This document shows, in pieces, positions 1-64,000 of a stretch of DNA of 64,000 nt (positions within the stretch are counted from its first letter, which is position 1; every line of letters begins with the position of its first letter). Made by a program: the position numbers and the translations under genes. The stretch is taken from the sequence record MT446411.1; one strand, written 5' to 3'. The notes under the pieces are model-generated. The model searched no databases. It saw only the letters and a program-made list of their open reading frames with translations, and was not told the origin of the DNA. Source of the DNA: Escherichia virus TH40.

Positions 1-1
1 C

Positions 2-2542
2 CACGAAGTTAATGTTAATGACGGAATAACCTGGTATTCCGGAGATGGCTTAGACACTTATCTTTGGTCGTTTAACTGGGCCGGTGGATTGAAAGCGGGT
101 CATTCTATTGCTGTTGGCCTTCCTCACGGTTCTAAAAATTATTCAGAAATGGGCACGGCTTCTATTGCTCTTGGTGATAATGACACCGGGTTAAAATGGC
201 ACCAAGATGGATATTTTTTTACGGTAAACAACGGTACAAAAACTTTCCTTTCCGGTCCGGCGGAAACTACTAGTCTTAGAAAAATGGTTATGGGTTATTC
301 TGTAAATGGTACTGATTTGACAACGCCACCAGCAGAAAACTACGCCCTGGCAACTGTAGTTACTTACCATGATAATAACGCTTTTGGTGATGGTCAAACC
401 CTTTTAGGATATTATCAAGGCGGTAATTACCATCACTATTTTCGTGGTAAAGGCACTACAAACGTTAACACCGCAGGCGGATTGTTAGTTACTCCAGGTG
501 ATATTAATGTTACCGGTGGTTCGGTTAATATCGACGGCCGCAACAATGCATCTACTCTGTTGTTCAAAGGATATACTACAGGAAGTAGTTCAGTTGATAA
601 TATGACTATCAGCGTTTGGGGTAATACCTTTACTAATGTCGATGGTGACCGTAAAAATGTAATGGAAATATCTGATGCCACCAGCTGGATTCAATATTAC
701 CAACGTCTGACTTCAGGTTCTATCCAAAGCCATTTAAATGGAACTTTGGGCGTAAATGAAAGTATAAATGTCGGCCAGGAAGTTAACGTCTCTGGCACTA
801 TTGCCGGTAATGCGGTCAATGCACTTCGTATTTGGAACGACGATTATGCCGCTATTTTCCGACGTTCAGAAGGTAGTCTTCATATTATTCCTACCGCCTT
901 TGGTGAAGGTAAAACTGGGGACATCGGTCCACTTCGCCCGTTTAGTTTGGCTTTAGATACTGGTAAAGTTACTATTCCAGATTTACAGTCAAGTTACAAT
1001 ACGTTCGCTGCAAACGGCTATATTAAATTTGTTGGCCATGGTGCAGGCGCAGGTGGATATGATATTCAATACGACCAAGCAGCTCCCATTTTCCAGGAAA
1101 TCGATGATGATGCCGTAAGTAAATATTACCCAATTGTTAAGCAAAAATACCTTCAAGGTAAAGCTGTGTGGTCTTTAGGTACTGAAATTAGCTCAGGTAC
1201 ATTCGTTATTCATCATCTGAAAGAAGATGGAACACAGGGTCATACATCAAGATTTAATGCTGATGGTACAGTTAATTTCCCGGATAACGTGCAGGTTGGC
1301 GGCGGTGAAGCTACTATTGGCAAAAATGGTAACATCTGGTCTGATATCTGGAAAACGTTTACTTCTGCCGGTGATGTAACCAATCTTCTTGGTGCTGTCT
1401 ATAGCCGTGTTTCAAAAGAAGGCGATACGCTGACCGGGCGCTTAACTCTTAATGCAAACTCGGATGCTATTGTTATTAACAGTGCTGCAACCGAATCCGG
1501 TTATGTGAAAGGACAAAAAGCTGGTGTTGATAACTGGTATGTAGGCAATGGCGGCGCTGATAACGCCCTATCGTTTTATAGTTTCCGAACTAATTCAGGC
1601 GTTAATATTCATAATAGTGGGGAAATTGCTTTAGCTCCTCAAGGGTCGGATACTTTTTATTTTAATAGGGACCGTCTTTATATAAAGGGTTCACAATGGG
1701 CTGCACATCAGGCTGGCGATTGGGGAAACCAATGGAAGCAAGAAGCTCCTGTGTTTGTAGATTTTGGTAATGTTGGTAATGATAGTTATTATCCGATTAT
1801 CAAAGGAAAATCTGGTATTACTAACGAAGGATACGTATCCGGTGTAGATTTTGGTATGCGCCGCATCACTAATACATGGGCCCAAGGTATTATTCGTGTA
1901 GGTAACCAGGAAAATGGCTCCGACCCGCAAGCTATCTATGAATTCCACTCTAATGGTACTTTTTATGCTCCGAGCTTACTTAAGAGCAACAGAGTATCGG
2001 CTGGTGGTGGAGACCCTGTATGGACTGGACCATGTATTGTTATCGGCGATAACGACACCGGATTGGTATGGGAAGCAGACGGTATTTTCAACGCATATGC
2101 AAACGGTCAAGGTGTGTTTAGTTTCCGCGCTGGCCTTGCTCAGACATTTGGCAACGTGTCCCTTAACGTTAACGCGGGTATGTATGTTCGCGATAACATT
2201 GACGTTAACGACGTTTATATTCGTTCTGATATTCGTTGTAAGTCGGAAATTAAGCTTATTGATAACGCCCAAGAGAAATCTAAACTCTTAGGCGGTTATA
2301 CTTATTTGCTTAAAAACTCCGTTACTGATGAAGTTAAACCGTCTGCAGGTTTAATTGCTCAGGAAGTTCAAGAAGTATTACCTGAACTTGTGACTGAAGA
2401 TAAAGAGACCGGCTTACTTCGTTTGAACTATAACGGTATTATCGGTTTAAATACTGCTACTATCAATGAGCATACTGACGAAATCAAGGAATTGAAATCT
2501 GAAATTGCTGAATTGAAAGCATTAATTAAATCATTATTATAA
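2..2542 (+). CDS. 37: long tail fibre distal subunit gp37, 5'-truncated by window start; C-terminal intramolecular-chaperone-like segment
   Basis: Frame open from nt 2; internal repeats (GDNDTGL.W..DG, YYPI[IV]K); C-terminal ...[15 protein letters not shown]...coiled coil; followed by gp38 and t as in T-even phages. Confidence 0.8.
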
Positions 2543-2546
2543 GAAA

Positions 2547-2560
2547 GGGCCTTCGGGCCC
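2547..2560 (+). other. intercistronic stem-loop GGGCC-TTCG-GGCCC between 37 and 38
   Basis: Perfect 5-bp stem with UUCG tetraloop immediately after the 37 stop, T-run and SD for 38 follow. Confidence 0.5.
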
Positions 2561-2571
2561 TGGAGGTTTTT

Positions 2572-3360
2572 ATGGCAGTAGTAGGAATTCCCGGTTGGAT
2601 TGGAACATCAGCAGTGGCTGAAACAGGTCAACGTTGGATGACAGCAGCTTCTAGAGAATTGCGTCTTGGTAACCCATCTTGGATGTCGCAATTTGCTGGT
2701 CGGTCCCGTGAGATTATTCACACCCTTGGCGCAGACCACAACTTTAACGGGCAATGGTTTAGAGACCGTTGTTTTGAAGCCGGTGCCGCACCTATTGTGT
2801 TTAATATCACCGGTGATTTAGTATCTTATACTAAAGATGTTCCATTGTTCTTTATGTACGGTGATACCCCTAATGAATACGTTACTTTGAATATTCACGG
2901 CGGGGTCCATATGTGGGGACGTGGTGGTAACGGTGGGACCCGTGTTTGGATAGCAGGTACAAATGGTGGTGATGTAATTCAAAACGACATTGGAGGCCGA
3001 CTCCGTATCTGGAACTATGGCGTTATAGCTTCAGGTGGTGGCGGCGGCGCCGGATGTGCTTCAAATAACTCTTGGCTTGAAGCAGGTACAGCCGGTGGCG
3101 GCGGTGGTAGACCATATGGATTAGGTGGTACTAATGGCGCCGTAATGCCTGGCGGCAACGCTAGTTATACCGGACCAGGTGGCGGTGGTAGCTTTGGCGG
3201 ACAGTGGGGTGGTGGTAATGGTGGCGACGCAGGCGGGGCTGGTGGCGGCGCTTACGGTCGAAACGTTACATACGGCTCGCAAGGCGGAGCCGGGCGCGCG
3301 GTATTCGGAAGTTCTCCTTCATGGGGCGCGACAGGCACTATCTACGGCTCATGGTTATAG
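2572..3360 (+). CDS. 38: gp38 receptor-binding adhesin (T2-type, glycine-rich motifs)
   Basis: 262 aa; conserved N-terminus then poly-Gly blocks ([24 protein letters not shown]...); SD ggagg; sits between 37 and t. Confidence 0.8.
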
Positions 3361-3371
3361 TACATAAGCGC

Positions 3372-3379
3372 TATAAATA
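3372..3379 (+). promoter_or_regulatory. T4-type late promoter TATAAATA for t
   Basis: Exact TATAAATA 18 nt upstream of the t ATG, followed by SD aaggag. Confidence 0.7.
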
Positions 3380-3397
3380 TCTTTAAAGGAGAAAAGT

Positions 3398-4051
3398 ATG
3401 GAACCAAAAGTAGGAATATCAATACCCGACCTACTTTTTGGACTTCTTGATAGAATTTTTAAAGATAATGCGACCGGGAAAGTTGTTTTTTCCCGGGTAC
3501 TAGTTATTGTTCTATTATTTTTAATGGCGGTAATCTGGTATAAAGGTGATGCACTTTTAGATGCGTACAGGGATGCTTCATATGCCTCATACACTGAAAT
3601 GATAAGGCAAGACCAGGATAACAGATTTAAAATTGCAGCTATCGAGCAAATCCAGATAGTCCACTCGTCAAGTGGAGCAGACTTTACAGCAATATATTCC
3701 TTTAGACCAACTAACCTTAACTACTTTGTGGATATGGTGGGATACGAGGGAATATTGCCTGATACAGTCGACGAAAAAAATTTAGGTGGGTTTCCAATAG
3801 ATAAGACTTCAGCGGAATATTTGGCGGGGGTTAATGGTAATTATTTTGAATCCAGTGTGGAATCTGTATTCTTACCAACAAAGAAAAAAAGCAGCTTCAC
3901 ATATATGTTCAGCTGCCCATTCTTTAATTTGGAAAACGTTTATGCAGGCACAGTCTCACTGTACTGGTATAAGCAAAAACCCGACCTTGGTTTTGATAGG
4001 CTTTCTTCTATGTGTGGACAAGCAGGTCGTACGCTCGGGCGTACACGTTAG
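3398..4051 (+). CDS. t: holin t
   Basis: 217 aa; LLFGLLDRIFKDNATGKV... N-terminal TMD matches T4 T holin; late promoter and SD upstream. Confidence 0.9.
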   Translation: MEPKVGISIPDLLFGLLDRIFKDNATGKVVFSRVLVIVLLFLMAVIWYKGDALLDAYRDASYASYTEMIRQDQDNRFKIAAIEQIQIVHSSSGADFTAIYSFRPTNLNYFVDMVGYEGILPDTVDEKNLGGFPIDKTSAEYLAGVNGNYFESSVESVFLPTKKKSSFTYMFSCPFFNLENVYAGTVSLYWYKQKPDLGFDRLSSMCGQAGRTLGRTR

Positions 4052-4323
4052 AATCCGGAGGTATACATCATAAGATAACGGTGTATATCTTCGAATCCTT
4101 CGTTAAATTGTTCAATGATTTGTTCAATTTCATCTTCAGATAAACTTTTAAACAATTTGTTAAACGATACATTGTTTAACTCATTCCCATTCTCATTTCT
4201 CAATCCCAACTCATTCAAAAACGCGATAAACACATCGCGCTTCATCGTAATATCTTCCCGGTCGGTTTTAATCAAAATTGAAGTTATAGTAACAATTTCA
4301 GAAACGATTTCAAATTTAGTCAT
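4048..4323 (-). CDS. asiA: anti-sigma70 protein AsiA
   Basis: 91 aa; ...ITSILIK..REDI...FIAFLNE...FNEGFE..RYL.MYT matches T4 AsiA; adjacent to t. Confidence 0.9.
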   Translation of the reverse strand: MTKFEIVSEIVTITSILIKTDREDITMKRDVFIAFLNELGLRNENGNELNNVSFNKLFKSLSEDEIEQIIEQFNEGFEDIHRYLMMYTSGF

Positions 4324-4372
4324 TTTAATTTACTCAAGTATTCAATAAGACATTCAATTATTCAGTAAGGGT

Positions 4373-4401
4373 ATTATACTATTATTCCTCTGGGTTGTAC
4401 A
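4373..4401 (-). promoter_or_regulatory. early promoter (-35 TGTACA, 17 bp, -10 TATAAT) for asiA
   Basis: TGTACA at 4396-4401 and TATAAT (rc) at 4373-4378 upstream of asiA. Confidence 0.45.
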
Positions 4402-4546
4402 CATGATTTTCCATCTGTACAACATATTCCTGATACATCTGTTCAACTGGTTCCTGGAACTTAAAATCAGCTCCAAGGAATTCCTCAAAGCAAGCCTGCT
4501 CGTGCGTACGTTGACCGGTGATGGTGTTCTCTAAGTTATGACTCAT
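4382..4546 (-). CDS. small acidic hypothetical protein (54 aa)
   Basis: Sub-threshold ORF MSHNLENTITGQ... in the asiA-arn gap. Confidence 0.3.
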   Translation of the reverse strand: MSHNLENTITGQRTHEQACFEEFLGADFKFQEPVEQMYQEYVVQMENHVYNPEE

Positions 4547-4635
4547 AATGATTCCCTTTGTGCTTCTGCTTACGTTTGGACTGCATTTTGGTTTTCTTCT
4601 TGTCCTTATGGACAGACGCCTTATTGAAATCGTGC

Positions 4636-4914
4636 TTAGCTACCAGATTGTTCATGCAATTTCCTTAATTGATATTCAAGAGAACTGATAATTTCTTTAT
4701 TAGTTGCAATATACATATCACGTAGGAAGGGTTTCAGACCTTCTCTAACTCTATACGTGTTATCACTAATATCCTTTATATATTCATGGTCTAAAGCATC
4801 CCAAGCCGGCTGGTTAACATAAGTTCCCCAGTTGTCTTCCATCATAGTGTTCAGACGTTTGATATGATTGATATGGGTTTCGATTGCATCAATCTGGAGT
4901 TGTTTAAGGTTCAT
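4636..4914 (-). CDS. arn: possible Arn (anti-restriction nuclease) homologue
   Basis: 92 aa acidic protein; T4 arn-like length and position next to asiA; sequence identity not verified. Confidence 0.4.
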   Translation of the reverse strand: MNLKQLQIDAIETHINHIKRLNTMMEDNWGTYVNQPAWDALDHEYIKDISDNTYRVREGLKPFLRDMYIATNKEIISSLEYQLRKLHEQSGS

Positions 4915-5525
4915 TAATAAAGGTCCTCTGAATAAAGTTCTTTTTCACTACCGCCACGTTCAATACGCACTTGATTTGCATAAGTCGCAATAATCATTGC
5001 TTCTTCGCGGGTCCAGTAATTGCTGTACTGGTCAATGAATCCTTGATTATCACCACAAACATGGTCTGACACAAGTTTATCACTTACTTGGTCAAGCACT
5101 TCTGCCATATCCTTGGAATAATGTCTGGCACCAGGAATAACCAGAGTCCCACCATCTTTTAACTTAAATCGGTTGGCGGCACATACAATCCGTCGCTGAT
5201 ATTTTTCATTGTTATTCCAATGCGCAATCTGCCAACAGATTTCCGGGACTTCTTCCAGAATATCTTTTTCATCGCATGTGTATCCATGTGCTTTAAATTT
5301 TTCAGCGAGGCTTTTGGGGGTTTCACGCGATTCTGGTGCTGGTAACATTTCTAAACGAGTGATAAACGGATTCATTTCACAATTACCTTCTTCATTATAT
5401 TCGGTGTAATCACCGTATGCATGTAATTTAGCAGCGAGACTTTCAGGAGTCTCCCGAGAAAGAGCTTTATCTAACAAGGCCATACGGTCTTTAAAGGATA
5501 ATGCTTTACCTTTTAATGGATTCAT
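4914..5525 (-). CDS. hypothetical protein with internal duplicated ~25-aa segment
   Basis: 203 aa; [18 protein letters not shown].. repeated as [18 protein letters not shown].. Confidence 0.55.
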
Positions 5526-5869
5526 TTGAAAATCACCTTATAACCGTTATCTTTAGCGAATTCTTGAATTTTAGCGGCGGTTTCAATTAAATCACCTTTA
5601 TAATAGGATGATAATTTAATATCAACTGTTTTGCCTTCGCCATACGAAGTTATATTCACTTTTTCCGTAAAAATAAGCTCAAGAAATCGCAATAGCTGCA
5701 TACCAAATTCAAGAGTAACATTATCAATCTGGAGGTTAAGTTGATAAGTTTTCTTAATACCATTCACCAGGGCACAGCGCTCATCCCAAGCGTTACGTTG
5801 TTCTTCAATCAATTTAAGGGAATGACCTTCGCCATCCCAATTTAGTTCCATAGGAATCATTTGAACCAA
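5522..5869 (-). CDS. hypothetical protein
   Basis: 115-aa ORF, ATGA-type junctions with neighbours. Confidence 0.5.
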
Positions 5870-6189
5870 CCTTTAACACGTTGCCACAGACTTTTCTGTT
5901 GAGCTTTATTAACACCAATTGAGCGAATAACTGGTTGTGATTCCAGGTATTCTTTATAGTCAGCTTTATAGACTTCATATGCTGCTGGAACAAAGGCACC
6001 AATCGCCGCCATGAAGTTCTTGCGAGCACCAAATGGAGCTACTGCATCATCCTGGCGATGGATAAGATACTGACCAGCTTTGACCTTGACAATAGTCCCA
6101 AGGTAAGCGCCATGATACCAAACATCCCAACCCTCTTGAGTGGGTTCTACACAAGCACGCAATTCATTAACAATATTCAGCTTATTCAT
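5857..6189 (-). CDS. hypothetical protein (motA.1 position)
   Basis: 110-aa ORF immediately downstream of motA. Confidence 0.5.
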   Translation of the reverse strand: MNKLNIVNELRACVEPTQEGWDVWYHGAYLGTIVKVKAGQYLIHRQDDAVAPFGARKNFMAAIGAFVPAAYEVYKADYKEYLESQPVIRSIGVNKAQQKSLWQRVKGWFK

Positions 6190-6196
6190 AATTTCC

Positions 6197-6805
6197 TCAC
6201 TTTAAGATGTTAATAACATGTTGAATGTTTTCAGTTGACATATGATTGTCAATGTAGGTATTCAATCCACCTACTTTAACGCTAAATCCCACGTCTGTAA
6301 ACTGTTTTACTATCTTTTGTTCAGTATTATACGCATGCACGCGAATCTGACCATCACGACGAACATCAATCTGTTTTAATGTCTTGACACGCTTGAACTT
6401 CACAATCAGATTGCTGCGGTCTTCTGAAATGCTCTTAAAGTCAATACCAATAGACAACAATTGCTCTTTGATATATTCTGCAGTCGCTTCCATTTCATCA
6501 GTCACACCGCGTTTTGTTCTTGTCTTCTTCACTTCCAGAAGGTCAGGATTATTTTCATTTGCCCAAAGTTCAGCTGCATCCAGAATAAGGTCAACACCTT
6601 TTTCTGTAACCATCAAACCATCACCAGAAGCTTCAACATAGTTGTTATTCAACAATGTCTGCACGCTATCAATTGACGTGTTCTGCTGGCCTAAAACAAC
6701 CTCAGGACGCACGAAGTTGTTTTTGTATACAAACACCAGAGCATTGACATCAGTCTCATGTAGAGCGTTCTGGGAGCATTTAACGATATAATTTAGCTTG
6801 TTCAT
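6197..6805 (-). CDS. motA: middle transcription activator MotA
   Basis: 202 aa; SGDGL...ENNPDLL pattern and position between asiA and 52 as in T4. Confidence 0.75.
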   Translation of the reverse strand: MNKLNYIVKCSQNALHETDVNALVFVYKNNFVRPEVVLGQQNTSIDSVQTLLNNNYVEASGDGLMVTEKGVDLILDAAELWANENNPDLLEVKKTRTKRGVTDEMEATAEYIKEQLLSIGIDFKSISEDRSNLIVKFKRVKTLKQIDVRRDGQIRVHAYNTEQKIVKQFTDVGFSVKVGGLNTYIDNHMSTENIQHVINILK

Positions 6806-6807
6806 AA

Positions 6808-7023
6808 TTATCCCTTAATAGATTTCATGTAATTTGATGCATATGATTGTACCACAGTACGTTTCATATGGGAAGTAGAAACAATAACATCAATCGCTTG
6901 TTTACGTTCTTCTTTAGAATTCGCCAGTTTGAACATATCAAAGTAGTAATAGCAAGCTTCTTTGTTAGATTTGAATTTAGCGTTAATGTATTCTTGACCT
7001 TCATTCTGTTGTGCAGTAAACAT
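6808..7023 (-). CDS. hypothetical protein (52.1 position)
   Basis: ORF trimmed to first ATG (MFTAQQNEG...), SD ggag. Confidence 0.5.
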   Translation of the reverse strand: MFTAQQNEGQEYINAKFKSNKEACYYYFDMFKLANSKEERKQAIDVIVSTSHMKRTVVQSYASNYMKSIKG

Positions 7024-7072
7024 TTTATTCTCCAAAGTTTTTGTGATTCATTGTGTAACTCAGTATGGAATC

Positions 7073-7101
7073 ATTATGCATCAGGTCAAGGGTCATGTAC
7101 A
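7073..7101 (-). promoter_or_regulatory. early promoter cassette (TGTACA-17-CATAAT) with gtaactcagtatgg leader
   Basis: Member of recurring promoter/leader family; drives 6808-7023. Confidence 0.5.
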
Positions 7102-7130
7102 CTACTTTTTTAAATATTTTAAAATAAAAA

Positions 7131-7152
7131 CTAGGACCCCGAAGGGTCCTAG
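7131..7152 (-). terminator. rho-independent terminator (bidirectional-looking)
   Basis: ctaggaccc-cgaa-gggtcctag flanked by A-run and T-run. Confidence 0.7.
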
Positions 7153-7247
7153 TTTTTATCTATCTTATTACCAATAAACATACCAACAATCACACCTGCG
7201 ATTGCCGCGAAAATACAAAGCAATGCAAACTCAACTCCAAAACTCAT
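7149..7247 (-). CDS. small hydrophobic protein (32 aa)
   Basis: MSFGVEFALLCIFAAIAGVIVGMFIGNKIDKN; start overlaps the gp52 stop (ATGA). Confidence 0.4.
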   Translation of the reverse strand: MSFGVEFALLCIFAAIAGVIVGMFIGNKIDKN

Positions 7248-8623
7248 AGAGCCTCCAAATCATTAAGGTACTCAGTTTTAACGTCAGTTGTCTTCCAGTA
7301 CTCATGCTCAGCTTTCTTAGCCTTAGCTTCGTCCGCAAGCTTCTTAGCTTCATCAGAGGTCATATGGTAGATGTTCATTGCCACTAACTTCTCTGCATAA
7401 TCGCCATATATTTCACTCGCCTGGAGCTCCTCAATCAACTTCTTACGAGGTTTCCCCTGGATAACAACCTTACCATCAATCACTTCTTTAATAAAGAAGA
7501 CTTTCGCGCGGGCCAGTTTAAATGCCGCTTCAGTTTCTTTAATCTTACTGTCAATTCGCACTTGGACATAAGTCTTACGGACATCAACGAAATCGCGAAT
7601 CAGGTCAAGCGTGTTGGTGTATTCAGCCAGTTTGCCTTTATGATTAAGCACCGTTAAGTTCTGGGAGAGCTTCTCAATCAGACCAAAGTCTTTCATGATT
7701 TTCTCATGATTTTCTTCTTCAGTGCCATCCAGCTTGTATTCCTTACGGAATTTAATCTTAAACCCAAAACCATGCTCGCCACAGTTATCTTTCCAGGTGA
7801 TAAAACCTTTCTCTTCCAGCGGGTCCAGGATTTTACTTGTATACTTTTCCAGGTTCCATTGGACCGGGATTTCAGTAATTTCCATTTGAGTCCTGGAAGT
7901 CATTTTGTACGTGCCATGAAGCTCATACTTACCAGGCTCTTCCAGCTCAACAACTTTACCACGGAATTCTGGATATTTTACTTTCGGAGCAACCGGCTCA
8001 CGACCTTCCACGATAGCTTTAACAGCTTCCTTGACGTCCTGGAACGAATGAGGAAGGATATCAGTAGCAAAGCCAACAGCAATCCCAGAAGTGGCGTTAA
8101 GTAATACAGTAGGAATAACAGGAAGATAAAAAGCAGGAGGCTTATGTTCTTCATCAGGATGGACCGGAGCATATTCTGTATCCTTAAACAAGTTATAAAA
8201 GTTCTTTGAAACCCTTGCGAATACATAACGAGCTGATGATGCTTCTGGCACCATTCTGGAACCAAAGTTACCTTGCCCATCAAACATAGGATATTCATTT
8301 TTATATGTTGCGACCAAACCAGAAGTTGCTTCTTCCGCTGATGCTTCACCATGGTGATAACCATAATCAGCTACGCCCCCTGCGATGGATGCAACCTTAT
8401 GGAATTTATTCTTATCACCACGTGCCAGGTCTAATGCTCTCGCCATAACAAATCTGTGAACTGGTTTAAAACCATCAATCATGTTTGGGATGGCACGACC
8501 TTCCACAGTGTAGATAGCATATGACAATGCTTCCACATCAATAATGTCTTTTAGACTGCGTGGGTTAAGGGTCCCCATGGAATCACTGAACTGTTTGGAC
8601 ATCATACTTAAAACGTCAGACAT
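7244..8623 (-). CDS. 52: DNA topoisomerase II medium subunit gp52 (GyrA-like)
   Basis: 459 aa; ...AIPNMIDGFKPVHRFVMARA... Confidence 0.9.
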   Translation of the reverse strand: MSDVLSMMSKQFSDSMGTLNPRSLKDIIDVEALSYAIYTVEGRAIPNMIDGFKPVHRFVMARALDLARGDKNKFHKVASIAGGVADYGYHHGEASAEEATSGLVATYKNEYPMFDGQGNFGSRMVPEASSARYVFARVSKNFYNLFKDTEYAPVHPDEEHKPPAFYLPVIPTVLLNATSGIAVGFATDILPHSFQDVKEAVKAIVEGREPVAPKVKYPEFRGKVVELEEPGKYELHGTYKMTSRTQMEITEIPVQWNLEKYTSKILDPLEEKGFITWKDNCGEHGFGFKIKFRKEYKLDGTEEENHEKIMKDFGLIEKLSQNLTVLNHKGKLAEYTNTLDLIRDFVDVRKTYVQVRIDSKIKETEAAFKLARAKVFFIKEVIDGKVVIQGKPRKKLIEELQASEIYGDYAEKLVAMNIYHMTSDEAKKLADEAKAKKAEHEYWKTTDVKTEYLNDLEAL

Positions 8624-8631
8624 ATATCACC

Positions 8632-8772
8632 TTACCAGATTAACGAATGTACTGCCATTATAGCATCAGAAATAAAAAGCACAACCTGCACTAATGCAAA
8701 CACAACTCCATAATATAGCGCTACCAATAAGGCAGCAAGGGCTAACGAGTAGCCCAAGATTTTCTTAATCAT
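8632..8772 (-). CDS. small membrane protein (46 aa)
   Basis: MIKKILGYSLALAALLVALYYGVVFALVQVV...; ATGA overlap with upstream ORF. Confidence 0.45.
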   Translation of the reverse strand: MIKKILGYSLALAALLVALYYGVVFALVQVVLFISDAIMAVHSLIW

Positions 8773-8917
8773 TTTTATCCAATAATTTAAATAGTGTTAA
8801 AGTCGCTAATACACCTTGAGCTGTTGACTGCAGAAATACTGAAGTTTCTCCAGTTATTAATGTTCCAACAAATAAAAATGACCAACAGAAAAAAGCTACG
8901 CCATGAACAAATTTCAT
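8765..8917 (-). CDS. small membrane protein (50 aa)
   Basis: MKFVHGVAFFCWSFLFVGTLITGE...; SD gagg; preceded by hairpin element. Confidence 0.45.
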   Translation of the reverse strand: MKFVHGVAFFCWSFLFVGTLITGETSVFLQSTAQGVLATLTLFKLLDKND

Positions 8918-8919
8918 AT

Positions 8920-8985
8920 TTTCCTCAAGGGCGCCCAAAGACGCCAGTTAATTTCAGATTATGACGATGCCATTGCATCGCTACA
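8920..8985 (-). repeat. ~66-bp repeated intergenic hairpin/SD element, copy 1
   Basis: Near-identical to 9184-9249; contains GGCGCC-CAAA-GACGCC hairpin directly 5' of gaggaaaatATG. Confidence 0.6.
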
Positions 8986-9027
8986 GGCAGCAAGGGCTAA
9001 CGAATAGCCCAAGATTTTCTTAATCAT
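8959..9027 (-). pseudogene. truncated duplicate (22 codons) of the 8632-8772 gene N-terminus
   Basis: MIKKILGYSLALAA then diverges where the repeated hairpin element begins. Confidence 0.3.
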
Positions 9028-9182
9028 TGTTTAGCTAACCTAAGTAAACCAACAAAAGTAGAAATAACCCATGCAATAAACAATGCACCCATGAAGAAGG
9101 TACTTGGAGTCCAGACTCCTAAAAAGAAGCAGGTTGAACAAACAATAGCTATAATAAGTTCAATAAAAACTAGGATAATCAT
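9024..9182 (-). CDS. small membrane protein (52 aa)
   Basis: MIILVFIELIIAIVCSTCFFLGVW...; SD gagg; ATGA overlap downstream. Confidence 0.45.
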   Translation of the reverse strand: MIILVFIELIIAIVCSTCFFLGVWTPSTFFMGALFIAWVISTFVGLLRLAKQ

Positions 9183-9183
9183 A

Positions 9184-9249
9184 TTTTCCTCAAGGGCGTC
9201 CAAAGACGCCAGTTAATTTAAGATTATGGCGATGCCATTGCATCACATG
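9184..9249 (-). repeat. ~66-bp repeated intergenic hairpin/SD element, copy 2
   Basis: GGCGTC-CAAA-GACGCC perfect 6-bp stem; same flanks as copy 1. Confidence 0.6.
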
Positions 9250-9262
9250 TTCATTATGGAAA

Positions 9263-9436
9263 TTACTCATATATACCACACATTTTACATAAACGTTCAA
9301 AACAGATATACCCACCACTAAAGCACATAGTAACAGCAACTTTATCATTAAATGGAGCACCAAAGGCTATAAAGGCTCCTGTAATAACAAATAGTGCTAA
9401 AACAAATAGGTAACCCATTGCGAAGAAATGTCTCAT
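9263..9436 (-). CDS. small membrane protein
   Basis: ORF trimmed to [20 protein letters not shown]... just after the ndd stop. Confidence 0.4.
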
Positions 9437-9437
9437 A

Positions 9438-9887
9438 TTAATAACTCTGCAGAATGAATTTAAAGTTATCAGCAAGCATGCGATTCATTTCTGAAAGGGT
9501 CTGGCAATCAGAACTATGCGAGCGAGTGAACGCCATCGCAATTTGACCTTTACCATAACCAGTTGTCAGAGGTTTCATTTTAGAAACTGGGACAAACAGG
9601 ACTTCATAGATAACCCCATTGTTCGCCATTGTGCGAGACAGTTGAGAACGCTGTTTGCGGATGTGGCTTAATACAGTGTCAAACCCTTGTTGTGAACGTT
9701 GGTTACCAACATAAAACCGTGCAGCAACAATACGTGATTCGCCTTCACCTTTAACCACGAAATAAAAACCTGGTTGAGTGATAGCTTCTTTAGTTGGGCG
9801 ACCTGCAACATAATTACCATTATGAATATAAGCAACAGTGGTAGCGCCAGCATTCAGTACGTCACGACGGGTCATGTAAGTAGTCAT
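9438..9887 (-). CDS. ndd: nucleoid disruption protein Ndd
   Basis: 149 aa; ...[28 protein letters not shown]...[15 protein letters not shown] matches T4 Ndd. Confidence 0.85.
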
Positions 9888-9931
9888 ATTAATTTCCTCA
9901 GTAAGTTAAAGTTTTTTGCTCCAGTGGGGTC

Positions 9932-9960
9932 ATTATACTCTGACCCCAAGAGTTTGTACA
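9932..9960 (-). promoter_or_regulatory. early promoter/stem-loop cassette (TGTACA-17-TATAAT inside GGGGTCA/TGACCCC stem) for ndd
   Basis: -10 lies in the loop of a 7-bp stem; same ~45-bp element repeated at 20558-20598. Confidence 0.55.
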
Positions 9961-10308
9961 CTATTTTTGAAGTTGTTCTAAAATAAATCCGCTCGTATAA
10001 AAGGAAGCATTATACACCTTATTCAGCGGGGTCAAAGCGCGCTTATAGGTATTACGCAATTCTTTGATAACATTTTCATAACTCACGTAGTAAGCACTAT
10101 GATAATAACCTGGCTCCATACTCATACGAAATTTAATGAACCGATAAAAGCCTGTTTCCGGGTCTTGGACGAAAACGAAATCAGCACTCGTCATAACTTT
10201 TGGATGTACGTCAGGAATCATACTTTGATTGAATGCCTCCGACGCCTCCTGAAGGCTAATCTGTTTAAAGAACATAACTTTAGCATTACCAAAAAATACT
10301 TTAGACAT
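9961..10308 (-). CDS. hypothetical protein
   Basis: 115-aa ORF. Confidence 0.5.
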   Translation of the reverse strand: MSKVFFGNAKVMFFKQISLQEASEAFNQSMIPDVHPKVMTSADFVFVQDPETGFYRFIKFRMSMEPGYYHSAYYVSYENVIKELRNTYKRALTPLNKVYNASFYTSGFILEQLQK

Positions 10309-10335
10309 AATATTTTTCCCAGTAAGTAAACCTTT

Positions 10336-10482
10336 TTAAAGAACTTCTTCAATCTGAATGTACTTGCTGTAACCTTCCTCAATGAGGATATCCCGCGCAC
10401 AATTTGCGCTAATATACGCATTAAAACTAAGAGTTTTAATCACTTTACCATGAAGCTTTACTTTATAAATTCTATTGTCCAT
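10336..10482 (-). CDS. small hypothetical protein (48 aa)
   Basis: MDNRIYKVKLHGKV...; SD gaggaaaat; fills gap. Confidence 0.4.
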   Translation of the reverse strand: MDNRIYKVKLHGKVIKTLSFNAYISANCARDILIEEGYSKYIQIEEVL

Positions 10483-10496
10483 AATATTTTCCTCAA

Positions 10497-10742
10497 TTAT
10501 TCAGGGTCTACTGCGCCATCCCACAAGTCAACTTCTTCTGATGATTCCATCAGTTCATCAACTGTGAAGCACTCAGTATTATTTTCAATTGCAAAACGCT
10601 TCTGATAAAAAGGATAATCCAAACAGTTTTCAGTGCGCACGGGGCGCTCGCTGTTATCCATTAAAGGCGAAATGCGAATCAGTTGTTGACCATTACCCAG
10701 GACAAATTTTTCACCAACTGCAATGTCTTTAAAAAGTTTCAT
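10497..10742 (-). CDS. hypothetical protein
   Basis: 81-aa ORF. Confidence 0.5.
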   Translation of the reverse strand: MKLFKDIAVGEKFVLGNGQQLIRISPLMDNSERPVRTENCLDYPFYQKRFAIENNTECFTVDELMESSEEVDLWDGAVDPE

Positions 10743-10945
10743 TGCTTAGCTCCATTCCAAATTACATCAACAACAGACTTCAAACCATTATCCTGGATTT
10801 GTGTGAACACTTCAGCAGCAATCCAGAGCTGGAAACCAATCATTGCAATGGCACCAATGAAAATCAGGATAATCATCGCCACAATAAACTTGAACATAAA
10901 ATCAAAGCGACGATTGGATTTCTGAAATTGTGAATTGTAATTCAT
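10739..10945 (-). CDS. small membrane protein
   Basis: Trimmed to MNYNSQF... with SD gagga; one TM helix. Confidence 0.45.
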   Translation of the reverse strand: MNYNSQFQKSNRRFDFMFKFIVAMIILIFIGAIAMIGFQLWIAAEVFTQIQDNGLKSVVDVIWNGAKQ

Positions 10946-10955
10946 AATATTATCC

Positions 10956-11078
10956 TCAAAAGAAATAGTTAAAGTAAACGCGCACATGGTCAATCATAAA
11001 AACAATTGGGAAAATGCTCAGGACAACAAACAGTACAAACATGTTCCAAATGGCTTTAAGTAACTTTTTCATAATCAT
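10956..11078 (-). CDS. small membrane protein (40 aa)
   Basis: MIMKKLLKAIWNMFVLFVVLSIFPIVF...; downstream of promoter cassette. Confidence 0.4.
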   Translation of the reverse strand: MIMKKLLKAIWNMFVLFVVLSIFPIVFMIDHVRVYFNYFF

Positions 11079-11098
11079 CTCCAGTAGTTGATAGGTTC

Positions 11099-11126
11099 AT
11101 TATACTACAACCACTGGAGATGTACA
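11099..11126 (-). promoter_or_regulatory. early promoter cassette (TGTACA-16-TATAAT) within TCTCCAGT/ACTGGAGA inverted repeat; cagtagttgatagg leader
   Basis: Recurring family. Confidence 0.5.
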
Positions 11127-11217
11127 CTCTTTTATGCAAGTTTCATTAATAATAAACTAAAACAAACGCAAATTACTGGGATACACAACATCCAGATAAG
11201 GCACCAGGTTTTGCTGC

Positions 11218-11484
11218 TCAAAATATCACCTCTTTGATTTCAATCAATCCTCTGTACAATGCGGTGCGAAGGTCATAAAGAATATCTATGCCATCAACAT
11301 TATCCAGCTTGCCATCAATAAGCTTTTTCAAATCTTCCTTTGACGCAACTAGTGGGCGAAGAAATTTACAATCAGAAAGAGACAATTCTGTGGTAACATC
11401 ATCACCATCACCTGACGCATCATACATAGCGGCAACAACCATACCTGTAACTTTGTGTTTGGCGTAGTATAATTTAATATCCAT
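11218..11484 (-). CDS. hypothetical protein
   Basis: Trimmed to MDIKLYYAKHK...; track N-terminal extension is translated leader. Confidence 0.5.
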   Translation of the reverse strand: MDIKLYYAKHKVTGMVVAAMYDASGDGDDVTTELSLSDCKFLRPLVASKEDLKKLIDGKLDNVDGIDILYDLRTALYRGLIEIKEVIF

Positions 11485-11517
11485 TTGTTTCTCCAGTTGG
11501 TAACTCAGTATGGAATC

Positions 11518-11546
11518 ATTATATATAGACTCCATACTGATGTACA
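11518..11546 (-). promoter_or_regulatory. early promoter cassette (TGTACA-17-TATAAT) in CAGTATGGA/TCCATACTG 9-bp stem
   Basis: -10 in hairpin loop; gtaactcagtatgg leader family. Confidence 0.55.
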
Positions 11547-11557
11547 CTACTTTTTGA

Positions 11558-11833
11558 TTAATTGTGCATTTGTTCTTTAACTTCTTTATATGCACCAACT
11601 GCATTCACGACCCCAGTGAAATCTGCTGTTCCGCGATATAGATAGAAAGCGATTTCAGTCAGGTGATAAACTTCAAATTCTGAAAGATAAATGATAACGT
11701 CATAATAGGCAACTTGCCCCTGGACTTCGTTGAATACCACATCAAAAATTTCATGGGTTGGAAAATTGATGTTGTTGTTTTTGAGTGCTTGAATAAGAAT
11801 TTGTTTGATGTGATGAGTAGTAACGTGTTCCAT
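11558..11833 (-). CDS. hypothetical protein
   Basis: Trimmed to MEHVTTHHIKQ...; SD gagga. Confidence 0.45.
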   Translation of the reverse strand: MEHVTTHHIKQILIQALKNNNINFPTHEIFDVVFNEVQGQVAYYDVIIYLSEFEVYHLTEIAFYLYRGTADFTGVVNAVGAYKEVKEQMHN

Positions 11834-11880
11834 GATAATGTCCTCATTTGTTGGTGTGAGGACATTATTACATGGTTGGT

Positions 11881-12474
11881 TCAGCTTGTAAACCGGTGAT
11901 AGGGAAATTTTTCTTCTGAACAAGAACGGAGGTACCAGCCATCCCCTTGTGACTTCTGCACAAGACCAGACTCAGGGACGAAAGCACCAGGTCCAGCAAG
12001 GAATTTTGGTTTAAATCTATAACCTTTGATAGTCTCTTTAACATTAAACATAATCATAAGGTCAGCAAGCTTGTACTGCATAAAGGGTCCAAGATTAACT
12101 CCGTAACCACGTGGATAATCGCCCTGGTGACCAGTATGCACGGATATCCATTTGGAGCCAGATTGGTGAGTCTTAACTTCGATTCTTACCCCTTCCTGGG
12201 AGACTACATCGAATGCAAAAGAGAACGGGTTATTGTAATCTTCATCGCCGCCACATAAGAAACCGGAGGTCCATTTGGCAATAGCTTGTTCAGCCATTGT
12301 AGCCACCATACATCTTTGCATGACTTGCTCACGGTCCTGGGCTGGGTCTTTACGCAATGAATACCTGGCAGTGCCTACAATCTTTTGCATGGATTCGGGT
12401 GTTAAGTCTTCCTTTGTATAAAGAAAGGAGGGCATCTTTTTCAGATGCTCCCATGTTTTACTCTTCTGAATCAT
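11881..12474 (-). CDS. denB: possible endonuclease IV DenB
   Basis: Position between ndd block and rIIB as in T4; sequence not verified. Confidence 0.45.
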   Translation of the reverse strand: MIQKSKTWEHLKKMPSFLYTKEDLTPESMQKIVGTARYSLRKDPAQDREQVMQRCMVATMAEQAIAKWTSGFLCGGDEDYNNPFSFAFDVVSQEGVRIEVKTHQSGSKWISVHTGHQGDYPRGYGVNLGPFMQYKLADLMIMFNVKETIKGYRFKPKFLAGPGAFVPESGLVQKSQGDGWYLRSCSEEKFPYHRFTS

Positions 12475-12478
12475 AATG

Positions 12479-12799
12479 TCATCCTTTAAAATACATATCG
12501 GATTTTTCGACAATATCTAAAGAATTTTGCTCAGCTTGCTCTTGATAATCGCTGCCAATATAAACTTTGTCCACATGAACGACGCCATAATAAATTCTGG
12601 CACTTTCGGCTAGTGTAGAATGGTCCAGACTACGAAGTTCTTCTTTCGTTGCAAGAATGATGTCCCTCGCATATAACCGCCCAGTTGACTTTGTAGAAGC
12701 ATAATGACAATCCACACAATAAACAATATCCGCAACATGATTACCATGCAACCGGATTTCGTTAATAGATTCATCGCCAACGTTCATATAGTTAATCAT
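12479..12799 (-). CDS. hypothetical protein
   Basis: 106-aa ORF. Confidence 0.5.
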   Translation of the reverse strand: MINYMNVGDESINEIRLHGNHVADIVYCVDCHYASTKSTGRLYARDIILATKEELRSLDHSTLAESARIYYGVVHVDKVYIGSDYQEQAEQNSLDIVEKSDMYFKG

Positions 12800-12802
12800 A
12801 AT

Positions 12803-13000
12803 TTATTCACCAAAATAAGAGATACGGATTGCCAGTACATGAGCATATGCGCCCATCGCATCCAGTTGGGCAATCAAAAGACCTTGTTGACGGATATCAA
12901 GAGTTTCAAAAACACCACCTTTAATAAACTCTTCAAGAGCATTGATTTTCAGGACCAGTTGGTCATATTCTTCAAATACACGTGCTTGGAAACCTAACAT
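12803..13000 (-). CDS. hypothetical protein
   Basis: 65-aa ORF. Confidence 0.45.
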   Translation of the reverse strand: MLGFQARVFEEYDQLVLKINALEEFIKGGVFETLDIRQQGLLIAQLDAMGAYAHVLAIRISYFGE

Positions 13001-13012
13001 AAAGCCTCATTA

Positions 13013-13026
13013 GGGGCCGAAGCCCC
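13013..13026 (-). other. stem-loop GGGGC-CGAA-GCCCC downstream of rIIB
   Basis: 5-bp GC stem with tetraloop; no T-run. Confidence 0.4.
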
Positions 13027-13033
13027 GATTAAT

Positions 13034-14008
13034 TTAGAATTGTTCAGTTACATCATCAAGGACCAGGTAACCACAAACCCTCATCTTACTATCCCCATAA
13101 TCCACCGGGATGCTTACAACATCACGCGGGTGAACTTTACAGGATACGATGCGCCCATCACCATGACCAAAACCACTTCCGATATAACCTTTAGAACAAA
13201 CGTGCAGCCCGGTTGAACAGGTCTGTTCGTCATTGTCATTCACACGAGAGCGTGGCATTTTAACATATTGTCCAGGACTGTTGTCGAATGTGTTTGAGTG
13301 ACAATCTTTGTAGGTTGAACGAACCATTTTCCAGGCGATGAAATGACCGTCTTCGGTGATTTCGATATCATTCGCAACCAGGAAGTCAAACAAACGCTGT
13401 ACGGCTTTCTCGCTCGGGTTCTCAAGGAGATTCTCAAGGAATGGCAGATAGAATTCAAAGTCTTCGCCATTTTGCATTGAATCGATGATACGAGTAACCA
13501 GACCAGAGCGCAGTTCAATTCCCTGATAGAACAGACTACCACCTTCGATACGCACATCGCCTTTCACATATTTTTGTACTGCAGCTTTGATTGAGATAAA
13601 CTCGATAGCATCATCAAAACGAGATTCAATCAATGCCTGAATAATATCATTAAAGTGTTTATGGTCTTTTGTTGCGTTCCAGACCGTACGACCTTCAGTG
13701 ATGGAAACGAATTTGCTTGATGCATTCCATACGATTTCTGGACGGCTACCGCCGATTGTATCTTCAACAACCGGGACTTCAACCGTTACTGTCACCGGAG
13801 CATTAATCGCCACACCAACAGCTGCTTTCAGTGATGCAGAAATGGTTTTAGATAATTTTGATTCTTTATCATTTTTCAAAACGCGGCGAATGGTGTCAAC
13901 CGATACACCGAAATTATCTGCTAATTCCTGTTGGGTATAATTACCAGTTTTATAAAGAGAAACTACCTGGTTTTGGTCAAATTTGGATAAAGCTTTAATA
14001 TTAAACAT
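13034..14008 (-). CDS. rIIB: rIIB protein
   Basis: 324 aa; N-terminus ...YTQQELAD..GVSVDTIRRVLKN and C-terminal half match T4 rIIB. Confidence 0.9.
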   Translation of the reverse strand: MFNIKALSKFDQNQVVSLYKTGNYTQQELADNFGVSVDTIRRVLKNDKESKLSKTISASLKAAVGVAINAPVTVTVEVPVVEDTIGGSRPEIVWNASSKFVSITEGRTVWNATKDHKHFNDIIQALIESRFDDAIEFISIKAAVQKYVKGDVRIEGGSLFYQGIELRSGLVTRIIDSMQNGEDFEFYLPFLENLLENPSEKAVQRLFDFLVANDIEITEDGHFIAWKMVRSTYKDCHSNTFDNSPGQYVKMPRSRVNDNDEQTCSTGLHVCSKGYIGSGFGHGDGRIVSCKVHPRDVVSIPVDYGDSKMRVCGYLVLDDVTEQF

Positions 14009-14009
14009 A

Positions 14010-16244
14010 TTATTCCTTATTGGCCGCTTCCACGGCCTTCATGATTTGAGCAACGTTCTGTACTTGTTCAGTTGACATGGCGTTACGGTTATATAAAAAG
14101 TGTGAAACAATCGGGTGATTCTTTTCAAATTCAAAAACCATTTTATCGCTTGTTACCGAAGCGTTTTTGGTCAGGTCGTCATAAATCTTATTACAAAGGA
14201 CCAGAGTTTCCTGCATGGTCTTATCAACTGTCCCACTGTTATATGCGTTATAAGCAAAGAACTTATTGAACTGCATTAGTTCGGCATAGTCAGTGTTAAC
14301 ATCTTTCTGAACATCTTTTGCATAAAAATACTTGAACATAAAATTCAATTCTGCATATTCAGACAGGATAGGAATATAATAACGCGAACGGCTTGAAGCG
14401 GCAATGTACTGGTCCGCATCAACCGCATCAATCAATTCCACATAACGATTGACTGCAGCTTCAATCAGACAATCACACTGTGCCAGCTTGGTAACCTTTT
14501 TCTGAAGCTGTGGACGAATAACACAGAATTCATTGATTTCCAGTAGATTCGCCAGTTTGCACAATGTCTGGGTCCCGAAGGTCGTGGTGCCATATTCTTG
14601 ATTCAACGGGGAAATGCTACTGCGGTTAATGAATACAGCATAACCATCGATTTCCTCTGCATCAGCTGCACATGTAAATTCTTCAACAGCCTGCCAGCGA
14701 CCATTGGTTTTGGTCCAACGAATCACCGATGGAGTCTTTGACTTAACACGCTCTTTCGGGTCCGCAACCGGAATCCAGTCTTTTACAAGGGCGGTCAGTT
14801 CAGACGTACGATAGATATTAACTGTATCGCCTTTAAATCGTTCCTGAAGTTGAACCATCAACCGTGTTTGAATTTCGCTGGTTGGGTCAACGAACAATAG
14901 ACTACTACCTTGTACAGTCGGGACTTTACCAGATGCTTTGAGCTTTTTGGCTTTCGCGCTGGTGTCATACAGCATTGAACTGATACCACGAATCATCGCA
15001 ATTCGCCCTTTAGCATCGTCAATAACAATATTCAAGGTATCATTATGAATACCAAACATGCTTGTCAGGCTTGCAGTATTCGTGTTCGAGCTTGAGTTAC
15101 GCAGACGTTTCAGACGGGTAGTGCTATAGATATCATAGACAACCCCTGCATTAATAAGGTCTTTGTCCAGCTCGAACATTTCGTACATCTGGTTAAAAGT
15201 TAATTGCGATTTTGTAAATTTTGTATCAGCATTACGAGCTTTCAAAAAATTACGAGCTTCATAACTCAGACTCTGTAATTCGCGATACGTATGACGAATA
15301 CATTCTGATTCCTGCCATTTCTTACAATCATCTTCCATGACTTTCTTATCAAGGGTTTCAATACGCTCAACGATATTTGCGACCGTACGTTTGTCCAGTG
15401 ATAATGCTTCGCGAGAAGGTGCGATATCCAGCGAACCCATCGGGAACTTAATAAAGACGACATCATTTTTGGCAGTCATCCAGGTTTTCTTTGTATAACC
15501 ATCGGCAATCGGATAAACAATGCCACCGTAAATTGCGTAAAGACCATAACGCTCTGGGCTGCTATAATCAATACGCTTTGGAGCATAATAATCATCGAAT
15601 TCCGGGAAGTAATTAATTTCGTTCGCGCCTTGCACATCAGCCAGCCCAGCAAACGGACGCATGATATATGCAATCTCATGACGGAACTTGCCGAAATCAT
15701 TACTATCGACCGGGACAACAACTTCAATCCCTGTACGGTCACCAGGTTTCATTGGTTCGCTAAAGGTTGGCTTAATCTGTGGACCATCACCATCCATATA
15801 AGCGACATAACCATTAACTTGACCATCATGATATGAAATCAGGCTAAACGTCTCTGTATAACTAAACGGAGATTTAGAGCCCAGACCAAAGCCACCAATA
15901 AAATCGTTGGATTCAGCCTTGGATGATGCAAAGAAACTGTTATACAGACCTGGAGTATTTTCATCACCACGAATCTGGAAATCGCTCATACCTGGACCAA
16001 AATCACGACATACAAAACGTGGGTCCAGTTCGCCAGGAGCTTGAACAATGAATTTATCCTGACAACCATTGAGCATATGAGCATCAATCATATTGGTAAT
16101 CAGCTCACGAACAACCGCGCGCACTTTGTTTGTGTAAAGGTCGCTGGTCAGAATCTTAAACACCTTTGGAGATGCTTGGATTGTAAATGCAGATGCCTTT
16201 GCACCATTACCAAGGATTGTTTCTTTTTCAGTTTCTAAAATCAT
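14010..16244 (-). CDS. rIIA: rIIA protein
   Basis: 744 aa; ATPase-like N-terminus; immediately upstream of rIIB. Confidence 0.9.
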   Translation of the reverse strand: MILETEKETILGNGAKASAFTIQASPKVFKILTSDLYTNKVRAVVRELITNMIDAHMLNGCQDKFIVQAPGELDPRFVCRDFGPGMSDFQIRGDENTPGLYNSFFASSKAESNDFIGGFGLGSKSPFSYTETFSLISYHDGQVNGYVAYMDGDGPQIKPTFSEPMKPGDRTGIEVVVPVDSNDFGKFRHEIAYIMRPFAGLADVQGANEINYFPEFDDYYAPKRIDYSSPERYGLYAIYGGIVYPIADGYTKKTWMTAKNDVVFIKFPMGSLDIAPSREALSLDKRTVANIVERIETLDKKVMEDDCKKWQESECIRHTYRELQSLSYEARNFLKARNADTKFTKSQLTFNQMYEMFELDKDLINAGVVYDIYSTTRLKRLRNSSSNTNTASLTSMFGIHNDTLNIVIDDAKGRIAMIRGISSMLYDTSAKAKKLKASGKVPTVQGSSLLFVDPTSEIQTRLMVQLQERFKGDTVNIYRTSELTALVKDWIPVADPKERVKSKTPSVIRWTKTNGRWQAVEEFTCAADAEEIDGYAVFINRSSISPLNQEYGTTTFGTQTLCKLANLLEINEFCVIRPQLQKKVTKLAQCDCLIEAAVNRYVELIDAVDADQYIAASSRSRYYIPILSEYAELNFMFKYFYAKDVQKDVNTDYAELMQFNKFFAYNAYNSGTVDKTMQETLVLCNKIYDDLTKNASVTSDKMVFEFEKNHPIVSHFLYNRNAMSTEQVQNVAQIMKAVEAANKE

Positions 16245-16251
16245 GTTTTTC

Positions 16252-16461
16252 TCACTTTATATTACGTTTGAATAAGTCTGCAACTTCAAGAAGTTCATCC
16301 TTTGTTGCGGTGTCTGAAGCTATTTTAATACGGATTTCTTTGAAGCGTTCTTTAAACTCTTCCGCTTCTCTTATATCAAAAAACCGTTGGATAACACGGT
16401 ATTCTTTATGAACGGCCTTGTCAAACAGTTCCAGATTCACTTTGAAGTTTGTCATTTCCAA
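16252..16461 (-). CDS. hypothetical protein
   Basis: 69-aa ORF. Confidence 0.45.
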   Translation of the reverse strand: MEMTNFKVNLELFDKAVHKEYRVIQRFFDIREAEEFKERFKEIRIKIASDTATKDELLEVADLFKRNIK

Positions 16462-16720
16462 TCTCCTGCAATATTTTTCTCATACTACGCATGGTAGCTT
16501 TATGTTCTTGGTCATGGTATATCAATGCAAGGAGTGCTTCAATTCGCTCCTCTGGGACCTTCTGACCATCCTTTATGCTCATGGCTGATGTTCTTACAGC
16601 CAACAAGTAACTTCGCTTCCTGTCGCTATCTGGGAGCTCCTGTACCTTCCTCAAGCCTGCTTCCATAATACAACGAGCAACATTCTGCAGATTAACTAAA
16701 CTTCCGTCAGACATAATCAT
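16421..16720 (-). CDS. hypothetical protein
   Basis: 99-aa ORF. Confidence 0.5.
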   Translation of the reverse strand: MIMSDGSLVNLQNVARCIMEAGLRKVQELPDSDRKRSYLLAVRTSAMSIKDGQKVPEERIEALLALIYHDQEHKATMRSMRKILQEIGNDKLQSESGTV

Positions 16721-16737
16721 ATTTTCACCTCAAGGAC

Positions 16738-16766
16738 ATCTTAACACAATTTTTGTGGTCTGTACA
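16738..16766 (-). promoter_or_regulatory. early promoter (TGTACA-17-TAAGAT)
   Basis: Upstream of 16421-16720. Confidence 0.4.
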
Positions 16767-16776
16767 TAATAAAAAA

Positions 16777-16790
16777 GGACCCGAAGGTCC
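16777..16790 (-). terminator. rho-independent terminator GGACC-CGAA-GGTCC
   Basis: Hairpin followed by TTTTTTATT on - strand. Confidence 0.7.
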
Positions 16791-16795
16791 TTTGA

Positions 16796-16948
16796 CTACT
16801 CAACTTTATAGACTTGCCCATACGCGGTATAGTATTCACCATCCCAGGTCTCACACATAATGGTGACAAAGGATGCAAACAAGGGTTTAGTATCGGCCCA
16901 CAGATAACCGTATTCGCCATTTGACAACGTAACCCACCACTTTTTCAT
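16796..16948 (-). CDS. small protein (50 aa) behind a late promoter
   Basis: MKKWWVTLSNGEYGYLWADTK...; SD aggag. Confidence 0.4.
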   Translation of the reverse strand: MKKWWVTLSNGEYGYLWADTKPLFASFVTIMCETWDGEYYTAYGQVYKVE

Positions 16949-16966
16949 GGACTTCTCCTATAAGAC

Positions 16967-16982
16967 GGGAGAATATTCTCCC
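16967..16982 (-). other. perfect 16-bp palindrome GGGAGAATATTCTCCC in the leader
   Basis: Between late promoter and SD of 16796-16948. Confidence 0.55.
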
Positions 16983-16987
16983 ACATC

Positions 16988-16995
16988 TATTTATA
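16988..16995 (-). promoter_or_regulatory. T4-type late promoter TATAAATA
   Basis: Exact rc TATAAATA overlapping the gene 39 stop. Confidence 0.5.
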
Positions 16996-18823
16996 GCGTC
17001 GCATTCATCCAATCTTTGCGCAGCTTCGGTTCTTTACCGAAAAGCATTTCGAACAGTTCTTTCCAGTTGTCAGGTAATTGAACAACTTCGAATACCGGTT
17101 CGAGCAATACTCGCTTGTACTCGGAATCTTCCAGCGAACCCAGTCCCTTGATATATCTGATGGTATGCTTTGGAAGTTTATCCTTAGCTTCTTCATAATC
17201 AGGGAGAGAATAGAACCATTCTTGTTTATCTTTGAGTTGTGCAATAATAACAGGAGTTTTCACAAAGCGAATACGTCCTTCATGGAACAGCTCCGGCCAG
17301 TTACTGAAAAATGCCAATAACGATGGATAGATACTACCGACACCATCCACATCCGCATCTGTCATGATAGCGATATTTCGGTAATTCATATTCTCGGCTG
17401 GTTGTCCAATCGTTAATCCAGTAATCGCACACACATCAAAGGCTTCTGCGTTTTTCATAACTTCAACAGCTTTCAGACCCCATGTGTTTTTGAACTTACC
17501 GCGCAACGGATAAGCGCCTTGCAATTCACGGTCACGAACCTTGATAAACGGACCCGTTGCAGAATCCCCTTCGGTCAGGAACAAAGTCGTTTCCAGCTTG
17601 TCATTGCCCCATTCGTTGGCCTTGATATGTTTCTGTACCTTGGCCTTTGAAGCTTTCTTATTCGCCTTAGTCTCTGCTGCTTTCTCTGCAGCCAATTTAC
17701 GAGCCAATGCAGCTTCCACAATCGGCATAATCAGCGATTCATTTTTCAGAATAGCTTGAGCAATCTTCTTGGCATCGATTTGGATATGGTTTCGAATTTC
17801 ACCAGCCGGAGAAGTCAATCGCTCTTTAGTCTGGGAATCAAATCGCATGTTGCTCATATCGCGGATGAACATAAGCATGGTGAGGCATTCTTTAACTCGT
17901 GCCTTGGTTACTTCGATGCCTTTATATTTGCGCTTAATGGCTGGTTGGAGGTGTTCACAGATATCATCCATAACACATTCAACGTGGTGCCCGCCATTCT
18001 TTGTATGAATGTTGTTGACATAAGTCAGCTGACGGAAGCCGTCTGGACTGGTCGTGAAAGCCATTGATACTGTATCAGTTTCCTGAATAACAACTTCGGT
18101 ACCGAATTGCTTGGAGAACTTCTTGAAGTTGCCATCAACCTTTTTACCATTAAAGGTGAACTGAATATCCGGGTAAACAACCGCAAGAGTCTGCAGACGG
18201 TCCAATGTAATATCCAGATAAATCTGGGACAAACTATTTTCTTCGAAGTGACTAAAGTCCGGAACAAAGATAACAGTTGTGCCTTTACCCTTAGATTTCT
18301 TGGTAGACCAACCTTTGTTTTCCATACCGTTGGAGCAGTTAACAGTAATTTCATTTGCACCATCAGCGGTAATCCCTGTAAACAATACAGAGAAAATATT
18401 GGTCAGAGAAGACCCGACGCCATTCATCCCACCGGTTTTACGTTCAGCATCATCACCGAAGTTGCCCCCGGCTTTTGGAATAGTCCACGCTGCAACGGGC
18501 CCAGGGATTTGTTCACCGCTTTGGTCGACAACCATTGCTTGTGGAATACCACGACCATTATCAGAAACTGAAATCTGGTTATCTTTAATTTGAACATCAA
18601 TTTTATTGGCAAATTTAAAACTGGTGCGAATTGCTTCATCAACAGAGTTATCGATAATTTCATCAATCAGTTTTACAATACCAGGAACATAGCTTACGGA
18701 CTTATATTCACCAAACAAGAATCGCTCATGCGCTTCATTTGAACTGGAACCAATATACATCCCGGAACGTTTTTTGATATGCTCGACGTCCGAGAGTACT
18801 TTAATTTCATTATTAATCATCAT
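16991..18823 (-). CDS. 39: DNA topoisomerase II large subunit gp39 (GyrB-like), single uninterrupted ORF
   Basis: 610 aa; GHKL ATPase and TOPRIM-like motifs; longer than T4 gp39, consistent with a 39+60 fusion. Confidence 0.9.
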   Translation of the reverse strand: MMINNEIKVLSDVEHIKKRSGMYIGSSSNEAHERFLFGEYKSVSYVPGIVKLIDEIIDNSVDEAIRTSFKFANKIDVQIKDNQISVSDNGRGIPQAMVVDQSGEQIPGPVAAWTIPKAGGNFGDDAERKTGGMNGVGSSLTNIFSVLFTGITADGANEITVNCSNGMENKGWSTKKSKGKGTTVIFVPDFSHFEENSLSQIYLDITLDRLQTLAVVYPDIQFTFNGKKVDGNFKKFSKQFGTEVVIQETDTVSMAFTTSPDGFRQLTYVNNIHTKNGGHHVECVMDDICEHLQPAIKRKYKGIEVTKARVKECLTMLMFIRDMSNMRFDSQTKERLTSPAGEIRNHIQIDAKKIAQAILKNESLIMPIVEAALARKLAAEKAAETKANKKASKAKVQKHIKANEWGNDKLETTLFLTEGDSATGPFIKVRDRELQGAYPLRGKFKNTWGLKAVEVMKNAEAFDVCAITGLTIGQPAENMNYRNIAIMTDADVDGVGSIYPSLLAFFSNWPELFHEGRIRFVKTPVIIAQLKDKQEWFYSLPDYEEAKDKLPKHTIRYIKGLGSLEDSEYKRVLLEPVFEVVQLPDNWKELFEMLFGKEPKLRKDWMNATL

Positions 18824-18845
18824 CTTTCCTCTTGTGTATGGAGGT

Positions 18846-18870
18846 ATTATAAGTCACATATTTTAAAGCA
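18846..18870 (-). promoter_or_regulatory. MotA-dependent middle promoter (TTGCTTTA box, 12 bp, TATAAT) for gene 39
   Basis: rc ...tTTGCTTTAaaatatgtgactTATAAT... Confidence 0.6.
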
Positions 18871-18873
18871 AAA

Positions 18874-18887
18874 AGGCCCGAAGGCCT
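18874..18887 (-). terminator. rho-independent terminator AGGCC-CGAA-GGCCT
   Basis: Hairpin plus TTTTTG on - strand after lipoprotein gene. Confidence 0.65.
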
Positions 18888-19147
18888 TATTCAAATCGGA
18901 TGGTACTGTTCTTGAACAACAAACCAGAACAAACAGTTCCTTCAACTTTCTTACCAGTTGGACCCACGGCCGTAAAGCCTGTATGTTGGAAATCATCTTT
19001 ACCGCAAGAGAACCAGTTATATCCAGTGATTTGGATTTGTTCATAGCCGTTTGCATCTAATACACGAATAGCATTATCTGCATCAGTACAGCCAGCCAAT
19101 GAAACTGCCAGAACCAGCGCTGCAATAGAACGATTAATGTATTTCAT
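18887..19147 (-). CDS. putative lipoprotein
   Basis: 86 aa; signal peptide with lipobox LAGC. Confidence 0.6.
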   Translation of the reverse strand: MKYINRSIAALVLAVSLAGCTDADNAIRVLDANGYEQIQITGYNWFSCGKDDFQHTGFTAVGPTGKKVEGTVCSGLLFKNSTIRFE

Positions 19148-19153
19148 AATTTC

Positions 19154-19330
19154 TCACTTAGTTAGCAGGTCGTAAAAACCGCCATTAACATGTTTAGGGG
19201 CTGAAACTAACCGAACAGCCAGCCGATGGCAATCAGGACAAACATCATTATCTCTTTCAGAGATTTTCTTGATTTTTTCGTATTCTTTTGCGCAGTCATT
19301 GGATTGACATTTGTAATCATAAAGTGGCAT
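19154..19330 (-). CDS. small zinc-ribbon protein (58 aa)
   Basis: MPLYDYKCQSNDC...CPDCH; two Cys pairs; below track threshold. Confidence 0.45.
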   Translation of the reverse strand: MPLYDYKCQSNDCAKEYEKIKKISERDNDVCPDCHRLAVRLVSAPKHVNGGFYDLLTK

Positions 19331-19331
19331 G

Positions 19332-19703
19332 TTATTCCTTAAAGTGTGCTTTCAACATCTGGTAAACGGTCCAGGCTTCAGAATTATTAGAGATGGTGAT
19401 TTTAGTCAAAGGGAATTCGCTTGGCTCAGATGGAGCTGCGTCTTCGCATTCATCTTCAGTATCGTCATCTTTGTCTTCTTCAAAGAAACGGAATTCATCT
19501 TCCTTTATGAATAAGCTCACAAATTCACCAGTTGATAATTCCATTTTATACACATCACCATCTTCAATTCTGACCGGTCTAAATCCCTCGCCATTGATTA
19601 TAGTATCGGCTATATTATCATTATCTGTGCATAACAAACGGAATCTGCTTTCAGCAACATTATCTTTAAAATAATACCACTTATCAGTTTCAAATTTAGA
19701 CAT
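19332..19703 (-). CDS. hypothetical acidic protein
   Basis: Trimmed to MSKFETDKWYYF... with SD ggaaggag. Confidence 0.5.
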   Translation of the reverse strand: MSKFETDKWYYFKDNVAESRFRLLCTDNDNIADTIINGEGFRPVRIEDGDVYKMELSTGEFVSLFIKEDEFRFFEEDKDDDTEDECEDAAPSEPSEFPLTKITISNNSEAWTVYQMLKAHFKE

Positions 19704-19920
19704 TATAAATCTCCTTCCAAAAATCTGTACCATCTTCTGATTCTTCGCGGAACAGCGCATAGCTAGGTAATTCTGCGTCTTTGTCTGCATACACATAAAT
19801 GATATCAGTGGTGCAAAGAAATTCATTGATGTTTTTCTTCACAATCACTTTATCACTTTCGGCAGTGTCCCAAAACTCTTCAGCGGTCAGGGAAGTGGTT
19901 ACACAATCTTCATTAAACAT
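19696..19920 (-). CDS. hypothetical protein
   Basis: Trimmed to MFNEDCVTT...; hairpin 19936-19954 in leader. Confidence 0.45.
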   Translation of the reverse strand: MFNEDCVTTSLTAEEFWDTAESDKVIVKKNINEFLCTTDIIYVYADKDAELPSYALFREESEDGTDFWKEIYNV

Positions 19921-19965
19921 AATATTCTCCTCATTGATAGGGCAAAACCCTATCATTTTTATAAT

Positions 19966-20526
19966 TTAGGCAAAATGAATATCAGCATACTCAACGATAA
20001 AGCTCTCAGGAACAACCTTAAAGGTTCCAAGGAACACGATATTATACAGTTTGACCCCTTCTTCAACCCACTGGTCTGTGATGTAACCAGACATGCTAGT
20101 GGTTTCATAAGTCGGACCATACATGCAATTGTATTCAAACGGTTTAGGTGAAACAAAAAAGACACCTTTGCCCAATTTCCATTTAAAATCAACCCCAACA
20201 TGAGACTGGTCAATGATTTCAACGTCTTGAGCAATTACGCCACGAATATCATTGCTTTCGCACACATATCCATCATGGGATTCAACTTCTTCAACCACAG
20301 GGAGGTTGGCGGCAGTAATAGCAGTTGATTCCAGGAATTTAGCACGCACATAAGCGAATTGAGTTTCAGTCTGACCATTTTTGGGAATGATACGCACCTT
20401 TACTTCATTATCAGGATGGTCAACAAAAATATCAGCACGAATACTGACAACCTCAACAAAACGTCCAGCGGCTCTTGAACGAGATTTTTTGGATACGCGA
20501 ACGATTTCGCCAGCTTCAACTTTCAT
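19966..20526 (-). CDS. hypothetical protein, paralogue of 20606-21358
   Basis: C-terminal ~35 aa (GYITDQWVEEGVKLYNIVFLGTFKVVPESFIVEY) align with the neighbour. Confidence 0.55.
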   Translation of the reverse strand: MKVEAGEIVRVSKKSRSRAAGRFVEVVSIRADIFVDHPDNEVKVRIIPKNGQTETQFAYVRAKFLESTAITAANLPVVEEVESHDGYVCESNDIRGVIAQDVEIIDQSHVGVDFKWKLGKGVFFVSPKPFEYNCMYGPTYETTSMSGYITDQWVEEGVKLYNIVFLGTFKVVPESFIVEYADIHFA

Positions 20527-20568
20527 AATTTTCTCTCTTGGTTAATAAGTTTATTCTCCAGTGGGGTC

Positions 20569-20597
20569 ATTATACTCTGACCCCAAGAGTTTGTACA
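20569..20597 (-). promoter_or_regulatory. early promoter/stem-loop cassette, copy of the ndd element
   Basis: ctccagtggggtcattatactctgaccccaagagtttgtacac. Confidence 0.55.
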
Positions 20598-20605
20598 CTT
20601 TAAAT

Positions 20606-21358
20606 TTAATTAAAAATTTCAACAACCATGGAACGTGGTACAACAGTAAATTCACCAGCATGGACAACGTTCAGGAGTTCAACATCATCTTCAATCCACT
20701 GGTCTGTTACCCAACCACAAATGGAACTGTTAAATGGGCGTTTGATTTGAACTGGTTTACACAGCAAGTCAATAGGGTCACCCAGTTCGCTAACTTCTTC
20801 CAGCAGTACAGATTCACGTGGATAAAGGATAGCTTCAAGATTGTCACCTGATTCATTGACTGCAGTAAATTCAAAGATGCTTTGGTGATTGTGGTACTTA
20901 ACTGTTTTAACGGTAAATGGAGCAAATCCAAAAATACCTTTCAGTACGCGCCAACCGGCATTCAATGCATTAGTATTATCAAAATCACCATATCCAACAA
21001 GTTGATAGGTTTTGTCAACTTTGATAGGAGTTTCTTCAACTTCTTTGAAGAGTTCAATCTCAGCTTCATAAATCATAATTTTTTCTACTTCATTAGTATC
21101 AAGGCGACGTGCATGTAGAATATATGCTTTATCAAACCAGTTACTTTTTACAAAAGTTTCAACAATAAATTCACCTTCACCTAAAGCATCAGTCAGAGTA
21201 TTATACCCAGAAACCATAGCTGCATTTTGAATAATAGGTTCAATCAGTTGATAAGTTTTGTTAATTTCAATAGTCATATTTTGTTTCTCAAGTTTTAATG
21301 GTTTAATTGGGCGAACATACATACTTACAACATCAAAGTCAATAAATTCTGGTTTCAT
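20606..21358 (-). CDS. hypothetical protein with internal duplication, paralogue of 19966-20526
   Basis: 250 aa; KTYQL... segment repeated; C-terminus GWVTDQWIEDDVELLNVVHAGEFTVVPRSMVVE. Confidence 0.55.
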   Translation of the reverse strand: MKPEFIDFDVVSMYVRPIKPLKLEKQNMTIEINKTYQLIEPIIQNAAMVSGYNTLTDALGEGEFIVETFVKSNWFDKAYILHARRLDTNEVEKIMIYEAEIELFKEVEETPIKVDKTYQLVGYGDFDNTNALNAGWRVLKGIFGFAPFTVKTVKYHNHQSIFEFTAVNESGDNLEAILYPRESVLLEEVSELGDPIDLLCKPVQIKRPFNSSICGWVTDQWIEDDVELLNVVHAGEFTVVPRSMVVEIFN

Positions 21359-21615
21359 TATGCAACCTTATTGAACATCGCCAGTTGGTTAGGTTGTACA
21401 ACCATAATTTCACGACGGCCTTTTGCGTTTGACACGTTCAAGTAGATGCCTTTGTTCATGTCTGTTTCTTTATCATATACCGCAATTTTATTGACAGTAA
21501 AGATTTTACCACGAATATTTGTAAATGCACATTCAAACGCTTCAGTCAGACCTGCTTCAGCAGCTTGAAGAGCAGACATTTCATATTGTTGGCCAATTTC
21601 AAAAGAAGTAATCAT
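21358..21615 (-). CDS. hypothetical protein
   Basis: Trimmed to MITSFEIGQQYEM... Confidence 0.5.
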   Translation of the reverse strand: MITSFEIGQQYEMSALQAAEAGLTEAFECAFTNIRGKIFTVNKIAVYDKETDMNKGIYLNVSNAKGRREIMVVQPNQLAMFNKVA

Positions 21616-21646
21616 TTTGTTATCCTCATCAGTAGTTGATGAGATG

Positions 21647-21675
21647 ATTATGTCTCTTTCCATTGGCCTTGTACA
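21647..21675 (-). promoter_or_regulatory. early promoter cassette (TGTACA-17-CATAAT) with catcagtagttgatgag leader
   Basis: Recurring family. Confidence 0.5.
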
Positions 21676-21682
21676 CTACTTT

Positions 21683-22366
21683 TTATCGTTTTTTCGGTAA
21701 AGATAACGGGTCTGCATCTTCTTCGGAAGGAACTTCATCCAAACCAAGAGCATAGCGCTGGGCATACTTAAGCATCAAAATATCTTTCGCGCAGTCATGC
21801 ACCGAATCATGCGCCACAAATCCATCTAAAGTCCCCTTCGGTAATGGAGTTTCACACATCTTACGGACGAGTGATAGGGCTTCAATTGCCGTCCTGATAT
21901 CTCGCTGGTTCCAGAATACAACCGGCTCCAGGCCGTAGGTATTCAATTCACGCTCGGGAATACCCTCATTGCGCTGTAGGTCACGGATAAGGTCAACAAA
22001 CAACGGGAAGTCAAAAGACATTCCACGACACCACATAAGGCTTTCGTATTTGTTAATTCCATTACCATTCAGATAATCAATTGCTTGTTGGATACCAGTC
22101 AGAGTATCAACATCTTGCGCAGAAGGAGCCAAGTTAACACGAGCTTCTGGAGATTGTTTTTTCCACCAACCCATAGTTGTTGTGTCAAACAGACGTTTAC
22201 CTTTCTGGTATTCTAGGCTGAACTTAATGCGTTTACCGCGATTAACCAGAGTTTCAAAAGATTCCACAATAGCAGGGTCAGATTCAAATGTAATCAGAGC
22301 CAGGTCAATAACGGCCCCCTTCGAGCCGTTTCCCAGAGTTTCAAAGTCAATAATAGCATCAATCAT
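21683..22366 (-). CDS. dexA: exonuclease A DexA (DEDD 3'-5' exonuclease)
   Basis: 227 aa; MIDAIIDFETLG...WCRGMSFDFP...GFVAHDSVHDCAKDI matches T4 DexA. Confidence 0.9.
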   Translation of the reverse strand: MIDAIIDFETLGNGSKGAVIDLALITFESDPAIVESFETLVNRGKRIKFSLEYQKGKRLFDTTTMGWWKKQSPEARVNLAPSAQDVDTLTGIQQAIDYLNGNGINKYESLMWCRGMSFDFPLFVDLIRDLQRNEGIPERELNTYGLEPVVFWNQRDIRTAIEALSLVRKMCETPLPKGTLDGFVAHDSVHDCAKDILMLKYAQRYALGLDEVPSEEDADPLSLPKKR

Positions 22367-22598
22367 CGCACATCTCTTTTAATTTCTGAATTTCACCAGC
22401 AACATAGTCGGAGATAAAAATCCCGGGCTCTTCATTGTTAAAATATTCAATCGCAGCCATACGTTTCTGGATAAGGCTCAGTTCCAGTAAAACATAATTG
22501 CCCTGTTGGACGATAGTCGGATTATCTTCGTAAAATTCAACGGCATCATGAATACCGTAGATAAGATTATCTAAATCTTCTTTATATACCTTATACAT
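22359..22598 (-). CDS. hypothetical protein
   Basis: 79-aa ORF between dexA and dda. Confidence 0.5.
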   Translation of the reverse strand: MYKVYKEDLDNLIYGIHDAVEFYEDNPTIVQQGNYVLLELSLIQKRMAAIEYFNNEEPGIFISDYVAGEIQKLKEMCDD

Positions 22599-23919
22599 AA
22601 TATGCGTCGTACCTCGCTCGTGTGATTCCTACATAAGCCAACTGGCTCGCTAATGAAGCTTCAGCCATATGGATGCATGGAGTATAGATGAATGCTTTGT
22701 TTACTGAAACACCCTGCGCCTTGTGGATTGTACTGACTGGAAGAGCGCGAACTTTCAAGAAGGTCCGGCGTGCTTTCCAGAAGTCTTTCCACTCTGGACG
22801 TTTACCAGCAGCTTTCATCTGTTTGTATGTATCAGCAACTTTCGCCAGATATGCCTGGAATTTTGGTTGCTGGTCTTCTGGTAAAACTTTGATACGGTCA
22901 ACCTGATATTCTTCATCTTCATCAATTGACTCAACTTCCAGGTCCCAGTAATTAATTACCAACTGGTGCGATTCCCCTTTACAACGGAGAATAGTGGAAG
23001 TGTATTTGCAATCCTTGATACGAACCAACTGACCATTATTAAAAATGGTTTCGCTGAATTTCTTACCTTCAAATTCCAGCTCTTTCATGTGCGGCTCTTG
23101 CATAACCAGGACTTCATACGGTAAAAATGCTTTATCCGTTTCATAGAGCTTGCGACGAATAATATTGTTCAGTTTTTCAACTGATTTATTCGTGTACGCA
23201 TACATCCTATTTTCCATCAACATATCAGCATCTTTTACATGACTGAAATAGTTTACCATGAAATCCTTTAAAGCGGTTTGTGAGGTAAAACCTTGTACAC
23301 CATGACCTTCGTACATGCAATCACGGAACCAACCACCATTACGAATTTCTGTCGCCACTTCAATGATAGGAGCATTGCTTCGCATGACCTCAGTCAGATG
23401 AATCTGTTTGAACTTAGGATGCGTAAAGAATGGACTTATCTTTTGCTGCGTGCTTCCCGGGTCAACTGGCTGCAGCTGGTGCATATCACCAATCCCAAGA
23501 ATAGTACACCATTCAGGAACAGAATTGCAAATAATCTTAAACAGGGGTCCGTCATACATACTTGCTTCATCACAAATCAGAACATTACATTTTGACATAT
23601 CAGGCATTTCGCGCTGTTCAAAAATGTTTTGGTCTTCATATGTGGTTGGGTTAATCTTCAGGATGCTATGGATTGTATTCGCTGTTTGACCAGACAATTT
23701 GGATAAAACCTTTTTTGCCTGGTGAGTTGGTGCAGCAAGCACAATTCCCAAAACTCCATTACGCACCAGGTGGTCAATGACAAATTTTGTCAGAGTAGTC
23801 TTACCCGTACCAGCTGGACCATTCAGAGTGATACATTCCCCTGAACGTCGCTGAATAGCTTGAGTGATATAATCAAAAGCTTCTTTTTGTCCTGTGTTCA
23901 AGTCTTCAAATTTAATCAT
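22591..23919 (-). CDS. dda: Dda DNA helicase (SF1B)
   Basis: 442 aa; Walker A GPAGTGKTT; strong overall match to T4 Dda. Confidence 0.9.
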   Translation of the reverse strand: MIKFEDLNTGQKEAFDYITQAIQRRSGECITLNGPAGTGKTTLTKFVIDHLVRNGVLGIVLAAPTHQAKKVLSKLSGQTANTIHSILKINPTTYEDQNIFEQREMPDMSKCNVLICDEASMYDGPLFKIICNSVPEWCTILGIGDMHQLQPVDPGSTQQKISPFFTHPKFKQIHLTEVMRSNAPIIEVATEIRNGGWFRDCMYEGHGVQGFTSQTALKDFMVNYFSHVKDADMLMENRMYAYTNKSVEKLNNIIRRKLYETDKAFLPYEVLVMQEPHMKELEFEGKKFSETIFNNGQLVRIKDCKYTSTILRCKGESHQLVINYWDLEVESIDEDEEYQVDRIKVLPEDQQPKFQAYLAKVADTYKQMKAAGKRPEWKDFWKARRTFLKVRALPVSTIHKAQGVSVNKAFIYTPCIHMAEASLASQLAYVGITRARYDAYYV

Positions 23920-24215
23920 GCCAATTTTACTCGCTTAACATTAACAGTATCTAAAACCAATTTCAGTTCTCTTGCACGGTCTTCTGTAGGGAACACAGTT
24001 TTGGATTCCCGCTTATCAAACCACCATTTTCTTGGAATGTACAAAGTTTCAATACGTCCCATACTTAAATATCTTTTTGTGGTGTATGAATAGTTGGCAA
24101 GTTCATAATCCGCGGCAGCCTTTGTGGTATACAAGGTAACCTTCCCATCATACTCCAATGGATGTTCAAATCCATCCTTATCTTTGTAAACCAATACATA
24201 AGCGTAGTACATCAC
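23916..24215 (-). CDS. hypothetical protein
   Basis: 99-aa ORF. Confidence 0.5.
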   Translation of the reverse strand: MMYYAYVLVYKDKDGFEHPLEYDGKVTLYTTKAAADYELANYSYTTKRYLSMGRIETLYIPRKWWFDKRESKTVFPTEDRARELKLVLDTVNVKRVKLA

Positions 24216-24216
24216 A

Positions 24217-24963
24217 TTAACCTCTAATCAGTTTAAAAATTGACGCGTTCAAAGGTAGACCACGTTTCAGTTTTAATTTACCAATAAAACCAATCTTCTC
24301 AAAACGCTCAAGACCTTGAATGATTTTATCATAGCAATCAAAAAGCGTTTCAGCATTAGTTAATTTCTTGGTAACTTTCCAGTCATTACCCTTGAGCAGG
24401 ACATTCAATTTAGTAAGCTCATGACCTTCTGCAATACGGGAACCATCAATGCGAGCCTTCAGAGCAACCATTTTTAATTGGTTTTCTTTTGACTGCTCTG
24501 ATTTACTCATTTGGGCATAATGCTTAACGCGATTCTCACGTTTGTGCTGGATGTTCTTTATATGGTTGTATGACTTTTTAATCTGTTCCCATTTCTCTGA
24601 AGTCAGATTTAACTTTTCAATCTTCTTGGCAGATGGGCGAGCAATTTTTACAGCAACATCATCACGACGTTGTTTAAGCTCACCCAGGGACCAATCAGAA
24701 CGCATGGTATTATATTTCTTTTTAACAGGAATAACATTACCCTTGATATAACCAATATCATTGTTAAAACGTTCTAATGATAACTTCTCGTCTTCAATAG
24801 AGTTATTAAATGCTTCACCAGAATAAGCACAAACTTTTTGGTCAAGAATGTTAACCAGGTAATTGAAATCCAGGTTAAAGTCCTTACCACGACGTTTAGC
24901 AGAAGCTTGAGTGTGGTCCAGACGACGTTTAACTTTCAGCGTTTTGGTTTTTGATAAAGTCAT
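24217..24963 (-). CDS. srd: possible Srd (sigma-like) protein
   Basis: 248 aa basic protein at the T4 srd position between dda and modA; sequence not verified. Confidence 0.4.
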   Translation of the reverse strand: MTLSKTKTLKVKRRLDHTQASAKRRGKDFNLDFNYLVNILDQKVCAYSGEAFNNSIEDEKLSLERFNNDIGYIKGNVIPVKKKYNTMRSDWSLGELKQRRDDVAVKIARPSAKKIEKLNLTSEKWEQIKKSYNHIKNIQHKRENRVKHYAQMSKSEQSKENQLKMVALKARIDGSRIAEGHELTKLNVLLKGNDWKVTKKLTNAETLFDCYDKIIQGLERFEKIGFIGKLKLKRGLPLNASIFKLIRG

Positions 24964-25010
24964 GATATTTTTCTCATCTTACGGACGATTGAATAACTCA
25001 GTACGGAATC

Positions 25011-25038
25011 ATTATACACTATTCATCTTTCATGTACA
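25011..25038 (-). promoter_or_regulatory. early promoter cassette (TGTACA-16-TATAAT)
   Basis: aataactcagtacgg leader family; upstream of srd. Confidence 0.5.
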
Positions 25039-25098
25039 CTACTTTTTTGCCTTTAACGCTTTTATTTTTACCGTGTATAATGGTTCTAAGGTCTTTGG

Positions 25099-25713
25099 TT
25101 AATTCAAAACAGTTAAATGCCAAACAGTATACAGGTTGTTCAATGGGTGTGTCTCAATTAAATCTACGCGAAGCGTAGTCCCAGCGGGAAACATAAACTC
25201 ATCCTCATCATTAACCAGGTGTAAGTTTGACTTCCTGGTTGCTTCTGGATATGCACCATTGAACTCTTCAGGAGGAGCACCGCAAATCATTTTAAAGATT
25301 GCTTCCTGATAGTTATACGCATAAGGTGCATTGTTTATGCAGAAAATATTCCTTGTACCATAGAAGCTATATGATGCGAAATTTCTTGCAACCTGCCAGT
25401 CCCTGGAAAAACTCATCACACGATTGAACTCAATTGTTGCACCAACATATCTTAAATCTTCCAGGTATTCCATGGTTTTCTTTGATATACCACGGAACAA
25501 TGCTGCAGGCGGTGCAGTGTTCAGATTGTTGCGGATAATCCTGGTTAAGTCTTCTTGAATCAGGTCGGGTTTATTTTCCATACACTGCCAGAGTACTGAT
25601 TGCTCATTATCTGTATAAAGGGCATCAATCTCCGCTTGACATTGGTCACGAAAAGACTCACTAGAAGCGGCCGTGTCAATAATTCCATTCAAAACGTCAT
25701 CAGTGTACAGCAT
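25099..25713 (-). CDS. modA: ModA-like ADP-ribosyltransferase
   Basis: Trimmed to MLYTDD...; Arg (LFRGIS), Ser-rich (MSFSRD) and acidic (DEDEF) candidates; position after srd. Confidence 0.5.
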   Translation of the reverse strand: MLYTDDVLNGIIDTAASSESFRDQCQAEIDALYTDNEQSVLWQCMENKPDLIQEDLTRIIRNNLNTAPPAALFRGISKKTMEYLEDLRYVGATIEFNRVMSFSRDWQVARNFASYSFYGTRNIFCINNAPYAYNYQEAIFKMICGAPPEEFNGAYPEATRKSNLHLVNDEDEFMFPAGTTLRVDLIETHPLNNLYTVWHLTVLN

Positions 25714-25744
25714 TTTATTATCCTCATCAGTAGTTGATAGGAAC

Positions 25745-25774
25745 ATCTTAACGTGTCTTATTGCTCTTGTACAC
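25745..25774 (-). promoter_or_regulatory. early promoter (TGTACA, weak -10 TAAGAT) plus catcagtagttgatagg leader
   Basis: Upstream of modA-like gene. Confidence 0.35.
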
Positions 25775-26318
25775 AGTCAAGAACATAATAATCATCAACA
25801 AATCCAGCATCAACTACCACGAATTTCTGGTCAACTGGAACAAACCATTCAAGCTCAGAATCAATCATGTCCATGTATTCTTCACGCCTTAATGTAGCTG
25901 CCTGGGCGGAACCAGAAGCAGTATTGAAGAATTCCAGTGGAACGTCAAGCGCGATTTTGCGCATCGCATCATGGTAACAAAAAGCTTTGGTCCGATTCAA
26001 TCTGACGATAGTCCTAGTCGCATATTCCATTGCAGCAAAATCCCTGGCAATACCATAGTCTTCTGTAAAGGATGTTATCCGTCCAAATTCAAAAGGTTGC
26101 ATTGATTCTTTTGCTTCATCTAACAAATCAATCTCTTGCTGGGTTACCCCGCGCCACAAGACTGTATCGGGTATAGACAACCTTGACTTGATGATTGAGT
26201 TGACATTTGAATGCAAGGTCTTATCAACCTTTGATGTACGACATTCAAATAATGAAGCTATCTCCATTTCACTAAATTTTAACTGGTTGGGTTCGGTATC
26301 AGATTTGATGATGTTCAT
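25758..26318 (-). CDS. modB: ModB-like ADP-ribosyltransferase
   Basis: 186 aa; LWRGV, TSFTEDY, SELEWF motif candidates; tandem to modA-like gene. Confidence 0.45.
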   Translation of the reverse strand: MNIIKSDTEPNQLKFSEMEIASLFECRTSKVDKTLHSNVNSIIKSRLSIPDTVLWRGVTQQEIDLLDEAKESMQPFEFGRITSFTEDYGIARDFAAMEYATRTIVRLNRTKAFCYHDAMRKIALDVPLEFFNTASGSAQAATLRREEYMDMIDSELEWFVPVDQKFVVVDAGFVDDYYVLDCVQEQ

Positions 26319-26374
26319 AATGGCCTCTCTGTTGTAAGAAAGGTCATTATGTCATTAGGAGGGGAGTAAGTAAA

Positions 26375-26623
26375 CTACTTAAACACTCCAAGTGGAACGC
26401 CAAAGACTGCAATGTCTACGGCCATGCCAATCGGAGATTGATATGATGGAGATTGATATGATGAGTAAGAACTTTTCGATTCTGTCGGGCGTTCGACTTT
26501 AATTGTCTTGGATTCAGTCTTAATCCTTTGTAAGCGATTAATTTTTTGTTGCTCGATTTCCTTATGAGCATGTTTACGGTCGATATCCAGCGCCGATGTA
26601 GGAATATTTGTTAACCAGTTCAT
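26375..26623 (-). CDS. hypothetical protein with SYQSP tandem repeat
   Basis: Trimmed to MNWLTNI...; contains the 15-nt x2 tandem repeat. Confidence 0.45.
   Translation of the reverse strand: MNWLTNIPTSALDIDRKHAHKEIEQQKINRLQRIKTESKTIKVERPTESKSSYSSYQSPSYQSPIGMAVDIAVFGVPLGVFK
26432..26461 (-). repeat. 15-nt perfect tandem duplication (x2)
   Basis: (c/t)ggagattgatatga twice in tandem, encoding SYQSP-SYQSP. Confidence 0.7.
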
Positions 26624-26799
26624 TGTTTCACCCATGGTGCCCATGGAGGTGGGTCGTCGTAATATGAGGCCAGGTCGCGTAGAACTTCCAAGGGGAGACT
26701 AAAACCGTGCTTCTGTATAATCGCATCAAGTTCGTCAACTAGGTCCACACGGGCTTCCGTAGGAGCTTTAGGCTCTTCAAAAAGTTCAAATAAATCCAT
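26620..26799 (-). CDS. small acidic protein (59 aa)
   Basis: [13 protein letters not shown]...; stop overlaps next ATG (ATGA). Confidence 0.45.
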   Translation of the reverse strand: MDLFELFEEPKAPTEARVDLVDELDAIIQKHGFSLPLEVLRDLASYYDDPPPWAPWVKQ

Positions 26800-27287
26800 T
26801 AGTAACCACCGATAGGGCCGTAACCATACATACGAGCTCGAACTTTAGTATCGTGCAGAGCTTCTTCTGTTAAAGTAAAACGCAGACCGATATCAAAGTG
26901 TTTCCAAATCTGACGTTCGACTTCAGTAAGGTCTTCAGGTGCAGAAATCAGATATGTGCGACCTTTAAGGCGTTCAGTGGCCATTTTATCTCTATCTTTA
27001 TAGAAAATATCCGCGGTTCCTTCTGCATAATGGTCCGGATAACGATAGCCTTTGATATGCAGAGCTTCGGAAACAGTAAACGGGCACCCTTCGGCAACAT
27101 TAACGTTTTTTCTATGAAATACCTTCAGCATAACGTTTTCTGGCATCGTCAAGTTCATTAATTTTGTTTCCAATGCAGTGACCGAATCCATGCCATTGTA
27201 AACCATGATAAGGCATGCGGTAGCATCGTAAGGTCGTGTCTGTCCAGTGGAATCACGGACATAGAATTCTAATTCATATACTTTCAT
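26799..27287 (-). CDS. hypothetical protein
   Basis: 162-aa ORF. Confidence 0.55.
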
Positions 27288-27433
27288 AATGATTTCCTCT
27301 TACCAACTAATGGACCATCAGGAACTTTATTTTCCTTGATGTACTTTTCGTTTTCTTCCATCATTTTACTGCCAATTTTCAAAAGCAAATCCAGTGCTTC
27401 TTTTGCTCGGCGTTCAGCATCTTCTTGTGTCAT
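27284..27433 (-). CDS. small protein (49 aa)
   Basis: [17 protein letters not shown]...; ATGA overlaps at both ends. Confidence 0.45.
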
Positions 27434-27624
27434 GATTTATCTCCGTAGATATCACGCATCAGTTTAAGCGCTGCTCGTTCAGTCTTCTTTTCCTGCATGG
27501 CTTTAAGCCCGTTAACGGCCCATTCTTCAGCTTCACGTTGCATTTCTTCCTCGGCCCTGGCTACCCAGGAATCATCAATCCCTGGAGTAACCAACCAATC
27601 TTTAAGCCAACTTGTAATTCTCAT
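27430..27624 (-). CDS. hypothetical protein
   Basis: 64 aa; N-terminus resembles that of 27625-27966. Confidence 0.45.
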
Positions 27625-27966
27625 TTAATCACACGAGCTGGAAGACGAATCACAGCTTCCCGAATCATAGGAGGAATAAGACGAATCACCGGTCCACGAA
27701 CTAACTGCGGCAGCGGTGACCACAATCGAAGTAGTATCGATACTGCTTTGCGCTTGGGCTCTTTGTTCTTGCAGTCGAGTTAAACGTTTTTGTAAGTCTT
27801 CTTCTGACATTGTAGAATATAGGTCTTTTGATTTCGATTTGACCACTTCTTCCATCATACCATCACCCATGTAAGCATATTCTCTTAGCTTAACATCTGG
27901 CGGGCTAACTGGAACCACGCCCTCGTTTGGTTTAGTCTTGAATAAATTCTTGAGCCAACTAATCAT
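27625..27966 (-). CDS. hypothetical protein with Ser/Tyr/Cys-rich C-terminal tail
   Basis: 113 aa; ...SSYSSYDSGSCDSSSSSCD. Confidence 0.5.
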   Translation of the reverse strand: MISWLKNLFKTKPNEGVVPVSPPDVKLREYAYMGDGMMEEVVKSKSKDLYSTMSEEDLQKRLTRLQEQRAQAQSSIDTTSIVVTAAAVSSWTGDSSYSSYDSGSCDSSSSSCD

Positions 27967-28160
27967 AGGAAACCTCGTTTAAATTCAACTTGACCATCAT
28001 CATAACGGATTTCAATATTGAATTCTAAAGAGTCATCGTCATGCATCATGAATGAATGTACGATAACTTCATCAAACACACCCAGACCATACTTAAAATG
28101 GACATCATGCGCAATAATTTCATCTAAAGCTTTGTTTGGTTTAATCCAACGGTTTAACAT
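27963..28160 (-). CDS. hypothetical protein
   Basis: 65-aa ORF. Confidence 0.45.
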   Translation of the reverse strand: MLNRWIKPNKALDEIIAHDVHFKYGLGVFDEVIVHSFMMHDDDSLEFNIEIRYDDGQVEFKRGFL

Positions 28161-28213
28161 AGTATTCTCCTCTGTAATTGAAATAATTATACCGCTTCTA
28201 TTAAAAGCAAAAA

Positions 28214-28231
28214 GGGACTCCGAAGAGTCCC
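28214..28231 (-). terminator. rho-independent terminator GGGACTC-CGAA-GAGTCCC
   Basis: 7-bp stem, TTTTTG on - strand, just after soc. Confidence 0.7.
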
Positions 28232-28236
28232 TATAA

Positions 28237-28470
28237 TTAAACTACTGGGGTAGGCGTAAACATCGCCGCGTTCTTAGTTCGCCAATCAGCTGCACTAGAC
28301 GCTACGGTGACATAAGCGGCCTTTTCGGAAGGAAAAGTCTGATAGTGTGCATTCGCAATACGATGCTCATTTGAATAGATTTCAAACGGAACAGATACTT
28401 CAACACCTTTAACTTCTTTACCTTCACCAGCTGGATGCGTAAAGGTTTTGATATTAACGAAACCACCCAT
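28237..28470 (-). CDS. soc: small outer capsid protein Soc
   Basis: 77 aa; ...VNIKTF...HYQTFPSEKAAY matches T4 Soc. Confidence 0.8.
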   Translation of the reverse strand: MGGFVNIKTFTHPAGEGKEVKGVEVSVPFEIYSNEHRIANAHYQTFPSEKAAYVTVASSAADWRTKNAAMFTPTPVV

Positions 28471-28501
28471 AATTAACTCCTTTGTTGTTTAATTACGGGT
28501 G

Positions 28502-28509
28502 TATTTATA
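28502..28509 (-). promoter_or_regulatory. T4-type late promoter TATAAATA for soc
   Basis: Exact rc TATAAATA ~30 nt upstream of soc ATG. Confidence 0.6.
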
Positions 28510-28511
28510 AC

Positions 28512-29030
28512 TTAATAACCCCGGTCCTGACGAGCGAAGTTTTCAGCATTTTTCAGGTAATACAGTTTAAAGATTTCTTCTGCTGACAGACCAAGACCAT
28601 GGAACATGTTCAGAACAAAGTGCAGGATGTCAATCATCTCAAATTTAATTTCGAGCTGGTCTTCAGGAGACAACTCATCAATACGACGATTACGGAATTC
28701 AGCATGTTGGGCTTTCCACGGTTTCCAACAACTTGAGGCTGCTTTCTCGCCATTAGACATACCCCCGAGAGAAGTCAGAAGTTCACGGAATTCATCATCG
28801 ACATAATCTTTCTGGTTGCGAAGCCATGCAACAACATCACCTGCAGTAGCCAATTCATCTGGATGTGAGTTATATTCAGGTTTTTCGGTAGCCAGACGAA
28901 CTTGCAATGATTTCTGCATATCAAGCATAATCTGCAGCGGGTCAATACCTTTTGTAATTGCATTGTCATAAGCCAGAGCAGCTTTATCAACACCGGCAAT
29001 CAGTTGTGAACATTCATTAAAATGAGCCAT
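28512..29030 (-). CDS. 56: dCTP pyrophosphatase gp56 (MazG-like)
   Basis: Trimmed to MAHFNECS...; ...DEFRELLTSLG...EIKFE.IDILHFVLNMF...KLYYLKN.ENFARQDRGY matches T4 gp56. Confidence 0.85.
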   Translation of the reverse strand: MAHFNECSQLIAGVDKAALAYDNAITKGIDPLQIMLDMQKSLQVRLATEKPEYNSHPDELATAGDVVAWLRNQKDYVDDEFRELLTSLGGMSNGEKAASSCWKPWKAQHAEFRNRRIDELSPEDQLEIKFEMIDILHFVLNMFHGLGLSAEEIFKLYYLKNAENFARQDRGY

Positions 29031-29091
29031 TATATTTTTCCTTATCAATTCATGTTGTTTTGTATGTTAATTATATCATATTGGTTTGAAG

Positions 29092-29099
29092 CATAAATA
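29092..29099 (+). promoter_or_regulatory. near-consensus late promoter CATAAATA
   Basis: 16 nt upstream of ATG 29116, followed by SD aaaggagg. Confidence 0.35.
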
Positions 29100-29115
29100 C
29101 AAGAAAGGAGGATAT

Positions 29116-29313
29116 ATGCTAAAACTATCTAGTCTAATTCAAGCCATCAAAGACAGTCGTAAGCGAACAATTCTGGTCCTTTCGATACTCTGTTTAGTTC
29201 TACTCTGGAACTTCGTTGTTGCCCCTGTTGCATTGACACATGGTGTTATATTACCAGTCATTGCACTCGAATCAGTTGTAGATATTTTACTGGCATTAAT
29301 CGGCCTTATATAG
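29116..29313 (+). CDS. small membrane protein (65 aa) on the opposite strand
   Basis: MLKLSSLIQAIKDSRKRTILVLSILCLVLLWNFVV...; strong SD; two hydrophobic helices. Confidence 0.5.
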   Translation: MLKLSSLIQAIKDSRKRTILVLSILCLVLLWNFVVAPVALTHGVILPVIALESVVDILLALIGLI

Positions 29314-29339
29314 ATGGAATAATGTGAATATTATTCCAT
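29314..29339 (+). other. perfect 10-bp inverted repeat ATGGAATAAT/ATTATTCCAT
   Basis: Immediately after the stop of 29116-29313. Confidence 0.55.
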
Positions 29340-29431
29340 CGGATTTGGAAATTAACCAGTAAGAAAGACAAGAAACATCATGGACTTTTTAGCCCATGAT
29401 GTTTTTCTGCGGAACTTACCGGAATTCCTTC

Positions 29432-30460
29432 CTAAACTTTTGCGTACTTCGAAAGTCGCATTCTTGCCATCAACCCTTGAGCAACGTTATCGGCCATATA
29501 TGATTCGATTTGTTCAGGGGTTGCACCCTCCGATTTAACCATCTCATTTATGTCTTTCGTATGCCATGGTGCATTGTCCCAGAACATAACAGCTTCGCCA
29601 GCTTCAACGAGTTTCTTCATACGTTTAATCGTATCCGGATGTCTTGGCTCGTTGTCCATTACCCATACTCGGGTTTCAGCATAAGGAACGGATTCCAATG
29701 CTAATGTTCCGCCGGTTATCGCAATGCTGTTAGGGATAAACAAACTATCAATCGGACCTTCCATTACCCACACGCGCTTGCGCTCATCAATCTTGTCTAC
29801 TCCATAGACTTTTGAAGCTTCTGGGTGAGCTTTGATTGTGATATATTTTTGTGGTGCATCTTTGCGAAGAGCTCGTCCTTGGAAAGATTCGATTTCTTTT
29901 TTGCCGTTGAAGATAGGAATAACCAAGCGTGGTTCATTCGTTTCATTCTTATACGTCCCAGGATTAACGGAGTTAACTAATGCAGGCCATTTGTTTGTAA
30001 ACCATAACCGGTTCCAAACATTGCTCGGAATACACCGACTTTTTACATACTTAACTATCGGATACTCTTCTGGTAAAGTATCGATTCTTTCACAAAAAGC
30101 AAGCTCTTCAATAACCGGAGTTTTTTCTGGTTCTTTCGGAGCTTCTGCAACTTCATTACGTTGTCGACCGAAGGCATTCTCCTTGTACTTCTCGACCATA
30201 TATTCCCGGTGCAAATCCGGCTCAAACTCTTTTATGTATTTGCTTATATGCGTGGAGTAGTCACAGTTAAAACATTTCACGTAAACCGCACCATCAGACG
30301 GATTGGTATACGCCCAGAATCGAGCCTTGTGCGAATCTTTCTGGGAGTCACCACAAACCTTGCAACGACAGTTTGCCTTAAATGTGCTCCCGGTGACTTC
30401 TCTATAACGTGGTTGATACGATAAAGCTCTGACTGCAAATTCTCTATCAATATATGACAT
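29432..30460 (-). CDS. 61: DNA primase gp61
   Basis: 342 aa; N-terminal Cys zinc motif, TOPRIM-like core, same length as T4 gp61. Confidence 0.85.
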   Translation of the reverse strand: MSYIDREFAVRALSYQPRYREVTGSTFKANCRCKVCGDSQKDSHKARFWAYTNPSDGAVYVKCFNCDYSTHISKYIKEFEPDLHREYMVEKYKENAFGRQRNEVAEAPKEPEKTPVIEELAFCERIDTLPEEYPIVKYVKSRCIPSNVWNRLWFTNKWPALVNSVNPGTYKNETNEPRLVIPIFNGKKEIESFQGRALRKDAPQKYITIKAHPEASKVYGVDKIDERKRVWVMEGPIDSLFIPNSIAITGGTLALESVPYAETRVWVMDNEPRHPDTIKRMKKLVEAGEAVMFWDNAPWHTKDINEMVKSEGATPEQIESYMADNVAQGLMARMRLSKYAKV

Positions 30461-30492
30461 AGTTTCCTCATTTCAATGGCCCCGAAGGACCA

Positions 30493-30660
30493 TTATACTG
30501 TAGGTTTATCGTCTTTATTCTTACGCTTTTTTGATGGGATTTGTTCAGGGCCTTTATTGACAACTGCCCCGGAAGTGGTACCTGTTGCGATATTAGTTGG
30601 GTTTCCACCTGCATCACCGGCAACCATATCTTCATTGATAAAATCTTTGAATGTTTTCAT
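30493..30660 (-). CDS. small internal-protein-like peptide with capsid-targeting-like N-terminus
   Basis: 55 aa MKTFKDFINEDMVAGDAGG...SKKRKNKDDKPTV; SD aaagggggg; late promoter upstream. Confidence 0.45.
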   Translation of the reverse strand: MKTFKDFINEDMVAGDAGGNPTNIATGTTSGAVVNKGPEQIPSKKRKNKDDKPTV

Positions 30661-30677
30661 AACACCCCCCTTTCCGC

Positions 30678-30685
30678 TATTTATA
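30678..30685 (-). promoter_or_regulatory. T4-type late promoter TATAAATA
   Basis: Exact rc TATAAATA 17 nt upstream of ATG 30660. Confidence 0.55.
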
Positions 30686-30872
30686 CAACGAAGATAGCTT
30701 TATCGCCATTTGCATCAGTCACTTCATAAGTGTCTTCATGATACAACGGAATAATCCAGGTAACACCATCATCAGCGATAACATGGATTGCTTCTTGGTC
30801 TTGCGACACGATTTCATATTCTTCAAAAATCTGGAAGACCGAAATCTTAGAGCCCGTACACATTGCACTCAT
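30681..30872 (-). CDS. hypothetical protein
   Basis: 63-aa ORF. Confidence 0.45.
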   Translation of the reverse strand: MSAMCTGSKISVFQIFEEYEIVSQDQEAIHVIADDGVTWIIPLYHEDTYEVTDANGDKAIFVV

Positions 30873-31068
30873 ATTGTTCCCTTCTTTTAATCAATTGACG
30901 ATGTGCCTTTTTAAGTTTACGAATCTGACGTTTAGTCGGTCGTGCAACATAAGCTTGAGTAGTTACTCGTCCAAAAACTCCATACTTGGGAGACGGAGTA
31001 TCAATAAAGACTTCCCACTGACAAGAGTAACTATATATTGCTTTAGAGAATTGGGTCAAAACAAACAT
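30847..31068 (-). CDS. hypothetical protein
   Basis: 73-aa ORF. Confidence 0.45.
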   Translation of the reverse strand: MFVLTQFSKAIYSYSCQWEVFIDTPSPKYGVFGRVTTQAYVARPTKRQIRKLKKAHRQLIKRREQYECNVYGL

Positions 31069-31069
31069 A

Positions 31070-31420
31070 TTAACCTCGCTTCATGAAGGCATTAAAAATC
31101 TGGTCGTCGACAGACTGTTCTTGAGCTTTGCCTACCCTATTCAAAATGTCATTCGCTGCATCAGATAACATGACCCCAATTTCAGGGTTTCCAGTTATCC
31201 ATGCTGCACAATCGCGTACATTCTTTTTATCAAATGGATAACCGCGAGTATCTTCATAAGGCCCATTCATTACCAGGAATGAGCGAGCCTTTATGATAAT
31301 ATCATCTTTAACGATAATATAACCAATCGCTTGATTAAACCGAGGGTCGCGGAATTCATAATGAGCATTACCATCATTATTGCTCGCCAGTTCAAAATTC
31401 AGAAAATTGTAATCATTCAT
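31070..31420 (-). CDS. hypothetical protein sharing C-terminal tail with 31422-31859
   Basis: 116 aa; ends ...SVDDQIFNAFMKRG. Confidence 0.5.
   Translation of the reverse strand: MNDYNFLNFELASNNDGNAHYEFRDPRFNQAIGYIIVKDDIIIKARSFLVMNGPYEDTRGYPFDKKNVRDCAAWITGNPEIGVMLSDAANDILNRVGKAQEQSVDDQIFNAFMKRG
31076..31108 (-). repeat. 33-bp near-identical repeat (copy 1)
   Basis: 32/33 identical to 31428-31460. Confidence 0.6.
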
Positions 31421-31421
31421 A

Positions 31422-31859
31422 CTAATCTCGCTTCATGAAGGCATTAAAAATTTGGTCGTCAACTGAATAAACAGGATTTTCCAGAATTTTCAAAAGACTG
31501 TTTTTGATGTACTTGCCAGGGATATCCATATTAATGACACCATTATTCAATTCATTGTCTGGATTGATGTCTTTAAATTCAAACCCTTCAAACTCAACCT
31601 TGTCAGGAATACCATCAGCGAAAAAATAAACCAATTGGTGCATTGTATTGCGCGAAAATAATTTAGACTTGACTGCAATAAGTTCTTGCCAATGGTTTAA
31701 TTCTTTGTTAAGAAGCTTATGAGCAAACGTAATTCTATCATCACTATCAACAAGAAAATAACCCAGGTATTGAATTTCGTCGCTCCAAAACACCCGGTAT
31801 GCCTGTGCATTTGGATTTTTACAGCGAAGTTTTTTGATAACTAAATTTCTGTTAATCAT
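31422..31859 (-). CDS. hypothetical protein sharing C-terminal tail with 31070-31420
   Basis: Trimmed to MINRNLVIKK...; ends ...SVDDQIFNAFMKRD. Confidence 0.5.
   Translation of the reverse strand: MINRNLVIKKLRCKNPNAQAYRVFWSDEIQYLGYFLVDSDDRITFAHKLLNKELNHWQELIAVKSKLFSRNTMHQLVYFFADGIPDKVEFEGFEFKDINPDNELNNGVINMDIPGKYIKNSLLKILENPVYSVDDQIFNAFMKRD
31428..31460 (-). repeat. 33-bp near-identical repeat (copy 2)
   Basis: Encodes the shared DDQIFNAFMKR tail. Confidence 0.6.
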
Positions 31860-31860
31860 T

Positions 31861-32154
31861 TTATTCACCTGTAACCCATTGAACAATTTTGCTATTGTCA
31901 AATGAAGCATCGCAATACAGAACATAGTTATACTGCATAACGTCACCAGAAGTCAATTGGTCAGATACTTCTTTAACCATATCAGGGCGGTCGCGTTTAG
32001 TTATGTTCATGATATCAGCATAAATCTGATGTTCAACATCAGTCTGGTCAGCAGTCATAGACCACTCACAAAGGTCTTTATCAAGTCCAGCAGTAACTGG
32101 AGCTGTACCACATGATGCTACGGTAAGAATTGCCGCGATTAATAACTTTTTCAT
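31861..32154 (-). CDS. sp: Spackle periplasmic superinfection-exclusion protein
   Basis: 97 aa; signal peptide; ...DKDLCEWSMTADQT.VE.QI.ADIMNI.KRDRP.M...VMQYNYVLYCD matches T4 Sp. Confidence 0.85.
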   Translation of the reverse strand: MKKLLIAAILTVASCGTAPVTAGLDKDLCEWSMTADQTDVEHQIYADIMNITKRDRPDMVKEVSDQLTSGDVMQYNYVLYCDASFDNSKIVQWVTGE

Positions 32155-32182
32155 TTCAATCTCCTCAGTAGTTGATAGGGAT

Positions 32183-32211
32183 AATATACAGCATTATCCC
32201 TTTGTTGTACA
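32183..32211 (-). promoter_or_regulatory. early promoter cassette (TGTACA-17-TATATT) in AGGGATAAT/ATTATCCCT stem
   Basis: cctcagtagttgataggg leader; upstream of sp. Confidence 0.5.
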
Positions 32212-32451
32212 CTATTTTAATGCATCTTTCAGATAAATTTTGCGGAATTTGCGTTTTGTCTGACGAATCTGACGCTTAGTAGGTTTCACAGGAAAATCGA
32301 AGAACTCTACGTATTCTTGTTCATAATCATTGTGGCCGACTGAAAGAACTAGTTCCCAGCTGCTTACGGTGCGTTGGATAAACATATTATGCTTACCAAA
32401 AGATTTATTCCAAAAAGAACTAGGGGTAGGTTTCATTAATGCGATATTCAT
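32212..32451 (-). CDS. hypothetical protein
   Basis: 79-aa ORF. Confidence 0.45.
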   Translation of the reverse strand: MNIALMKPTPSSFWNKSFGKHNMFIQRTVSSWELVLSVGHNDYEQEYVEFFDFPVKPTKRQIRQTKRKFRKIYLKDALK

Positions 32452-32655
32452 TTAAATTTCCTCAATGCGGGCATCATATTCAAAAACTTTATTGTCATTA
32501 ACAAAGGCTTTAACCAGCGCATTATTCACTTCTGCATACTGCACTGTAACCCATTCAATCATATTTTGGTCACTAACATCCAGCGCGGTTTCTTTGGTAA
32601 ACATATTACCATTTTCAAACCAACCAATAAACACTACGTTCTCTAATTTATACAT
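32452..32655 (-). CDS. hypothetical protein
   Basis: 67-aa ORF MYKLENVVFIGWFENGNMFTKE... Confidence 0.45.
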   Translation of the reverse strand: MYKLENVVFIGWFENGNMFTKETALDVSDQNMIEWVTVQYAEVNNALVKAFVNDNKVFEYDARIEEI

Positions 32656-32973
32656 TTAGATTTCCTCACAAAACGCCCAGGCGGCGTGATAAACTGTGGC
32701 GCCTTTAGTATCATTTAAACAAACCACGTCAACAGGTGCAATCACACGATAAAGACGGGGTTCTCCTCCATATGAGCGGGCTGCTCTTCCTGCATAGATA
32801 CGGGCCAAACCAATATCTTCAGTAAAAAACACACGCCCTAAATTTTTCTTGCGCCCAACTTCTGACAGAACACCAGTTGCATCAGGAGGGCAAAGCATAT
32901 TTTGGATTCCAGCATTAGAGCTTGAGCCATGATAATAAACTTTGTATTCCGCCTTGCAATCAATAGTTTTCAT
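32656..32973 (-). CDS. hypothetical protein
   Basis: 105-aa ORF. Confidence 0.5.
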   Translation of the reverse strand: MKTIDCKAEYKVYYHGSSSNAGIQNMLCPPDATGVLSEVGRKKNLGRVFFTEDIGLARIYAGRAARSYGGEPRLYRVIAPVDVVCLNDTKGATVYHAAWAFCEEI

Positions 32974-32999
32974 TTTATTCTCCAGTAGTTGATAGGGTC

Positions 33000-33028
33000 A
33001 TTATAACATAAGAAAAAGGGGCTGTAAG
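33000..33028 (-). promoter_or_regulatory. early promoter cassette (-35 variant CTTACA, -10 TATAAT)
   Basis: ctccagtagttgataggg leader; -35 overlaps terminator hairpin. Confidence 0.4.
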
Positions 33029-33032
33029 CCCC
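33018..33032 (-). terminator. rho-independent terminator GGGGC-TGTAA-GCCCC
   Basis: Flanked by A-run and T-run, just downstream of gene 41. Confidence 0.65.
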
Positions 33033-33044
33033 TTTTAAAATATT

Positions 33045-34484
33045 TTAAAATTTCATTTGAGCAGCAAGGTCATCCAGGTCGCTCCTGTTGACCCTGGTTT
33101 GTCGATTCATTTCGGCCTGGCGATTCATCTCACCGGTGGCTTCTTTAACCGTAGGGCCTTGTTTAGGAGCCGAATCATCATCAACCTCATACCAGCGCTG
33201 ATTACCTTTCTTAACACCCATCTTGAATTTATTATAGTAGTTCTTATCACCATAACGAGACTTAAGCTGTTTGATTAACTGCAGCCCCATTTGAGCGAAT
33301 TCTTCGGTCTCAACAACACCCAACATAAAGTCAGCCGTGTGAGCAATACCAAAGGATTCTGCAATGTCAGCCATATCAATCTCAGCTGCAACGTTCGCGC
33401 CTCTGGTCGTCTGTGCCGCAGTCCACAGGACCACATTTTTCTCGACTGCCAGGCCACGAAGTTCTTCTGCAACCATCTTAATCAGACCGTAACTGTTTTC
33501 GGTAAACGTTTTCAGTCTTGAGCTTGCACAGATTGCCAGGTAGTCAACAATAATCACATCCGGCACAAACCCTTGCTTCAGTTTGTACTCGTTCAGTAAT
33601 GCACGGAAAGTATCCGCATGAGCACCACCAGTTGGATATTGTTTTATCTTCAGAGTCCCGAGAGTCCCGGAAGCACGCCATTTTTCCATCTTAGCTTTAT
33701 ATTCTGCCCATGATATATGACCTTCATCAATATCATCCAGAGATACATCCAGCAAGTTGGCATCAATACGTTTGGCACATACTTCTTCGGCCATTTCCAT
33801 GCTTATATAAAGAACATTATGACCAGTCTGAAGATAGTCAGCAGCTAACGAACAAAGTCCAAGGGATTTACCGACATTCGTCCCGGCCAGTAAAACGTTT
33901 TCTGTGCCATACTCAACTCCACCCTTCGTGATTTTATTCAGGATGTTAATGCGGAACGGAACCTTCTTCGATTTGTTCAGATAAGTCTGGAATCGAGCTT
34001 CGTAATCGTTTAACCAGTCATGGCCCAGGGCAGAGTCAAAACAGATAGACAATGCATCACGCATGATGTCAGGGATAGCACCGATATCCGGGATTCGTTT
34101 ATCACGTTTATCTTTAGGAAGTTCGGCATTACTCTGGATTTCGATAATCCGGGATGTGGCATTAAACATCGCAGACTTCTGTACATATTTCTCGGTTTCT
34201 TTAACCAACCATTCCTGGTCTTCTGGAGTATCAACCAGGGCTCCTAAGAGTTTCTTTGTGCCTTCATATTCGACTTCAGAAAGGTCAGAACCGTCGAGCG
34301 CGATATCAAGTGCAGTCTTAGTTGGAACTGCTTGATATTCTTTTACATGTTCGTTAATCGTATTAAAAAGGGTCTTCGCTGGACCCTTTTCAAAATATGT
34401 GCTATTCAGATATGGCCAGACTTTAACAAAATATTCCTTGTTAAAGAGTAGCTGGGATAAAATAGTTTCTACCACTTCCACCAC
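33045..34484 (-). CDS. 41: replicative DNA helicase gp41 (DnaB-like)
   Basis: 479 aa; GTNVGKSLGLCSLAADYLQ...LYISMEMAEEVCAKRIDAN; GTG start. Confidence 0.95.
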   Translation of the reverse strand: MVEVVETILSQLLFNKEYFVKVWPYLNSTYFEKGPAKTLFNTINEHVKEYQAVPTKTALDIALDGSDLSEVEYEGTKKLLGALVDTPEDQEWLVKETEKYVQKSAMFNATSRIIEIQSNAELPKDKRDKRIPDIGAIPDIMRDALSICFDSALGHDWLNDYEARFQTYLNKSKKVPFRINILNKITKGGVEYGTENVLLAGTNVGKSLGLCSLAADYLQTGHNVLYISMEMAEEVCAKRIDANLLDVSLDDIDEGHISWAEYKAKMEKWRASGTLGTLKIKQYPTGGAHADTFRALLNEYKLKQGFVPDVIIVDYLAICASSRLKTFTENSYGLIKMVAEELRGLAVEKNVVLWTAAQTTRGANVAAEIDMADIAESFGIAHTADFMLGVVETEEFAQMGLQLIKQLKSRYGDKNYYNKFKMGVKKGNQRWYEVDDDSAPKQGPTVKEATGEMNRQAEMNRQTRVNRSDLDDLAAQMKF

Positions 34485-34813
34485 CTCTTTTTCATTTTAA
34501 TCTTATCAATTTCATCTTGTATTTGCATTGTAACACACTTTTCTACATGCACTGCAAGCTCCGCTTTGCGGTCTTCAGAAGGGGTGCCGAAATCAACTGA
34601 AACTTTTCCAGATGGTTCAATTTTAATTCCGGTTACGTACACAATGTGATTGGACCCATCAGGGAGTGATAACAGAATTTCCTGCCGTACAGTTCCCATG
34701 GATTGCCGGATAATCTCCAAACTTTTTTCGTAGTAAGGTACAGAAGGAGCCTTAGCTCCCTCCGCATCTTTCTCGAAATTATCTAAATCAGATAAATCGA
34801 TATCATTCATCAA
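34469..34813 (-). CDS. 40: gp40-position protein
   Basis: 114-aa ORF between 41 and uvsX as in T4. Confidence 0.45.
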   Translation of the reverse strand: MMNDIDLSDLDNFEKDAEGAKAPSVPYYEKSLEIIRQSMGTVRQEILLSLPDGSNHIVYVTGIKIEPSGKVSVDFGTPSEDRKAELAVHVEKCVTMQIQDEIDKIKMKKRWWKW

Positions 34814-35981
34814 GGTCTTCCATCATATCTAAATCGTTTTCGATATCTGCCGCAGACGGTTTTGTCTTACCTTCAGGAGCAGAGTATTTTTCAACCTTGG
34901 AGGCAATAAGCGCATCAACTTCGGCGTCAACAACAGCATTGCTATCGATTGCACCCAGCTGGTAATGTCGTTTGATTGCATCACGGAAAGGTTCGTGCTT
35001 GAACAACGGACCCCAGAATTCGGTACAGTTAGTATCTTTTGCGCGCCATGATTTTTCTTCGCGGACCATTTCACCGGTCTCAACATCAAGATATTCACGG
35101 TTATACCAACCAACTTTCGGTTTCACCACAAATCCGATTTCCATTGCCATATCAAGCAGGCCAGAATACGGGTCAATACCACCATCGAATTTTACATCAA
35201 TGAAGAATTTACTTTTCTCTTTGACCATACGAGATTTTTCGGCGTTCAGAACAAATTGGAAACCTTCAAGTTCTTTACCGGTTTCTTTAATCTGGCGTTT
35301 GCCGATAATGAATACGGTGTCCGCAGAATACATAACACCTGTACCACCGGTCATAACGGTTTTGCTGTACATCTCAATCGTCTCGATTGTATGGTTAACC
35401 GCGACACAAGGAATATCCTTGATACTAAAATACGGGGTAACAATACGGAACAGAGATTTCAAGGATTTAGCACGAGTCATATCGCCAACGACTTTTTCGT
35501 TCATCGCATCTTCTGTTTCTTTTTTAGACGCCATGTTACCGATTGAGTCAATAAAGATAATGACTTTTTCACCGCGCTCAATTGCTTCAAGCTGGTTAAC
35601 CATATCAACTTTCAATTGTTCAACCGACTGGATTGGTGTATGGATAACACGCTCCGGGTCTACTTTCATTGCACGAAGATAAGCTTCGGTGATACCAAAT
35701 TCTGAATCATAGAACAAACAGATTGCGTCGGGGTATTTGTTCATATATGCAGAGACCATCGTTAAACCCATATTGGATTTAAAGTGTTTTGACGGACCAG
35801 CAAAAATAGTCAAACCTGACTGCATACCACCATCTAGTGCACCGCTGATTGCAATGTTCAGCATCGGGATTTTTGTACGAACTACATCTTTATCATTAAA
35901 AAACTTGGACTTAGTAAGAGTCGCAGTCATTTTGGATGTAGAAGCTTTAATCAAACGGGATTTCAAATCTGCAATAGACAT
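34803..35981 (-). CDS. uvsX: UvsX recombinase (RecA-like)
   Basis: 392 aa; RecA fold core; position. Confidence 0.9.
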   Translation of the reverse strand: MSIADLKSRLIKASTSKMTATLTKSKFFNDKDVVRTKIPMLNIAISGALDGGMQSGLTIFAGPSKHFKSNMGLTMVSAYMNKYPDAICLFYDSEFGITEAYLRAMKVDPERVIHTPIQSVEQLKVDMVNQLEAIERGEKVIIFIDSIGNMASKKETEDAMNEKVVGDMTRAKSLKSLFRIVTPYFSIKDIPCVAVNHTIETIEMYSKTVMTGGTGVMYSADTVFIIGKRQIKETGKELEGFQFVLNAEKSRMVKEKSKFFIDVKFDGGIDPYSGLLDMAMEIGFVVKPKVGWYNREYLDVETGEMVREEKSWRAKDTNCTEFWGPLFKHEPFRDAIKRHYQLGAIDSNAVVDAEVDALIASKVEKYSAPEGKTKPSAADIENDLDMMEDLDE

Positions 35982-36034
35982 TCATTTTTTCCATAGGCAC
36001 CATTATATTTTTCTCACAGGTTTAAGATAGGATA

Positions 36035-36060
36035 ATTATATCACTGTATTTTTAGAGCAA
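36035..36060 (-). promoter_or_regulatory. MotA-type middle promoter (TTGCTCTA box, 12 bp, TATAAT) upstream of uvsX
   Basis: rc ttgctctaaaaatacagtgaTATAAT. Confidence 0.45.
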
Positions 36061-36189
36061 TTAACGATTGAATCCACGATTAATTGCACGTTCAACAATC
36101 TTCCGGGTCTGACGTTTGTCCCACCAGTACATAAAACCAATACCAAATGCAGACAACAGCCACAGACTAATCAATAGCATACCAATCAT
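36061..36189 (-). CDS. small membrane protein (42 aa)
   Basis: MIGMLLISLWLLSAFGIGFMYWWDKRQ... Confidence 0.4.
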   Translation of the reverse strand: MIGMLLISLWLLSAFGIGFMYWWDKRQTRKIVERAINRGFNR

Positions 36190-36216
36190 AATATTTTTCT
36201 CGCAGTTCGGAGTAAT

Positions 36217-36324
36217 TTAGTAAACGTTTCCGCGTTTCCAGTTTTCTTCAGCCAAATGCTTATTACGCTTTTCTAATAGCAGCAAACCAATTACTGTTCC
36301 AACAATCAGAAGTAATAATAGCAT
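36217..36324 (-). CDS. small membrane protein (35 aa)
   Basis: MLLLLLIVGTVIGLLLLEKRNKHLAEENW...; start overlaps upstream stop. Confidence 0.4.
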   Translation of the reverse strand: MLLLLLIVGTVIGLLLLEKRNKHLAEENWKRGNVY

Positions 36325-36827
36325 CAGTTAATACCTTGGCGTGCTTTCTCTTTAGCTATACATTTATTAATATAGCTCAGACGGTTTTGAGCAGAACGCT
36401 GATACATATCGCGATACTCATTGGCTTTTGGAGAACCCGTCTCTGCTGCCTGATAAGCTTCCGCGCGCATGATGTTTATCTGCATATTGATGTATGACAT
36501 GCAGACCTGTGAAATCTGGTTAACAGTATCCAGGTCATTTTGGCGCTTGGTTTCTGCTTCCAGTTTAGCAATGATTTCGTCATGCTTCGCAGCTTGTTCG
36601 CGTTTGTACTCAATTTCACGTTGAGCATATTTCGCGCAGTTATTTCCACATTGATTGTTGTCGCGTTTGTAGATAAGTCCAGTACCACCTTTGAAATCAA
36701 AGGAACCATTATGCACCTGACGGTCTGCAGCAATTCGCGCTTTACCAATCTCATTGGCATTAACAACATCGCCCTGGTAAGCACAACCAGATAGCAGCAT
36801 AACAGCTGCGATAGCTAACTTTTTCAT
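36324..36827 (-). CDS. putative lipoprotein at the T4 position of beta-gt/42
   Basis: Trimmed to MKKLAIAAVMLLSGC...; lipobox LSGC; coiled-coil-like C-terminus. Confidence 0.55.
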   Translation of the reverse strand: MKKLAIAAVMLLSGCAYQGDVVNANEIGKARIAADRQVHNGSFDFKGGTGLIYKRDNNQCGNNCAKYAQREIEYKREQAAKHDEIIAKLEAETKRQNDLDTVNQISQVCMSYINMQINIMRAEAYQAAETGSPKANEYRDMYQRSAQNRLSYINKCIAKEKARQGIN

Positions 36828-36977
36828 TGTATTTTCCTCAATTAAAACATTCATAACGGGCTTGGAGTCCCAAAAATACCCAACCCAAAATTAAAGTTGG
36901 AATCATATGCGGAGTCATTATTGCCCAATAGATTGACATACTAAAAAATGCAATCAGTACAATAATTGTAATTATCT

Positions 36978-37220
36978 TCATTTGGTTTCCTTGATGATAA
37001 TTACATGTGCATTTGATTTACGCTCAGCAACGAGTGCCCAGATAAATGCAATAAACCATCCGACCATTGTCCAACCTAACAGGAGGTTAACAAAGAAGAT
37101 TCCGCAATTACTTTTGGTTCCTCGCAGTAGCGCGATAATCCACGGCAGAAAATATGCCAGTGCAGCCAGGAAGAAAGAACCAGCACCAAGAACAACAGTA
37201 CCTGCAATTAATGTTTCCAT
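36978..37220 (-). CDS. imm: possible Imm immunity protein (two-TM)
   Basis: 80 aa, two hydrophobic helices, immediately upstream of 43 as in T4; sequence not verified. Confidence 0.45.
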   Translation of the reverse strand: METLIAGTVVLGAGSFFLAALAYFLPWIIALLRGTKSNCGIFFVNLLLGWTMVGWFIAFIWALVAERKSNAHVIIIKETK

Positions 37221-37260
37221 TTTAATATCCTTAATTTAATCATCAGTAGTTGATGGAGTA

Positions 37261-37289
37261 ATCATACGGCAATCCTTTGCCGTTGTAAA
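37261..37289 (-). promoter_or_regulatory. early promoter cassette (-35 TTTACA, -10 TATGAT) with catcagtagttgatgg leader
   Basis: Upstream of imm; stem CGGCAA/TTGCCG. Confidence 0.4.
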
Positions 37290-37292
37290 CAC

Positions 37293-40007
37293 TTAAAAAT
37301 CAAACATATCAAAAAGAGATGCTTTTTTCTCGTAATCAACCTTAGCTGCTTCAGAGAACCCTGTTAACGGTTTGACAAAAGTCTTCTGGAACAGTGTGTT
37401 GTAGTCCATCCACTGCAGAACCTGGTCACGAATTTCAATCGGGAGTTCAATCCCTGATGGCCATGCAATCACGGTTTCGCCAAACGGGTTACCAACTTTA
37501 AGAGGAAGCACATACACCTTTTCCCCTTCCATGATTTGTGGAACAGTCTTCAGCCCTTTAGTTGCACGCATATATGCAAGCACACCTTTGATATGAGCCG
37601 GGCACTTAAATCCAGGGAAACCACCCTCATTATATTTCTGGATGTTGTTAACTGATGATACACCCGCGATGGTCATGTAGTTAAGCTCATTAAATTCCTT
37701 ATTGAATTCCTTGAAGTATGTCTGCAGAGATTCTTCACCTTCTTGCAGCATGCGACGGATACATTCTTTCAGAGCTTTCTGGCATGCTTTTGGGGTGCTC
37801 GACTTTTGAGTTTCCAGACCCATGATTTTAAGTTTCGGAACAGCATATCGTGTGCCTTCCATATCGTACACATTCAGAGCATAACGCTTCTTCGCTGTCC
37901 AGAATCCACCAACACCTTTAGAACCCAGCGGAGGGCATGCAATCGCTTCACGGTCCATAAACATAAGGTGCTGTTTGTTGTTCATGTATTCAGCCAGCTC
38001 ACGGAAAGCTTTATCGATTGCCGGTTCCAGACGGTCTTTCGCAAACTTGTCCATGAAGTCAACCAGGTGGTTTGTATCGCGGAATTTAGATTCGCCACCA
38101 ACCTTTTTAATCAGGTTATCGCACTGAATATAAATGGAGTCAGTATCGCCATAGAATACATATGTTTCACCACTTGTACCACAAACACTATCAAAATATT
38201 CGTTAACTTTACGCTCAATCCACTGCAATGCAAGTTGACCAAAAGATGTAATTGCGGTTGCATTTCGCAGGTCAAAATAACGGAACCAGATATTACCCAG
38301 AGCACCATAACAACTGTTGATAAGCAGTTTACGGTTAATCTGTGCGGTCATGCCTGCAACTTCTTCCATCTGCGCTTTGTACAACATACCATTCAGAACT
38401 GTTTGATTCAGACCATGCAAGGCTGTTTTCATATTGTCATCAAAGTCATAACGATAATCAACTTCAGGCTCGGTTGTACCAACTCCTGGATTACGCAGAG
38501 CTTCCTTAATCAGTTCACCATTACGTTGAGCCGCAAGCATATAACCTTTGTGCTCTTTACGCTGATTAAACACCTTGGTGACTTCTGTCGGAATAATACC
38601 TGCAACATCTTTAAAATACATCATACCGTTTGGAGCACAACTAAATGTATCAGATGGACGGTCAGCAGTTCCTGCGATGTATTCGTACATTGGCGCTGGT
38701 GCAAATGAGCCGGCAATCGTTTCTGGACTGATGTTAATCTGTCGGATGATGCTCGGATACAGAGATGTTAAGTCACAGCTCATAACGTATTTGTATGCGT
38801 TCGGAATCGGTTCCTTAACAAATGCACCAGGGAACGATTGGCGAACATGCGATTTGGTTTCCGGAATGACTTTGTTTTGAGTCTTCAGGCTGTTAAAGAT
38901 AATCGCATCCCAAGTTTTGATTGGGCTGAATACAGACTGAATCTGCATTTTTGCGTAATAACCCATTGACTGGCTAAGGTTAATAAACTGTCGTTTACGG
39001 TCAATCTGTACAACACGATAAACATCGATGATGTTATAAGAAATATACCGTTGGTGATTTGATTCACGCAGTTTAGAAATCGGACCATCATACGGGAGTT
39101 TACCAACACCCAGCTCAGATTCTGCAACATAATCCAACGAATAAGATGGTTGGTTTGTGAAGCTGAACTTTTTGTACAGGTCCAGATAATCCAGAACAGA
39201 GATACCCAGAATCTGAATGATTTCTTGTTCTTCACCGAAACCGTTGTTAATGACCTTAACTTTTGTACGACGATGTGGACTCAGTCGTTTTGCCGTAGCT
39301 TCACCAAATACATTTTTAAGGCGGTTGTAGATATATGGAATATCAAACTTCTCGATGTTCCAACCAGTTAACATAACCGGAGTTTTCTCGTTCCAGAATA
39401 CCAAATACTGCTGGAGCATTTCTTCTTCTGAATCGAAAGCCATATAAACAATTTTTTCCAGGATTTCTTCAGGGACTTCATCGCCGCCATCTTCTTGCAG
39501 CTTAGCAGCAATATCGATAGACCATTGCTCCACAGTGGCGTATGGTGAGCTCAAAAGGTCAAAGACATAGAATTTATCGTCTATCGAATCATAGTGCGTC
39601 AGGGCATCAATAGGGTGACGTGCTTCAGACGGCTCAGGGAACCCATCAGGAGATGTCACCTCGATATCGAAGTTAGCCACACGGATTTTACTTGAATCGT
39701 ATTTGATTTCGTGTGGGTAACGGTCGGACAAGTACGCGAGTTTAAAGTCATCCATACCCATAGCTTCGAGACCCATGTCATTCATTCGCTTCATCCACTG
39801 GGATGCATCACGCATGGAATCGAATTCTTTTTTCACACAACCTTTATTATAGATGTCTGTATACTTTGCAGCCTGGTCTTCGCGGGCATGCATAAACAGG
39901 CATGGAGCATAGGGGATTTCACGAACACGTTCATGACCATTCTTGTCAATGTATCGTTCGAGTAGGTTGTCACCGATTTGTTCGATAGTTAAATAAAATT
40001 CTTGCAT
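37293..40007 (-). CDS. 43: DNA polymerase gp43 (family B)
   Basis: 904 aa; exonuclease motifs and YGDTDS. Confidence 0.95.
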   Translation of the reverse strand: MQEFYLTIEQIGDNLLERYIDKNGHERVREIPYAPCLFMHAREDQAAKYTDIYNKGCVKKEFDSMRDASQWMKRMNDMGLEAMGMDDFKLAYLSDRYPHEIKYDSSKIRVANFDIEVTSPDGFPEPSEARHPIDALTHYDSIDDKFYVFDLLSSPYATVEQWSIDIAAKLQEDGGDEVPEEILEKIVYMAFDSEEEMLQQYLVFWNEKTPVMLTGWNIEKFDIPYIYNRLKNVFGEATAKRLSPHRRTKVKVINNGFGEEQEIIQILGISVLDYLDLYKKFSFTNQPSYSLDYVAESELGVGKLPYDGPISKLRESNHQRYISYNIIDVYRVVQIDRKRQFINLSQSMGYYAKMQIQSVFSPIKTWDAIIFNSLKTQNKVIPETKSHVRQSFPGAFVKEPIPNAYKYVMSCDLTSLYPSIIRQINISPETIAGSFAPAPMYEYIAGTADRPSDTFSCAPNGMMYFKDVAGIIPTEVTKVFNQRKEHKGYMLAAQRNGELIKEALRNPGVGTTEPEVDYRYDFDDNMKTALHGLNQTVLNGMLYKAQMEEVAGMTAQINRKLLINSCYGALGNIWFRYFDLRNATAITSFGQLALQWIERKVNEYFDSVCGTSGETYVFYGDTDSIYIQCDNLIKKVGGESKFRDTNHLVDFMDKFAKDRLEPAIDKAFRELAEYMNNKQHLMFMDREAIACPPLGSKGVGGFWTAKKRYALNVYDMEGTRYAVPKLKIMGLETQKSSTPKACQKALKECIRRMLQEGEESLQTYFKEFNKEFNELNYMTIAGVSSVNNIQKYNEGGFPGFKCPAHIKGVLAYMRATKGLKTVPQIMEGEKVYVLPLKVGNPFGETVIAWPSGIELPIEIRDQVLQWMDYNTLFQKTFVKPLTGFSEAAKVDYEKKASLFDMFDF

Positions 40008-40072
40008 TTGGTTTCCTTTATAGTCGAGTGATTGACTTTTGTTTTATGACTTGATGTTATTATACTACAAAA

Positions 40073-40086
40073 GGGACCGAAGTCCC
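40073..40086 (-). terminator. rho-independent terminator GGGAC-CGAA-GTCCC
   Basis: Hairpin plus TTTTG; followed by TATAAT before gene 43. Confidence 0.6.
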
Positions 40087-40092
40087 TTTGCT

Positions 40093-40320
40093 TTAAATTT
40101 CTATTGTACGTCGTTCGATGGTTGGATTACCCTTTTCATCTTTAGTTCTAACCATAGCCTGGAAGACTCTCTGTCCAGGATGCAATAATTTCTTGAGTTC
40201 CTTTTGAAATTCTATTTGAAGTTCTTCGGAAAGGTCAAAAATGGTTTGAGTTGGGGAAAGTCCATATATTTCTTTAAGGCGTTCGCATGTTTCAATTTCA
40301 TACTTCATATCAATTACCAA
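40093..40320 (-). CDS. hypothetical protein
   Basis: 75-aa ORF between regA and 43. Confidence 0.5.
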   Translation of the reverse strand: MVIDMKYEIETCERLKEIYGLSPTQTIFDLSEELQIEFQKELKKLLHPGQRVFQAMVRTKDEKGNPTIERRTIEI

Positions 40321-40678
40321 TTGTATATTTGGCTACGAGCTTCCAGTCGTCTTTTTGTTTAAAGGAGATAACACGGAAGTTGTTTGTTACTGCGAACAAT
40401 TCATTACGCTCTTCTTCTTTGATAGTGATTAAGCCCCAGTCTTCGAGCAGTTGAGTGATGGAATCACGGCGCTGATAGTCTTCACCATCAATATCCACCT
40501 GGCGACCATCCATACGCAACATTTCTTTGAAGTGAACAATATAATAACGGCCTTGCTTCTGGAGGATGTGGCAGCTCTGGTACAGCACACGGTCTTTATT
40601 ATTTGCGATGCCCATACGGGTCAGAGTTTCTTTAACTTTCAGGAAGTCTTCAGGTTGCTTTAATGTAATTTCAATCAT
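40310..40678 (-). CDS. regA: translational repressor RegA
   Basis: 122 aa; MIEITLKQPEDFLKVKETLTRMGIANNKD.VLYQSCHILQK near-identical to T4 RegA. Confidence 0.9.
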   Translation of the reverse strand: MIEITLKQPEDFLKVKETLTRMGIANNKDRVLYQSCHILQKQGRYYIVHFKEMLRMDGRQVDIDGEDYQRRDSITQLLEDWGLITIKEEERNELFAVTNNFRVISFKQKDDWKLVAKYTIGN

Positions 40679-40679
40679 T

Positions 40680-41258
40680 TTACCATTCCAATATTTGTTT
40701 TTTAATTTCTTTTTGTTCTTTCACATTACTGGTAACTGTCTTTAAGAATTCATCCGTTACCAGACCTTTTGTCTTTTTCAAAACATCTTTAAGACTACCT
40801 TTGACTTTCAATGTTTCCATATACATCAAAGCATCATCAGCATTAATTGTATAATATTTCATTAAAAGCTTTAACACAAGCTGGACGCTGACTACATCCG
40901 GTTCAGCCTTTGCCCATTTACCATAACGTTTGCCTTGTGGAACCGCATGCAGCAAATAATTATAATGCTGCTGGTCTGTTAACCCGGCACCGATTAAGTT
41001 CATCACATTGACCTGCATAATGCAATCGACATGTTGGCTCAATGCGTTTTCTAACCAGAATTTATTGTAGTTTTCCGATTGAATCAGGTTTCGTGGTTTT
41101 TTACTAACGGTTATATCATTAAGAATCGCGAACAATTCATTTTCTGCTTTCTCTTTGTATGAATCGGACAATTCCTGAATTTTGTTAAAGTCGCGTGATT
41201 TCCACGCAACCTCATGTTCGTTTAATTGAACGTCATCATCAAAGAGACTTACAGCCAT
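40680..41258 (-). CDS. 62: clamp loader small subunit gp62
   Basis: 192 aa; position between regA and 44. Confidence 0.75.
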   Translation of the reverse strand: MAVSLFDDDVQLNEHEVAWKSRDFNKIQELSDSYKEKAENELFAILNDITVSKKPRNLIQSENYNKFWLENALSQHVDCIMQVNVMNLIGAGLTDQQHYNYLLHAVPQGKRYGKWAKAEPDVVSVQLVLKLLMKYYTINADDALMYMETLKVKGSLKDVLKKTKGLVTDEFLKTVTSNVKEQKEIKKQILEW

Positions 41259-42208
41259 TTCATTTCCCCAGCCAGTTGAGCAAACAGATAAGTCAAGTGA
41301 ACTTCGGTATTAGCTGCAATGCCATGGTACTGATTATTCTCACCCACAATCTCATACATACGGATGATGCTTGCACCAGTCAGTTTGCCGTACATTTCAT
41401 CAGCCAGCTTTGCAATGAAGTTTGAATAATCATTTGCGTGTTTAGGAGCCAGACCACGAAGAACTTTAAAGTTACGGTCCTTAAGGGCATCAATCACGTC
41501 ATCAATTGGCGTGCGATTGTTTGTCACGATGCTTAGAATACCGGAATCGATAACACCCTTTGCAGAGTAACGGTCAAGCTCATTAATTGTCTTACGCAGG
41601 TCCGGGAAGTTATGCTTAACCAGAGCAGCAACAACTTTCAGGTCTTCGATTTCAACGCCTTCGTTTTTACATATCGCGACTGCACGATGAATCATCTCTT
41701 TCATCATAGTGGTCTGGTCAGCTGGAGTTGCTTCACCAAACTTAATTACGCGACAACGAGACTGCAGCGGAGTGATGATGCCATCGATATTGTTCGCGGT
41801 CATAATGATTGAACAGTTGCTCGAATAAGCTTCCATAAAGCTACGAAGGTGTCGTTGTGATTCAGCCAGACCCGCGCGGTCGAACTCATCGATAACAATT
41901 ACCTTGCGGCGACCTTCGATTGATTTAGATGATGCAAAGCGAGTCAATTCATTACGCACAAAGTCAATTCGGCAATCGGAGCCGTTAACAAACAGCATAT
42001 CAGAATTCGTATCTGCGCACATAGCTTTTGCAACTGTTGTCTTACCAGTACCAGGGGAACTACTGACTAGAATCAAGTTAGGAATTAAACCTTTTTTAAC
42101 AATCGCCTCTAATGTTTCTTTATCATGAGCCGGGAGAATACACTCTGATAATGTACCTGGGCGGTATTTTTGTTCCCACATGAATTCTTTGTCATTAACC
42201 GTTAACAT
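41249..42208 (-). CDS. 44: clamp loader large subunit gp44 (AAA+)
   Basis: 319 aa; Walker A SSPGTGKTT. Confidence 0.9.
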   Translation of the reverse strand: MLTVNDKEFMWEQKYRPGTLSECILPAHDKETLEAIVKKGLIPNLILVSSSPGTGKTTVAKAMCADTNSDMLFVNGSDCRIDFVRNELTRFASSKSIEGRRKVIVIDEFDRAGLAESQRHLRSFMEAYSSNCSIIMTANNIDGIITPLQSRCRVIKFGEATPADQTTMMKEMIHRAVAICKNEGVEIEDLKVVAALVKHNFPDLRKTINELDRYSAKGVIDSGILSIVTNNRTPIDDVIDALKDRNFKVLRGLAPKHANDYSNFIAKLADEMYGKLTGASIIRMYEIVGENNQYHGIAANTEVHLTYLFAQLAGEMKWL

Positions 42209-42244
42209 ATATTTTCCTCATATTAGTTTCTACTTTGTACTCCA

Positions 42245-42260
42245 TGGGGCCGAAGCCCCA
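42245..42260 (-). other. stem-loop TGGGGC-CGAA-GCCCCA in the 45-44 intergenic region
   Basis: 6-bp GC stem with tetraloop; no T-run. Confidence 0.45.
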
Positions 42261-42264
42261 TTTA

Positions 42265-42960
42265 TTAATCTTGGAATTCGTGGCTAGAGCCTTGTTCCAT
42301 TGCAATCACATAGCTTGCTTGTGTGCCTTCAAACTTCGTAGCAAATTTATCATCTTTCGCCCAAAGCATAACACGGTAATCAGCCGGAATCATTTTCATG
42401 TTCAGTTTGTTAATGATAAATTTAAACGCTGCATCACCTTCGTAGTCGCCGCACACCAGGGAATACAATGGACGCGCTAACTCTTTATCTTCGAGCTGAT
42501 TATAACCATGGATAACAATCTTACCGTCTTTGTTGGTGATTGCAAAAGTATCCAGAGACAAACCACCAGCCACACGCAGAAGTTGTTGCAGGTCACTACC
42601 TTTCAGGTCGAAAATAACCTTAGCTACCGGGAAAGGAATCTTCTTAGCAGGGAACACGATAGTGCTCGGGTCTGCTGCAGGCCAGTGAATCGTTGAACGT
42701 TGGTCTTTGATAATGATGTTTGATGCGTCTTCAGCCAGAGATACTTCAGCTTGGTCAGTTACCAGGCCCAGGATACTTAAGAAGCCGTTCAGGTCATAAA
42801 TTGCGGCTTCAAAGTCGATTGTATCATTGATTTCGGCTTCGCCATATGACGCTCCAGTTACGGAACGAGTCAGGATGGTATTACCTGGCTTAAGCATAAT
42901 GCCAGAGTAAATGGAAGTGAAGTTTTTCAGAACTGCGATAGTGTCTTTAGAGAATTTCAT
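42265..42960 (-). CDS. 45: sliding clamp gp45
   Basis: 231 aa; position upstream of 44. Confidence 0.85.
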   Translation of the reverse strand: MKFSKDTIAVLKNFTSIYSGIMLKPGNTILTRSVTGASYGEAEINDTIDFEAAIYDLNGFLSILGLVTDQAEVSLAEDASNIIIKDQRSTIHWPAADPSTIVFPAKKIPFPVAKVIFDLKGSDLQQLLRVAGGLSLDTFAITNKDGKIVIHGYNQLEDKELARPLYSLVCGDYEGDAAFKFIINKLNMKMIPADYRVMLWAKDDKFATKFEGTQASYVIAMEQGSSHEFQD

Positions 42961-42990
42961 TTAATTACCTTTTATTCAAATCAAAATTAA

Positions 42991-43422
42991 TTAAGCAACA
43001 ACTGCCATTTGTTTGCGGATGGCTTCTGGAAGAGATTCAATATACTCTGGAAGTTGTGCAGCAATAATAGAACCAGCTTGCACCAGATGGTCGTCAGAGT
43101 TAACGCAATAATCATCTTCAAGACGTTCGGAACCATCACGGTCGATAACCAGTTTAGCACCAGCAGCTAGTGAATCGTTGTAGTGATTACGCATCAGTTC
43201 AATCCACTTATCAGATACATCAGTATCAATCACACCATACAGCATGAATTTAATTTCTTGCGGCAGAGACTGCAGACGGGTAGCAGATGCTTCATCGCAT
43301 GCCAGGACCCAGGATTTACGAACACGGTTTTGGTTATGCGGGTTAGCGTCAGTGCGGATGGTTTTAACTTGGATATCTTTAGCAGTTACGTTGTTCATAA
43401 TATTCTCTCTATTCATTATCAA
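42991..43422 (-). CDS. rpbA: possible RpbA (RNA polymerase-binding protein)
   Basis: 143 aa at the T4 rpbA position between 45 and 46. Confidence 0.4.
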   Translation of the reverse strand: MIMNRENIMNNVTAKDIQVKTIRTDANPHNQNRVRKSWVLACDEASATRLQSLPQEIKFMLYGVIDTDVSDKWIELMRNHYNDSLAAGAKLVIDRDGSERLEDDYCVNSDDHLVQAGSIIAAQLPEYIESLPEAIRKQMAVVA

Positions 43423-43674
43423 TTAATCAAAGTATTCATATGCGAACCAGGCATTGTGTCTGTTCGCGATTATTTTAACATATTCTTCACCGAAAGCGTT
43501 TTGCAAGTCACGTTCAGTGACAAGGTGTTCATCTTTCGAAAAGGTATTAACTAACACATACCGTTTAATTTCAGGGACAGCCAATAAATGCTGCCCGGTT
43601 AAGAAGTCAGCCATAATAGCCTCTATTATAACATCCTTGTTTAAAGCATTATTCCATAACAGTGAATCGACCAA
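43423..43674 (-). CDS. hypothetical protein
   Basis: 83-aa ORF. Confidence 0.45.
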   Translation of the reverse strand: MVDSLLWNNALNKDVIIEAIMADFLTGQHLLAVPEIKRYVLVNTFSKDEHLVTERDLQNAFGEEYVKIIANRHNAWFAYEYFD

Positions 43675-45331
43675 CTTTTTTCATCTGGAGATGTTGCCCG
43701 TATGCTTCCGGGTCATGGTCTCGGTGACTGATAATAAAGATGTTGGTGTCTTCCAATTTGTTCAGGATGGTAGCAATTGCTTTAACACCCTCTACATCCG
43801 TGGCCGAGTCAAAAACTTCATCCAGAATCAAGGTGTTAATATTAACACCAGATACTTTCGCAGCAATATCACGCCATGTAAACAGCAATGCAATATCGAT
43901 ACGAGCTTTTTCACCCTGGCTAAATGATGCATAGCTGAAGTCTTCACGTCCACGAGATTTAATCGTTTCGTTGAACTCTTCATCTAACGTAAAACTATAA
44001 TCAGCTTCCATAACTTTAAGGTAAGCGTTTATCTGCTTATTAAAGATAGGAATATATTTCTTAATAATCGCGCCTTTGATACCGGAATCTTTCAACATAT
44101 CCGTTAGGATGCCACGTTGATATTTTTCCATCACAAGGTCGGATTTCTGTTTGACTATTTTATCAAGCTGGTCTTGAAGCATTTTAATGTCTGCTGCATG
44201 GTCAATAAATTCTGACTTAGCTTGCTCGATTAATGCTTTAACCTTTTTAGCTTTTTCGACAGTCTGGACTAAGGTTTGTTTCTTAGTTTGAATGTCTTGA
44301 GCTATTGTACGTTGTTTTTGTCTTGCAGCAGAATACGCATCAAATTGCTCCTGAACAGCTTTCTGGCGAGCTTTATGGTTATCAGCTGATACATTACATT
44401 CTTCAATCTTTGACTCAATCCTGGCGACAATAGGGTCTCCTGGATGCAACTGACTGGCACAAGTCTGACAACAACCACCTTTCTCGTACAGACCAACAAC
44501 CTTTCGGTAATCGTCTATCTTCGACTTAATCAGGAATGATTCCTGCTTTAACTTCGTTAGTTCATGCTCAGGGTCTTCTCCCAAGATTATCTCGGTCAGT
44601 CTTGTCGTTGCTTCTTCGATAGTTGTCTTAATTCCACGTGCTTCTGTGGCAAGTTCATCATACATCGTTTGCAGCCGCAACAGATTATCACCTGATAATT
44701 TTCTTTGACGGTCTTCGTTGTCCTGATAGATTTTAATCTGTTGAACAATACCATCATGCTGCACATCCATCACCTGGATTTGACTATTGACTTCGCGGAT
44801 AAGAGATTTGTTCAGCTTATCCATATCGGCCAGTACAGAAACCTCTAAAAGGTCTTCGACAAGTTTTCTTCTTGCAGGAGTGGATAGGCCCATAAAAGGG
44901 GTATATCCAGCTGTGCCGAGTACGACAATTTGTTTGAAACTGGCGTATGACATTCCGATAAGCTGTTCAAATTCCGCTTGGAAGTCTTTACTGCTGGCAG
45001 ATTCATCAAGACGTTTACCGCCACAAGAGATTTCAAAAACATTGGGTTTTTGCCCGCGTTTGATATAGTATTCTTTTCCATCATATTCCATCCACAATTC
45101 AACGAGCATATCTTTTTTGTTGCTCGAGTTAATCAACTGGCCTTTCTTTACATCACGGAAAGGCTTACCGAACATAGCAAAGGTAACCGCTTCAAGGAAC
45201 GTAGATTTACCTGCACCATTCTTACCGGTGACCAGAGTTTTCTGGACTTTATCCAGTTCAACAGTAATCGGTTGAGCACCAACCGACATAATATTTTTAT
45301 AGATAACTTTCTTAAGCTTAAAATTCTTCAC
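43649..45331 (-). CDS. 46: recombination endonuclease subunit gp46 (SbcC/Rad50-like)
   Basis: 560 aa; Walker A GKNGAGKST; extensive match to T4 gp46. Confidence 0.95.
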   Translation of the reverse strand: MKNFKLKKVIYKNIMSVGAQPITVELDKVQKTLVTGKNGAGKSTFLEAVTFAMFGKPFRDVKKGQLINSSNKKDMLVELWMEYDGKEYYIKRGQKPNVFEISCGGKRLDESASSKDFQAEFEQLIGMSYASFKQIVVLGTAGYTPFMGLSTPARRKLVEDLLEVSVLADMDKLNKSLIREVNSQIQVMDVQHDGIVQQIKIYQDNEDRQRKLSGDNLLRLQTMYDELATEARGIKTTIEEATTRLTEIILGEDPEHELTKLKQESFLIKSKIDDYRKVVGLYEKGGCCQTCASQLHPGDPIVARIESKIEECNVSADNHKARQKAVQEQFDAYSAARQKQRTIAQDIQTKKQTLVQTVEKAKKVKALIEQAKSEFIDHAADIKMLQDQLDKIVKQKSDLVMEKYQRGILTDMLKDSGIKGAIIKKYIPIFNKQINAYLKVMEADYSFTLDEEFNETIKSRGREDFSYASFSQGEKARIDIALLFTWRDIAAKVSGVNINTLILDEVFDSATDVEGVKAIATILNKLEDTNIFIISHRDHDPEAYGQHLQMKKVGRFTVME

Positions 45332-45546
45332 AAAAGATTCCTTTTAATGTATCTTTTAGACCATTCTATCATATCATCATAATCTAAAAAGCATTCATCA
45401 AATTCAGCCATGCAAACAACACCTTGTGCTGCTTTTGATGTGATATAAATTATTCCAATATATCTAGAATCTTCTTCGGTATAATCAATATTTGCTACGA
45501 ATTCATCACCAAGATTAAATTCAAAAGTCTTCATCATAATAAGCAT
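45328..45546 (-). CDS. hypothetical protein
   Basis: 72-aa ORF. Confidence 0.45.
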   Translation of the reverse strand: MLIMMKTFEFNLGDEFVANIDYTEEDSRYIGIIYITSKAAQGVVCMAEFDECFLDYDDMIEWSKRYIKRNLL

Positions 45547-45784
45547 CCTTGATGCATGATTCAGCCATATGAATTAATGTCTCTGGAGTATCATCTTCCA
45601 TTACATTAAAGCTAAATTCTACGGCCCAATCGGTGACTACATAGACTTTGATAAGTTGACCGGTTTCCCGGTCAGTGATAGCTTCAAACCAATACTTAAT
45701 AGTATTCGGTTGATTATCGTCGTCAACCACATCACATTCGCGGATATGTTCAAGCCCCGCTTCATTAAAATCATAAAGTCTCAT
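45521..45784 (-). CDS. hypothetical protein
   Basis: 87-aa ORF. Confidence 0.45.
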   Translation of the reverse strand: MRLYDFNEAGLEHIRECDVVDDDNQPNTIKYWFEAITDRETGQLIKVYVVTDWAVEFSFNVMEDDTPETLIHMAESCIKDAYYDEDF

Positions 45785-46800
45785 GGTTGCACCTCAAGAT
45801 ATAATTTGTTAGCCAATGCTTTGAGAGCTTTTGATTCTTTCTCATTGGCATCAGGCAATGCATCGATATATTCTGCCATCATATCAGTTAAGCGTTTTAT
45901 GTCTAACTCTTCTTCGGAGTCAGTCGTATCAACACTGTTATCAACCTTATTGACAACACGCAATTCATGCACACGCTTTTCTAATTCGGATTCGAACTTG
46001 GTCAGGTCTTTATCGACTTTTTCTACAATAACACGGACTGATAAGTCTTTGAAGTCGTCGTAGTTAATAGTTTCGTTTGGATAGAAAATCTTCCGATGCC
46101 AGGTGGTTTCATTCGGAATAAATTTCATCTCTTCGGTTTCGGTATCAAATTCCCAGAACCCACGCGGGTCGTTCTCATCACCCGCTGTTAATGTCCATGG
46201 TGTCCCGATGTACTTAACGTTCGCAGCTTCTGAAATGGTATGGAAGTGCCCAGACCAAACTTGTTTGTACTTCTTAAGGAAATCAGGCTCAAGCCCGTGG
46301 GATTTCAGTCCTTTATAGAAATAAAACCCGGTTAATTCCCAGTGACCGATGCAATATTCAGCCCCAGAAGTTTTGATGTGTTGATGAATGTCAGTCGCGT
46401 TCTCGTCACACATCCATGGAATCATATCAATCTGGCAACCGTCAAAATCAACAGTCGTTGGCTTATCGTAGATTTTAACATGGTCATACTTATTCAGGAG
46501 CTCAGTGATAGCATTAGGATGAATCTTATTCTTCAGATTCATGTCATGGTTCCCGACTATCGTGTGCATAGTAATTCCTGCTTCACGAAGGAGTTCCATA
46601 ATCTCACGGCTGAATTCCATCGTCTTATGCGTTACGGCCTTACGGACGTCAAAAATATCACCATACTGAATCCAGACTTTAATTCCATTCGCTTTGGAAT
46701 ATGCAATCGCCTGTAAAATACCATCACGTTGAATGTTTTGAGCCCATGGGTCGTCAGCTTTGACCCCTAAGTGCCAATCACCTAAATTTAAAATTTTCAT
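45781..46800 (-). CDS. 47: recombination endonuclease subunit gp47 (SbcD/Mre11-like)
   Basis: Trimmed to MKILNLGDWHLG...; phosphoesterase motifs GDIFD, GNHD. Confidence 0.95.
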   Translation of the reverse strand: MKILNLGDWHLGVKADDPWAQNIQRDGILQAIAYSKANGIKVWIQYGDIFDVRKAVTHKTMEFSREIMELLREAGITMHTIVGNHDMNLKNKIHPNAITELLNKYDHVKIYDKPTTVDFDGCQIDMIPWMCDENATDIHQHIKTSGAEYCIGHWELTGFYFYKGLKSHGLEPDFLKKYKQVWSGHFHTISEAANVKYIGTPWTLTAGDENDPRGFWEFDTETEEMKFIPNETTWHRKIFYPNETINYDDFKDLSVRVIVEKVDKDLTKFESELEKRVHELRVVNKVDNSVDTTDSEEELDIKRLTDMMAEYIDALPDANEKESKALKALANKLYLEVQP

Positions 46801-46940
46801 AAGCCAAGCACCGTTATCGCAATGCAAAATAAAATTACTGAAATGAACCCGTCAGGAGTAGAAAAGAATCCTATCCAACAAGCTCTTGTGAATGTGTAGA
46901 ATGCCATGAATAGCACGACATATCCTAAAAATAATTCCAT
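46797..46940 (-). CDS. small membrane protein (47 aa)
   Basis: MELFLGYVVLFMAFYTF...; stop overlaps gp47 ATG. Confidence 0.4.
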   Translation of the reverse strand: MELFLGYVVLFMAFYTFTRACWIGFFSTPDGFISVILFCIAITVLGL

Positions 46941-46990
46941 ATACTCTCCTCAGTTGGTTCATTTTATCATCCCGAATATAAAGCAAAAAA

Positions 46991-47007
46991 GGAAGCACTA
47001 GGCTTCC
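46991..47007 (-). terminator. rho-independent terminator GGAAGC-loop-GCTTCC
   Basis: Hairpin followed by TTTTTTG on - strand. Confidence 0.6.
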
Positions 47008-47252
47008 TTTCCAATTAATACACCGTACAGAGGTTCGTGAGAAGACCTGAACTTGATAGGCTTATAGGTAATAGTACCTTCATTTTCTGCTTTAATACGA
47101 GCAGCTTCAAATTGAAGTATCATCTCATTTTTGTCAGATTTAATCTTATCAAAATCCGTCGAATTCGTCATTCATATAGCCTCTTAAACTTTTTCGTATT
47201 CGTCATTCATAAGTTTAAAAATCCGGGTGTTCGTCTTCAAAGCAACCGATAT

Positions 47253-47453
47253 TCATCGCTGCCACCACTTCTTAAGTTGATGTGAATCCACCCAAACCTT
47301 GGCCACGGGCTCAATCTGAAAAATACCATCAGAATACTGCCCAACCATTTTATATTCGGTTTCGGTCTGCTTGATACAGATATTACCATATGAGCGAAGT
47401 CTGAAAGCGGCTCCAACAAGAAGCCGTTTAAAAGGTTTATTTACTAATGCCAT
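47253..47453 (-). CDS. hypothetical protein
   Basis: 66-aa ORF. Confidence 0.4.
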   Translation of the reverse strand: MALVNKPFKRLLVGAAFRLRSYGNICIKQTETEYKMVGQYSDGIFQIEPVAKVWVDSHQLKKWWQR

Positions 47454-47748
47454 TTACGATTTCCCAAATTTGTTTGCGAGTAGTTTCCCACATCAACTTA
47501 ATCAGGTCTTCCGTAACTGGTTGACGGTAAATTCCACGCAGTTTAACTAAAGCATATTTGTATGCTTCAAAATTGTTTTCCAGCACTGCGCCTTGAGCAT
47601 GTTTATTCAGACGTGCAATTTCACGAGCATTCTTTTTCAGAATCTTCGCTGCTTGACTGGTTGCTTCGAGCGCGTTCGCTTCTTCGAGACGTTCCTGTGC
47701 TTCTTCAATCTGCTTATCGGTCAGTTGAGAAATATCTGGAGCTTGCAT
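47437..47748 (-). CDS. hypothetical protein
   Basis: 103-aa ORF. Confidence 0.5.
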   Translation of the reverse strand: MQAPDISQLTDKQIEEAQERLEEANALEATSQAAKILKKNAREIARLNKHAQGAVLENNFEAYKYALVKLRGIYRQPVTEDLIKLMWETTRKQIWEIVNGISK

Positions 47749-47749
47749 A

Positions 47750-48001
47750 TTAATCCTTGGGAGTTAACTCAATTGTAAAATATAGATTAGCATTATCTAC
47801 ATGATAACGGTAATCAACGTTATTATCCGGTGAAGTAAATTCCAGATTCCGGACGTTTAAAGGGTCGATATCAATTGGAAGACCTTTTATGTCTCGCAGA
47901 TAAAGTTTAATGAAATATGGGAGCGCAGTAAAGTCTTCCTCGATTTTATCTAAAAAATCGGTAATATCAAATTGATGTTCCATATAAAAAATCCAAATCA
48001 C
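47750..48001 (-). CDS. hypothetical protein
   Basis: 83-aa ORF. Confidence 0.45.
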
Positions 48002-48524
48002 CTTCTTTATCTTTGGCGCTCTTATCAGACCCTGGCGCTTTAACTAAAGAGGATTCGTACTGTGTCATTTTGTCATAGATGTCCTGGATAAATGTTTCAT
48101 CAGCCAGAGCCACCATATCGTCGTCACGTGAATCATATACGTTATGGACGAAGTAGCTATATTTCTTTGCCATTTCTTTACGTTCTTTTTTGATACGCTG
48201 AACGAAAGCATTGAAGCAAGCCATTGTTATGTAAGCATGTGGATTATCGTATTTTGTTTCGTCGAAGTTGTGAAGACCTTTTATTGCGGCCTCAATTCCG
48301 TCTGCTATCATTTCTTGCTTCCAGGATTGGGTATATCCGGAGAAGTTGAAACGTTTGCTAAGACCTTCGGCTATAAGCATAATCGCCAGACCAATAACAT
48401 CGTTCTGGCGAATAATTTTGTTCGGGTTGGTGTTCGCATTCAGCTTCTGTTTCCACTCCGAAATAGCTTTCAAAAGCTCTTTATTATTTACATAGTTATT
48501 CTTGGTTAATTTAATTTCGTTCAT
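47967..48524 (-). CDS. 55: late sigma factor gp55
   Basis: 185 aa; ...[12 protein letters not shown]...[38 protein letters not shown] matches T4 gp55. Confidence 0.9.
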
Positions 48525-48547
48525 ATCGCCTCACTTAGTATATGAAT

Positions 48548-48572
48548 ATTATATCATCCTTAATACAAAGCA
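48548..48572 (-). promoter_or_regulatory. MotA-type middle promoter (TGCTTTG box, 12 bp, TATAAT) for gene 55
   Basis: rc aaTGCTTTGtattaaggatgaTATAAT. Confidence 0.45.
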
Positions 48573-48839
48573 TTAGCGAAGTAAACAGTAAGCCTGAAAG
48601 ACCTTCTCCATAATTGCCTTAAATTCATGGATGTCAATATAAGGGATAACCTCGGCATCGCTAATGAATTCCATCAAACGGTCATGCTCGTTGCGGTATT
48701 GTCCTTCATTCAGCATACCGATATGGGACTCCCAAGAGCCATACCCTTCTGCGTGCGGGAAGAATGTTATTTTCATAAATTCATCCACCCAAAACGTTCC
48801 CAGGTCCTGGACGGATATCATTGTATGATTGATGTGCAT
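48573..48839 (-). CDS. hypothetical protein
   Basis: 88-aa ORF. Confidence 0.5.
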   Translation of the reverse strand: MHINHTMISVQDLGTFWVDEFMKITFFPHAEGYGSWESHIGMLNEGQYRNEHDRLMEFISDAEVIPYIDIHEFKAIMEKVFQAYCLLR

Positions 48840-49105
48840 CAGTACACCATCTGGGCAGCTTCTAAAACATCGTCAAGCTTATCAAACTGGTCAACATAAT
48901 CAATCCCACCAACTTCATCTTTGGCATACAACCAATACTGATGGAATTCATATTCAATAATAAAGTGGTCACCTTCAATCTGGAGAACACCAACATCATT
49001 AAATTGAACTGCATAACCCGTCAAGCGGACATCATTCAGGAGTTCTTCTTTCATAGTAATCATTTCCAGGTTTTTATCGTAATTAGAGAGTTTTATTTTA
49101 ATCAT
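48839..49105 (-). CDS. hypothetical protein
   Basis: 88-aa ORF. Confidence 0.5.
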   Translation of the reverse strand: MIKIKLSNYDKNLEMITMKEELLNDVRLTGYAVQFNDVGVLQIEGDHFIIEYEFHQYWLYAKDEVGGIDYVDQFDKLDDVLEAAQMVY

Positions 49106-49361
49106 TTAAGTAGTCCAGGAATTCGTCTAATGTCATGCCTTCCGCCCAAGCTTCCCAAGCATCGATTTTAGTGTACTTGGTTTTAGCACACATAGGATAG
49201 ATTCTGAATTCATATCCCATTGAAATGAAATAATTTAAAGTCCTTTGTAAATAGCAACCGTGACTAATTTTATGAGCTCGGCGAATTCCATTAGCATACT
49301 TATGTTTGTAAGATACTATTACCGCAACACCTTCAGGTAATTCAATAGCAGGGCACATCAT
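49098..49361 (-). CDS. hypothetical protein
   Basis: 87-aa ORF. Confidence 0.5.
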   Translation of the reverse strand: MMCPAIELPEGVAVIVSYKHKYANGIRRAHKISHGCYLQRTLNYFISMGYEFRIYPMCAKTKYTKIDAWEAWAEGMTLDEFLDYLND

Positions 49362-49684
49362 TTCGCACCCTTAACAATTTTTAGGTCAACAAAACCTTTC
49401 TTGCGCTGGGACTTCATACGCTTGATGGCTTTGTCAGAAACTTCTTTGTTTTCACGTGGAAGCGGCAGGCCAAACGCTACTACATCAAATTCATTCAGGA
49501 TATACTGGACAAGGCTTTCACGAATACGCGCTTTACCCATTGTCTGACCTTCTGCAATAATCAGTTTCTGTACATCGCCTTCCCACTGGTCCAGAATCTC
49601 AGGGGTAACAAAACCAGATTTCATCAGAGTGTTAACTTTAGCAAATGCAAAATTAGCGATGATGTTAGTGATAGATGCAGTCAT
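49358..49684 (-). CDS. hypothetical protein
   Basis: 108-aa ORF. Confidence 0.5.
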   Translation of the reverse strand: MTASITNIIANFAFAKVNTLMKSGFVTPEILDQWEGDVQKLIIAEGQTMGKARIRESLVQYILNEFDVVAFGLPLPRENKEVSDKAIKRMKSQRKKGFVDLKIVKGAK

Positions 49685-49727
49685 GATATATTCCTCAGTC
49701 TCATTAAATTAAAATTTTATTATCCTG

Positions 49728-49749
49728 GGGGTCATTATACCATGACCCC
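49728..49749 (-). promoter_or_regulatory. stem-loop GGGGTCA/TGACCCC carrying extended -10 TGGTATAAT
   Basis: Same stem arms as the ndd cassette; no clear -35. Confidence 0.4.
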
Positions 49750-49757
49750 GTTGGTTT

Positions 49758-49955
49758 TTACTGCGCTTTAGCGCCTTTCCAACCTTCGTACATCAATGCG
49801 GCCGATAATAATATTGTTCCTGCACATTTTGAATAATAGAGATTCCAAAACCAGTTCAGAAAAACTTCATCATCAATACCTTGAGCTATCATATTTTCAA
49901 AGAACTGACGACGAGATTCAGCAATTCGCTGTGATAATTTAGATTCAGGATTCAT
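49758..49955 (-). CDS. hypothetical protein
   Basis: 65-aa ORF. Confidence 0.45.
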   Translation of the reverse strand: MNPESKLSQRIAESRRQFFENMIAQGIDDEVFLNWFWNLYYSKCAGTILLSAALMYEGWKGAKAQ

Positions 49956-50087
49956 TTAAATTTTCCAGTTACCGTTTTCATCAATAAATTTAATCCAGTC
50001 ATTTACTGACCACTTAGTCGTATCGCCTTTTGGAGCAGAATTTAAAGCGTATAATCCTTGTTTAAAAAGCATTCGTTTGATATTCAT
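49956..50087 (-). CDS. small hypothetical protein
   Basis: Trimmed to MNIKRMLFKQ... with SD gaggaaaac. Confidence 0.35.
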   Translation of the reverse strand: MNIKRMLFKQGLYALNSAPKGDTTKWSVNDWIKFIDENGNWKI

Positions 50088-50094
50088 GTTTTCC

Positions 50095-50388
50095 TCAGCT
50101 GTAACGATAACATTCGTTTGATTTACGTTTTGCAACACGATGAGAAGTATTGTAATCCAAATCATCCTCAACGTATACATCTTTTTTCAACTGACGAACT
50201 TCTTTACGCAGTTGACGATTCATCTCATTCTTGACTTCTGAATCAACGCCACAAAAACGTTTCCATTTGTCCGAACGGAAGATATTTTTATTCAAAGTTT
50301 CTTCTGATACACCGTCAGGTGCTTTACGTCTAGCTATGCAATTAAAATCTTTAGAAGACAATTCTTTACGACGGATAGTTTTACCCAT
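50095..50388 (-). CDS. hypothetical basic protein
   Basis: 97-aa ORF. Confidence 0.45.
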   Translation of the reverse strand: MGKTIRRKELSSKDFNCIARRKAPDGVSEETLNKNIFRSDKWKRFCGVDSEVKNEMNRQLRKEVRQLKKDVYVEDDLDYNTSHRVAKRKSNECYRYS

Positions 50389-50390
50389 AG

Positions 50391-50645
50391 TTACCTCAAC
50401 AGTTTGTATCCAATAAGATTTTTAATGTACTGGATATCTTTGACATCCAAATCCAACTTAAGGTCTTTCAGACGGTCGCACAGGGTCAAAAAGGTTACAT
50501 GCTTCCAATTCTTCACTGGGCAGCAATAAGTCTTAGGACCATTTGCAATTTCAATATTCTTATCAGTGACGGTGAGAAAAATTAGGCGCTCATCATCCAG
50601 ATTAAGGGTAATGATATTTTTCATTGAGTGTAATTTCAGGCTCAT
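50391..50645 (-). CDS. hypothetical protein
   Basis: 84-aa ORF. Confidence 0.45.
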   Translation of the reverse strand: MSLKLHSMKNIITLNLDDERLIFLTVTDKNIEIANGPKTYCCPVKNWKHVTFLTLCDRLKDLKLDLDVKDIQYIKNLIGYKLLR

Positions 50646-50818
50646 AATTTAATTTCCTTAGCTATCGAACAAAACACTCCACGGTCACAAATCATTTTAA
50701 TACCAAGGTCAATTATGGTATACCACACATCCAGGCTAGATATTTCAGTTACTAAAACAGCTTTGCCGTTGATTGAATAATACTGGTTGACTTTAATTTC
50801 TTTATCTTCAATAACCAT
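50642..50818 (-). CDS. hypothetical protein
   Basis: Trimmed to MVIEDKEIKVNQ...; track extension is translated leader. Confidence 0.45.
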   Translation of the reverse strand: MVIEDKEIKVNQYYSINGKAVLVTEISSLDVWYTIIDLGIKMICDRGVFCSIAKEIKL

Positions 50819-50849
50819 TTTGTTTTCCTCATCAGTAGTTGATGGGATA

Positions 50850-50882
50850 ATGATACACCGTTCAAAGGGGCTTGTACACCCC
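50850..50882 (-). promoter_or_regulatory. early promoter cassette with TGTACA inside GGGG/CCCC hairpin; catcagtagttgatgg leader
   Basis: Hairpin 50867-50882 just after the glutaredoxin-like gene stop. Confidence 0.4.
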
Positions 50883-50885
50883 TTT

Positions 50886-51203
50886 TTAATCTTCAATTAA
50901 GTCCTGGTCATACCCCAGGGATATCAGTTTTGTTTTAAAGGCAGGAATATTTGTCATTTTTTCATCATTGACAAAAATCACTGGGTAACGAATGTTAAGG
51001 GTAGGATATCCAGCACGCTTAGCCAAAGACACGATTAAAGGCCTGTCATAAGCGATTTCAGAGCCTTGTTTGTTAAGGACTGAATAGAATGTATAAGGAA
51101 GGTTTAAGGAGCCCAGAAGGCTCCTGACGTGCATACAACCAGGGCATCGACCGACTTCTTCGGGGATACCATAGATTTCAATCTTAGTCGAGTTTTGGCC
51201 CAC
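50886..51203 (-). CDS. glutaredoxin/thioredoxin-like protein
   Basis: 105 aa; CPGC redox motif near N-terminus; near nrdG/nrdD. Confidence 0.5.
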   Translation of the reverse strand: MGQNSTKIEIYGIPEEVGRCPGCMHVRSLLGSLNLPYTFYSVLNKQGSEIAYDRPLIVSLAKRAGYPTLNIRYPVIFVNDEKMTNIPAFKTKLISLGYDQDLIED

Positions 51204-51483
51204 AGGAAATCACTCCTTGGTAGTTCCAGGTTTTAATAACTTCTTCATCGCTGGCGGTTGCATACGGGACATAAATCTGAATAAGGAAACCTGTGTCATC
51301 GAAAGAGAAATAAACCGTCGGTTTGATTCCATGAATCTCAGATAGAGCATAGATATCTTTAAGGTCTTCTTCTTTATCAGCAAAGAATTTCGGGTCCAGG
51401 TCACAGTCATGGAAGTACCATTCATCACCGAACTTGTCCCATGCGGTCCAATTAGTAGCTACATATTCTTCGAAACGTTTCAT
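51184..51483 (-). CDS. hypothetical protein
   Basis: 99-aa ORF. Confidence 0.45.
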   Translation of the reverse strand: MKRFEEYVATNWTAWDKFGDEWYFHDCDLDPKFFADKEEDLKDIYALSEIHGIKPTVYFSFDDTGFLIQIYVPYATASDEEVIKTWNYQGVISCGPKLD

Positions 51484-51695
51484 TCTTTCACCTTCATCAT
51501 TTTAGCAATAACACTATGGACAGCCTGGATTCGTTTGTCGAACTCAGACCCTTCAAGGCCCTTTTCAGTACTCAGGGCACCAATCATCACAAACAGCAAT
51601 CCAAATGGGATAACCAGGATTAAAAGGCACACAATAAACAGGGCAAATGTAATATTGGCCAGGATATCAGAAACAGCATTACGAAATTTATTCAT
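51480..51695 (-). CDS. small membrane protein
   Basis: Trimmed to MNKFRNAVSDILANITFALFIV... Confidence 0.4.
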   Translation of the reverse strand: MNKFRNAVSDILANITFALFIVCLLILVIPFGLLFVMIGALSTEKGLEGSEFDKRIQAVHSVIAKMMKVKE

Positions 51696-51809
51696 ATTTA
51701 CCCTTAATTGATTAACCAAGCATTGATAAGCACTAAACTATATTGTGAATAAAATTCTGGACCAAAATGAAAAATCATATCATTTATAGTATCCATAATA
51801 TAATTAAAT

Positions 51810-52280
51810 TTAATCATGTTTCCACACCCCATCGGTATTTGACCAAAGTCGCTGATTATCTGACCCTCGCCACAGTTTTTTGGTCGGAAGATTTTTATCA
51901 TACTTCCCATCAATAATAACATCAACATATTTAAGCATTTCTAGTTGTTTAATATCTTCAAACTTATATCCTGTCCACATCCAAATACTTTTATTTGGAT
52001 AAAGATTTTTAACAGTTTGAACCACAGAGTGAATAACCTCTCGGTTATCGGGATAGAGAGGGTCTCCTCCAGTTATAGTTAATCCTTCTATATAATCATT
52101 ATTCAAACATTCAATTAATTGTTCTAGTGTTTCACCAGTGAATGGAACTCCATTTCTAGCATTCCATGTTGATTTATTATAACACCCTTCGCATTTATGC
52201 AAACAACCTGTGACGAAAAGAACGACCCTGCATCCAGGGCCATTAATAAAATCACAAGGATAAATTCTATCATAATTCAT
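51810..52280 (-). CDS. nrdG: anaerobic ribonucleotide reductase activase NrdG (radical SAM)
   Basis: 156 aa; CLHKCEGC cluster motif. Confidence 0.9.
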   Translation of the reverse strand: MNYDRIYPCDFINGPGCRVVLFVTGCLHKCEGCYNKSTWNARNGVPFTGETLEQLIECLNNDYIEGLTITGGDPLYPDNREVIHSVVQTVKNLYPNKSIWMWTGYKFEDIKQLEMLKYVDVIIDGKYDKNLPTKKLWRGSDNQRLWSNTDGVWKHD

Positions 52281-54094
52281 TGGTGTTTAACCCTATGCAT
52301 GATTTCTTTATTTTTGCCGAGATTAAATCCGCGTTCGTTCGGATTTCCCAAATAACCGCAAGTTCTTCTTATTGTGTTCATCTTTTTAGGGTCAGTTTCT
52401 CCACAAATAGAACAAACAAATCCGTTTTCAGTAGGAGTCATTTCATGGGTACTTCCACACGTAAAACATTTATCTACTGGCATGTTAACACCAAAATAAT
52501 CTAAATGTTGCGCAGCATAATCCCATACAGCCTCAAGACCTTTTAAGTTATTTTTCATATCAGGAAGTTCAACATAAGAAATGTGACCACCTGTCGCAAT
52601 GAAATGATATGGAGCTTCGCGGGAAATCTTTTCAAACGGGGTGATATTTTCTTCTACTGAAACATGGAAACTATTAGTGTACCAGCCTTTATCAGTAACA
52701 TCCTTTACACTTCCATATTTTTCAGTATCAAGTTTACAGAAGCGATAACAAAGGTTTTCAGCAGGTGTAGAATACAAACTAAAAGCAAAACCGGTTCTTT
52801 CAGTCCACTGCTTAAGACGAGCATTCATTTTAGTTAAAATTTCTTGCCCAATATCACGACCGGCAAGAATATTCAATTCGTGAATACCAATGTATCCCAA
52901 AGACACTGAACTTCTACCGTTTTTAAATAACTCAATTATATCATCATCAGGTTTAAGACGAACCCCGAATGCACCTTCTTGGTAAAGAATAGGAGCAACA
53001 GTCGCTTTAACTCCTTTTAAAGAACTAATTCTACACATCAAAGCTTCAAAACACAAATCCATTCGCTCATTGAACAATTCGATAAATTTCTGTTCATTGA
53101 ACTGTGTTCCAATATAAGAATCTAACGCAATGCGAGGAAGATTCAGTGTTACAACGCCAAGATTATTACGTCCATCAAGAATTTCATTGCCAGTCGAATC
53201 TTTCCATACGCTCAAGAAACTACGACATCCCATTGGAGAAACAGGAATAGATGAGCCGGTGATAGCTTTATTGTTCTTAGCTGAAATAATATCAGGATAC
53301 ATTCTTTTGCTTGCACACTCTAGAGCAAGCTGCTTAATATCATAGTTCGGGTCGTCTTTATAAAGATTAACACCTTCTTCAACGAACATAACAAGTTTAG
53401 GGAAAATAGGAGTTATCCCATCGCGACCAAGACCTTTGATACGATTTTTCAGAATTGCTTTCTGAATCATTCGTTCAGTCCAGTCAGTTCCCGTGCCAAA
53501 CGTAATTGTCACAAAAGGCGTTTGCCCATTTGAACTAAAGAGCGTATTTACTTCATATTCATAAGCTTGGAATGCATCGTATACGTCTTTTTCTGTTTTA
53601 GATTGGGCATAATTCAATGCATCAGTGATTTGCCATTTTTCTGCATCTTCAATATGTTTTGCGTATGTACGTTTAACATAAGGAGAAAATACTTTGTCTA
53701 CATTAGCAAAAGTCGTTCCACCATATTGGTGAGAAGCAACCTGTGCAGTAATTTGTGCCATAATTGCAGTAGCAACACCAATTGATTTAGGAGTTTCAAT
53801 CTGCGCATTACCGAGCTTAAACCCGTTCTCAAGCATTCCTTTTAAATCTACTAAACAGCAATTAGTAAATGGAAGAGCAGGGGAATAATCAATATCATGG
53901 AAATGAATAATTCCACTTTCATGTGCTTTCATAATAAAAGACGCGACCATATTTTTGGCAATGTGTTTAGATACAATACCAGCCATAAGGTCCCGTTGAG
54001 TTGGAAAAACACGAGAATCTTTATTAGCATTCTCGTTTAAAAGGTCTTTATTAGTTTTATGAATCAATCCTTCAATTTCGTTTTCAATTGTCAT
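52277..54094 (-). CDS. nrdD: anaerobic ribonucleoside-triphosphate reductase NrdD, uninterrupted
   Basis: 605 aa; C-terminal glycyl-radical motif RRTCGYLG; Cys zinc site. Confidence 0.95.
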   Translation of the reverse strand: MTIENEIEGLIHKTNKDLLNENANKDSRVFPTQRDLMAGIVSKHIAKNMVASFIMKAHESGIIHFHDIDYSPALPFTNCCLVDLKGMLENGFKLGNAQIETPKSIGVATAIMAQITAQVASHQYGGTTFANVDKVFSPYVKRTYAKHIEDAEKWQITDALNYAQSKTEKDVYDAFQAYEYEVNTLFSSNGQTPFVTITFGTGTDWTERMIQKAILKNRIKGLGRDGITPIFPKLVMFVEEGVNLYKDDPNYDIKQLALECASKRMYPDIISAKNNKAITGSSIPVSPMGCRSFLSVWKDSTGNEILDGRNNLGVVTLNLPRIALDSYIGTQFNEQKFIELFNERMDLCFEALMCRISSLKGVKATVAPILYQEGAFGVRLKPDDDIIELFKNGRSSVSLGYIGIHELNILAGRDIGQEILTKMNARLKQWTERTGFAFSLYSTPAENLCYRFCKLDTEKYGSVKDVTDKGWYTNSFHVSVEENITPFEKISREAPYHFIATGGHISYVELPDMKNNLKGLEAVWDYAAQHLDYFGVNMPVDKCFTCGSTHEMTPTENGFVCSICGETDPKKMNTIRRTCGYLGNPNERGFNLGKNKEIMHRVKHQ

Positions 54095-54564
54095 TTTAAA
54101 CTCTTTCTAAGCTGCTTCTTAAATGAAGCCATTAATTGTGTTTTTGTGTCAGATTCATTATAAGTCATACCGTTCAAAAGCATTTCCCGAATCATTTCTT
54201 CTTTCCCCAGACGGCCAAACTCTTTGGCTTTGTCTGTTACAAAATTGGGGTGAATATTGTTTTCGGTATAATCAGATTTCAGATAGACAAGCAAACTCTC
54301 CAACCATTCCAGGTAGTCAACATCACGACCTTTCAGACCCGAACGGCTGAACTTATGCTTCATTTGCCCTTCTGTTCCATTGCACAGATTGCATAGTAAC
54401 CCGCGAACCTTACCAGCTTTTGGCCCGTTCAATTCGTGGTCATGGTCAAGATGGTTGGCCTGAACATCAGAGTCCAAATCACGGTGGCAAATTGGACACT
54501 TACCAGCTTGTGCATCATAAAGTTTTTGTTTTTCTTCTTTGTATAATTTGCCAGTCAACAACAT
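54091..54564 (-). CDS. 49: endonuclease VII gp49 (Holliday junction resolvase)
   Basis: 157 aa; MLLTGKLYKEEKQKLYDAQ.GKC.IC...HLDHDHELNGPKAGKVRGLLCNLCN matches T4 gp49. Confidence 0.9.
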   Translation of the reverse strand: MLLTGKLYKEEKQKLYDAQAGKCPICHRDLDSDVQANHLDHDHELNGPKAGKVRGLLCNLCNGTEGQMKHKFSRSGLKGRDVDYLEWLESLLVYLKSDYTENNIHPNFVTDKAKEFGRLGKEEMIREMLLNGMTYNESDTKTQLMASFKKQLRKSLK

Positions 54565-54599
54565 AATAAACCCTTACCATTATTAGATAAGGGTATTTA

Positions 54600-54785
54600 T
54601 TATTTTTCAAATGTGCTATAGAACGAACGATGCAACCGTTTAAATTGACGAATCATCTTTTTGGTAGGACGAGTATACAATCCCACACAGGTGGCCATAA
54701 ACTGGTCAGTAGGGCTTCCTTTGATAAGGAGTTTCCAGACCTTGTCACCGTTTAACTTTTCGGTATAGACTAATGCAGTTTTCAT
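54600..54785 (-). CDS. hypothetical protein
   Basis: 61-aa ORF. Confidence 0.4.
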   Translation of the reverse strand: MKTALVYTEKLNGDKVWKLLIKGSPTDQFMATCVGLYTRPTKKMIRQFKRLHRSFYSTFEK

Positions 54786-55057
54786 TAAACAATCCTAAAA
54801 CAAGGATAATGACATTCAACGTTACCATTATCAATTATCATATACTCAGTGATACAGGTCCATGACCCTTCAATTTCTATGGTATCAAAAAGGTATTCAT
54901 CTGTTTCAACAACGTCCCAAACATTACATTCAACATCAGGGTCAAAACGTTGTCTTAATGCCTGGATAACATCGCCATTTTTAAATCCTGCGTCTTGAAG
55001 CTCTTTCATAAATCCTGATTGAGCAGCCGCATGAATATTAACAATTTCTAAAAACAT
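54785..55057 (-). CDS. hypothetical protein
   Basis: 90-aa ORF. Confidence 0.45.
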   Translation of the reverse strand: MFLEIVNIHAAAQSGFMKELQDAGFKNGDVIQALRQRFDPDVECNVWDVVETDEYLFDTIEIEGSWTCITEYMIIDNGNVECHYPCFRIV

Positions 55058-55248
55058 TAAAAGGCCTCATCAGAAAAGCGGAGTTGAGCTTCAAGCCAAT
55101 GAATATAGTCAGCTGCAGCAAAAATTAAAGCAGATTCTTCATCGGGTAACTTACGAGAATCTGACAATTCGTAAAGTGAATGTTCAATCAAACGGCCTTT
55201 GTGGCGGCCAACTTCAATTTTGGTACTCATATCCAAACTCCATATCAA
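55057..55248 (-). CDS. hypothetical protein
   Basis: 63-aa ORF. Confidence 0.4.
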   Translation of the reverse strand: MIWSLDMSTKIEVGRHKGRLIEHSLYELSDSRKLPDEESALIFAAADYIHWLEAQLRFSDEAF

Positions 55249-55347
55249 TTAACTCATTGTTTGAAGGTTCATTATACTCTATTTCGGAATCGTTGTAAAC
55301 AGGTTCCTCTGGCTCGACGGTTTCCCATCGAGCGGTATACCATGGTT

Positions 55348-55668
55348 TTATAGCGTAATCCATTCTCTGATAGTTTGGGTTACGACACGTTCTTGGGGCT
55401 TAACCAGTTCAACAGTCGGGACCATATGGTCCCAGTCGGTATGATAAGAACCGGTACGAGTTTCGTTTACAGCCACATGCACATTATGTTTTTTGCTGAA
55501 ATAAATTGCCTGGCGATATTGGTATTTGCCGGTTTGTGTCCATTCGCCTAATTCAACCGGAACCAGGTAGTCCGAAAATTCAAACTCGTATGATTCAGTA
55601 AACGCATCATGGTCTTCAATGATTTCGCTTAAAACAGCATCAACATCTAATTCATTTTCAATAGTCAT
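55348..55668 (-). CDS. hypothetical protein
   Basis: 106-aa ORF. Confidence 0.5.
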   Translation of the reverse strand: MTIENELDVDAVLSEIIEDHDAFTESYEFEFSDYLVPVELGEWTQTGKYQYRQAIYFSKKHNVHVAVNETRTGSYHTDWDHMVPTVELVKPQERVVTQTIREWITL

Positions 55669-55973
55669 TGGTCACTCCAATAGCTTGATACTTCAAAATC
55701 AGGCTCGCCGTCGTCCCAGTACCAAGGACCAACCGGATGCCAATCGCCATGCTTATCTTCTTCATATTCTTCAGATTCAAGCCCAACGTATTGCCATTGG
55801 ACTTCATAAGCAGTGCCACCAATTACGACAGTGTTTTCACCATACGGGTTAGCCACAGCAAAGTCAATGCCTTCTTCTTTCGCCAGGGCTACCATGTATT
55901 CATAGAGTTTATATTCCAGGTCGTCTTCGTTACCATCGCCCAGATAAATTGTTTGTCCACTTAATTCACTCAT
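55665..55973 (-). CDS. hypothetical acidic protein
   Basis: 102-aa ORF. Confidence 0.5.
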   Translation of the reverse strand: MSELSGQTIYLGDGNEDDLEYKLYEYMVALAKEEGIDFAVANPYGENTVVIGGTAYEVQWQYVGLESEEYEEDKHGDWHPVGPWYWDDGEPDFEVSSYWSDQ

Positions 55974-55995
55974 AATTCCACCATAAATTCGTCAA

Positions 55996-56163
55996 TCATT
56001 TAAAGTTCCAGAATGAAGCACCGACCAGAAATAAAGGCCAACAAATCATTGACGTCAGCCACCAACAAAAATCACCTGCACCGAAATCATCTAATTTAGC
56101 TAGGGTCTTAGCATAGCCAATACCAATGATAATATACAAAACACCCAACATTAATTCAATCAT
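55996..56163 (-). CDS. small membrane protein (55 aa)
   Basis: MIELMLGVLYIIIGIGYAKTL...; start overlaps nrdC stop. Confidence 0.4.
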   Translation of the reverse strand: MIELMLGVLYIIIGIGYAKTLAKLDDFGAGDFCWWLTSMICWPLFLVGASFWNFK

Positions 56164-56423
56164 TTGAAATATTCTCGCAGTTGGTCGAAGCCACCAATAT
56201 GACTTCCGTCAGGAGCAAACACTTGTGGCATAGTCAAACCAATTTGAGATTCGCGACCAAGTGCAGCCAGGAGTTGGGTAATCTTCTCATCATCAAACAC
56301 ACCTTTTTCTGGCATAACGTTGATGAATTCGTAAGGTTGTTTTTTAACATCCAAAAAACGTTTTGCATTATCACAGAAAACACAGCGATGGATAGATGAA
56401 TCGTAACCATATACTTTAAACAT
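56160..56423 (-). CDS. nrdC: thioredoxin/glutaredoxin NrdC
   Basis: 87 aa; MFKVYGYDS.IH.CV.CDNAKR...GLTMPQVFAPDGSHIGGFDQLREYFK matches T4 NrdC. Confidence 0.9.
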   Translation of the reverse strand: MFKVYGYDSSIHRCVFCDNAKRFLDVKKQPYEFINVMPEKGVFDDEKITQLLAALGRESQIGLTMPQVFAPDGSHIGGFDQLREYFK

Positions 56424-56424
56424 A

Positions 56425-56682
56425 TTATTCCTTAATTCCTAATACTTGTTTGAAGGTCTCAGTATAATCGGGGTATTGACCGGTTTGTTCTTTATGTTTG
56501 ACCATAATACCATAAACTTCTGAACGCATATTATTATATGAACGAGTTAAAGCAGATTTCAATACTGAATAACTATCCGGAAGTTTACCGTGTTCTTTAT
56601 AATAGGCCAGAGTTAATTCACGGACCACTCTTTCAGCGGTCTCAACATATTCTTTACGCTTTGCCATTTTCTTCTCGCTCAA
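56425..56682 (-). CDS. hypothetical protein
   Basis: 85-aa ORF. Confidence 0.45.
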
Positions 56683-56878
56683 ATCGGTGTTTACAATGTC
56701 TGCATTTATATTGAAGCGGAGAGCTACGCCAATAAGTCAATTGGACCTGTTCAGTTCCGCATTCAGGGCAGTTCGGAACGTTTTTAGAAGCTTGTTCACG
56801 TCGTTCGACAATTTTAATAATCGCATTCCAATCAGGAATCCCGTATTCTGCGATATCTTCTCTTAAACGTTGTTTCAT
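56654..56878 (-). CDS. zinc-ribbon protein
   Basis: 74 aa; CPECG...CRHC. Confidence 0.45.
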
Positions 56879-57867
56879 TTCAGCAGCTCCAGAGCCTGTT
56901 CCAGTTTATCCAGACGATTGGTTGATTCTTCCCAAAGTCGCTTGGCTTTTGTATAGTCTTCCGTTGCCTTTTTATTAACAGCAAGAGCTTCATTATACGC
57001 TGTTTCCAGGGCAACAATTTCAGGCGCTTTTTGTTTCACTGGTTCATTATTCAGATTATCAATCAGGTCTTCAAGGGTGGTAACTTCTTGCGGTGTATTC
57101 ATAATTTCCTCATTTTTCTTTTTATAGATTTCTGCAATAGTTGGTTGTTTTGCGCATTTAACTTCGCGTAATGTCACCGCAATTTTCCAACCTTTCCAAC
57201 CATGAGCACTGGTGATAGGGTCTACTTTAATTTTTTCAACAGTGCGCATATAATTAAGGGCACACTGCACCTGATGAGTAAGCGTACAGGCAGCATCAAG
57301 ATACTTTTTAACATTTTCTGGAGTAGCCACCGGCGTAAAGAATTCATACTTAACTGTAATAATTACCTGGTTTTCACCAGACTCTTTAACATTTATCATG
57401 TTCTCAGCTAAATGGGAGATAGTGCGAAAATCACCGCCCATCAATTTTGTCGCTGATTTTATGATAGACATTTTGTTATCTCTGAATTCACGAGACCAGC
57501 AATTTGCGAATTCAGAAACAGCATAGCCTTGCTTATCAAGGTAGTATTTTTCAACATCACCAAACCAATGATATCCAATTGTACCTTTACCGCGTCTGGA
57601 TTCAACACCAAACTTATTAAGAAGGTCCTTATTAACCAGGTATGCCAGGACTCGGGAACCTTTAAAAGTTTTCTTGATATCATCTTTACCTGCACGATTC
57701 GCAATAGCCGCAATGTCTTTCTTGAAGCGGCCAGATGCAACAATCGTCGAGTCAATCTGATTTAACCAGAAATTGATAATTGAAATGATAGCCGATTCAC
57801 CTGTTAATGGTTTTACTTTTGTATCGATAGTGGTGTTAAAAGCCTGGATATATTCGTTACGCGTCAT
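56875..57867 (-). CDS. hypothetical protein with C-terminal coiled coil
   Basis: 330-aa ORF. Confidence 0.55.
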   Translation of the reverse strand: MTRNEYIQAFNTTIDTKVKPLTGESAIISIINFWLNQIDSTIVASGRFKKDIAAIANRAGKDDIKKTFKGSRVLAYLVNKDLLNKFGVESRRGKGTIGYHWFGDVEKYYLDKQGYAVSEFANCWSREFRDNKMSIIKSATKLMGGDFRTISHLAENMINVKESGENQVIITVKYEFFTPVATPENVKKYLDAACTLTHQVQCALNYMRTVEKIKVDPITSAHGWKGWKIAVTLREVKCAKQPTIAEIYKKKNEEIMNTPQEVTTLEDLIDNLNNEPVKQKAPEIVALETAYNEALAVNKKATEDYTKAKRLWEESTNRLDKLEQALELLK

Positions 57868-57925
57868 AGTGTTCTCCTCATAAAGTAGGAATTCATTATA
57901 CTCCCTCCATCCTTGGAAGTAAACA

Positions 57926-58882
57926 TTATTTTAATGCTTTGATTGCAGCTTGCAATTTATTGCGTTGTTTTTCCATGTTCTTGATGCGATTCAGGACGTC
58001 CTGAATACCCTTTTTCTCATCTTCAATCAGACCATTTAAGCGGTTGACTGATTCCTGGATAGCATCAGCATGATGGCTCTCAATAGGTTTCATTGATGGG
58101 TTAAAGATTCCAAGAGAGCTGGATGGCTGGACATTCCATTTGTACATATTTTTAACGTCATGCGGTGAAATTTTAGTCTGGTCATAAGATTTAAACTGGC
58201 CTGCAAATGCTGGGCCATATGAGGCAGATGATGCAGTAGGGTTTTCCATTTCTGGTTCCTTTTTCTCTTCTGGTTCATTTTTCTCTTGATAAGGAGCATA
58301 AGACAAAAGATATTCTTTAGTTAATTTAATATCAATAGCTATAGTTTTGAAGAATTTTTCAGTCTGATGAATATAATTGGTATCTTCATCAAATGTATAT
58401 CCTTCAACGGCGTGCCGCATATAAAACAGTGCAATACCCATAACCTCTTTAAAGTTATGACAAAGAGCAACATCGCCCTTGGTAGTTGGTTTGAACTTAA
58501 TCTGTACACCATCATTCTTAATATTGATAATCAAGTTGTCAGAGTTAAAATTATAGTTCTTGATGTTAACCGGAGCTTTGCGAATACGAAATCCGCCGGC
58601 CAGAATTTCCTTGATACTCTTACGAACCGTGGCACCAAACAAAAACGCTGGGCGGCGGCAGTAATCATTCAGAGAGTTAATTCTTACAATACGTTGACCA
58701 TACCCCTGGGTAGCAGAACCTGATTTGATTTTGCCAAAGTTAACCAAAGAATTCATTGCGATAAGACGAGTCACACGACCGTCATGTGGTTCATAACTAC
58801 TAGCATATTCTTTACGTGTTTTAATTTTCATATCATAGTCCAAATAATTTTTCATAGAATTTAGCAATTGGCCAAAACACAA
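57926..58882 (-). CDS. hypothetical protein with C-terminal coiled coil (start uncertain)
   Basis: 318-aa ORF; 5' end overlaps upstream gene, so true start is probably an internal Met. Confidence 0.5.
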   Translation of the reverse strand: MCFGQLLNSMKNYLDYDMKIKTRKEYASSYEPHDGRVTRLIAMNSLVNFGKIKSGSATQGYGQRIVRINSLNDYCRRPAFLFGATVRKSIKEILAGGFRIRKAPVNIKNYNFNSDNLIINIKNDGVQIKFKPTTKGDVALCHNFKEVMGIALFYMRHAVEGYTFDEDTNYIHQTEKFFKTIAIDIKLTKEYLLSYAPYQEKNEPEEKKEPEMENPTASSASYGPAFAGQFKSYDQTKISPHDVKNMYKWNVQPSSSLGIFNPSMKPIESHHADAIQESVNRLNGLIEDEKKGIQDVLNRIKNMEKQRNKLQAAIKALK

Positions 58883-59048
58883 TCATAATTGCCAAAGCAA
58901 ACCAAAGCAGAGGCCATACTAGTGTAATGAATACTGCATCATAGCTTGATTCAATTTCGATTGGATTCCAATCACCCGATTTATGAATGATAATGGTCGT
59001 CATGAATCCTAGCACAAAGTAAAGGAGAATAAAACCTACAATTTCCAT
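58833..59048 (-). CDS. small membrane protein
   Basis: 71 aa, two hydrophobic helices. Confidence 0.45.
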   Translation of the reverse strand: MEIVGFILLYFVLGFMTTIIIHKSGDWNPIEIESSYDAVFITLVWPLLWFALAIMIVFWPIAKFYEKLFGL

Positions 59049-59049
59049 A

Positions 59050-59130
59050 TTAACCTACAATATTTGAGAATATAAGCCACAGAATACCTGTGGCAACGAA
59101 TACATAACCAAGAACGGCGAGCCATTCCAT
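59050..59130 (-). CDS. tiny hydrophobic peptide (26 aa)
   Basis: MEWLAVLGYVFVATGILWLIFSNIVG. Confidence 0.25.
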   Translation of the reverse strand: MEWLAVLGYVFVATGILWLIFSNIVG

Positions 59131-59132
59131 AA

Positions 59133-59981
59133 TTAATCCTTAAGCAATTTAATAACGTTCATCAGTTTATGACGTTCAGCTTTTGCTGCACTGTTCAGTC
59201 CTGACAGGCGGAAAATTTCATCATCTTGTTGCTGGATGGTGATGTTAAGTTCTTCAATCTGTTTAGTGAAAAGCTCAATTTGCTCTGAATATTTTTCATT
59301 GCTTCGCACTGGAACAGGTTCCATTTTAGGAGCTTGTTCTGAAGGACTCTCAACTACAACTCGGTCTTTAATTTGGCATAATTTAATACGCTGGACGCCT
59401 CCAGTTTTAACATCATAGAAGGTAAGAACCCCATGATGTTCGAGTTCAGACAAAGCCAAACGGAGGTGGAATTTCCAGTTTTCGTATTGACATCCGCTAA
59501 AAGAAGAAATACTGTATTCGCCTTCATTTTGACCTTTAATAACATTAAATAGTTTGTAATCTAAAGAATTATTGGTTTTAAAGGTCATTTGTTTATCTTG
59601 ACCGCTTGCCAGACGAGCACCAAGAGCTAATAAACGTCGTTGGTTAGTATGAAGGTCTTTGACCACTTCATCAAATGTCATGGTGCTAATCGCACGACCA
59701 TAAAGGTCATAACCTTTATTATAATTTTTAAGTAAAATTTTGGCATTAGCACGAGACAACATACCCGAACGTTGAAGAGATTTCATGACTCGGTCTTCTA
59801 ATGTAAGCAAGCCCGTTGTTTTATTAAAGATTTTAGTGAATTCAGCAGAATTAGTACAAACATTGAACTTATTCCACATCATATATAAAACATTTAAAAC
59901 CACATCTTTAGTGCTCGGAATACTGTTAAATTTAACAACTTTTTTAACTTCAGAACGAATTTCATTAATTGCTTGTGACAT
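59133..59981 (-). CDS. hypothetical protein with C-terminal coiled coil
   Basis: 282-aa ORF. Confidence 0.55.
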   Translation of the reverse strand: MSQAINEIRSEVKKVVKFNSIPSTKDVVLNVLYMMWNKFNVCTNSAEFTKIFNKTTGLLTLEDRVMKSLQRSGMLSRANAKILLKNYNKGYDLYGRAISTMTFDEVVKDLHTNQRRLLALGARLASGQDKQMTFKTNNSLDYKLFNVIKGQNEGEYSISSFSGCQYENWKFHLRLALSELEHHGVLTFYDVKTGGVQRIKLCQIKDRVVVESPSEQAPKMEPVPVRSNEKYSEQIELFTKQIEELNITIQQQDDEIFRLSGLNSAAKAERHKLMNVIKLLKD

Positions 59982-60043
59982 ATTATTTTCCTCAATAGAT
60001 TATCAAAGGTCAGAACCATTATACCATCCTTGGTATAAAGCGT

Positions 60044-60568
60044 TTATGCGAGAACCGTCTTTAAACGCTCTTCAAACTTCTGAAGGAGTACCTGGCGCTC
60101 TACTCTTTGTTTGGTATAGGTTTCAATACGCTCTGAAGTGAGATTGTATTGTTCATTAACTGATTCCCGCATGAATTCAGGAATCTCTTTACATGCTTTG
60201 ATTTCATTAAACTTATCAAGCACTGCTTGTTGTTCAGCAATCAGACCATCATAATATTGGATATCTGATTTGATGTTTTGTACATCAGATTCAGTAGGCA
60301 TATTTTTCTTTGCTCTTGCCGCCTGGTACTCAGCATTAGTCTCTCTTGACCAGAACAAAGAGCGGTTTTTGTTGGTGTTTTTATACACATCAACAATACC
60401 AACTGAATCAACATTCACAATCCAGTTCCAGGCGTTTTTATAAGTTTGACCACCTGATACTGTAATCTCACCCGCACAAGCAACATCATTAAAGAACTTG
60501 CTTTGTGCTTCTGATTTAAAATTACCATTATTGTAATTAATCAGATTAAAGATTGATTTAGCTTCCAT
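60044..60568 (-). CDS. hypothetical protein
   Basis: 174-aa ORF. Confidence 0.5.
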   Translation of the reverse strand: MEAKSIFNLINYNNGNFKSEAQSKFFNDVACAGEITVSGGQTYKNAWNWIVNVDSVGIVDVYKNTNKNRSLFWSRETNAEYQAARAKKNMPTESDVQNIKSDIQYYDGLIAEQQAVLDKFNEIKACKEIPEFMRESVNEQYNLTSERIETYTKQRVERQVLLQKFEERLKTVLA

Positions 60569-60603
60569 TTTATTCTCCAGTATTTGGTAACTCAGTATGG
60601 GAA

Positions 60604-60632
60604 CATTATACGTCTATCCCCATACCATGTAC
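60604..60632 (-). promoter_or_regulatory. early promoter cassette (TGTACA-17-TATAAT), gtaactcagtatggg leader
   Basis: Recurring family. Confidence 0.5.
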
Positions 60633-60636
60633 ACAT

Positions 60637-60939
60637 TTAATTAAAAGTTCTTTCAGTATTTTCACCACTGAACCAGGCGCTCTTAACGGCTTGCTGTGCG
60701 CGTTGTAGCTGTTCTGCCATGTAAACACTAAGGGCTTCTGCTTTTCTTGTTCTGTGAGCTTCTGCGGCGACTATTTGCAACTTATCCATCATGATAAGAG
60801 CTTTACATTTCTCCTTCAGAGCATATCGCTTCTTCTCTTCTGGGGTTTTGACCATCCCTCTTAACTTGTGCATTTTCAACTTAAAATGGTCAGCAGATTT
60901 CAGACATGCCTCAATCATGTCAAGTTCATACTTTTTCAT
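60637..60939 (-). CDS. hypothetical protein
   Basis: 100-aa ORF. Confidence 0.5.
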   Translation of the reverse strand: MKKYELDMIEACLKSADHFKLKMHKLRGMVKTPEEKKRYALKEKCKALIMMDKLQIVAAEAHRTRKAEALSVYMAEQLQRAQQAVKSAWFSGENTERTFN

Positions 60940-60945
60940 AATTCC

Positions 60946-61152
60946 TCACTTGCGACGACGTTTTGGTAATGGTTTAGGGAAGAACATTGCTTTACCTGCA
61001 GGGGTCAAAGTCACATGCAAAGCATTACCAATACCAAGGGATGCTTTAACCAGACCTTTAGCTTTTAACTCACCAAATGCTTGACGTTGTTCAGGGTCAC
61101 GAGTGTTAACCATCAGACCTTTTTCACCAGCAGCTTTGATTAATTCTAACAT
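60946..61152 (-). CDS. hypothetical basic protein
   Basis: 68-aa ORF. Confidence 0.45.
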   Translation of the reverse strand: MLELIKAAGEKGLMVNTRDPEQRQAFGELKAKGLVKASLGIGNALHVTLTPAGKAMFFPKPLPKRRRK

Positions 61153-61193
61153 TTTATTCTCCGTTTGTTTATTTGGTAACTCAGTATGGAATC

Positions 61194-61222
61194 ATTATGC
61201 ATCATGACCATCTGGTTGTACA
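61194..61222 (-). promoter_or_regulatory. early promoter cassette (TGTACA-17-CATAAT), gtaactcagtatgg leader
   Basis: Nearly identical to the 7073-7101 element. Confidence 0.5.
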
Positions 61223-61269
61223 CATATACTAAATAAAAATACTTAATAAAACCATAAAGGAGAAAGTTT

Positions 61270-62016
61270 ATGATTTTATCCGGAAGAACTGTTGATGAAC
61301 TCAATGAAAAAGTCCAGGCTGCCTTGGCTGATAATTGGTATTTGTTTGGTTCTACTATGGTGTTGCCGAATACCCCTACAGATAGCAAAGAGCGTTTTTT
61401 CCAAACTATGTCCAGCTCGGAAACTCAGATACCGGGTCCGCCTGGTCCCAAAGGAGAACCGGGTGTACCAGGACCAAAAGGAGACCCAGGTGGGGATGGA
61501 AAATCTTCTTATCAGATATGGCTTGACTTGGGAAATACAGGAACTGTTGATGATTTTTTAACTGATACAGCAGGAAAGAGGGAAAAATCCGAGGTGTTTT
61601 GGAGTGGTATAAACGTTCTATTAACTAATGGTACGACTTCAAACATAATTAGTGTTTTAAAGGGGATTCCACCGACTGCAGGGACTCTATCTCCGTTTTT
61701 TAGAACCACTGATGATAAGTTGTGGCCATATAACCAAGACAGAAGCCTAATGTTTAAACTCAACCTTATTGGTAATTTTGCAGGAGCCTCGCAAGCTCGA
61801 AGTATAACATTAAATTTCGTTGGAACCAACGGAAACACTTATATACAGAATCGTCCGGAAAATGCTACAGATATTTTGTCTTTTACAACGTTCTTTAGCA
61901 TTGATAAAGATGGGGCAATGGCAACCAATGGTACAGCTATAACTGTTATGCCAAATGGCGGCAACTTTACAATAACCTCTGCATTGTTAGTAGCCGAACA
62001 AACAGCGACTTCATAA
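61270..62016 (+). CDS. collagen-like repeat protein
   Basis: 248 aa; SD aaaggag; G-x-y run GPPGPKGEPGVPGPKGDPGGDG then Asn/Thr-rich domain. Confidence 0.55.
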   Translation: MILSGRTVDELNEKVQAALADNWYLFGSTMVLPNTPTDSKERFFQTMSSSETQIPGPPGPKGEPGVPGPKGDPGGDGKSSYQIWLDLGNTGTVDDFLTDTAGKREKSEVFWSGINVLLTNGTTSNIISVLKGIPPTAGTLSPFFRTTDDKLWPYNQDRSLMFKLNLIGNFAGASQARSITLNFVGTNGNTYIQNRPENATDILSFTTFFSIDKDGAMATNGTAITVMPNGGNFTITSALLVAEQTATS

Positions 62017-62024
62017 ACAAAAAA

Positions 62025-62038
62025 GGGCCGTATGGCCC
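62025..62038 (-). terminator. rho-independent terminator GGGCC-GTAT-GGCCC
   Basis: A-run upstream and TTTTTTG on - strand; sits between convergent genes. Confidence 0.65.
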
Positions 62039-62281
62039 TTAGATTGCACTCCAAAAATTATGGAATCTTATAGTATTGATAGCCCAGTTAACAAACCTGC
62101 GAGTTTGCTTGGGAGTTGGTTTGCATGTGTACTTGATATTGTCCCGACGACCAGTTTCACGACAGACTGCTTCGAGATACCAGCGGCGACCTTTATGAGG
62201 TCTTCCATACGATAAGAAGACCTTGATTTCCTGGTTATCGATAATAGGAATTGTGGTTGTCAAGATATACCTCCTCAACAA
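62039..62281 (-). CDS. hypothetical basic protein
   Basis: 80-aa ORF. Confidence 0.45.
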   Translation of the reverse strand: MLRRYILTTTIPIIDNQEIKVFLSYGRPHKGRRWYLEAVCRETGRRDNIKYTCKPTPKQTRRFVNWAINTIRFHNFWSAI

Positions 62282-63245
62282 ACTTGTCCCAGAACTTCAT
62301 GTCCACCTTCGCAGGCATACCGTTCTTATGAGCCCAGATGGCATTAGTTTCGACTTCATCAACGATAGCTTCAAGTTCAGCCTGTACATCTTTAAAAGCA
62401 TGTAGCCCTTGTTTGATTTCAAGGATAAACGGTGCTGTTCGTAAAGGATATTGAAGGTCACCGGTCATATAAATTTCCTTCAGCTGATATCCAGCACGAT
62501 AAGCATGGCTCAGAGCTTTCCAATCAATGCCTTCATTAGCTTCGGCCTTACGAGCACGTTCACCATATTCAGCATCAAGTTTATTCAGAGATTGCTTGAG
62601 CTCGATTAAGGACAAAGTGGTTTGGTATTTACGACCGAGGACAGTATAGAACGTTTGAGGACCTGTTTTCTCATGGTTATGGAATACCCATTCACAGAAC
62701 TCGTTTTCGGGGAGTCGGTGCTTAATATCTTCTACCTTAGTTCGACGTTGCTTAACAGAACCATCTTCTTGATAATCGACCCACTGTTCAGGAATCTGGT
62801 TAACTATAGCTAGTACACCACGCAGTGCAGCCAGACGAGAACCTTTAACACCATATTTGGAAGCTTGCTTACGGACGTACCCTAAATAGGCTTTCATGTT
62901 AGTTGTATAGAACCGCGAACGGTTGTCTTGAATAAACTTCCATACATCTGGTAAATCGGATTTGACTACCAGGTCAGCCGGTGTGTGAATCATATCCAGG
63001 GCAACGGTTTCACCTTCGGCTGCCAGTTTAAAGAAATATTTCAGGCTATAAAGTTCATGGTCAACATCGTCTTTTGTGTTCTTTGATGCAGTGTTATTCG
63101 TGCTCAGGTTTGTATGGTTCATCGCGGTTCCGAGCAGGATATCTCGCGGATGTGGAACAAAGATTTCTTTAAAATCGACATCAGATTCTGGAGTACTTGT
63201 TCCATAAAGGTGGGAGCCAAAATATCCCTTCATAACTGTTTTCAT
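62235..63245 (-). CDS. predicted nucleotidyltransferase-fold protein
   Basis: 336 aa; N-terminal FGSHLYGTSTPESDVDF fits the pol-beta-type hG[GS]x9-13Dh[DE]h signature. Confidence 0.5.
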   Translation of the reverse strand: MKTVMKGYFGSHLYGTSTPESDVDFKEIFVPHPRDILLGTAMNHTNLSTNNTASKNTKDDVDHELYSLKYFFKLAAEGETVALDMIHTPADLVVKSDLPDVWKFIQDNRSRFYTTNMKAYLGYVRKQASKYGVKGSRLAALRGVLAIVNQIPEQWVDYQEDGSVKQRRTKVEDIKHRLPENEFCEWVFHNHEKTGPQTFYTVLGRKYQTTLSLIELKQSLNKLDAEYGERARKAEANEGIDWKALSHAYRAGYQLKEIYMTGDLQYPLRTAPFILEIKQGLHAFKDVQAELEAIVDEVETNAIWAHKNGMPAKVDMKFWDKFVEEVYLDNHNSYYR

Positions 63246-64000
63246 TATTCACCTCTTTCATAGTCTTCAATAAATTGCATAATTAAACGCTGATAATTGG
63301 ATTTAGGGTATCCTAATTTACTAATATGAGTACCAAAAGCTCCACGCTTTGGCCTATTTAATTTAAGCCATAACGAGTAAAGCAAATCATAATCTTGCCA
63401 CTGTTTTCCTATTCTTTGTTTTGCTTTAGAAGCATCAGATTGTCTCTTTTTAGTCTCTGGATTATTTAAAGATTTCTTAACAGCATTCGAATGACGTTCT
63501 CTAACATCTGGCCGTTTAAATGCTTCTTTAATCGCTTTAGAAATTTTCTCTTTAACTTCAGGACGGTTTTGGGCTTCTATTTGAACAGCCGACATTTTAT
63601 CCTTTATTTTGGGCAGACTCATAGTTATAGAGCGTTTGTTTCTATATTCTTTGGTCTTCCATATTTCTTTCATTGTATTCGAATGAATTTCTGAAAATTT
63701 TTCTCTAACTAATTGGTATCCCCTAGAAGTTAATTTAAGGTTTCTTCCCAGAGAATCTTCGCCGAAGTTATAAAATGACCACCAGGCATAAATTAATCCA
63801 GAAGAATCGGAATGAATTCTAGCTAGAAGCCAGTGTGCTATAAAATGTTCTCTAGCTGTCAACAGAACCAAATTATTAGGTTCATCACTCCCGCCAATAC
63901 ATGACGGGATTATATGATGGGACTCTGTATAAAAATTTAATTTGGATTTGTCTAATCCTCTAAGTTTACCTCTTTGGATTAGACTATCATAAAGCTTGAT
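63245..64000 (-). CDS. HNH homing endonuclease (Mob-like), N-terminus beyond window end
   Basis: Frame open to nt 64000; ...ESHHIIPSCIGGSDEPNNLVLLTAREHFIAH... HNH motif; Lys-rich C-terminal region. Confidence 0.7.
   Translation of the reverse strand: MKLYDSLIQRGKLRGLDKSKLNFYTESHHIIPSCIGGSDEPNNLVLLTAREHFIAHWLLARIHSDSSGLIYAWWSFYNFGEDSLGRNLKLTSRGYQLVREKFSEIHSNTMKEIWKTKEYRNKRSITMSLPKIKDKMSAVQIEAQNRPEVKEKISKAIKEAFKRPDVRERHSNAVKKSLNNPETKKRQSDASKAKQRIGKQWQDYDLLYSLWLKLNRPKRGAFGTHISKLGYPKSNYQRLIMQFIEDYERGE

Follow-up and report, generated by a model that had tools for sequence, protein, structure and literature searches.

Genes for cytosine modification are confirmed to be missing from the window, the whole 64,000-nt stretch of Escherichia virus TH40 (MT446411.1) that was analysed, and their absence holds across the genus Gaprivervirus. 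This is an observation of gene content, so chance is not at issue. The absence is already in print, and what our analysis adds is a single residue: the sole gene of the genus with a thymidylate synthase (TS) fold, the orthologue of T4 td, has Asp where E. coli ThyA has Asn177, the residue that selects uracil. From these sequence comparisons we lean, on balance, towards a model in which one Asn-to-Asp change converted td, so that the phage makes 5-methyl-dCMP and has 5-methylcytosine (5mC) DNA like that of XP12.

The window belongs to Gaprivervirus, T4-like coliphages of the Tevenvirinae, with 93–98% nucleotide identity to RZ, VR7, SP18, MN01 and DK-13 (94–98% over 7 kb at 93–100% coverage; 93–94% over 25 kb). 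MN01 and DK-13 are its nearest genomes, and no database genome exceeds ~94% identity across 25 kb. The window covers 64 kb of a ~170-kb genome, with td among the genes in the ~106 kb beyond it. Whole-genome statements about the genus rest on the complete relatives RZ and VR7; td was seen in relatives, and Asp177 is expected in TH40 from its closest relatives, including MN01 and DK-13.

The interval between uvsX and gene 43 (35982–37292) is bounded below by the uvsX recombinase gene (34803–35981, minus strand; 392 aa, 72% identical to JS98 UvsX, annotated as a RecA-like recombinase in RZ) and above by the gene 43 DNA polymerase (37293–40007, minus strand; 904 aa, 78% identical to JS98 gp43). 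Between them, also on the minus strand, lie two membrane ORFs with one transmembrane segment each, of 42 aa (36061–36189; an annotated CDS in RZ, no PHROG match) and 35 aa (36217–36324; no family match), followed by a lipoprotein-like ORF of 176 aa with the lipobox LLSGC (36324–36854; 167 aa from the ATG at 36827), a 47-aa membrane ORF (36838–36981) and imm, encoding a superinfection immunity protein (36978–37220; PF14373, E = 9.5e-18; phrog_1039; 67% identical to JS98 Imm). The lipoprotein-like ORF is a homologue of JS98 orf43 (tblastn, 53% identity, E = 1.8e-44; phrog_1754, E = 5.7e-47) and of VR7ORF049c, and a Pfam search gave it no match. The 47-aa ORF matches phrog_3610 (E = 7.6e-27), JS98 orf44 (tblastn, E = 8.9e-11) and RB69 orf054c. 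It is annotated '42.1' in VR7, a small neighbour of gene 42 that is kept where gene 42 itself is gone. An earlier note on this DNA had listed only two tiny membrane ORFs, a 167-aa lipoprotein and an imm-like gene here; the latter two stand, but the tiny ORFs number three. A sigma-70-like promoter (TTTACA-17-TATGAT, 37289–37261) lies directly upstream of imm and is the only site returned by Rfam, promoter and terminator scans of the interval. The ORF content of the interval is the same as in RZ and VR7, and gene order is colinear with the type members VR7, SP18 and RZ.

The second T4 site, between genes 47 and 55, holds five short ORFs on the minus strand (46797–48001), each matched by its T4 protein in tblastn: 47.1 (46797–46940, E = 4e-21), a-gt.2 (46998–47171, E = 4e-17), a-gt.3 (47253–47453, E = 4e-13), a-gt.4 (47437–47748, E = 6e-22) and a-gt.5 (47750–48001, E = 3e-12). 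T4 a-gt itself is missing. The earlier count of three short ORFs (at 46801–47966) was thus too low, but the absence of alpha-gt was correctly seen.

Homology searches of the window gave only noise for T4 gp42 (tblastn, best E = 0.27) and beta-gt (best E = 0.64), no match at E ≤1 for alpha-gt, and none at E ≤0.1 for the JS98 glycosyltransferase, TS homologue, kinase, phosphatase and nucleotidyltransferase. A TS-family profile HMM recovered its controls, T4 gp42 and JS98 orf39, and gave no match in the window (best E = 0.32). These tblastn and profile searches bear out the claim that dCMP hydroxymethylase and glucosyltransferase genes are missing from both T4 positions. With the controls working, they also uphold the statement that the window holds no ~250-aa TS-fold protein or ~400-aa glycosyltransferase, for the TS fold and for glycosyltransferases of the T4 and RB69 types. 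The suggestion that the genes sit elsewhere fails for the relatives: tblastn of the complete RZ and VR7 genomes found no gp42, alpha-gt, beta-gt or RB69/JS98-type cluster, and there the TS profile finds only td. That TH40 alone, in contrast to its relatives, carries gene 42, a glycosyltransferase or both in the ~106 kb beyond the window seems to us extremely unlikely; T4-like genomes are mosaic, and no database genome is closer than the identity given above, but these genes are missing from RZ and VR7, both complete, two surveys agree for the genus (PMC8056088, PMC12115623), and each of the two T4 sites in the window has the deletion typical of Gaprivervirus.

Several other candidates were considered and rejected. 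A 250-aa ORF of about the size of gp42 (20606–21358) is MotB.1-like, and unannotated proteins of 330, 318 and 282 aa at 56875–59981, examined as hidden glycosyltransferases, are by sequence homologues of T4 nrdC.4, nrdC.5 (DUF7235) and nrdC.6, with single-sequence AlphaFold models among them at low pLDDT (40 and 47). An ORF comparison revealed no genus-specific ORF fitting a post-replicative DNA methyltransferase, and in the window nothing lies at the site that T4 dam takes up between genes 56 and 61. VR7ORF147c, annotated as 'similar to cytidine/deoxycytidylate deaminase', has no Pfam match and no zinc motif and was set aside as a second deaminase.

Comparison with JS98, of the sister genus Dhakavirus, indicates how the gap arose. 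In JS98, orf38–42 sit between uvsX and orf43-orf44-imm. The functions of this cluster were assigned in RB69 as glycosyltransferase, TS homologue, kinase, phosphatase and nucleotidyltransferase/kinase, and its product is arabinosyl-5-hydroxycytosine (PMC13326640). The window retains orf43, orf44 and imm without orf38–42, and in place of the 4.2-kb modification cluster of JS98 there are ~340 bp taken up by the 42- and 35-aa ORFs. Because Dhakavirus carries the RB69-type cluster at exactly the same site, the sequence comparison identifies a loss in Gaprivervirus, predicted to comprise the uvsX–imm cassette (gene 42 and beta-gt in T4; the arabinosyl-5-hydroxycytosine cluster in RB69 and JS98) as well as alpha-gt between 47 and 55.

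Despite this loss, the apparatus that excludes ordinary cytosine has been kept. The clear gp56 dCTPase recognized earlier at 28512–29030 (minus strand) is indeed a dCTPase/dUTPase gene (PF08761 above cutoff; phrog_173, E = 5e-45; 84% identical to JS98 gp56). The window also encodes a DenB-like endonuclease IV (11881–12513, minus strand; phrog_1360, E = 2.4e-78; 43% identical to JS98 DenB) and the nucleoid-disruption protein Ndd (9438–9887, minus strand; PF06591, E = 9.6e-69). T4 DenB is a dC-specific single-stranded DNA nuclease, and by analogy the DenB-like gene is a second putative marker in the window, after gp56, for DNA without plain cytosine. The relatives carry Alc, DenA, the gp1 dNMP kinase, the cd deaminase and frd, with RZ matches to PF17527 (Alc), PF21448 (gp1) and PF00383 (cd). 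A pattern in keeping with the 5mC model, noticed post hoc, is the low identity of DenB, gp1 and Alc, at the 5th–9th percentile of 152 RZ–JS98 orthologue pairs, though this may simply mark fast-evolving genes.

This combination has been described as a puzzle: no known enzyme for base synthesis is present in Gaprivervirus, although dCTPase, DenB, DenA and Alc persist, and an unknown base was proposed in 2021 and again in 2025 (PMC8056088, PMC12115623). For VR7, supplementary Fig. S4 of PMC6326788 gives cytosines as modified and non-glycosylated by restriction analysis. The same figure legend calls VR7 only 'modified', whereas T4 147 is 'hydroxymethylated', T4 beta-glucosyltransferase having served as the test for 5-hydroxymethylcytosine (hmC). 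The literature searched contained no enzyme assay or nucleoside analysis for any Gaprivervirus.

The td gene offers a candidate solution. The motif GLPFDIGSY, with Asp177, occurs in td of RZ, VR7, VR20, VR25, VR26, SP18, UPEC01, DK-13, P479, MN01 and P8, and Asp177 is also present in P0073, a metagenomic sister lineage; among the best 120 matches, Asn177 is found in every other T4-like td (114 of 114). The codon is GAC in Gaprivervirus and GAT in the sister lineage, and Asp has thus been kept across a synonymous change. The enzyme looks intact from its sequence, with the catalytic Cys and the folate site retained: the alignment shows conservation of R21, E58, W80, Y94, R126/R127, C146, H147, Q165–S167, D169, H207, Y209 and the C-terminus, PF00303 spans residues 1–266 of 266 (E = 1.6e-90), and a match to 1TIS, the structure of T4 td, is colinear (E = 2e-127). 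It is an orthologue of T4 td, 65–70% identical to genuine td enzymes, and RZ and JS98 td share 69% identity vs 84% for JS98 and T4. Clade-specific substitutions, among them T47V, L52Y and I55V, accompany Asp177. According to PMC8670742, which cites Hardy & Nalivaika 1992 and Liu & Santi 1992, replacing Asn177 by Asp shifts TS from dUMP to dCMP and yields 5mdCMP. When phage TS homologues with Asp at this position were co-expressed with T4 gp1, 5mdC was found for 5 of 7, plus the Xp12 control; T4 gp1 supports 5mdC incorporation, and phages with 5mC obtain thymidine by deaminating 5mdC nucleotides (bioRxiv 10.1101/2024.12.05.627091). The earlier proposal of a different modification route gains support from this switch, seen in relatives, in the only TS-fold enzyme of the genus.

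In the pathway we propose, gp56 would turn dCTP into dCMP, the substrate that Asp177 td would methylate to 5-methyl-dCMP, with Frd recycling the dihydrofolate released. The gp1 kinase and host NDP kinase would raise 5-methyl-dCMP to 5-methyl-dCTP for insertion by gp43, giving virion DNA with sugar-free 5-methylcytosine in place of cytosine. For dTMP there would be two possible sources, used singly or together: Cd, by deaminating 5-methyl-dC nucleotides, and host ThyA. The cd and gp1 of Gaprivervirus are candidates for feeding the dT and 5mdCTP pools, and PaMx74, a 5mC phage, has a frd-cd-thyA set with Asp at position 177.

Some considerations count against 5mC. In the homologues demonstrated to be dCMP-specific, His147 too has given way to another residue (Thr in T4 gp42, Pro in PaMx74 ThyA), but the alignment shows it kept in Gaprivervirus td. 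This objection is tempered by other enzymes: of the 7 with Asp177 among the 150 closest TS cluster representatives, at least 5 keep His147, and so does an unrelated phage contig (L015) in which the TS adjoins a deaminase. Furthermore, sugar-free 5mC DNA is expected to be cut by McrBC, and this expected sensitivity counts against 5mC given that RZ was isolated on MG1655 and that a search for a homologue of T4 Arn, which might have explained McrBC evasion, found none detectable.

The McrBC tension would vanish if the base were neither 5mC nor 5hmC. In the published reading, a cytosine derivative of another nature is made by an enzyme unrecognizable as a TS homologue, with Asp177 td unrelated or responsible for part of the route; the two surveys proposed such an unknown protein or base (PMC8056088, PMC12115623), the supplement of PMC6326788 calls VR7 cytosines 'modified' without identifying them chemically, and many small ORFs have no assigned function. 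We nonetheless give this reading a minor, if appreciable, chance. In a comparison of all RZ and window ORFs with JS98, the RZ ORFs of at least 60 aa without a JS98 homologue comprise homing endonucleases, NrdD/NrdG, internal-head-type and tail-needle-knob-like proteins and small ORFs, with no genus-specific enzyme candidate among them; nrdC.4, nrdC.5 and nrdC.6 are common to T4; and the Asp177 change would be left without explanation. There is a small chance that Asp177 td acts with an unrecognized partner, or that an enzyme of a new kind acts, to make an undescribed derivative that escapes McrBC with no Arn homologue detectable. It is improbable, in our view, that Asp177 td uses dCMP but hydrates the methylene intermediate, so that the DNA contains non-glucosylated hmC. 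Asp at this position is common to T4 gp42, published predictions for Asp-type homologues cover both 5hmdC and 5mdC (bioRxiv 10.1101/2024.12.05.627091), and the BREX data of PMC6326788 give VR7 the same sensitivity as T4 147, which has hmC only. On the other hand, td closely resembles genuine td enzymes with an intact folate site and C-terminus, TS enzymes given the N-to-D change in the laboratory act as methylases by the account in PMC8670742, and the BREX paper's legend, with its beta-glucosyltransferase test, distinguishes the two phages. The case for a putative methyl rather than hydroxymethyl group comes down to this canonical TS scaffold and the wording of one supplementary figure legend.

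Ordinary cytosine, with gp56 chiefly a dUTPase, like that of RB49-type phages, is very improbable. It would suit the lack of a hydroxymethylase and glycosyltransferase and the occurrence of gp56 homologues in the cytosine-containing Krischvirus and Pseudotevenvirus (PMC12115623, Table 4). Against it, and against the idea in the earlier note that the phage may use unmodified cytosine, stand the modified cytosines of VR7 in the restriction analysis, the dCTPase and DenB-like genes of the window, and Alc, DenA and gp1 in the relatives; DenB and Alc, which act against dC-DNA in T4, are missing from the cytosine-containing genera, and Asp177 td would still make 5mdCMP.

Both surveys held that Gaprivervirus is unable to replicate without a non-canonical base and that no enzyme making it is known, and for this reason their authors give no therapy advice on the genus (PMC8056088, PMC12115623). 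A single altered residue in a protein that is everywhere called 'thymidylate synthase' offers a concrete and cheaply testable answer. If 5mC is the base, these phages would be the first T-even-type coliphages with 5mC DNA and would repeat in nature what protein engineers achieved with TS N177D, a classic result; loss of one cassette and change of one codon would have sufficed to move the entire T4 machinery for cytosine exclusion to another base. Homology-based 'td' annotation would then mislead predictions of phage DNA chemistry, on which depend expectations of how such DNA is sequenced and cloned and how sensitive it is to restriction, BREX, CRISPR and McrBC.

Finally, our results place Gaprivervirus among known systems. 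It shares gp56, gp1, cd, frd, DenA, DenB, Alc, Ndd and the gene order around both sites with the glucosyl-hydroxymethylcytosine system of T4, but lacks gene 42, beta-gt, alpha-gt and Arn, and the DNA of its member VR7 is non-glycosylated. At the uvsX–imm site used by RB69 (Mosigvirus) and JS98 (Dhakavirus), it retains the neighbouring orf43, orf44 and imm, but all five cluster genes are missing, tblastn with orf38–42 finding no match in the window, RZ or VR7. Like the RB49-type phages with unmodified cytosine (Krischvirus, Pseudotevenvirus), Gaprivervirus has a gp56 homologue without gene 42 or glucosyltransferases; unlike them, it has DenB and Alc (PMC12115623). The Xanthomonas phage XP12 and the Pseudomonas phage PaMx74, in which a TS-homologue dCMP methylase leads to full substitution of C by 5-methylcytosine, with dT made by deamination, resemble it in having a single TS-fold enzyme with Asp177, a dCMP-deaminase-family enzyme and a dihydrofolate reductase, and their modification is sugar-free and made at the nucleotide level, as predicted for Gaprivervirus. 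However, Gaprivervirus td is only 32% identical to PaMx74 ThyA, td and cd lie ~12 kb apart rather than adjacent, and the T4-like chassis includes dCTPase, DenB, DenA, Alc and Ndd, 5mC being there a prediction from genes. Because td is the T4 td orthologue (65–70%) with His147 kept, it looks like an independent, recent conversion. The closest parallels are the laboratory dCMP methylases E. coli ThyA N177D and L. casei TS N229D, in which the same single substitution was made in an otherwise canonical TS with His147 retained; in Gaprivervirus, by contrast, the change is natural, fixed across a whole phage genus, kept over a synonymous codon change and accompanied by further substitutions.

Our searches bear out an absence that an earlier note had reported from the sequence, namely that gene 42 and the glucosyltransferase genes are missing from the window. 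As tblastn queries, T4 gp42, beta-gt and alpha-gt gave only noise within the window and the five JS98/RB69 cluster genes had no match there, and a TS-family profile HMM found nothing in the window, with the positive controls T4 gp42 and JS98 orf39 recovered. The interval bounded by uvsX (34803-35981) and gene 43 (37293-40007) carries, all on the minus strand, imm (36978-37220; PF14373, E 9.5e-18), a 47-aa membrane ORF (36838-36981; phrog_3610, JS98 orf44, annotated '42.1' in VR7), a lipoprotein-like ORF (36324-36854; lipobox LLSGC, 167 aa when started at the ATG at 36827, 53% identity to JS98 orf43) and, on the uvsX side of the latter, a pair of tiny membrane ORFs (35 and 42 aa; ORF list, RZ annotation). 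A promoter scan placed a minus-strand sigma-70-like promoter between gene 43 and imm; an Rfam scan of the interval returned nothing. The lipoprotein and imm had been read correctly, but three tiny ORFs are present rather than two. Likewise, alpha-gt is indeed missing between genes 47 and 55 of the window, as is mobB, but the interval holds five short ORFs rather than three, homologues of T4 47.1, a-gt.2, a-gt.3, a-gt.4 and a-gt.5. The dCTPase gp56 lies at 28512-29030, as claimed. A 250-aa minus-strand ORF at 20606-21358, similar in size to gp42, was rejected as a TS-fold protein; it matches phrog_2333 (MotB.1-like), and its C-terminus (residues 210-246) resembles that of MotB (PF17613).

The absence extends across the genus. 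In megablast searches with positions 34000-41000, 32 phage records covered 80% or more of the query, and among the best matches were Yersinia phage P8 (98.4% identity), Escherichia phage vB_EcoM_RZ (96.9% identity, 100% coverage), VR20, SP18 and VR7; over positions 1-25000 the nearest genomes were MN01, DK-13 and PSD2001 (93-94% identity). RZ and VR7 belong to the genus Gaprivervirus (Straboviridae; Tevenvirinae), and the identity values therefore make TH40 (window G+C ~40%) a member of this genus, yet identical to no record in the collection. Run on the complete RZ (170,318 bp) and VR7 (169,285 bp) genomes, these protein queries and profiles found no gp42, alpha-gt, beta-gt or RB69/JS98 cluster in either, and td, annotated as thymidylate synthase (TS), was the only TS-fold ORF in each. 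The suggestion that the genes sit elsewhere is thus unsupported for these relatives. In JS98, a member of the sister genus Dhakavirus, orf38-42 (glycosyltransferase, TS homologue, kinase, phosphatase and nucleotidyltransferase/kinase) sit between uvsX and orf43-orf44-imm and correspond to the RB69 arabinosyl-5-hydroxycytosine genes (PMC13326640). Because these five genes are extra at the same place, where Gaprivervirus has ~340 bp with two tiny ORFs versus 4.2 kb in JS98, Gaprivervirus represents a clean cassette loss.

The missing modification genes are a true oddity of the genus, already published. Nikulin and Zimin (2021) reported that Gaprivervirus lacks a known non-canonical-base enzyme yet has DenB, Alc, DenA and dCTPase, and suggested 'an unknown protein' (PMC8056088). 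Using restriction analysis with and without T4 beta-glucosyltransferase, Gordeeva et al. found T4 and VR5 to be glycosylated and T4 147 hydroxymethylated, whereas VR7 'has modified cytosines' that are non-glycosylated; BREX blocks VR7 fully (PMC6326788). Our literature search found no paper tying any Gaprivervirus to a specific base. Since VR7 cytosines are modified, the proposal of unmodified cytosine is also unsupported, and a different modification route is the only one of the three original readings that our results support, through the Asp177 found in td of relatives.

The motif GLPFNIASY of E. coli ThyA and JS98 td reads GLPFDIGSY in RZ td, with Asp at the Asn177 position (E. coli ThyA numbering), which corresponds to Asp179 of T4 gp42. 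This td lies outside the window, and Asp177 was read in relatives. Direct checks found Asp in RZ, VR7, VR20, VR25, VR26, SP18, UPEC01, DK-13, pEC-M719-6WT.2, P479, MN01 and P8, and td of the Gaprivervirus type (at least 85% identity by tblastn) occurs in 32 records from 26 distinct phages, the next-best record being at 70%. Of the 120 top database homologues, only Gaprivervirus clusters (the 73-member SP18 cluster and a P8-type at 86% identity) and one metagenomic sister have Asp, with Asn in 114 of 114 other T4-like td sequences. In IMG/VR, a DNA pattern for DVFLGLPFDI matched 4 contigs (VR20, VR25, VR26 and one unrelated 54-kb contig), versus at least 120 matches for its Asn version. Asp occurs in 7 of the 150 closest 50%-identity cluster representatives, at least 5 of these with His147. 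Gaprivervirus td keeps His147, in contrast to Thr in T4 gp42 and Pro in PaMx74 ThyA, and all other catalytic and folate-site residues; its match to PF00303 covers the full length, and it aligns colinearly with T4 td in the crystal structure 1TIS.

The metagenomic sister, P0073 (292 aa; 3953-4831, plus strand, of L011, a Logan SRR24146912 contig), is 67-69% identical to Gaprivervirus td, has several Gaprivervirus-specific substitutions in common with it and lies in a T4-like frd.2-frd.1-frd-td context. Its Asp codon is GAT, versus GAC in Gaprivervirus. As this second T4-like lineage also has Asp177, the clade of Asp-type td extends beyond the named genus. The unrelated 54-kb viral contig (L015, IMG/VR UViG_3300023503_000001; 1683-3177, minus strand) encodes a canonical-looking TS (269 aa) with Asp177 and His147 near a dCMP-deaminase-like ORF (144 aa), an arrangement as reported for 5-methylcytosine (5mC) phages. 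VR7ORF147c (VR7 65136-65561; 15136-15561, minus strand, of the VR7 section L141) is annotated as similar to cytidine/deoxycytidylate deaminase; it has neither a Pfam match nor a zinc-binding motif, and the annotation looks spurious. Two paralogues in RZ share its C-terminal VQSYASNFRK motif.

Residue 177 MECHANISTICALLY is significant in that Asn177-to-Asp turns canonical TS from dUMP to dCMP, with 5mdCMP as product, a classic finding reviewed in the eLife MetaGPA paper (PMC8670742, with reference to Hardy & Nalivaika 1992, Liu & Santi 1992 and Graves 1992). More generally, cytosine-using members of the TS family as a rule have Asp and uracil-using members Asn (PMC5175136). A 2024 preprint predicted the product from residue 177 and, with TS homologues co-expressed with T4 gp1, termed a promiscuous dNMP kinase, confirmed 5-methyl-deoxycytidine (5mdC) for 5 of 7 phage TS homologues and Xp12 (10.1101/2024.12.05.627091). 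The best explanation, towards which we lean, is that N177D has re-tooled td into a putative dCMP methylase; a methyl rather than hydroxymethyl product is inferred.

The main rival, that an unrecognised enzyme makes an unknown base, would fit the 'unknown protein' already suggested for the genus, but we consider it rather unlikely. When every window and RZ ORF of ≥60 aa was compared with JS98, the Gaprivervirus-only ORFs were homing endonucleases, NrdD/NrdG, proteins of the internal-head type, one protein with collagen and tail-needle-knob parts, and small ORFs that do not obviously encode enzymes. In support of the methylase reading, td identity is lower between RZ and JS98 (69%) than between JS98 and T4 (84%). 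In T4, DenB, gp1 and Alc sense or handle cytosine modification. At 43% (DenB), 47% (gp1 dNMP kinase) and 49% (Alc), they rank between the 5th and 9th percentiles among 152 RZ-JS98 orthologue pairs (median 76%), a range that excludes gp56 (85%) and NrdA (89%); this low conservation, which like that of td was spotted only in hindsight, suggests that these proteins have co-adapted to another base. Two points weigh against the methylase reading: td keeps His147, and sugar-free 5mC or 5hmC DNA should be an McrBC target. No homologue of the T4 McrBC inhibitor Arn was detectable in the window, RZ, VR7 or JS98, although asiA.1-like, arn.2, arn.3 and arn.4 are present (window 4323-4636; RZ, VR7 and JS98 genomes). 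As RZ grows on MG1655, some other anti-McrBC function would be needed on K-12 hosts.

Several other genes differ among these genomes. The only plus-strand gene within a long run of minus-strand early genes (61270-62016; RZ counterpart 59199-59945) occupies the JS98 nrdC.10 position. Its 248-aa product combines a collagen-like G-x-y stretch at residues 56-77 with a tail-needle-knob domain of the Sf6 type (PF16532, E 2.6e-32; phrog_1030, E 8.5e-67), which is unusual in T4-like myoviruses; in VR7, an ORF with collagen repeats lies at another place (VR7ORF196w). A 208-aa homing endonuclease (63245-63871, minus strand; phrog_655, E 8e-31), not at that position in RZ or JS98, is one of several mobile endonuclease differences among Gaprivervirus genomes. 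The anaerobic ribonucleotide reductase genes nrdG (156 aa) and nrdD (605 aa) (51810-54094, minus strand) are also in RZ and are absent from JS98 and from the VR7 55.8-49 junction.

If td is a dCMP methylase, gp56 would convert dCTP to dCMP, td would convert dCMP to 5mdCMP, gp1 and host NDK would raise this through 5mdCDP to 5mdCTP, and gp43 would put 5mdCTP into DNA. The VR7 data agree with this route, being modified, sugar-free and not labelled hydroxymethylated. Host ThyA, Cd activity on 5mdC nucleotides, or both might supply dTMP; the preprint argues that dT of 5mC phages comes from deaminated 5mdC nucleotides, so that a second TS is unneeded (10.1101/2024.12.05.627091). The gene absence as given is ordinary, but through it a question posed by two papers can be put to a specific and cheap test. 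In the 5mC phage PaMx74, frd, cd and thyA lie side by side and ThyA has Asp at 177; in Gaprivervirus, td with Asp177 adjoins frd, and cd, gp1 and gp56 are also present. With td as a dCMP methylase, Gaprivervirus would be a new member, on a T4 chassis, of a known class, the 5mC-substituted phages.

Follow-up and report, generated by a model that had tools for sequence, protein, structure and literature searches.

Several described systems stand close to the protein reported here, each by a different part of it. In phage T4, the decoration protein Hoc sits at the hexon centre, and the tip of the tail is the gp5/gp5.4 spike. In PRD1, the shaft of the fibre protein P5 includes a collagen-like motif. 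In the podovirus phi24B, cryo-EM located the DUF1737 domain of gp84 at the central pore of the hexons of the major capsid protein, where it forms a hexamer (bioRxiv 10.64898/2026.04.10.717836). For the knob of the Sf6 tail needle, E146, K200, S248 and D250 were reported as the intimate contacts of a bound L-glutamate (Leavitt et al., PMC3741392), and hybrids of P22 indicated that the knob is unneeded for host specificity and only changes the kinetics of DNA delivery (PMC3741392). Since the knob altered nothing but these kinetics in the hybrids, the function it has in needles is not simply transferable to the protein described below.

The window analysed in this study is a stretch of 64,000 nucleotides from Escherichia virus TH40 (sequence record MT446411.1), a T4-type myovirus of the genus Gaprivervirus (VR7/SP18 group). 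One gene on its + strand codes for what is probably, judged from its sequence, an optional and late-made virion fibre, most likely on the head, and its product is called the fibre protein in the following. From about 4.9 kb to 64 kb, this is the only + strand ORF with 150 aa or more that is not the shadow of a - strand ORF, and the gene is a lone rightward gene within about 59 kb of leftward genes. An earlier note on this DNA, made from the letters alone, had described a 248-aa + strand ORF with a strong Shine-Dalgarno (SD) sequence and an uninterrupted G-x-y run, and both descriptions hold (Table 1). The run (GPPGPKGEPGVPGPKGDPGGDGKS) consists of 8 perfect triplets with 8 Pro and is the sole long one in the window; since the runner-up anywhere in the 64 kb, in all six frames, has 4 triplets, it is not a matter of chance.

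The same note let the gene converge on a terminator at 62025-62038. There is indeed a real hairpin at this place, with a folding energy of -12.7 kcal/mol for the + RNA and -14.3 kcal/mol for the - RNA, but it serves the other strand: its T-run (TTTTTTGTTTAT) is found on the minus strand only, where the + strand continues with UAGAUUG. For this reason the hairpin mainly terminates leftward transcription, in the main that of the unit which ends with nrdC.11 and a 46-codon ORF, and the fibre gene has at its 3' side a hairpin that lacks a U-tract. Scans of the 64-kb window for tRNAs and Rfam families were empty.

Table 1. Positions of the fibre gene, its parts and the signals around it in the 64,000-nucleotide window.
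Feature	Position	Strand	Remark
Cassette (811 bp)	61224..62034	+	blastn against VR7: homology ends at 61223 and restarts at 62035
TAAAAATA	61234..61241	+	late-promoter variant, one mismatch to TATAAATA of T4; 28 nt before ATG
Shine-Dalgarno AAGGAG	61257..61262	+	7 nt before ATG; read directly from the sequence
Fibre-protein ORF	61270..62016	+	complete, ATG start, stop included; 248 aa
DUF1737-like domain, proposed virion anchor	61270..61419	+	aa 1-50; beta-alpha-beta-beta
Collagen-like stalk	61435..61506	+	8 uninterrupted G-x-y triplets, aa 56-79
Connector module GKSSYQIWLDLGNTGTVDDFLT	61498..61563	+	1 to 5 copies in homologues; marks recombination joint with C6-type knob
Sf6-type knob, TNF-like jelly roll	61564..62001	+	aa 99-244; PF16532
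G+C-rich hairpin between convergent genes	62023..62040	-	canonical intrinsic terminator, minus strand only

In comparison with related genomes, the fibre gene is a cassette with sharp borders, lying between the leftward terminator on one side and leftward promoter-like sites (61143-61222) on the other. The region is 97-99% identical in the Escherichia phages TH54, ECML-359, DK-13 and RZ, the last of which is classified in Gaprivervirus (Straboviridae, Tevenvirinae), and the gene is present in only 8 of the 60 related records matched by the 1.5-kb region; in VR7 the slot is filled with an unrelated segment of 397 bp. The earlier note had proposed such a comparison as a check on whether the gene is an insertion, and the outcome is positive, with sharp borders and most relatives lacking the gene. 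The neighbours are a small conserved leftward ORF (60946-61152, PHROG 6001) on one side and the nucleotidyltransferase gene nrdC.11 (62235-63245, Pfam RlaP) on the other, and the structural genes are distant. Full-length homologues lie in broadly the same neighbourhood and are always opposed to their neighbours, in Dhakavirus C6 and AnYang as well as in Tegunavirus fHe-Yen9-01, Pseudotevenvirus RB43 (ORF128w) and RB43-like metagenomic contigs.

Several further observations concern the surroundings of the cassette. The segment in VR7 (4323-4719 of the VR7 sequence compared) holds a leftward ORF of 98 codons, ORF099c, which has its own terminator hairpin, a hydrophobic signal-peptide-like N-terminus and a Gly/Ser-rich middle, and at this site the segment takes the place of the fibre cassette as an alternative. 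The 46-codon leftward ORF (62068-62208, - strand), located between the hairpin and nrdC.11, closes the leftward unit just ahead of its terminator; C6 has it annotated as ORF97, and it has no family match. Directly upstream of nrdC.11 lies a homing endonuclease gene of the mobD type (63245-64000, - strand; PHROG 655, E 8e-31), at a site that is taken by a "membrane protein" gene in RZ, VR7 and C6, and its DNA was found in only 3 phage records (E33, VR26). The ORF listed for it has 208 aa with a TTG start and spans positions 69-267 of the 343 in the profile, so its N-terminus may be truncated or frameshifted. At a distance of 1.2 kb from the cassette, the endonuclease could promote co-conversion of the region; in VR26 the mobD-type gene is present and the knob gene is absent.

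Regarding the C-terminal domain, which the earlier note had called Asn/Thr/Gly-rich, the composition is as described (N 9%, T 14%, G 9%), but the description is incomplete, for the domain is an Sf6-type knob. Its score against PF16532 is 112.3 bits (cut-off 27), all 11 members of the family match this entry, and PHROG 1030 is matched with E 8.5e-67. When the family profile is compared with known knob structures, 3RWN (Sf6) is found with E 6.9e-47 and 4K6B (HS1) with E 1.1e-46. The full-length AF2 model, which was computed from an alignment of 11 sequences, is mediocre (pLDDT 60) and was used for the knob only; Foldseek matches it to 3RWN (E 7e-15, TM 0.78, normalised by target length), and next in rank come PRD1 P5, the knob of the phi812 spike and the lectins BC2L-C and PLTL, which are TNF-like. 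What is more, the four intimate glutamate contacts of Sf6 map to E108, K163, S210 and D212, which are invariant or nearly so in the family, and the peripheral contact K277 is replaced by Leu in the fibre protein. By homology, and in view of the collagen run, the knob would form a homotrimer. Proteins with this knob carry the RefSeq product label "tail needle knob", and Leavitt et al. placed such proteins outside the needle group (PMC3741392).

The N-terminal part of about 50 aa is accepted here as a divergent DUF1737 domain, because four independent kinds of evidence agree, namely recurrence in the family, profile search, hhalign and fold comparison. Against Pfam DUF1737 (PF08410) the protein of the window reaches 13.7 bits (E 0.059), which is below the cut-off of 24 bits; the match recurs in 10 of the 11 family members, with a best E of 6.4e-5, and among close relatives scanned singly an RB43-type fragment (P0127) alone lies above the cut-off, with 26.2 bits. 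When 1.8 billion representative proteins were searched with a profile of the N-terminus, the matches were family members and five small proteins (P0132-P0136; E 3e-5 to 6e-4), all five of which are above the DUF1737 cut-off of Pfam (26-63 bits). By hhalign, the similarity to the N-terminus of phi24B gp84 has E 6.6e-5 and a probability of 64%. The AF2 model of the domain (pLDDT 79) has the order beta-alpha-beta-beta; in the full-length model the strands cover residues 2-5, 24-32 and 42-48 and the helix residues 8-20, and in the pLDDT-79 model DSSP gives the middle strand only as two short bridges. Foldseek of this model against BFVD found annotated DUF1737 proteins (TM 0.7-0.8, probability 1.0, E 0.02-0.09), and a search of the PDB, in a library that evidently lacks the phi24B structure, gave no significant match. 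At the same time, the "tooth" residue of the phi24B anchor, Tyr42, has no conserved counterpart, and in the hhalign alignment the loop contains 3 more residues and lacks Tyr. DUF1737 proteins were also found in giant viruses, among the fold matches in BFVD; giant viruses are not known to have an HK97-type capsid, and since the domain occurs in such viruses, capsid binding by DUF1737 need not be general.

Across the homologues both end domains are constant and the middle region is variable. The collagen repeat (PF01391) scores 17.9 bits here against a cut-off of 27.2 and reaches E 2.9e-15 in longer relatives, the collagen length ranging from 0 to more than 20 triplets: the RB43 homologue (232 aa) has no collagen and one connector, another (P0008) has more than 20 triplets, and two of 380 aa (P0014 and P0015) have five connector-plus-GTNG units. 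DNA homology to C6 and MN04 begins at about 61498, and the knob half is 90% identical. Since homology starts there and pS against C6 jumps from 0.90 in the N-terminal part to 0.11 in the knob part, the collagen/connector region is a recombination joint, and the two ends have separate histories. Against AnYang, fHe-Yen9-01 and RB43, synonymous sites are saturated (pS 0.73-0.83), with pN of 0.19-0.33, and dN/dS is 0.1-0.3 where it can be estimated. Judged by these values, the gene is under purifying selection, and the copies examined, in RZ, C6, AnYang, fHe-Yen9-01 and RB43, are all intact.

On the expression of the gene, the earlier note had found no exact TATAAATA upstream and had left the expression class unclear. 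The first statement is right, and TAAAAATA, which departs from TATAAATA at position 3 (T-to-A), stands near the gene instead; the second is largely resolved by the homologues. An exact TATAAATA lies 22-27 nt before the ATG in the homologues of C6, AnYang and fHe-Yen9-01, and RB43 has CATAAATA. In the alignment, TAAAAATA of the window falls in the same columns as the motifs of C6, AnYang and RB43, and the exact TATAAATA of fHe-Yen9-01, 27 nt before its ATG, lies a few columns further left. As an alternative late motif, ACTAAATA at 61227-61234 was disfavoured, with two mismatches, and no sigma-70-like site was found upstream of the gene on the + strand. In T4, early and middle transcription reportedly runs in one direction only, and TATAAATA is the late promoter that depends on gp55. 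By these rules and the TATAAATA motifs of the homologues, the fibre family would be a family of late genes. Elsewhere in the window, an exact TATAAATA is present at 3372-3379 (+), 18 nt before a + strand ORF of 217 aa (3398-4051), and illustrates a canonical late promoter within the TH40 genome itself; the first 4 kb or so of the window consist of rightward ORFs, presumably late genes.

The position of the gene in more distant relatives bears on where the protein may be found. In the Aeromonas T4-like phage 44RR2.8t.2, a knob protein gene lies between the genes of the major capsid protein and the vertex protein, in the same orientation, and its product of 288 aa has a fibre-repeat N-terminus and no DUF1737. 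The head module of the Klebsiella 60-kb siphophage Kpn BU9 includes a full-length homologue, whose reading frame begins at the TerL stop codon and whose product has the connector, the knob and an N-terminus that looks similar when aligned by eye. The same slot after TerL holds, in related metagenomic siphophage contigs, a protein of 520 aa (P0128, 10001-11563 of its contig), which begins with two tandem DUF1737-like copies (Pfam 19.6 bits, cut-off 24) and continues with about seven "IQWR"-type repeats and then a C-terminal domain of another kind. An N-terminus that stays the same while the tips are exchanged typifies a protein built from an anchor and a ligand-binding tip. As a speculation, a trimer of P0128 would supply six domains, which is the number in the hexon ring of phi24B, and, equally speculatively, three anchor domains could take alternate positions on a six-fold ring.

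In addition, there is evidence from proteomics for one relative: gp119 of Salmonella phage Sajous1 (Kuttervirus), a knob-only protein, was detected with 16 spectra in CsCl-purified particles. Since the Kuttervirus and Aeromonas relatives have no DUF1737, what they show concerns the knob rather than the anchor. In another protein (P0105), the knob is fused to an N-terminus like that of the T7 fibre gp17, as judged by eye only; being found there and on P22-like needles, the knob is a promiscuous distal tip module. The interpretation in the earlier note is thereby supported in part: its suggestion that the collagen segment marks a fibre or decoration protein gains support from the architecture, from relatives in head clusters and from a relative detected in virions, and the identities of both flanking domains had been missed.

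Two side observations belong to these genomes. In 44RR2.8t.2, an ORF of 95 aa (4268-4555 of the sequence compared) lies between the major capsid and knob genes, and could be an adaptor or a decoration partner. In Sajous1 (8098-9000 and 4965-5474 of the sequence compared), the gene of gp119 adjoins a tRNA cluster and is near those of gp115 and gp116, which were likewise detected in purified virions as "structural proteins", and the three resemble a minor satellite cluster of virion genes away from the main structural module.

We propose, tentatively and at somewhat less than an even chance, that the protein is a modular, trimeric accessory fibre, made late and dispensable, which is anchored by its DUF1737 domain, most likely to the head, with the knob pointing outward as a lectin-like tip. 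For this mechanism, the C-terminal Sf6-type knob, a TNF-like domain, would trimerise and nucleate a short triple helix of collagen, some 7 nm long, the rise of such a helix being 0.29 nm per residue over 24 residues. The three N-terminal DUF1737 domains at the opposite end would then attach the fibre to the particle, the likeliest place being the exterior of the capsid, at or near the centres of capsomers, as for the DUF1737 domain of phi24B, and the knob would face outward as a tip for adhesion or ligand binding, with ligand pockets at its interfaces. The analysis establishes the identities of the domains, the cassette character of the gene, purifying selection, modular exchange, the late promoters of the homologues and the presence of a knob-only relative in virions; trimer formation, attachment by DUF1737, the head as its site and the adhesive role are all inferred here from sequence and homology. 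Several points speak against the capsid in particular, namely that every carrier of the fibre gene also encodes hoc, that Tyr42 is absent, that DUF1737 occurs in giant viruses, and that a trimer would have to fit a six-fold ring. Further points against the proposal are the deviation of the promoter at position 3, the DUF1737 score of 13.7 bits, the distance from the structural genes and the fact that most relatives do without the gene. The idea that the fibre replaces Hoc was rejected, as all carriers keep hoc, and neither Pfam nor PHROG gave a match of the fibre protein to Hoc (Ig-like) or Soc.

The most serious competitor, although an unlikely one, is a virion fibre on the tail, baseplate, collar or whiskers, which would give accessory adhesion to the host as the label "tail needle knob" implies. 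P22-like needles have the knob as their tail-tip module, and in P0105 it sits on a T7 gp17-like fibre N-terminus (by eye); PHROG 1030 and other, weak PHROG matches are labelled tail, the Aeromonas homologue has a "phage tail fibre repeat", and Hoc presumably fills the centres of hexons already. However, the sole DUF1737 domain placed by experiment, that of phi24B, binds the capsid, the gene order of the relatives is that of head modules and not tail modules, and Pfam detected no known tail-attachment domain in the protein.

Quite unlikely, in our estimate, is a late protein that does not belong to the virion, for instance a soluble trimeric protein of lectin type which is released at lysis and binds debris or the host surface, or else a factor acting on the infected cell. 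Such a role would suit a site among non-structural genes in a hyperplastic region and a patchy spread, as known for accessory "moron" genes; also, detection in virions is confined to a knob-only homologue and does not extend to the full-length family, and most DUF1737 proteins consist of a single domain. Nevertheless, no signal peptide is apparent in the N-terminus, as read by eye, the knob-only homologue is present in purified virions, and the plan of anchor, stalk and tip, in which the stalk varies and the tips are swapped within one fixed slot of a head module, is typical of particle-bound fibres.

Two other readings were rejected. That the gene is a non-functional or decaying insertion is very improbable: it is missing from most close relatives and its promoter motif TAAAAATA is non-canonical, but all examined copies, which come from four genera, have an intact ORF, pN lies at 0.17-0.33 against pS of 0.7-0.9, and the ligand-contact residues are invariant, so that the "decaying remnant" considered by the earlier note is refuted by the selection evidence. 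A true tail needle, an orthologue of gp26/gp9 that plugs the tail channel as the RefSeq name implies, is scarcely credible on its architecture, given that the homology to Sf6 and HS1 which speaks for it is confined to the C-terminal knob (profile positions 106-251), that Pfam finds no needle N-terminal or shaft family where a DUF1737-like N-terminus and a collagen shaft stand instead, that the phage is a T4-type myovirus and not a short-tailed P22-like one, and that Leavitt et al. set these proteins outside the needles.

Going one step beyond the fibre anchored to the head, one may ask whether a second and optional head decoration exists, beside Hoc, in some T4-type phages and in unrelated 60-kb siphophages, as a trimeric fibre, collagen-stalked and tipped by a TNF-like knob, that is anchored by DUF1737 on the centres of capsomers (hexon or penton); we regard this as possible and rather doubtful. 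On this reading, the fibre would be the counterpart, in tailed phages, of the vertex fibres of PRD1 and adenovirus, its swappable tips would serve as lectin-like adhesins in reversible pre-adsorption to host envelopes or mucus, and DUF1737 would be a general "plug-in" anchor for capsids. In the literature we found no paper describing the DUF1737-collagen-knob architecture, its late promoters, its behaviour as a cassette or the gene order in head clusters, and searches for work on the proteomics of fHe-Yen9-01, RB43, KP15 or KP27, on cryo-EM of Ackermannviridae capsids and on PF16532 in T4-like phages yielded nothing on the fibre protein.

The hypothesis of a fibre on the head rests on inference, and it is concrete and cheap to test. 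If it is true, T4-type capsids would have an unrecognised and exchangeable display site besides Hoc and Soc, defined by an anchor of about 50 aa that would be potentially useful for phage display and engineering. DUF1737 would be extended from one podovirus to a portable capsid anchor across phage morphotypes, and the widespread "needle knob" domain of large myoviruses, so far functionless, would receive a testable role. At the least, the label "tail needle knob" is misleading on a T4-type phage, for which "knob-domain fibre protein" would be better.

Compared with known systems, the fibre protein shares with the knobs of Sf6 gp9 and HS1 (3RWN, 4K6B) about 146 homologous C-terminal aa (38% identical as aligned by Foldseek), a fold of the same kind, a TNF-like jelly roll, and the same L-glutamate contacts E, K, S and D. 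The rest is unrelated: the fibre protein has neither the N-terminal domain that plugs the tail nor the coiled-coil shaft of the Sf6 needle, and its particle is that of a contractile-tailed T4-type phage. With phi24B gp84, a NanS-p esterase, it has in common a small N-terminal domain, built of three strands and one helix, from which a linker leads to a functional distal part, and the homology of the N-termini is supported by profile, hhalign and fold, although the similarity in sequence is weak. Unlike gp84, the fibre protein has no Tyr42 "tooth", carries a collagen stalk and a knob in place of the esterase, is expected to be a trimer rather than a hexamer, and belongs to a phage with a capsid protein of the T4 gp23 type and with Hoc also present.

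In its overall plan, the fibre protein resembles PRD1 P5 and the adenovirus fibre, with an N-terminal capsid anchor, as we propose, and a TNF-like knob at the C-terminus, joined by a thin trimeric shaft, and the knob of P5 (1YQ8) is the next structural match after Sf6 (E 3e-4). There is no significant homology in sequence (Pfam PRD1_P5_C has E 0.06 in 2 of the 11 members), and those fibres sit on the pentons of double-jelly-roll capsids, so the likeness is an analogy and not family membership. Like the proposed fibre, T4 Hoc is a dispensable and outward decoration of the capsid which is thought to be adhesive and whose gene lies outside the main head cluster; it differs in being a monomer of Ig-like domains, unrelated in sequence and co-encoded in every carrier. 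Finally, in proteins of the C1q/BclA type, too, a TNF-like trimeric head at the C-terminus nucleates a collagen triple helix, and exosporium proteins of the ExsF type are among the fold matches of the fibre knob; here the likeness is one of fold class only, and the N-terminal anchor and the biological setting differ.

Follow-up and report, generated by a model that had tools for sequence, protein, structure and literature searches.

The window is the whole stretch of 64,000 nt that was analysed. On its minus strand lies the coding sequence of a T4 nrdC.11 ortholog (62235..63245), which encodes 336 aa plus a stop; judged by its sequence, the product is a Pol-beta-type nucleotidyltransferase (NTase) of the RlaP family (PF10127). 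As read from the sequence, the gene begins with ATG and has a GAGG Shine-Dalgarno sequence in front. Directly upstream and on the same strand is an ortholog of mobD (63245..>64000), a gene for an HNH homing endonuclease that is cut by the window end. Its translation carries the HNH motif SHHIIP...NLVLLTAREH, is 79% identical to T4 MobD and matches PHROG 655 (homing endonuclease). The TAA stop codon of mobD and the ATG of nrdC.11 share one base (TAATG). nrdC.11 would be co-transcribed with the upstream mobD, and translational coupling of the two is probable.

At the other side of nrdC.11, an intrinsic-terminator-like hairpin on the minus strand (62023..62040; GGGCC-loop-GGCCC, then a T run) forms the end of the minus-strand unit. 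It faces the end of a plus-strand gene with Gly-X-Y repeats (61270..62016), found in the ORF list and by profile search. An earlier sequence-only reading of this locus had described the endonuclease gene and the plus-strand repeat gene as neighbours, and both are in place. The place of nrdC.10 is occupied in the window by a small ORF with DUF7279 and by a knob-domain gene on the opposite strand. The tRNA and Rfam scans gave no tRNA and no Rfam match within the window, and no RNA ligase gene is located beside the nrdC.11 ortholog within it.

T4 NrdC.11 (NP_049709; T4 55435..56445) is 82% identical to the window protein over all 336 residues, with no gaps, and belongs to the same Pfam and PHROG family. 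In T4, mobD is immediately followed downstream by nrdC.11 within the early-gene block that extends from nrdC to mobD.1, and the order in the window is identical. As the T4 gene sits at the same site and has this level of identity, the premise of the sequence-only reading that T4 has no such enzyme at this position is wrong. A review table (PMC2988022) gives the insertion point of mobD as between nrdC.11 and mobD.1. There are two differences between the loci. nrdC.11 is followed downstream by nrdC.10 (P-loop NTPase-like) in T4 and IME08, whereas the window is without nrdC.10, like vB_EcoM_RZ. The overlap between the mobD stop and the nrdC.11 start is 17 nt in T4 versus 1 nt in the window.

The window represents a Gaprivervirus-like T-even phage near VR7, SP18 and vB_EcoM_RZ. 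The NrdC.11 of VR7 is 97% identical to the window protein, and VR7 encodes pseT and rnlA. These two genes are not adjacent to nrdC.11 in T4-like phages: they are ~79–81 kb distant in T4 and lie elsewhere in the genome in VR7, too. T4 NrdC.11 has the RefSeq product name 'nucleotidyltransferase', and the orthologs in IME08, VR7, SP18 and vB_EcoM_RZ bear the label nrdC.11 (IME08, SP18 and VR7) or nucleotidyltransferase. A common annotation error is the label 'thioredoxin' for NrdC.11 orthologs.

Relatives were found by tblastn in 1542 phage records, with coverage of the protein of 80% or more in 1443 of them. In the T4-like annotations that were read, the gene is located in the nrdC–mobD.1 block (T4, IME08 and vB_EcoM_RZ), and only mobD and the plus-strand knob gene differ in presence between phages. 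The idea of a cargo-like cluster was therefore abandoned for the NTase itself. By sequence and position, the window gene is the ordinary counterpart of T4 nrdC.11, that is a conserved, annotated T-even gene, neither new nor cargo. T4 stays viable on laboratory hosts after loss of the nrdC.11–mobD.3 block (PMC9825161). The dispensability of the block fits an accessory role without identifying it.

The family assignment is based on profile matches. The Pfam RlaP profile matched with 41.9 bits (gathering cutoff 23, E=1.3e-10), limited to residues 8–135, which correspond to profile positions 25–143 of 249. PF10127 has the description 'RNA repair pathway DNA polymerase beta family'. For conservation, 129 homologues with 34–83% identity were aligned, and 127 of them match Pfam RlaP as well. 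PHROG 388 ('nucleotidyltransferase') matched residues 1–335 (E=5e-132). When 1.84 billion representative proteins were searched, 3045 clusters were obtained at E ≤1e-3. The PDB added little: a PDB sequence search and a profile search (E ≤1) returned nothing relevant for the window protein, and Foldseek gave weak NTase matches in the PDB, all with TM <0.36. On its sequence, the window protein belongs to RlaP, a family tied to RNA repair rather than nucleotide signalling.

The NTase signature FGSHLYGTSTPESDVDF comprises residues F9–F25 (63171..63221, minus strand) and holds G10, S11 and the metal-binding D22 and D24. The Pol-beta pattern, hG[GS] followed ~10 residues on by [DE]h[DE]h, is present as F9-G10-S11...D22-V-D24-F. 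This motif had been taken as a textbook signature, and it is there as quoted, but by itself it is not statistically meaningful. When the 87 window ORFs with a length of 100 aa or more were scanned, GS-x9-11-D-x-D was seen twice versus 0.62 times expected by residue shuffle, and the looser G[SG]-x8-13-D-x-[DE] was seen four times versus 5.0 expected. It is the profile and comparative evidence that carries the NTase assignment.

The residues of the signature are conserved, as the sequence-only reading would have it. Invariant across the 129 homologues were G10, S21, D22, D24, Y131, H247, R250 and P267; at least 90% conservation was found for S11, D60, D62, D84 and several basic and aromatic residues. 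A profile–profile comparison (hhalign) with canonical RlaP, using a set of proteins from bacterial loci, aligned 84 columns at 81% probability. The aligned part is the NTase domain alone (window residues 1–90). The pairs were G10/S11 with G31/S32, D22/D24 with D43/D45, D62 with D82 (invariant) and D84 with E104 (invariant). D84 is a further conserved acidic residue (ALDMIH; 62994..62996, minus strand). D62 lies in the motif DVDHE (63060..63062, minus strand) and is the putative third catalytic carboxylate, a residue whose presence the earlier reading had left to be checked. Because it is at least 90% conserved, is located on the predicted strand 61–67 and aligns with an invariant Asp, D62 is most likely the third catalytic Asp. 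The catalytic triad is probably formed by D22, D24 and D62.

An AlphaFold model reached a pLDDT of 94.7 with the 129-sequence alignment and of 40.5 with the single sequence. It has the NTase fold, which together with Pfam RlaP and PHROG 388 bears out the assignment to the Pol-beta superfamily. Its N-terminal part is an alpha/beta NTase domain, which is followed by a beta-rich insert and then by a helical domain at the C-terminus. The NTase domain (~residues 1–135; 62841..63245, minus strand) has strands at 2–9, 23–30, 44–48 and 61–67 and is the sole part matching the Pfam RlaP profile and canonical RlaP. The beta-rich insert (~residues 150–210; 62616..62798, minus strand) has strands at 154–158, 164–168, 184–191, 195–202 and 205–208; it is outside the Pfam and hhalign coverage, neither of which extends past residue 135. 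The C-terminal domain (~residues 211–336; 62238..62615, minus strand) has helices at 213–235, 242–261, 271–278, 284–307 and 316–335. It contains the clade-specific motif DWKAxSHAxR (with the invariant H247 and R250) and the invariant P267.

Canonical RlaP and the NrdC.11 type share PF10127, and the conserved GS, the DxD, the third Asp and the further acidic residue are common to both NTase domains. Both types neighbour RNA ligases, RtcB and Pnkp. The window protein is ~70 residues longer than canonical RlaP, and its C-terminal ~200 residues (two thirds), including the beta-rich insert, have no profile-level alignment to it. Hence, the substrate specificity could differ. In the crystal structure of PfRlaP, the C-terminal domain is helical and its last helix folds back against the NTase domain. 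The window model has a helical C-terminal domain with a long terminal helix (316–335). In the similarity network of PMC12776372, T4 NrdC.11 is in cluster 5 and canonical RlaP in cluster 1a. The activity of canonical RlaP was assayed in Pseudomonas enzymes, whereas that of the NrdC.11 clade is predicted.

The two types also differ in their distribution. Canonical RlaP was found in 78 phage records, comprising phages of Pseudomonas (55), Brevundimonas, Burkholderia, Caulobacter, Fusobacterium, Serratia and Klebsiella. The Pseudomonas phages listed with canonical RlaP have genomes of ~270–305 kb. No canonical RlaP was found in T4-like phages, where the NrdC.11 type is the only RlaP type.

The gene neighbourhoods link the NrdC.11 clade to RNA-repair genes. 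With the motif DWKAxSHAxR, 80 viral and 80 cellular loci were fetched. Neighbours were counted within 6 kb for the cellular loci and in 25 divergent loci for the viral ones. The most frequent neighbour in the 80 cellular loci was a canonical RlaP paralogue (23), followed by RtcB (9), bacterial Pnkp, a kinase-phosphatase-ligase (8), Hen1 (7), a PseT-like kinase-phosphatase (4), Ro60 (2) and an RnlA-type ligase (1). Leaving the RlaP paralogue out of the count, at least one RNA-repair gene was located within 6 kb in 18 of the 80. The paralogue (~266 aa) has a full-length PF10127 match (E=4e-73) and is usually found immediately downstream on the same strand. Such tandem pairs in bacteria speak against a functional equivalence of the two types.

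In the viral loci, an RNA ligase was nearby in 4 of the 25. One viral contig (L078) has the NTase, an RNA ligase (PF09414) and a PNKP kinase-phosphatase in series, and RnlA-type, Rnl-type or RtcB ligases are nearby in three viral loci (L065, L072 and L074). The order NTase, PseT-like gene, RnlA-like gene was seen at a further locus (L090). T4 NrdC.10 was considered as a second NTase by comparison with the bacterial tandem pairs and was rejected, as it gave just weak, below-cutoff matches to P-loop/STAND NTPases.

RlaP was named in 2016 by Burroughs & Aravind after its association with RNA ligases, as related in PMC12776372. A survey of jumbo phages (PMC7824862) predicts that RlaP replaces nucleotides lost to RloC-type cleavage, ahead of ligation. 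Carruthers, Fatma & Huang (bioRxiv, December 2025; PMC12776372) studied two enzymes, PfRlaP of P. fluorescens and PaRlaP of P. aeruginosa. Both add one to two NMP to the 3'-OH ends of RNA, prefer Mn2+ and do not act on DNA or protein. A nicked-tRNA mimic was the preferred substrate, and the aminoacylation of a tRNA short of one anticodon-loop nucleotide was partly restored by Pseudomonas RlaP (PMC12776372). The same study places T4 NrdC.11 in PF10127 as a protein 'of unknown function'. As the 3'-OH needed by Rnl1 is made by PseT and preserved by the RlaP reaction, the T4-type pathway is chemically compatible with such an enzyme.

The reading we prefer, with a probability of roughly 60%, is that NrdC.11 adds one or a few nucleotides to the 3'-OH of a broken tRNA after healing by PseT and before sealing by Rnl1, and so counters anticodon nucleases that excise nucleotides. 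The carboxylates of D22, D24 and D62 would hold two divalent metals, and the enzyme would extend the 3'-OH of broken RNA by one or a few nucleotides with no template. The likeliest substrate would be the 5' half left when a host anticodon nuclease such as RloC, which takes out a nucleotide as well as cutting, has cleaved the anticodon loop of a tRNA. Before this step, the 3'-OH would be produced by the phage polynucleotide kinase-phosphatase PseT; after it, RNA ligase 1 would join the restored ends. We infer that the substrate is RNA, how many nucleotides are added and that the enzyme acts against nucleases from the biochemistry of the two distant Pseudomonas enzymes and from the earlier comparative genomics.

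An RNA 3'-end NTase could also have another target. NrdC.11 might act on tRNA acceptor (CCA) ends or tail phage or host transcripts, with the paired canonical RlaP filling the gaps in bacteria. The C-terminal half, which presumably binds the substrate and is unlike that of canonical RlaP, is consistent with this, and the tandem pairs in the 23 cellular loci imply a division of labour. Moreover, in vitro labelling by PfRlaP extends to full-length tRNA and to RNAs of rRNA size (PMC12776372). However, the neighbourhoods with Pnkp/Hen1, RtcB and RNA ligases are just as compatible with end-healing at breaks, and no likeness to CCA-adding enzymes was found in Pfam or NCBIfam. T4-like phages carry the NrdC.11 type alone, so any RlaP-like gap filling in these phages must be by NrdC.11. 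We regard another RNA target as unlikely.

The sequence-only reading had suggested a nucleotide-signalling, modification or anti-defence function as possible, and none of these found support. A synthase of short (deoxy)nucleotide oligomers or cyclic signals that disturb host defence, or an anti-defence mimic, would resemble Hailong HalB or the CD-NTases. HalB (PDB 9dbh and 9dbj; 217 aa) makes oligodeoxyadenylate as a defence signal, and its catalytic pair D21/D23, as given in the PDB titles, invites comparison with D22/D24 here; the location of the gene within a non-essential early-gene region would also suit such a role. The resemblance to HalB is at the level of the fold only (13% identity, TM 0.24–0.34), with no detectable sequence relationship, and HalB was not found by the PDB profile search at E ≤1. 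While HalB works in a defence system, no defence-system context was found around the window gene, and PADLOC gave no hit for the window protein at E ≤0.1. The sequence points to RlaP, and the relatives are located in RNA-repair operons, not in defence islands. A signal synthase or mimic is thus very unlikely.

Even less probable is the nucleotidylylation of a protein or small molecule, for example AMPylation of a host toxin or another factor, in the manner of the MntA/AbiEii antitoxins or aminoglycoside NTases. Kanamycin nucleotidyltransferase ANT(4') and the minimal NTases of MNT-HEPN pairs have small-molecule or protein substrates, and the sub-threshold matches in NCBIfam and Pfam were indeed to MntA and NTP_transf_2. 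These scores are far under the cutoffs (13.4 bits versus 60 for MntA and 14.2 versus 21 for NTP_transf_2). No HEPN or toxin partner gene is present near the nrdC.11 ortholog within the window, and E. coli proteins were not labelled by Pseudomonas RlaP (PMC12776372). A catalytically dead NTase-fold protein with a structural or regulatory role can be practically dismissed: dispensability in T4 is compatible with it and nothing specific favours it, whereas G10, S11, D22, D24 and D62 are invariant or nearly so in homologues down to 34% identity.

The proposed repair of broken tRNA by NrdC.11 can be extended by a more speculative idea, which we hold only tentatively and consider rather doubtful as a whole. 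The NrdC.11 type may be a functionally distinct partner of canonical RlaP, with a C-terminal domain and beta insert of its own, that is found in tandem with it in bacterial Hen1–Pnkp/RtcB operons. In T-even phages, it may be the missing nucleotide-restoring step that lets PseT and Rnl1 reverse RloC-type damage, which is held to be irreparable by T4.

The family has already been named and distant bacterial members were recently characterised; as a finding, the gene matters little. T4 NrdC.11 is an easily testable candidate for a third member of the classic pathway by which phages repair tRNA. If NrdC.11 does restore excised anticodon nucleotides, a gap in the arms race between anticodon nucleases and repair that has been open for decades would close.

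The gene upstream of nrdC.11 (336 aa, minus strand, 62235-63245), which encodes the RlaP-family nucleotidyltransferase, was mobD, an HNH homing endonuclease gene on the minus strand (63245-64000) that runs off the end of the window. Its stop codon overlaps the nrdC.11 start as TAATG. In a comparison that included locus L003, mobD was found in the window, T4, RB9 and VR26. It was missing in the T4-like phages vB_EcoM_RZ and IME08, both otherwise collinear, and a gene annotated as 'membrane protein' lay immediately 5' of nrdC.11 in these two. Such a presence/absence polymorphism is typical of a free-standing homing endonuclease.

The downstream side differed as well. In T4 and IME08, this place is occupied by nrdC.10, the downstream neighbour of T4 nrdC.11, whereas the window lacks nrdC.10 and carries a knob-domain gene (61270-62016) and a small ORF (62039-62281) instead. 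nrdC.10 was present in 36 of the 80 related viral loci. For T4 NrdC.10 (444-1421 in locus L004), the Pfam matches of P-loop/STAND-NTPase-like type (AAA_14, nSTAND3) were weak and fell below the cutoff. The knob-domain gene was the sole plus-strand gene across the examined ~57.9-64 kb of the window. Its 248-aa product has a short collagen-like Gly-X-Y run and, at the C-terminus, a tail-needle-knob domain of the Sf6 type (PF16532, E=2.6e-32), which shares about 40% identity with the Sf6 knob. Only about 41 phage records contained a full-length copy of the gene. The small minus-strand ORF belongs to the DUF7279 / PHROG 8921 family and overlaps the 3' end of nrdC.11. Its probable start is an internal TTG at 62263, which is preceded at a distance of 6 nt by a strong Shine-Dalgarno sequence (GAGGAGG) and gives a 74-aa product. 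The RefSeq record of vB_EcoM_RZ (NC_070780) has no annotated CDS at the equivalent position.

In a shortened Escherichia phage T4 genome (OL964745.1, 159,752 bp), only a remnant of nrdC.11 was left, comprising the last ~39 codons (49712-49828). This is consistent with the loss of the nrdC.11-mobD.3 block reported for a genome-reduced T4 (PMC9825161).

Many GenBank and UniRef entries name NrdC.11 orthologues 'thioredoxin', a label apparently taken from the gene name nrdC.11. Other names were 'HNH homing endonuclease' (one entry) and 'ArsR family regulator' (a JGI entry). All three labels are misannotations.

Beyond the T4-like phages, some NrdC.11-type genes occurred next to RNA-repair genes. 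In viral contig L078, the nucleotidyltransferase gene was followed by an RNA ligase (PF09414) and a PNKP kinase/HAD phosphatase (8001-11179), and in L090, a contig that binning assigned to a Bathyarchaeota MAG, by a PseT-like and then an RnlA-like gene (80-3626). Both cassettes are compact and look like self-contained RNA-repair modules of three enzymes. Among the cellular loci, Hen1 and Pnkp genes lay upstream of the NrdC.11-type gene in L148, L155 and L163; in L148 (in the order Hen1, Pnkp, NrdC.11-type, RlaP) and L155, a canonical RlaP gene followed downstream. Such a gene (266 aa) was found directly 3' of the NrdC.11-type gene in 23 of the 80 cellular loci, from genomes of Alphaproteobacteria, Desulfobacterota and Nitrospirota. 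In L137, L144, L148, L155, L165 and others, the NrdC.11-type gene spanned ~6001-6960 of the locus and the canonical RlaP gene began at ~6975. The conservation of this paralogue pair suggests that the two proteins have non-redundant roles or form a complex.
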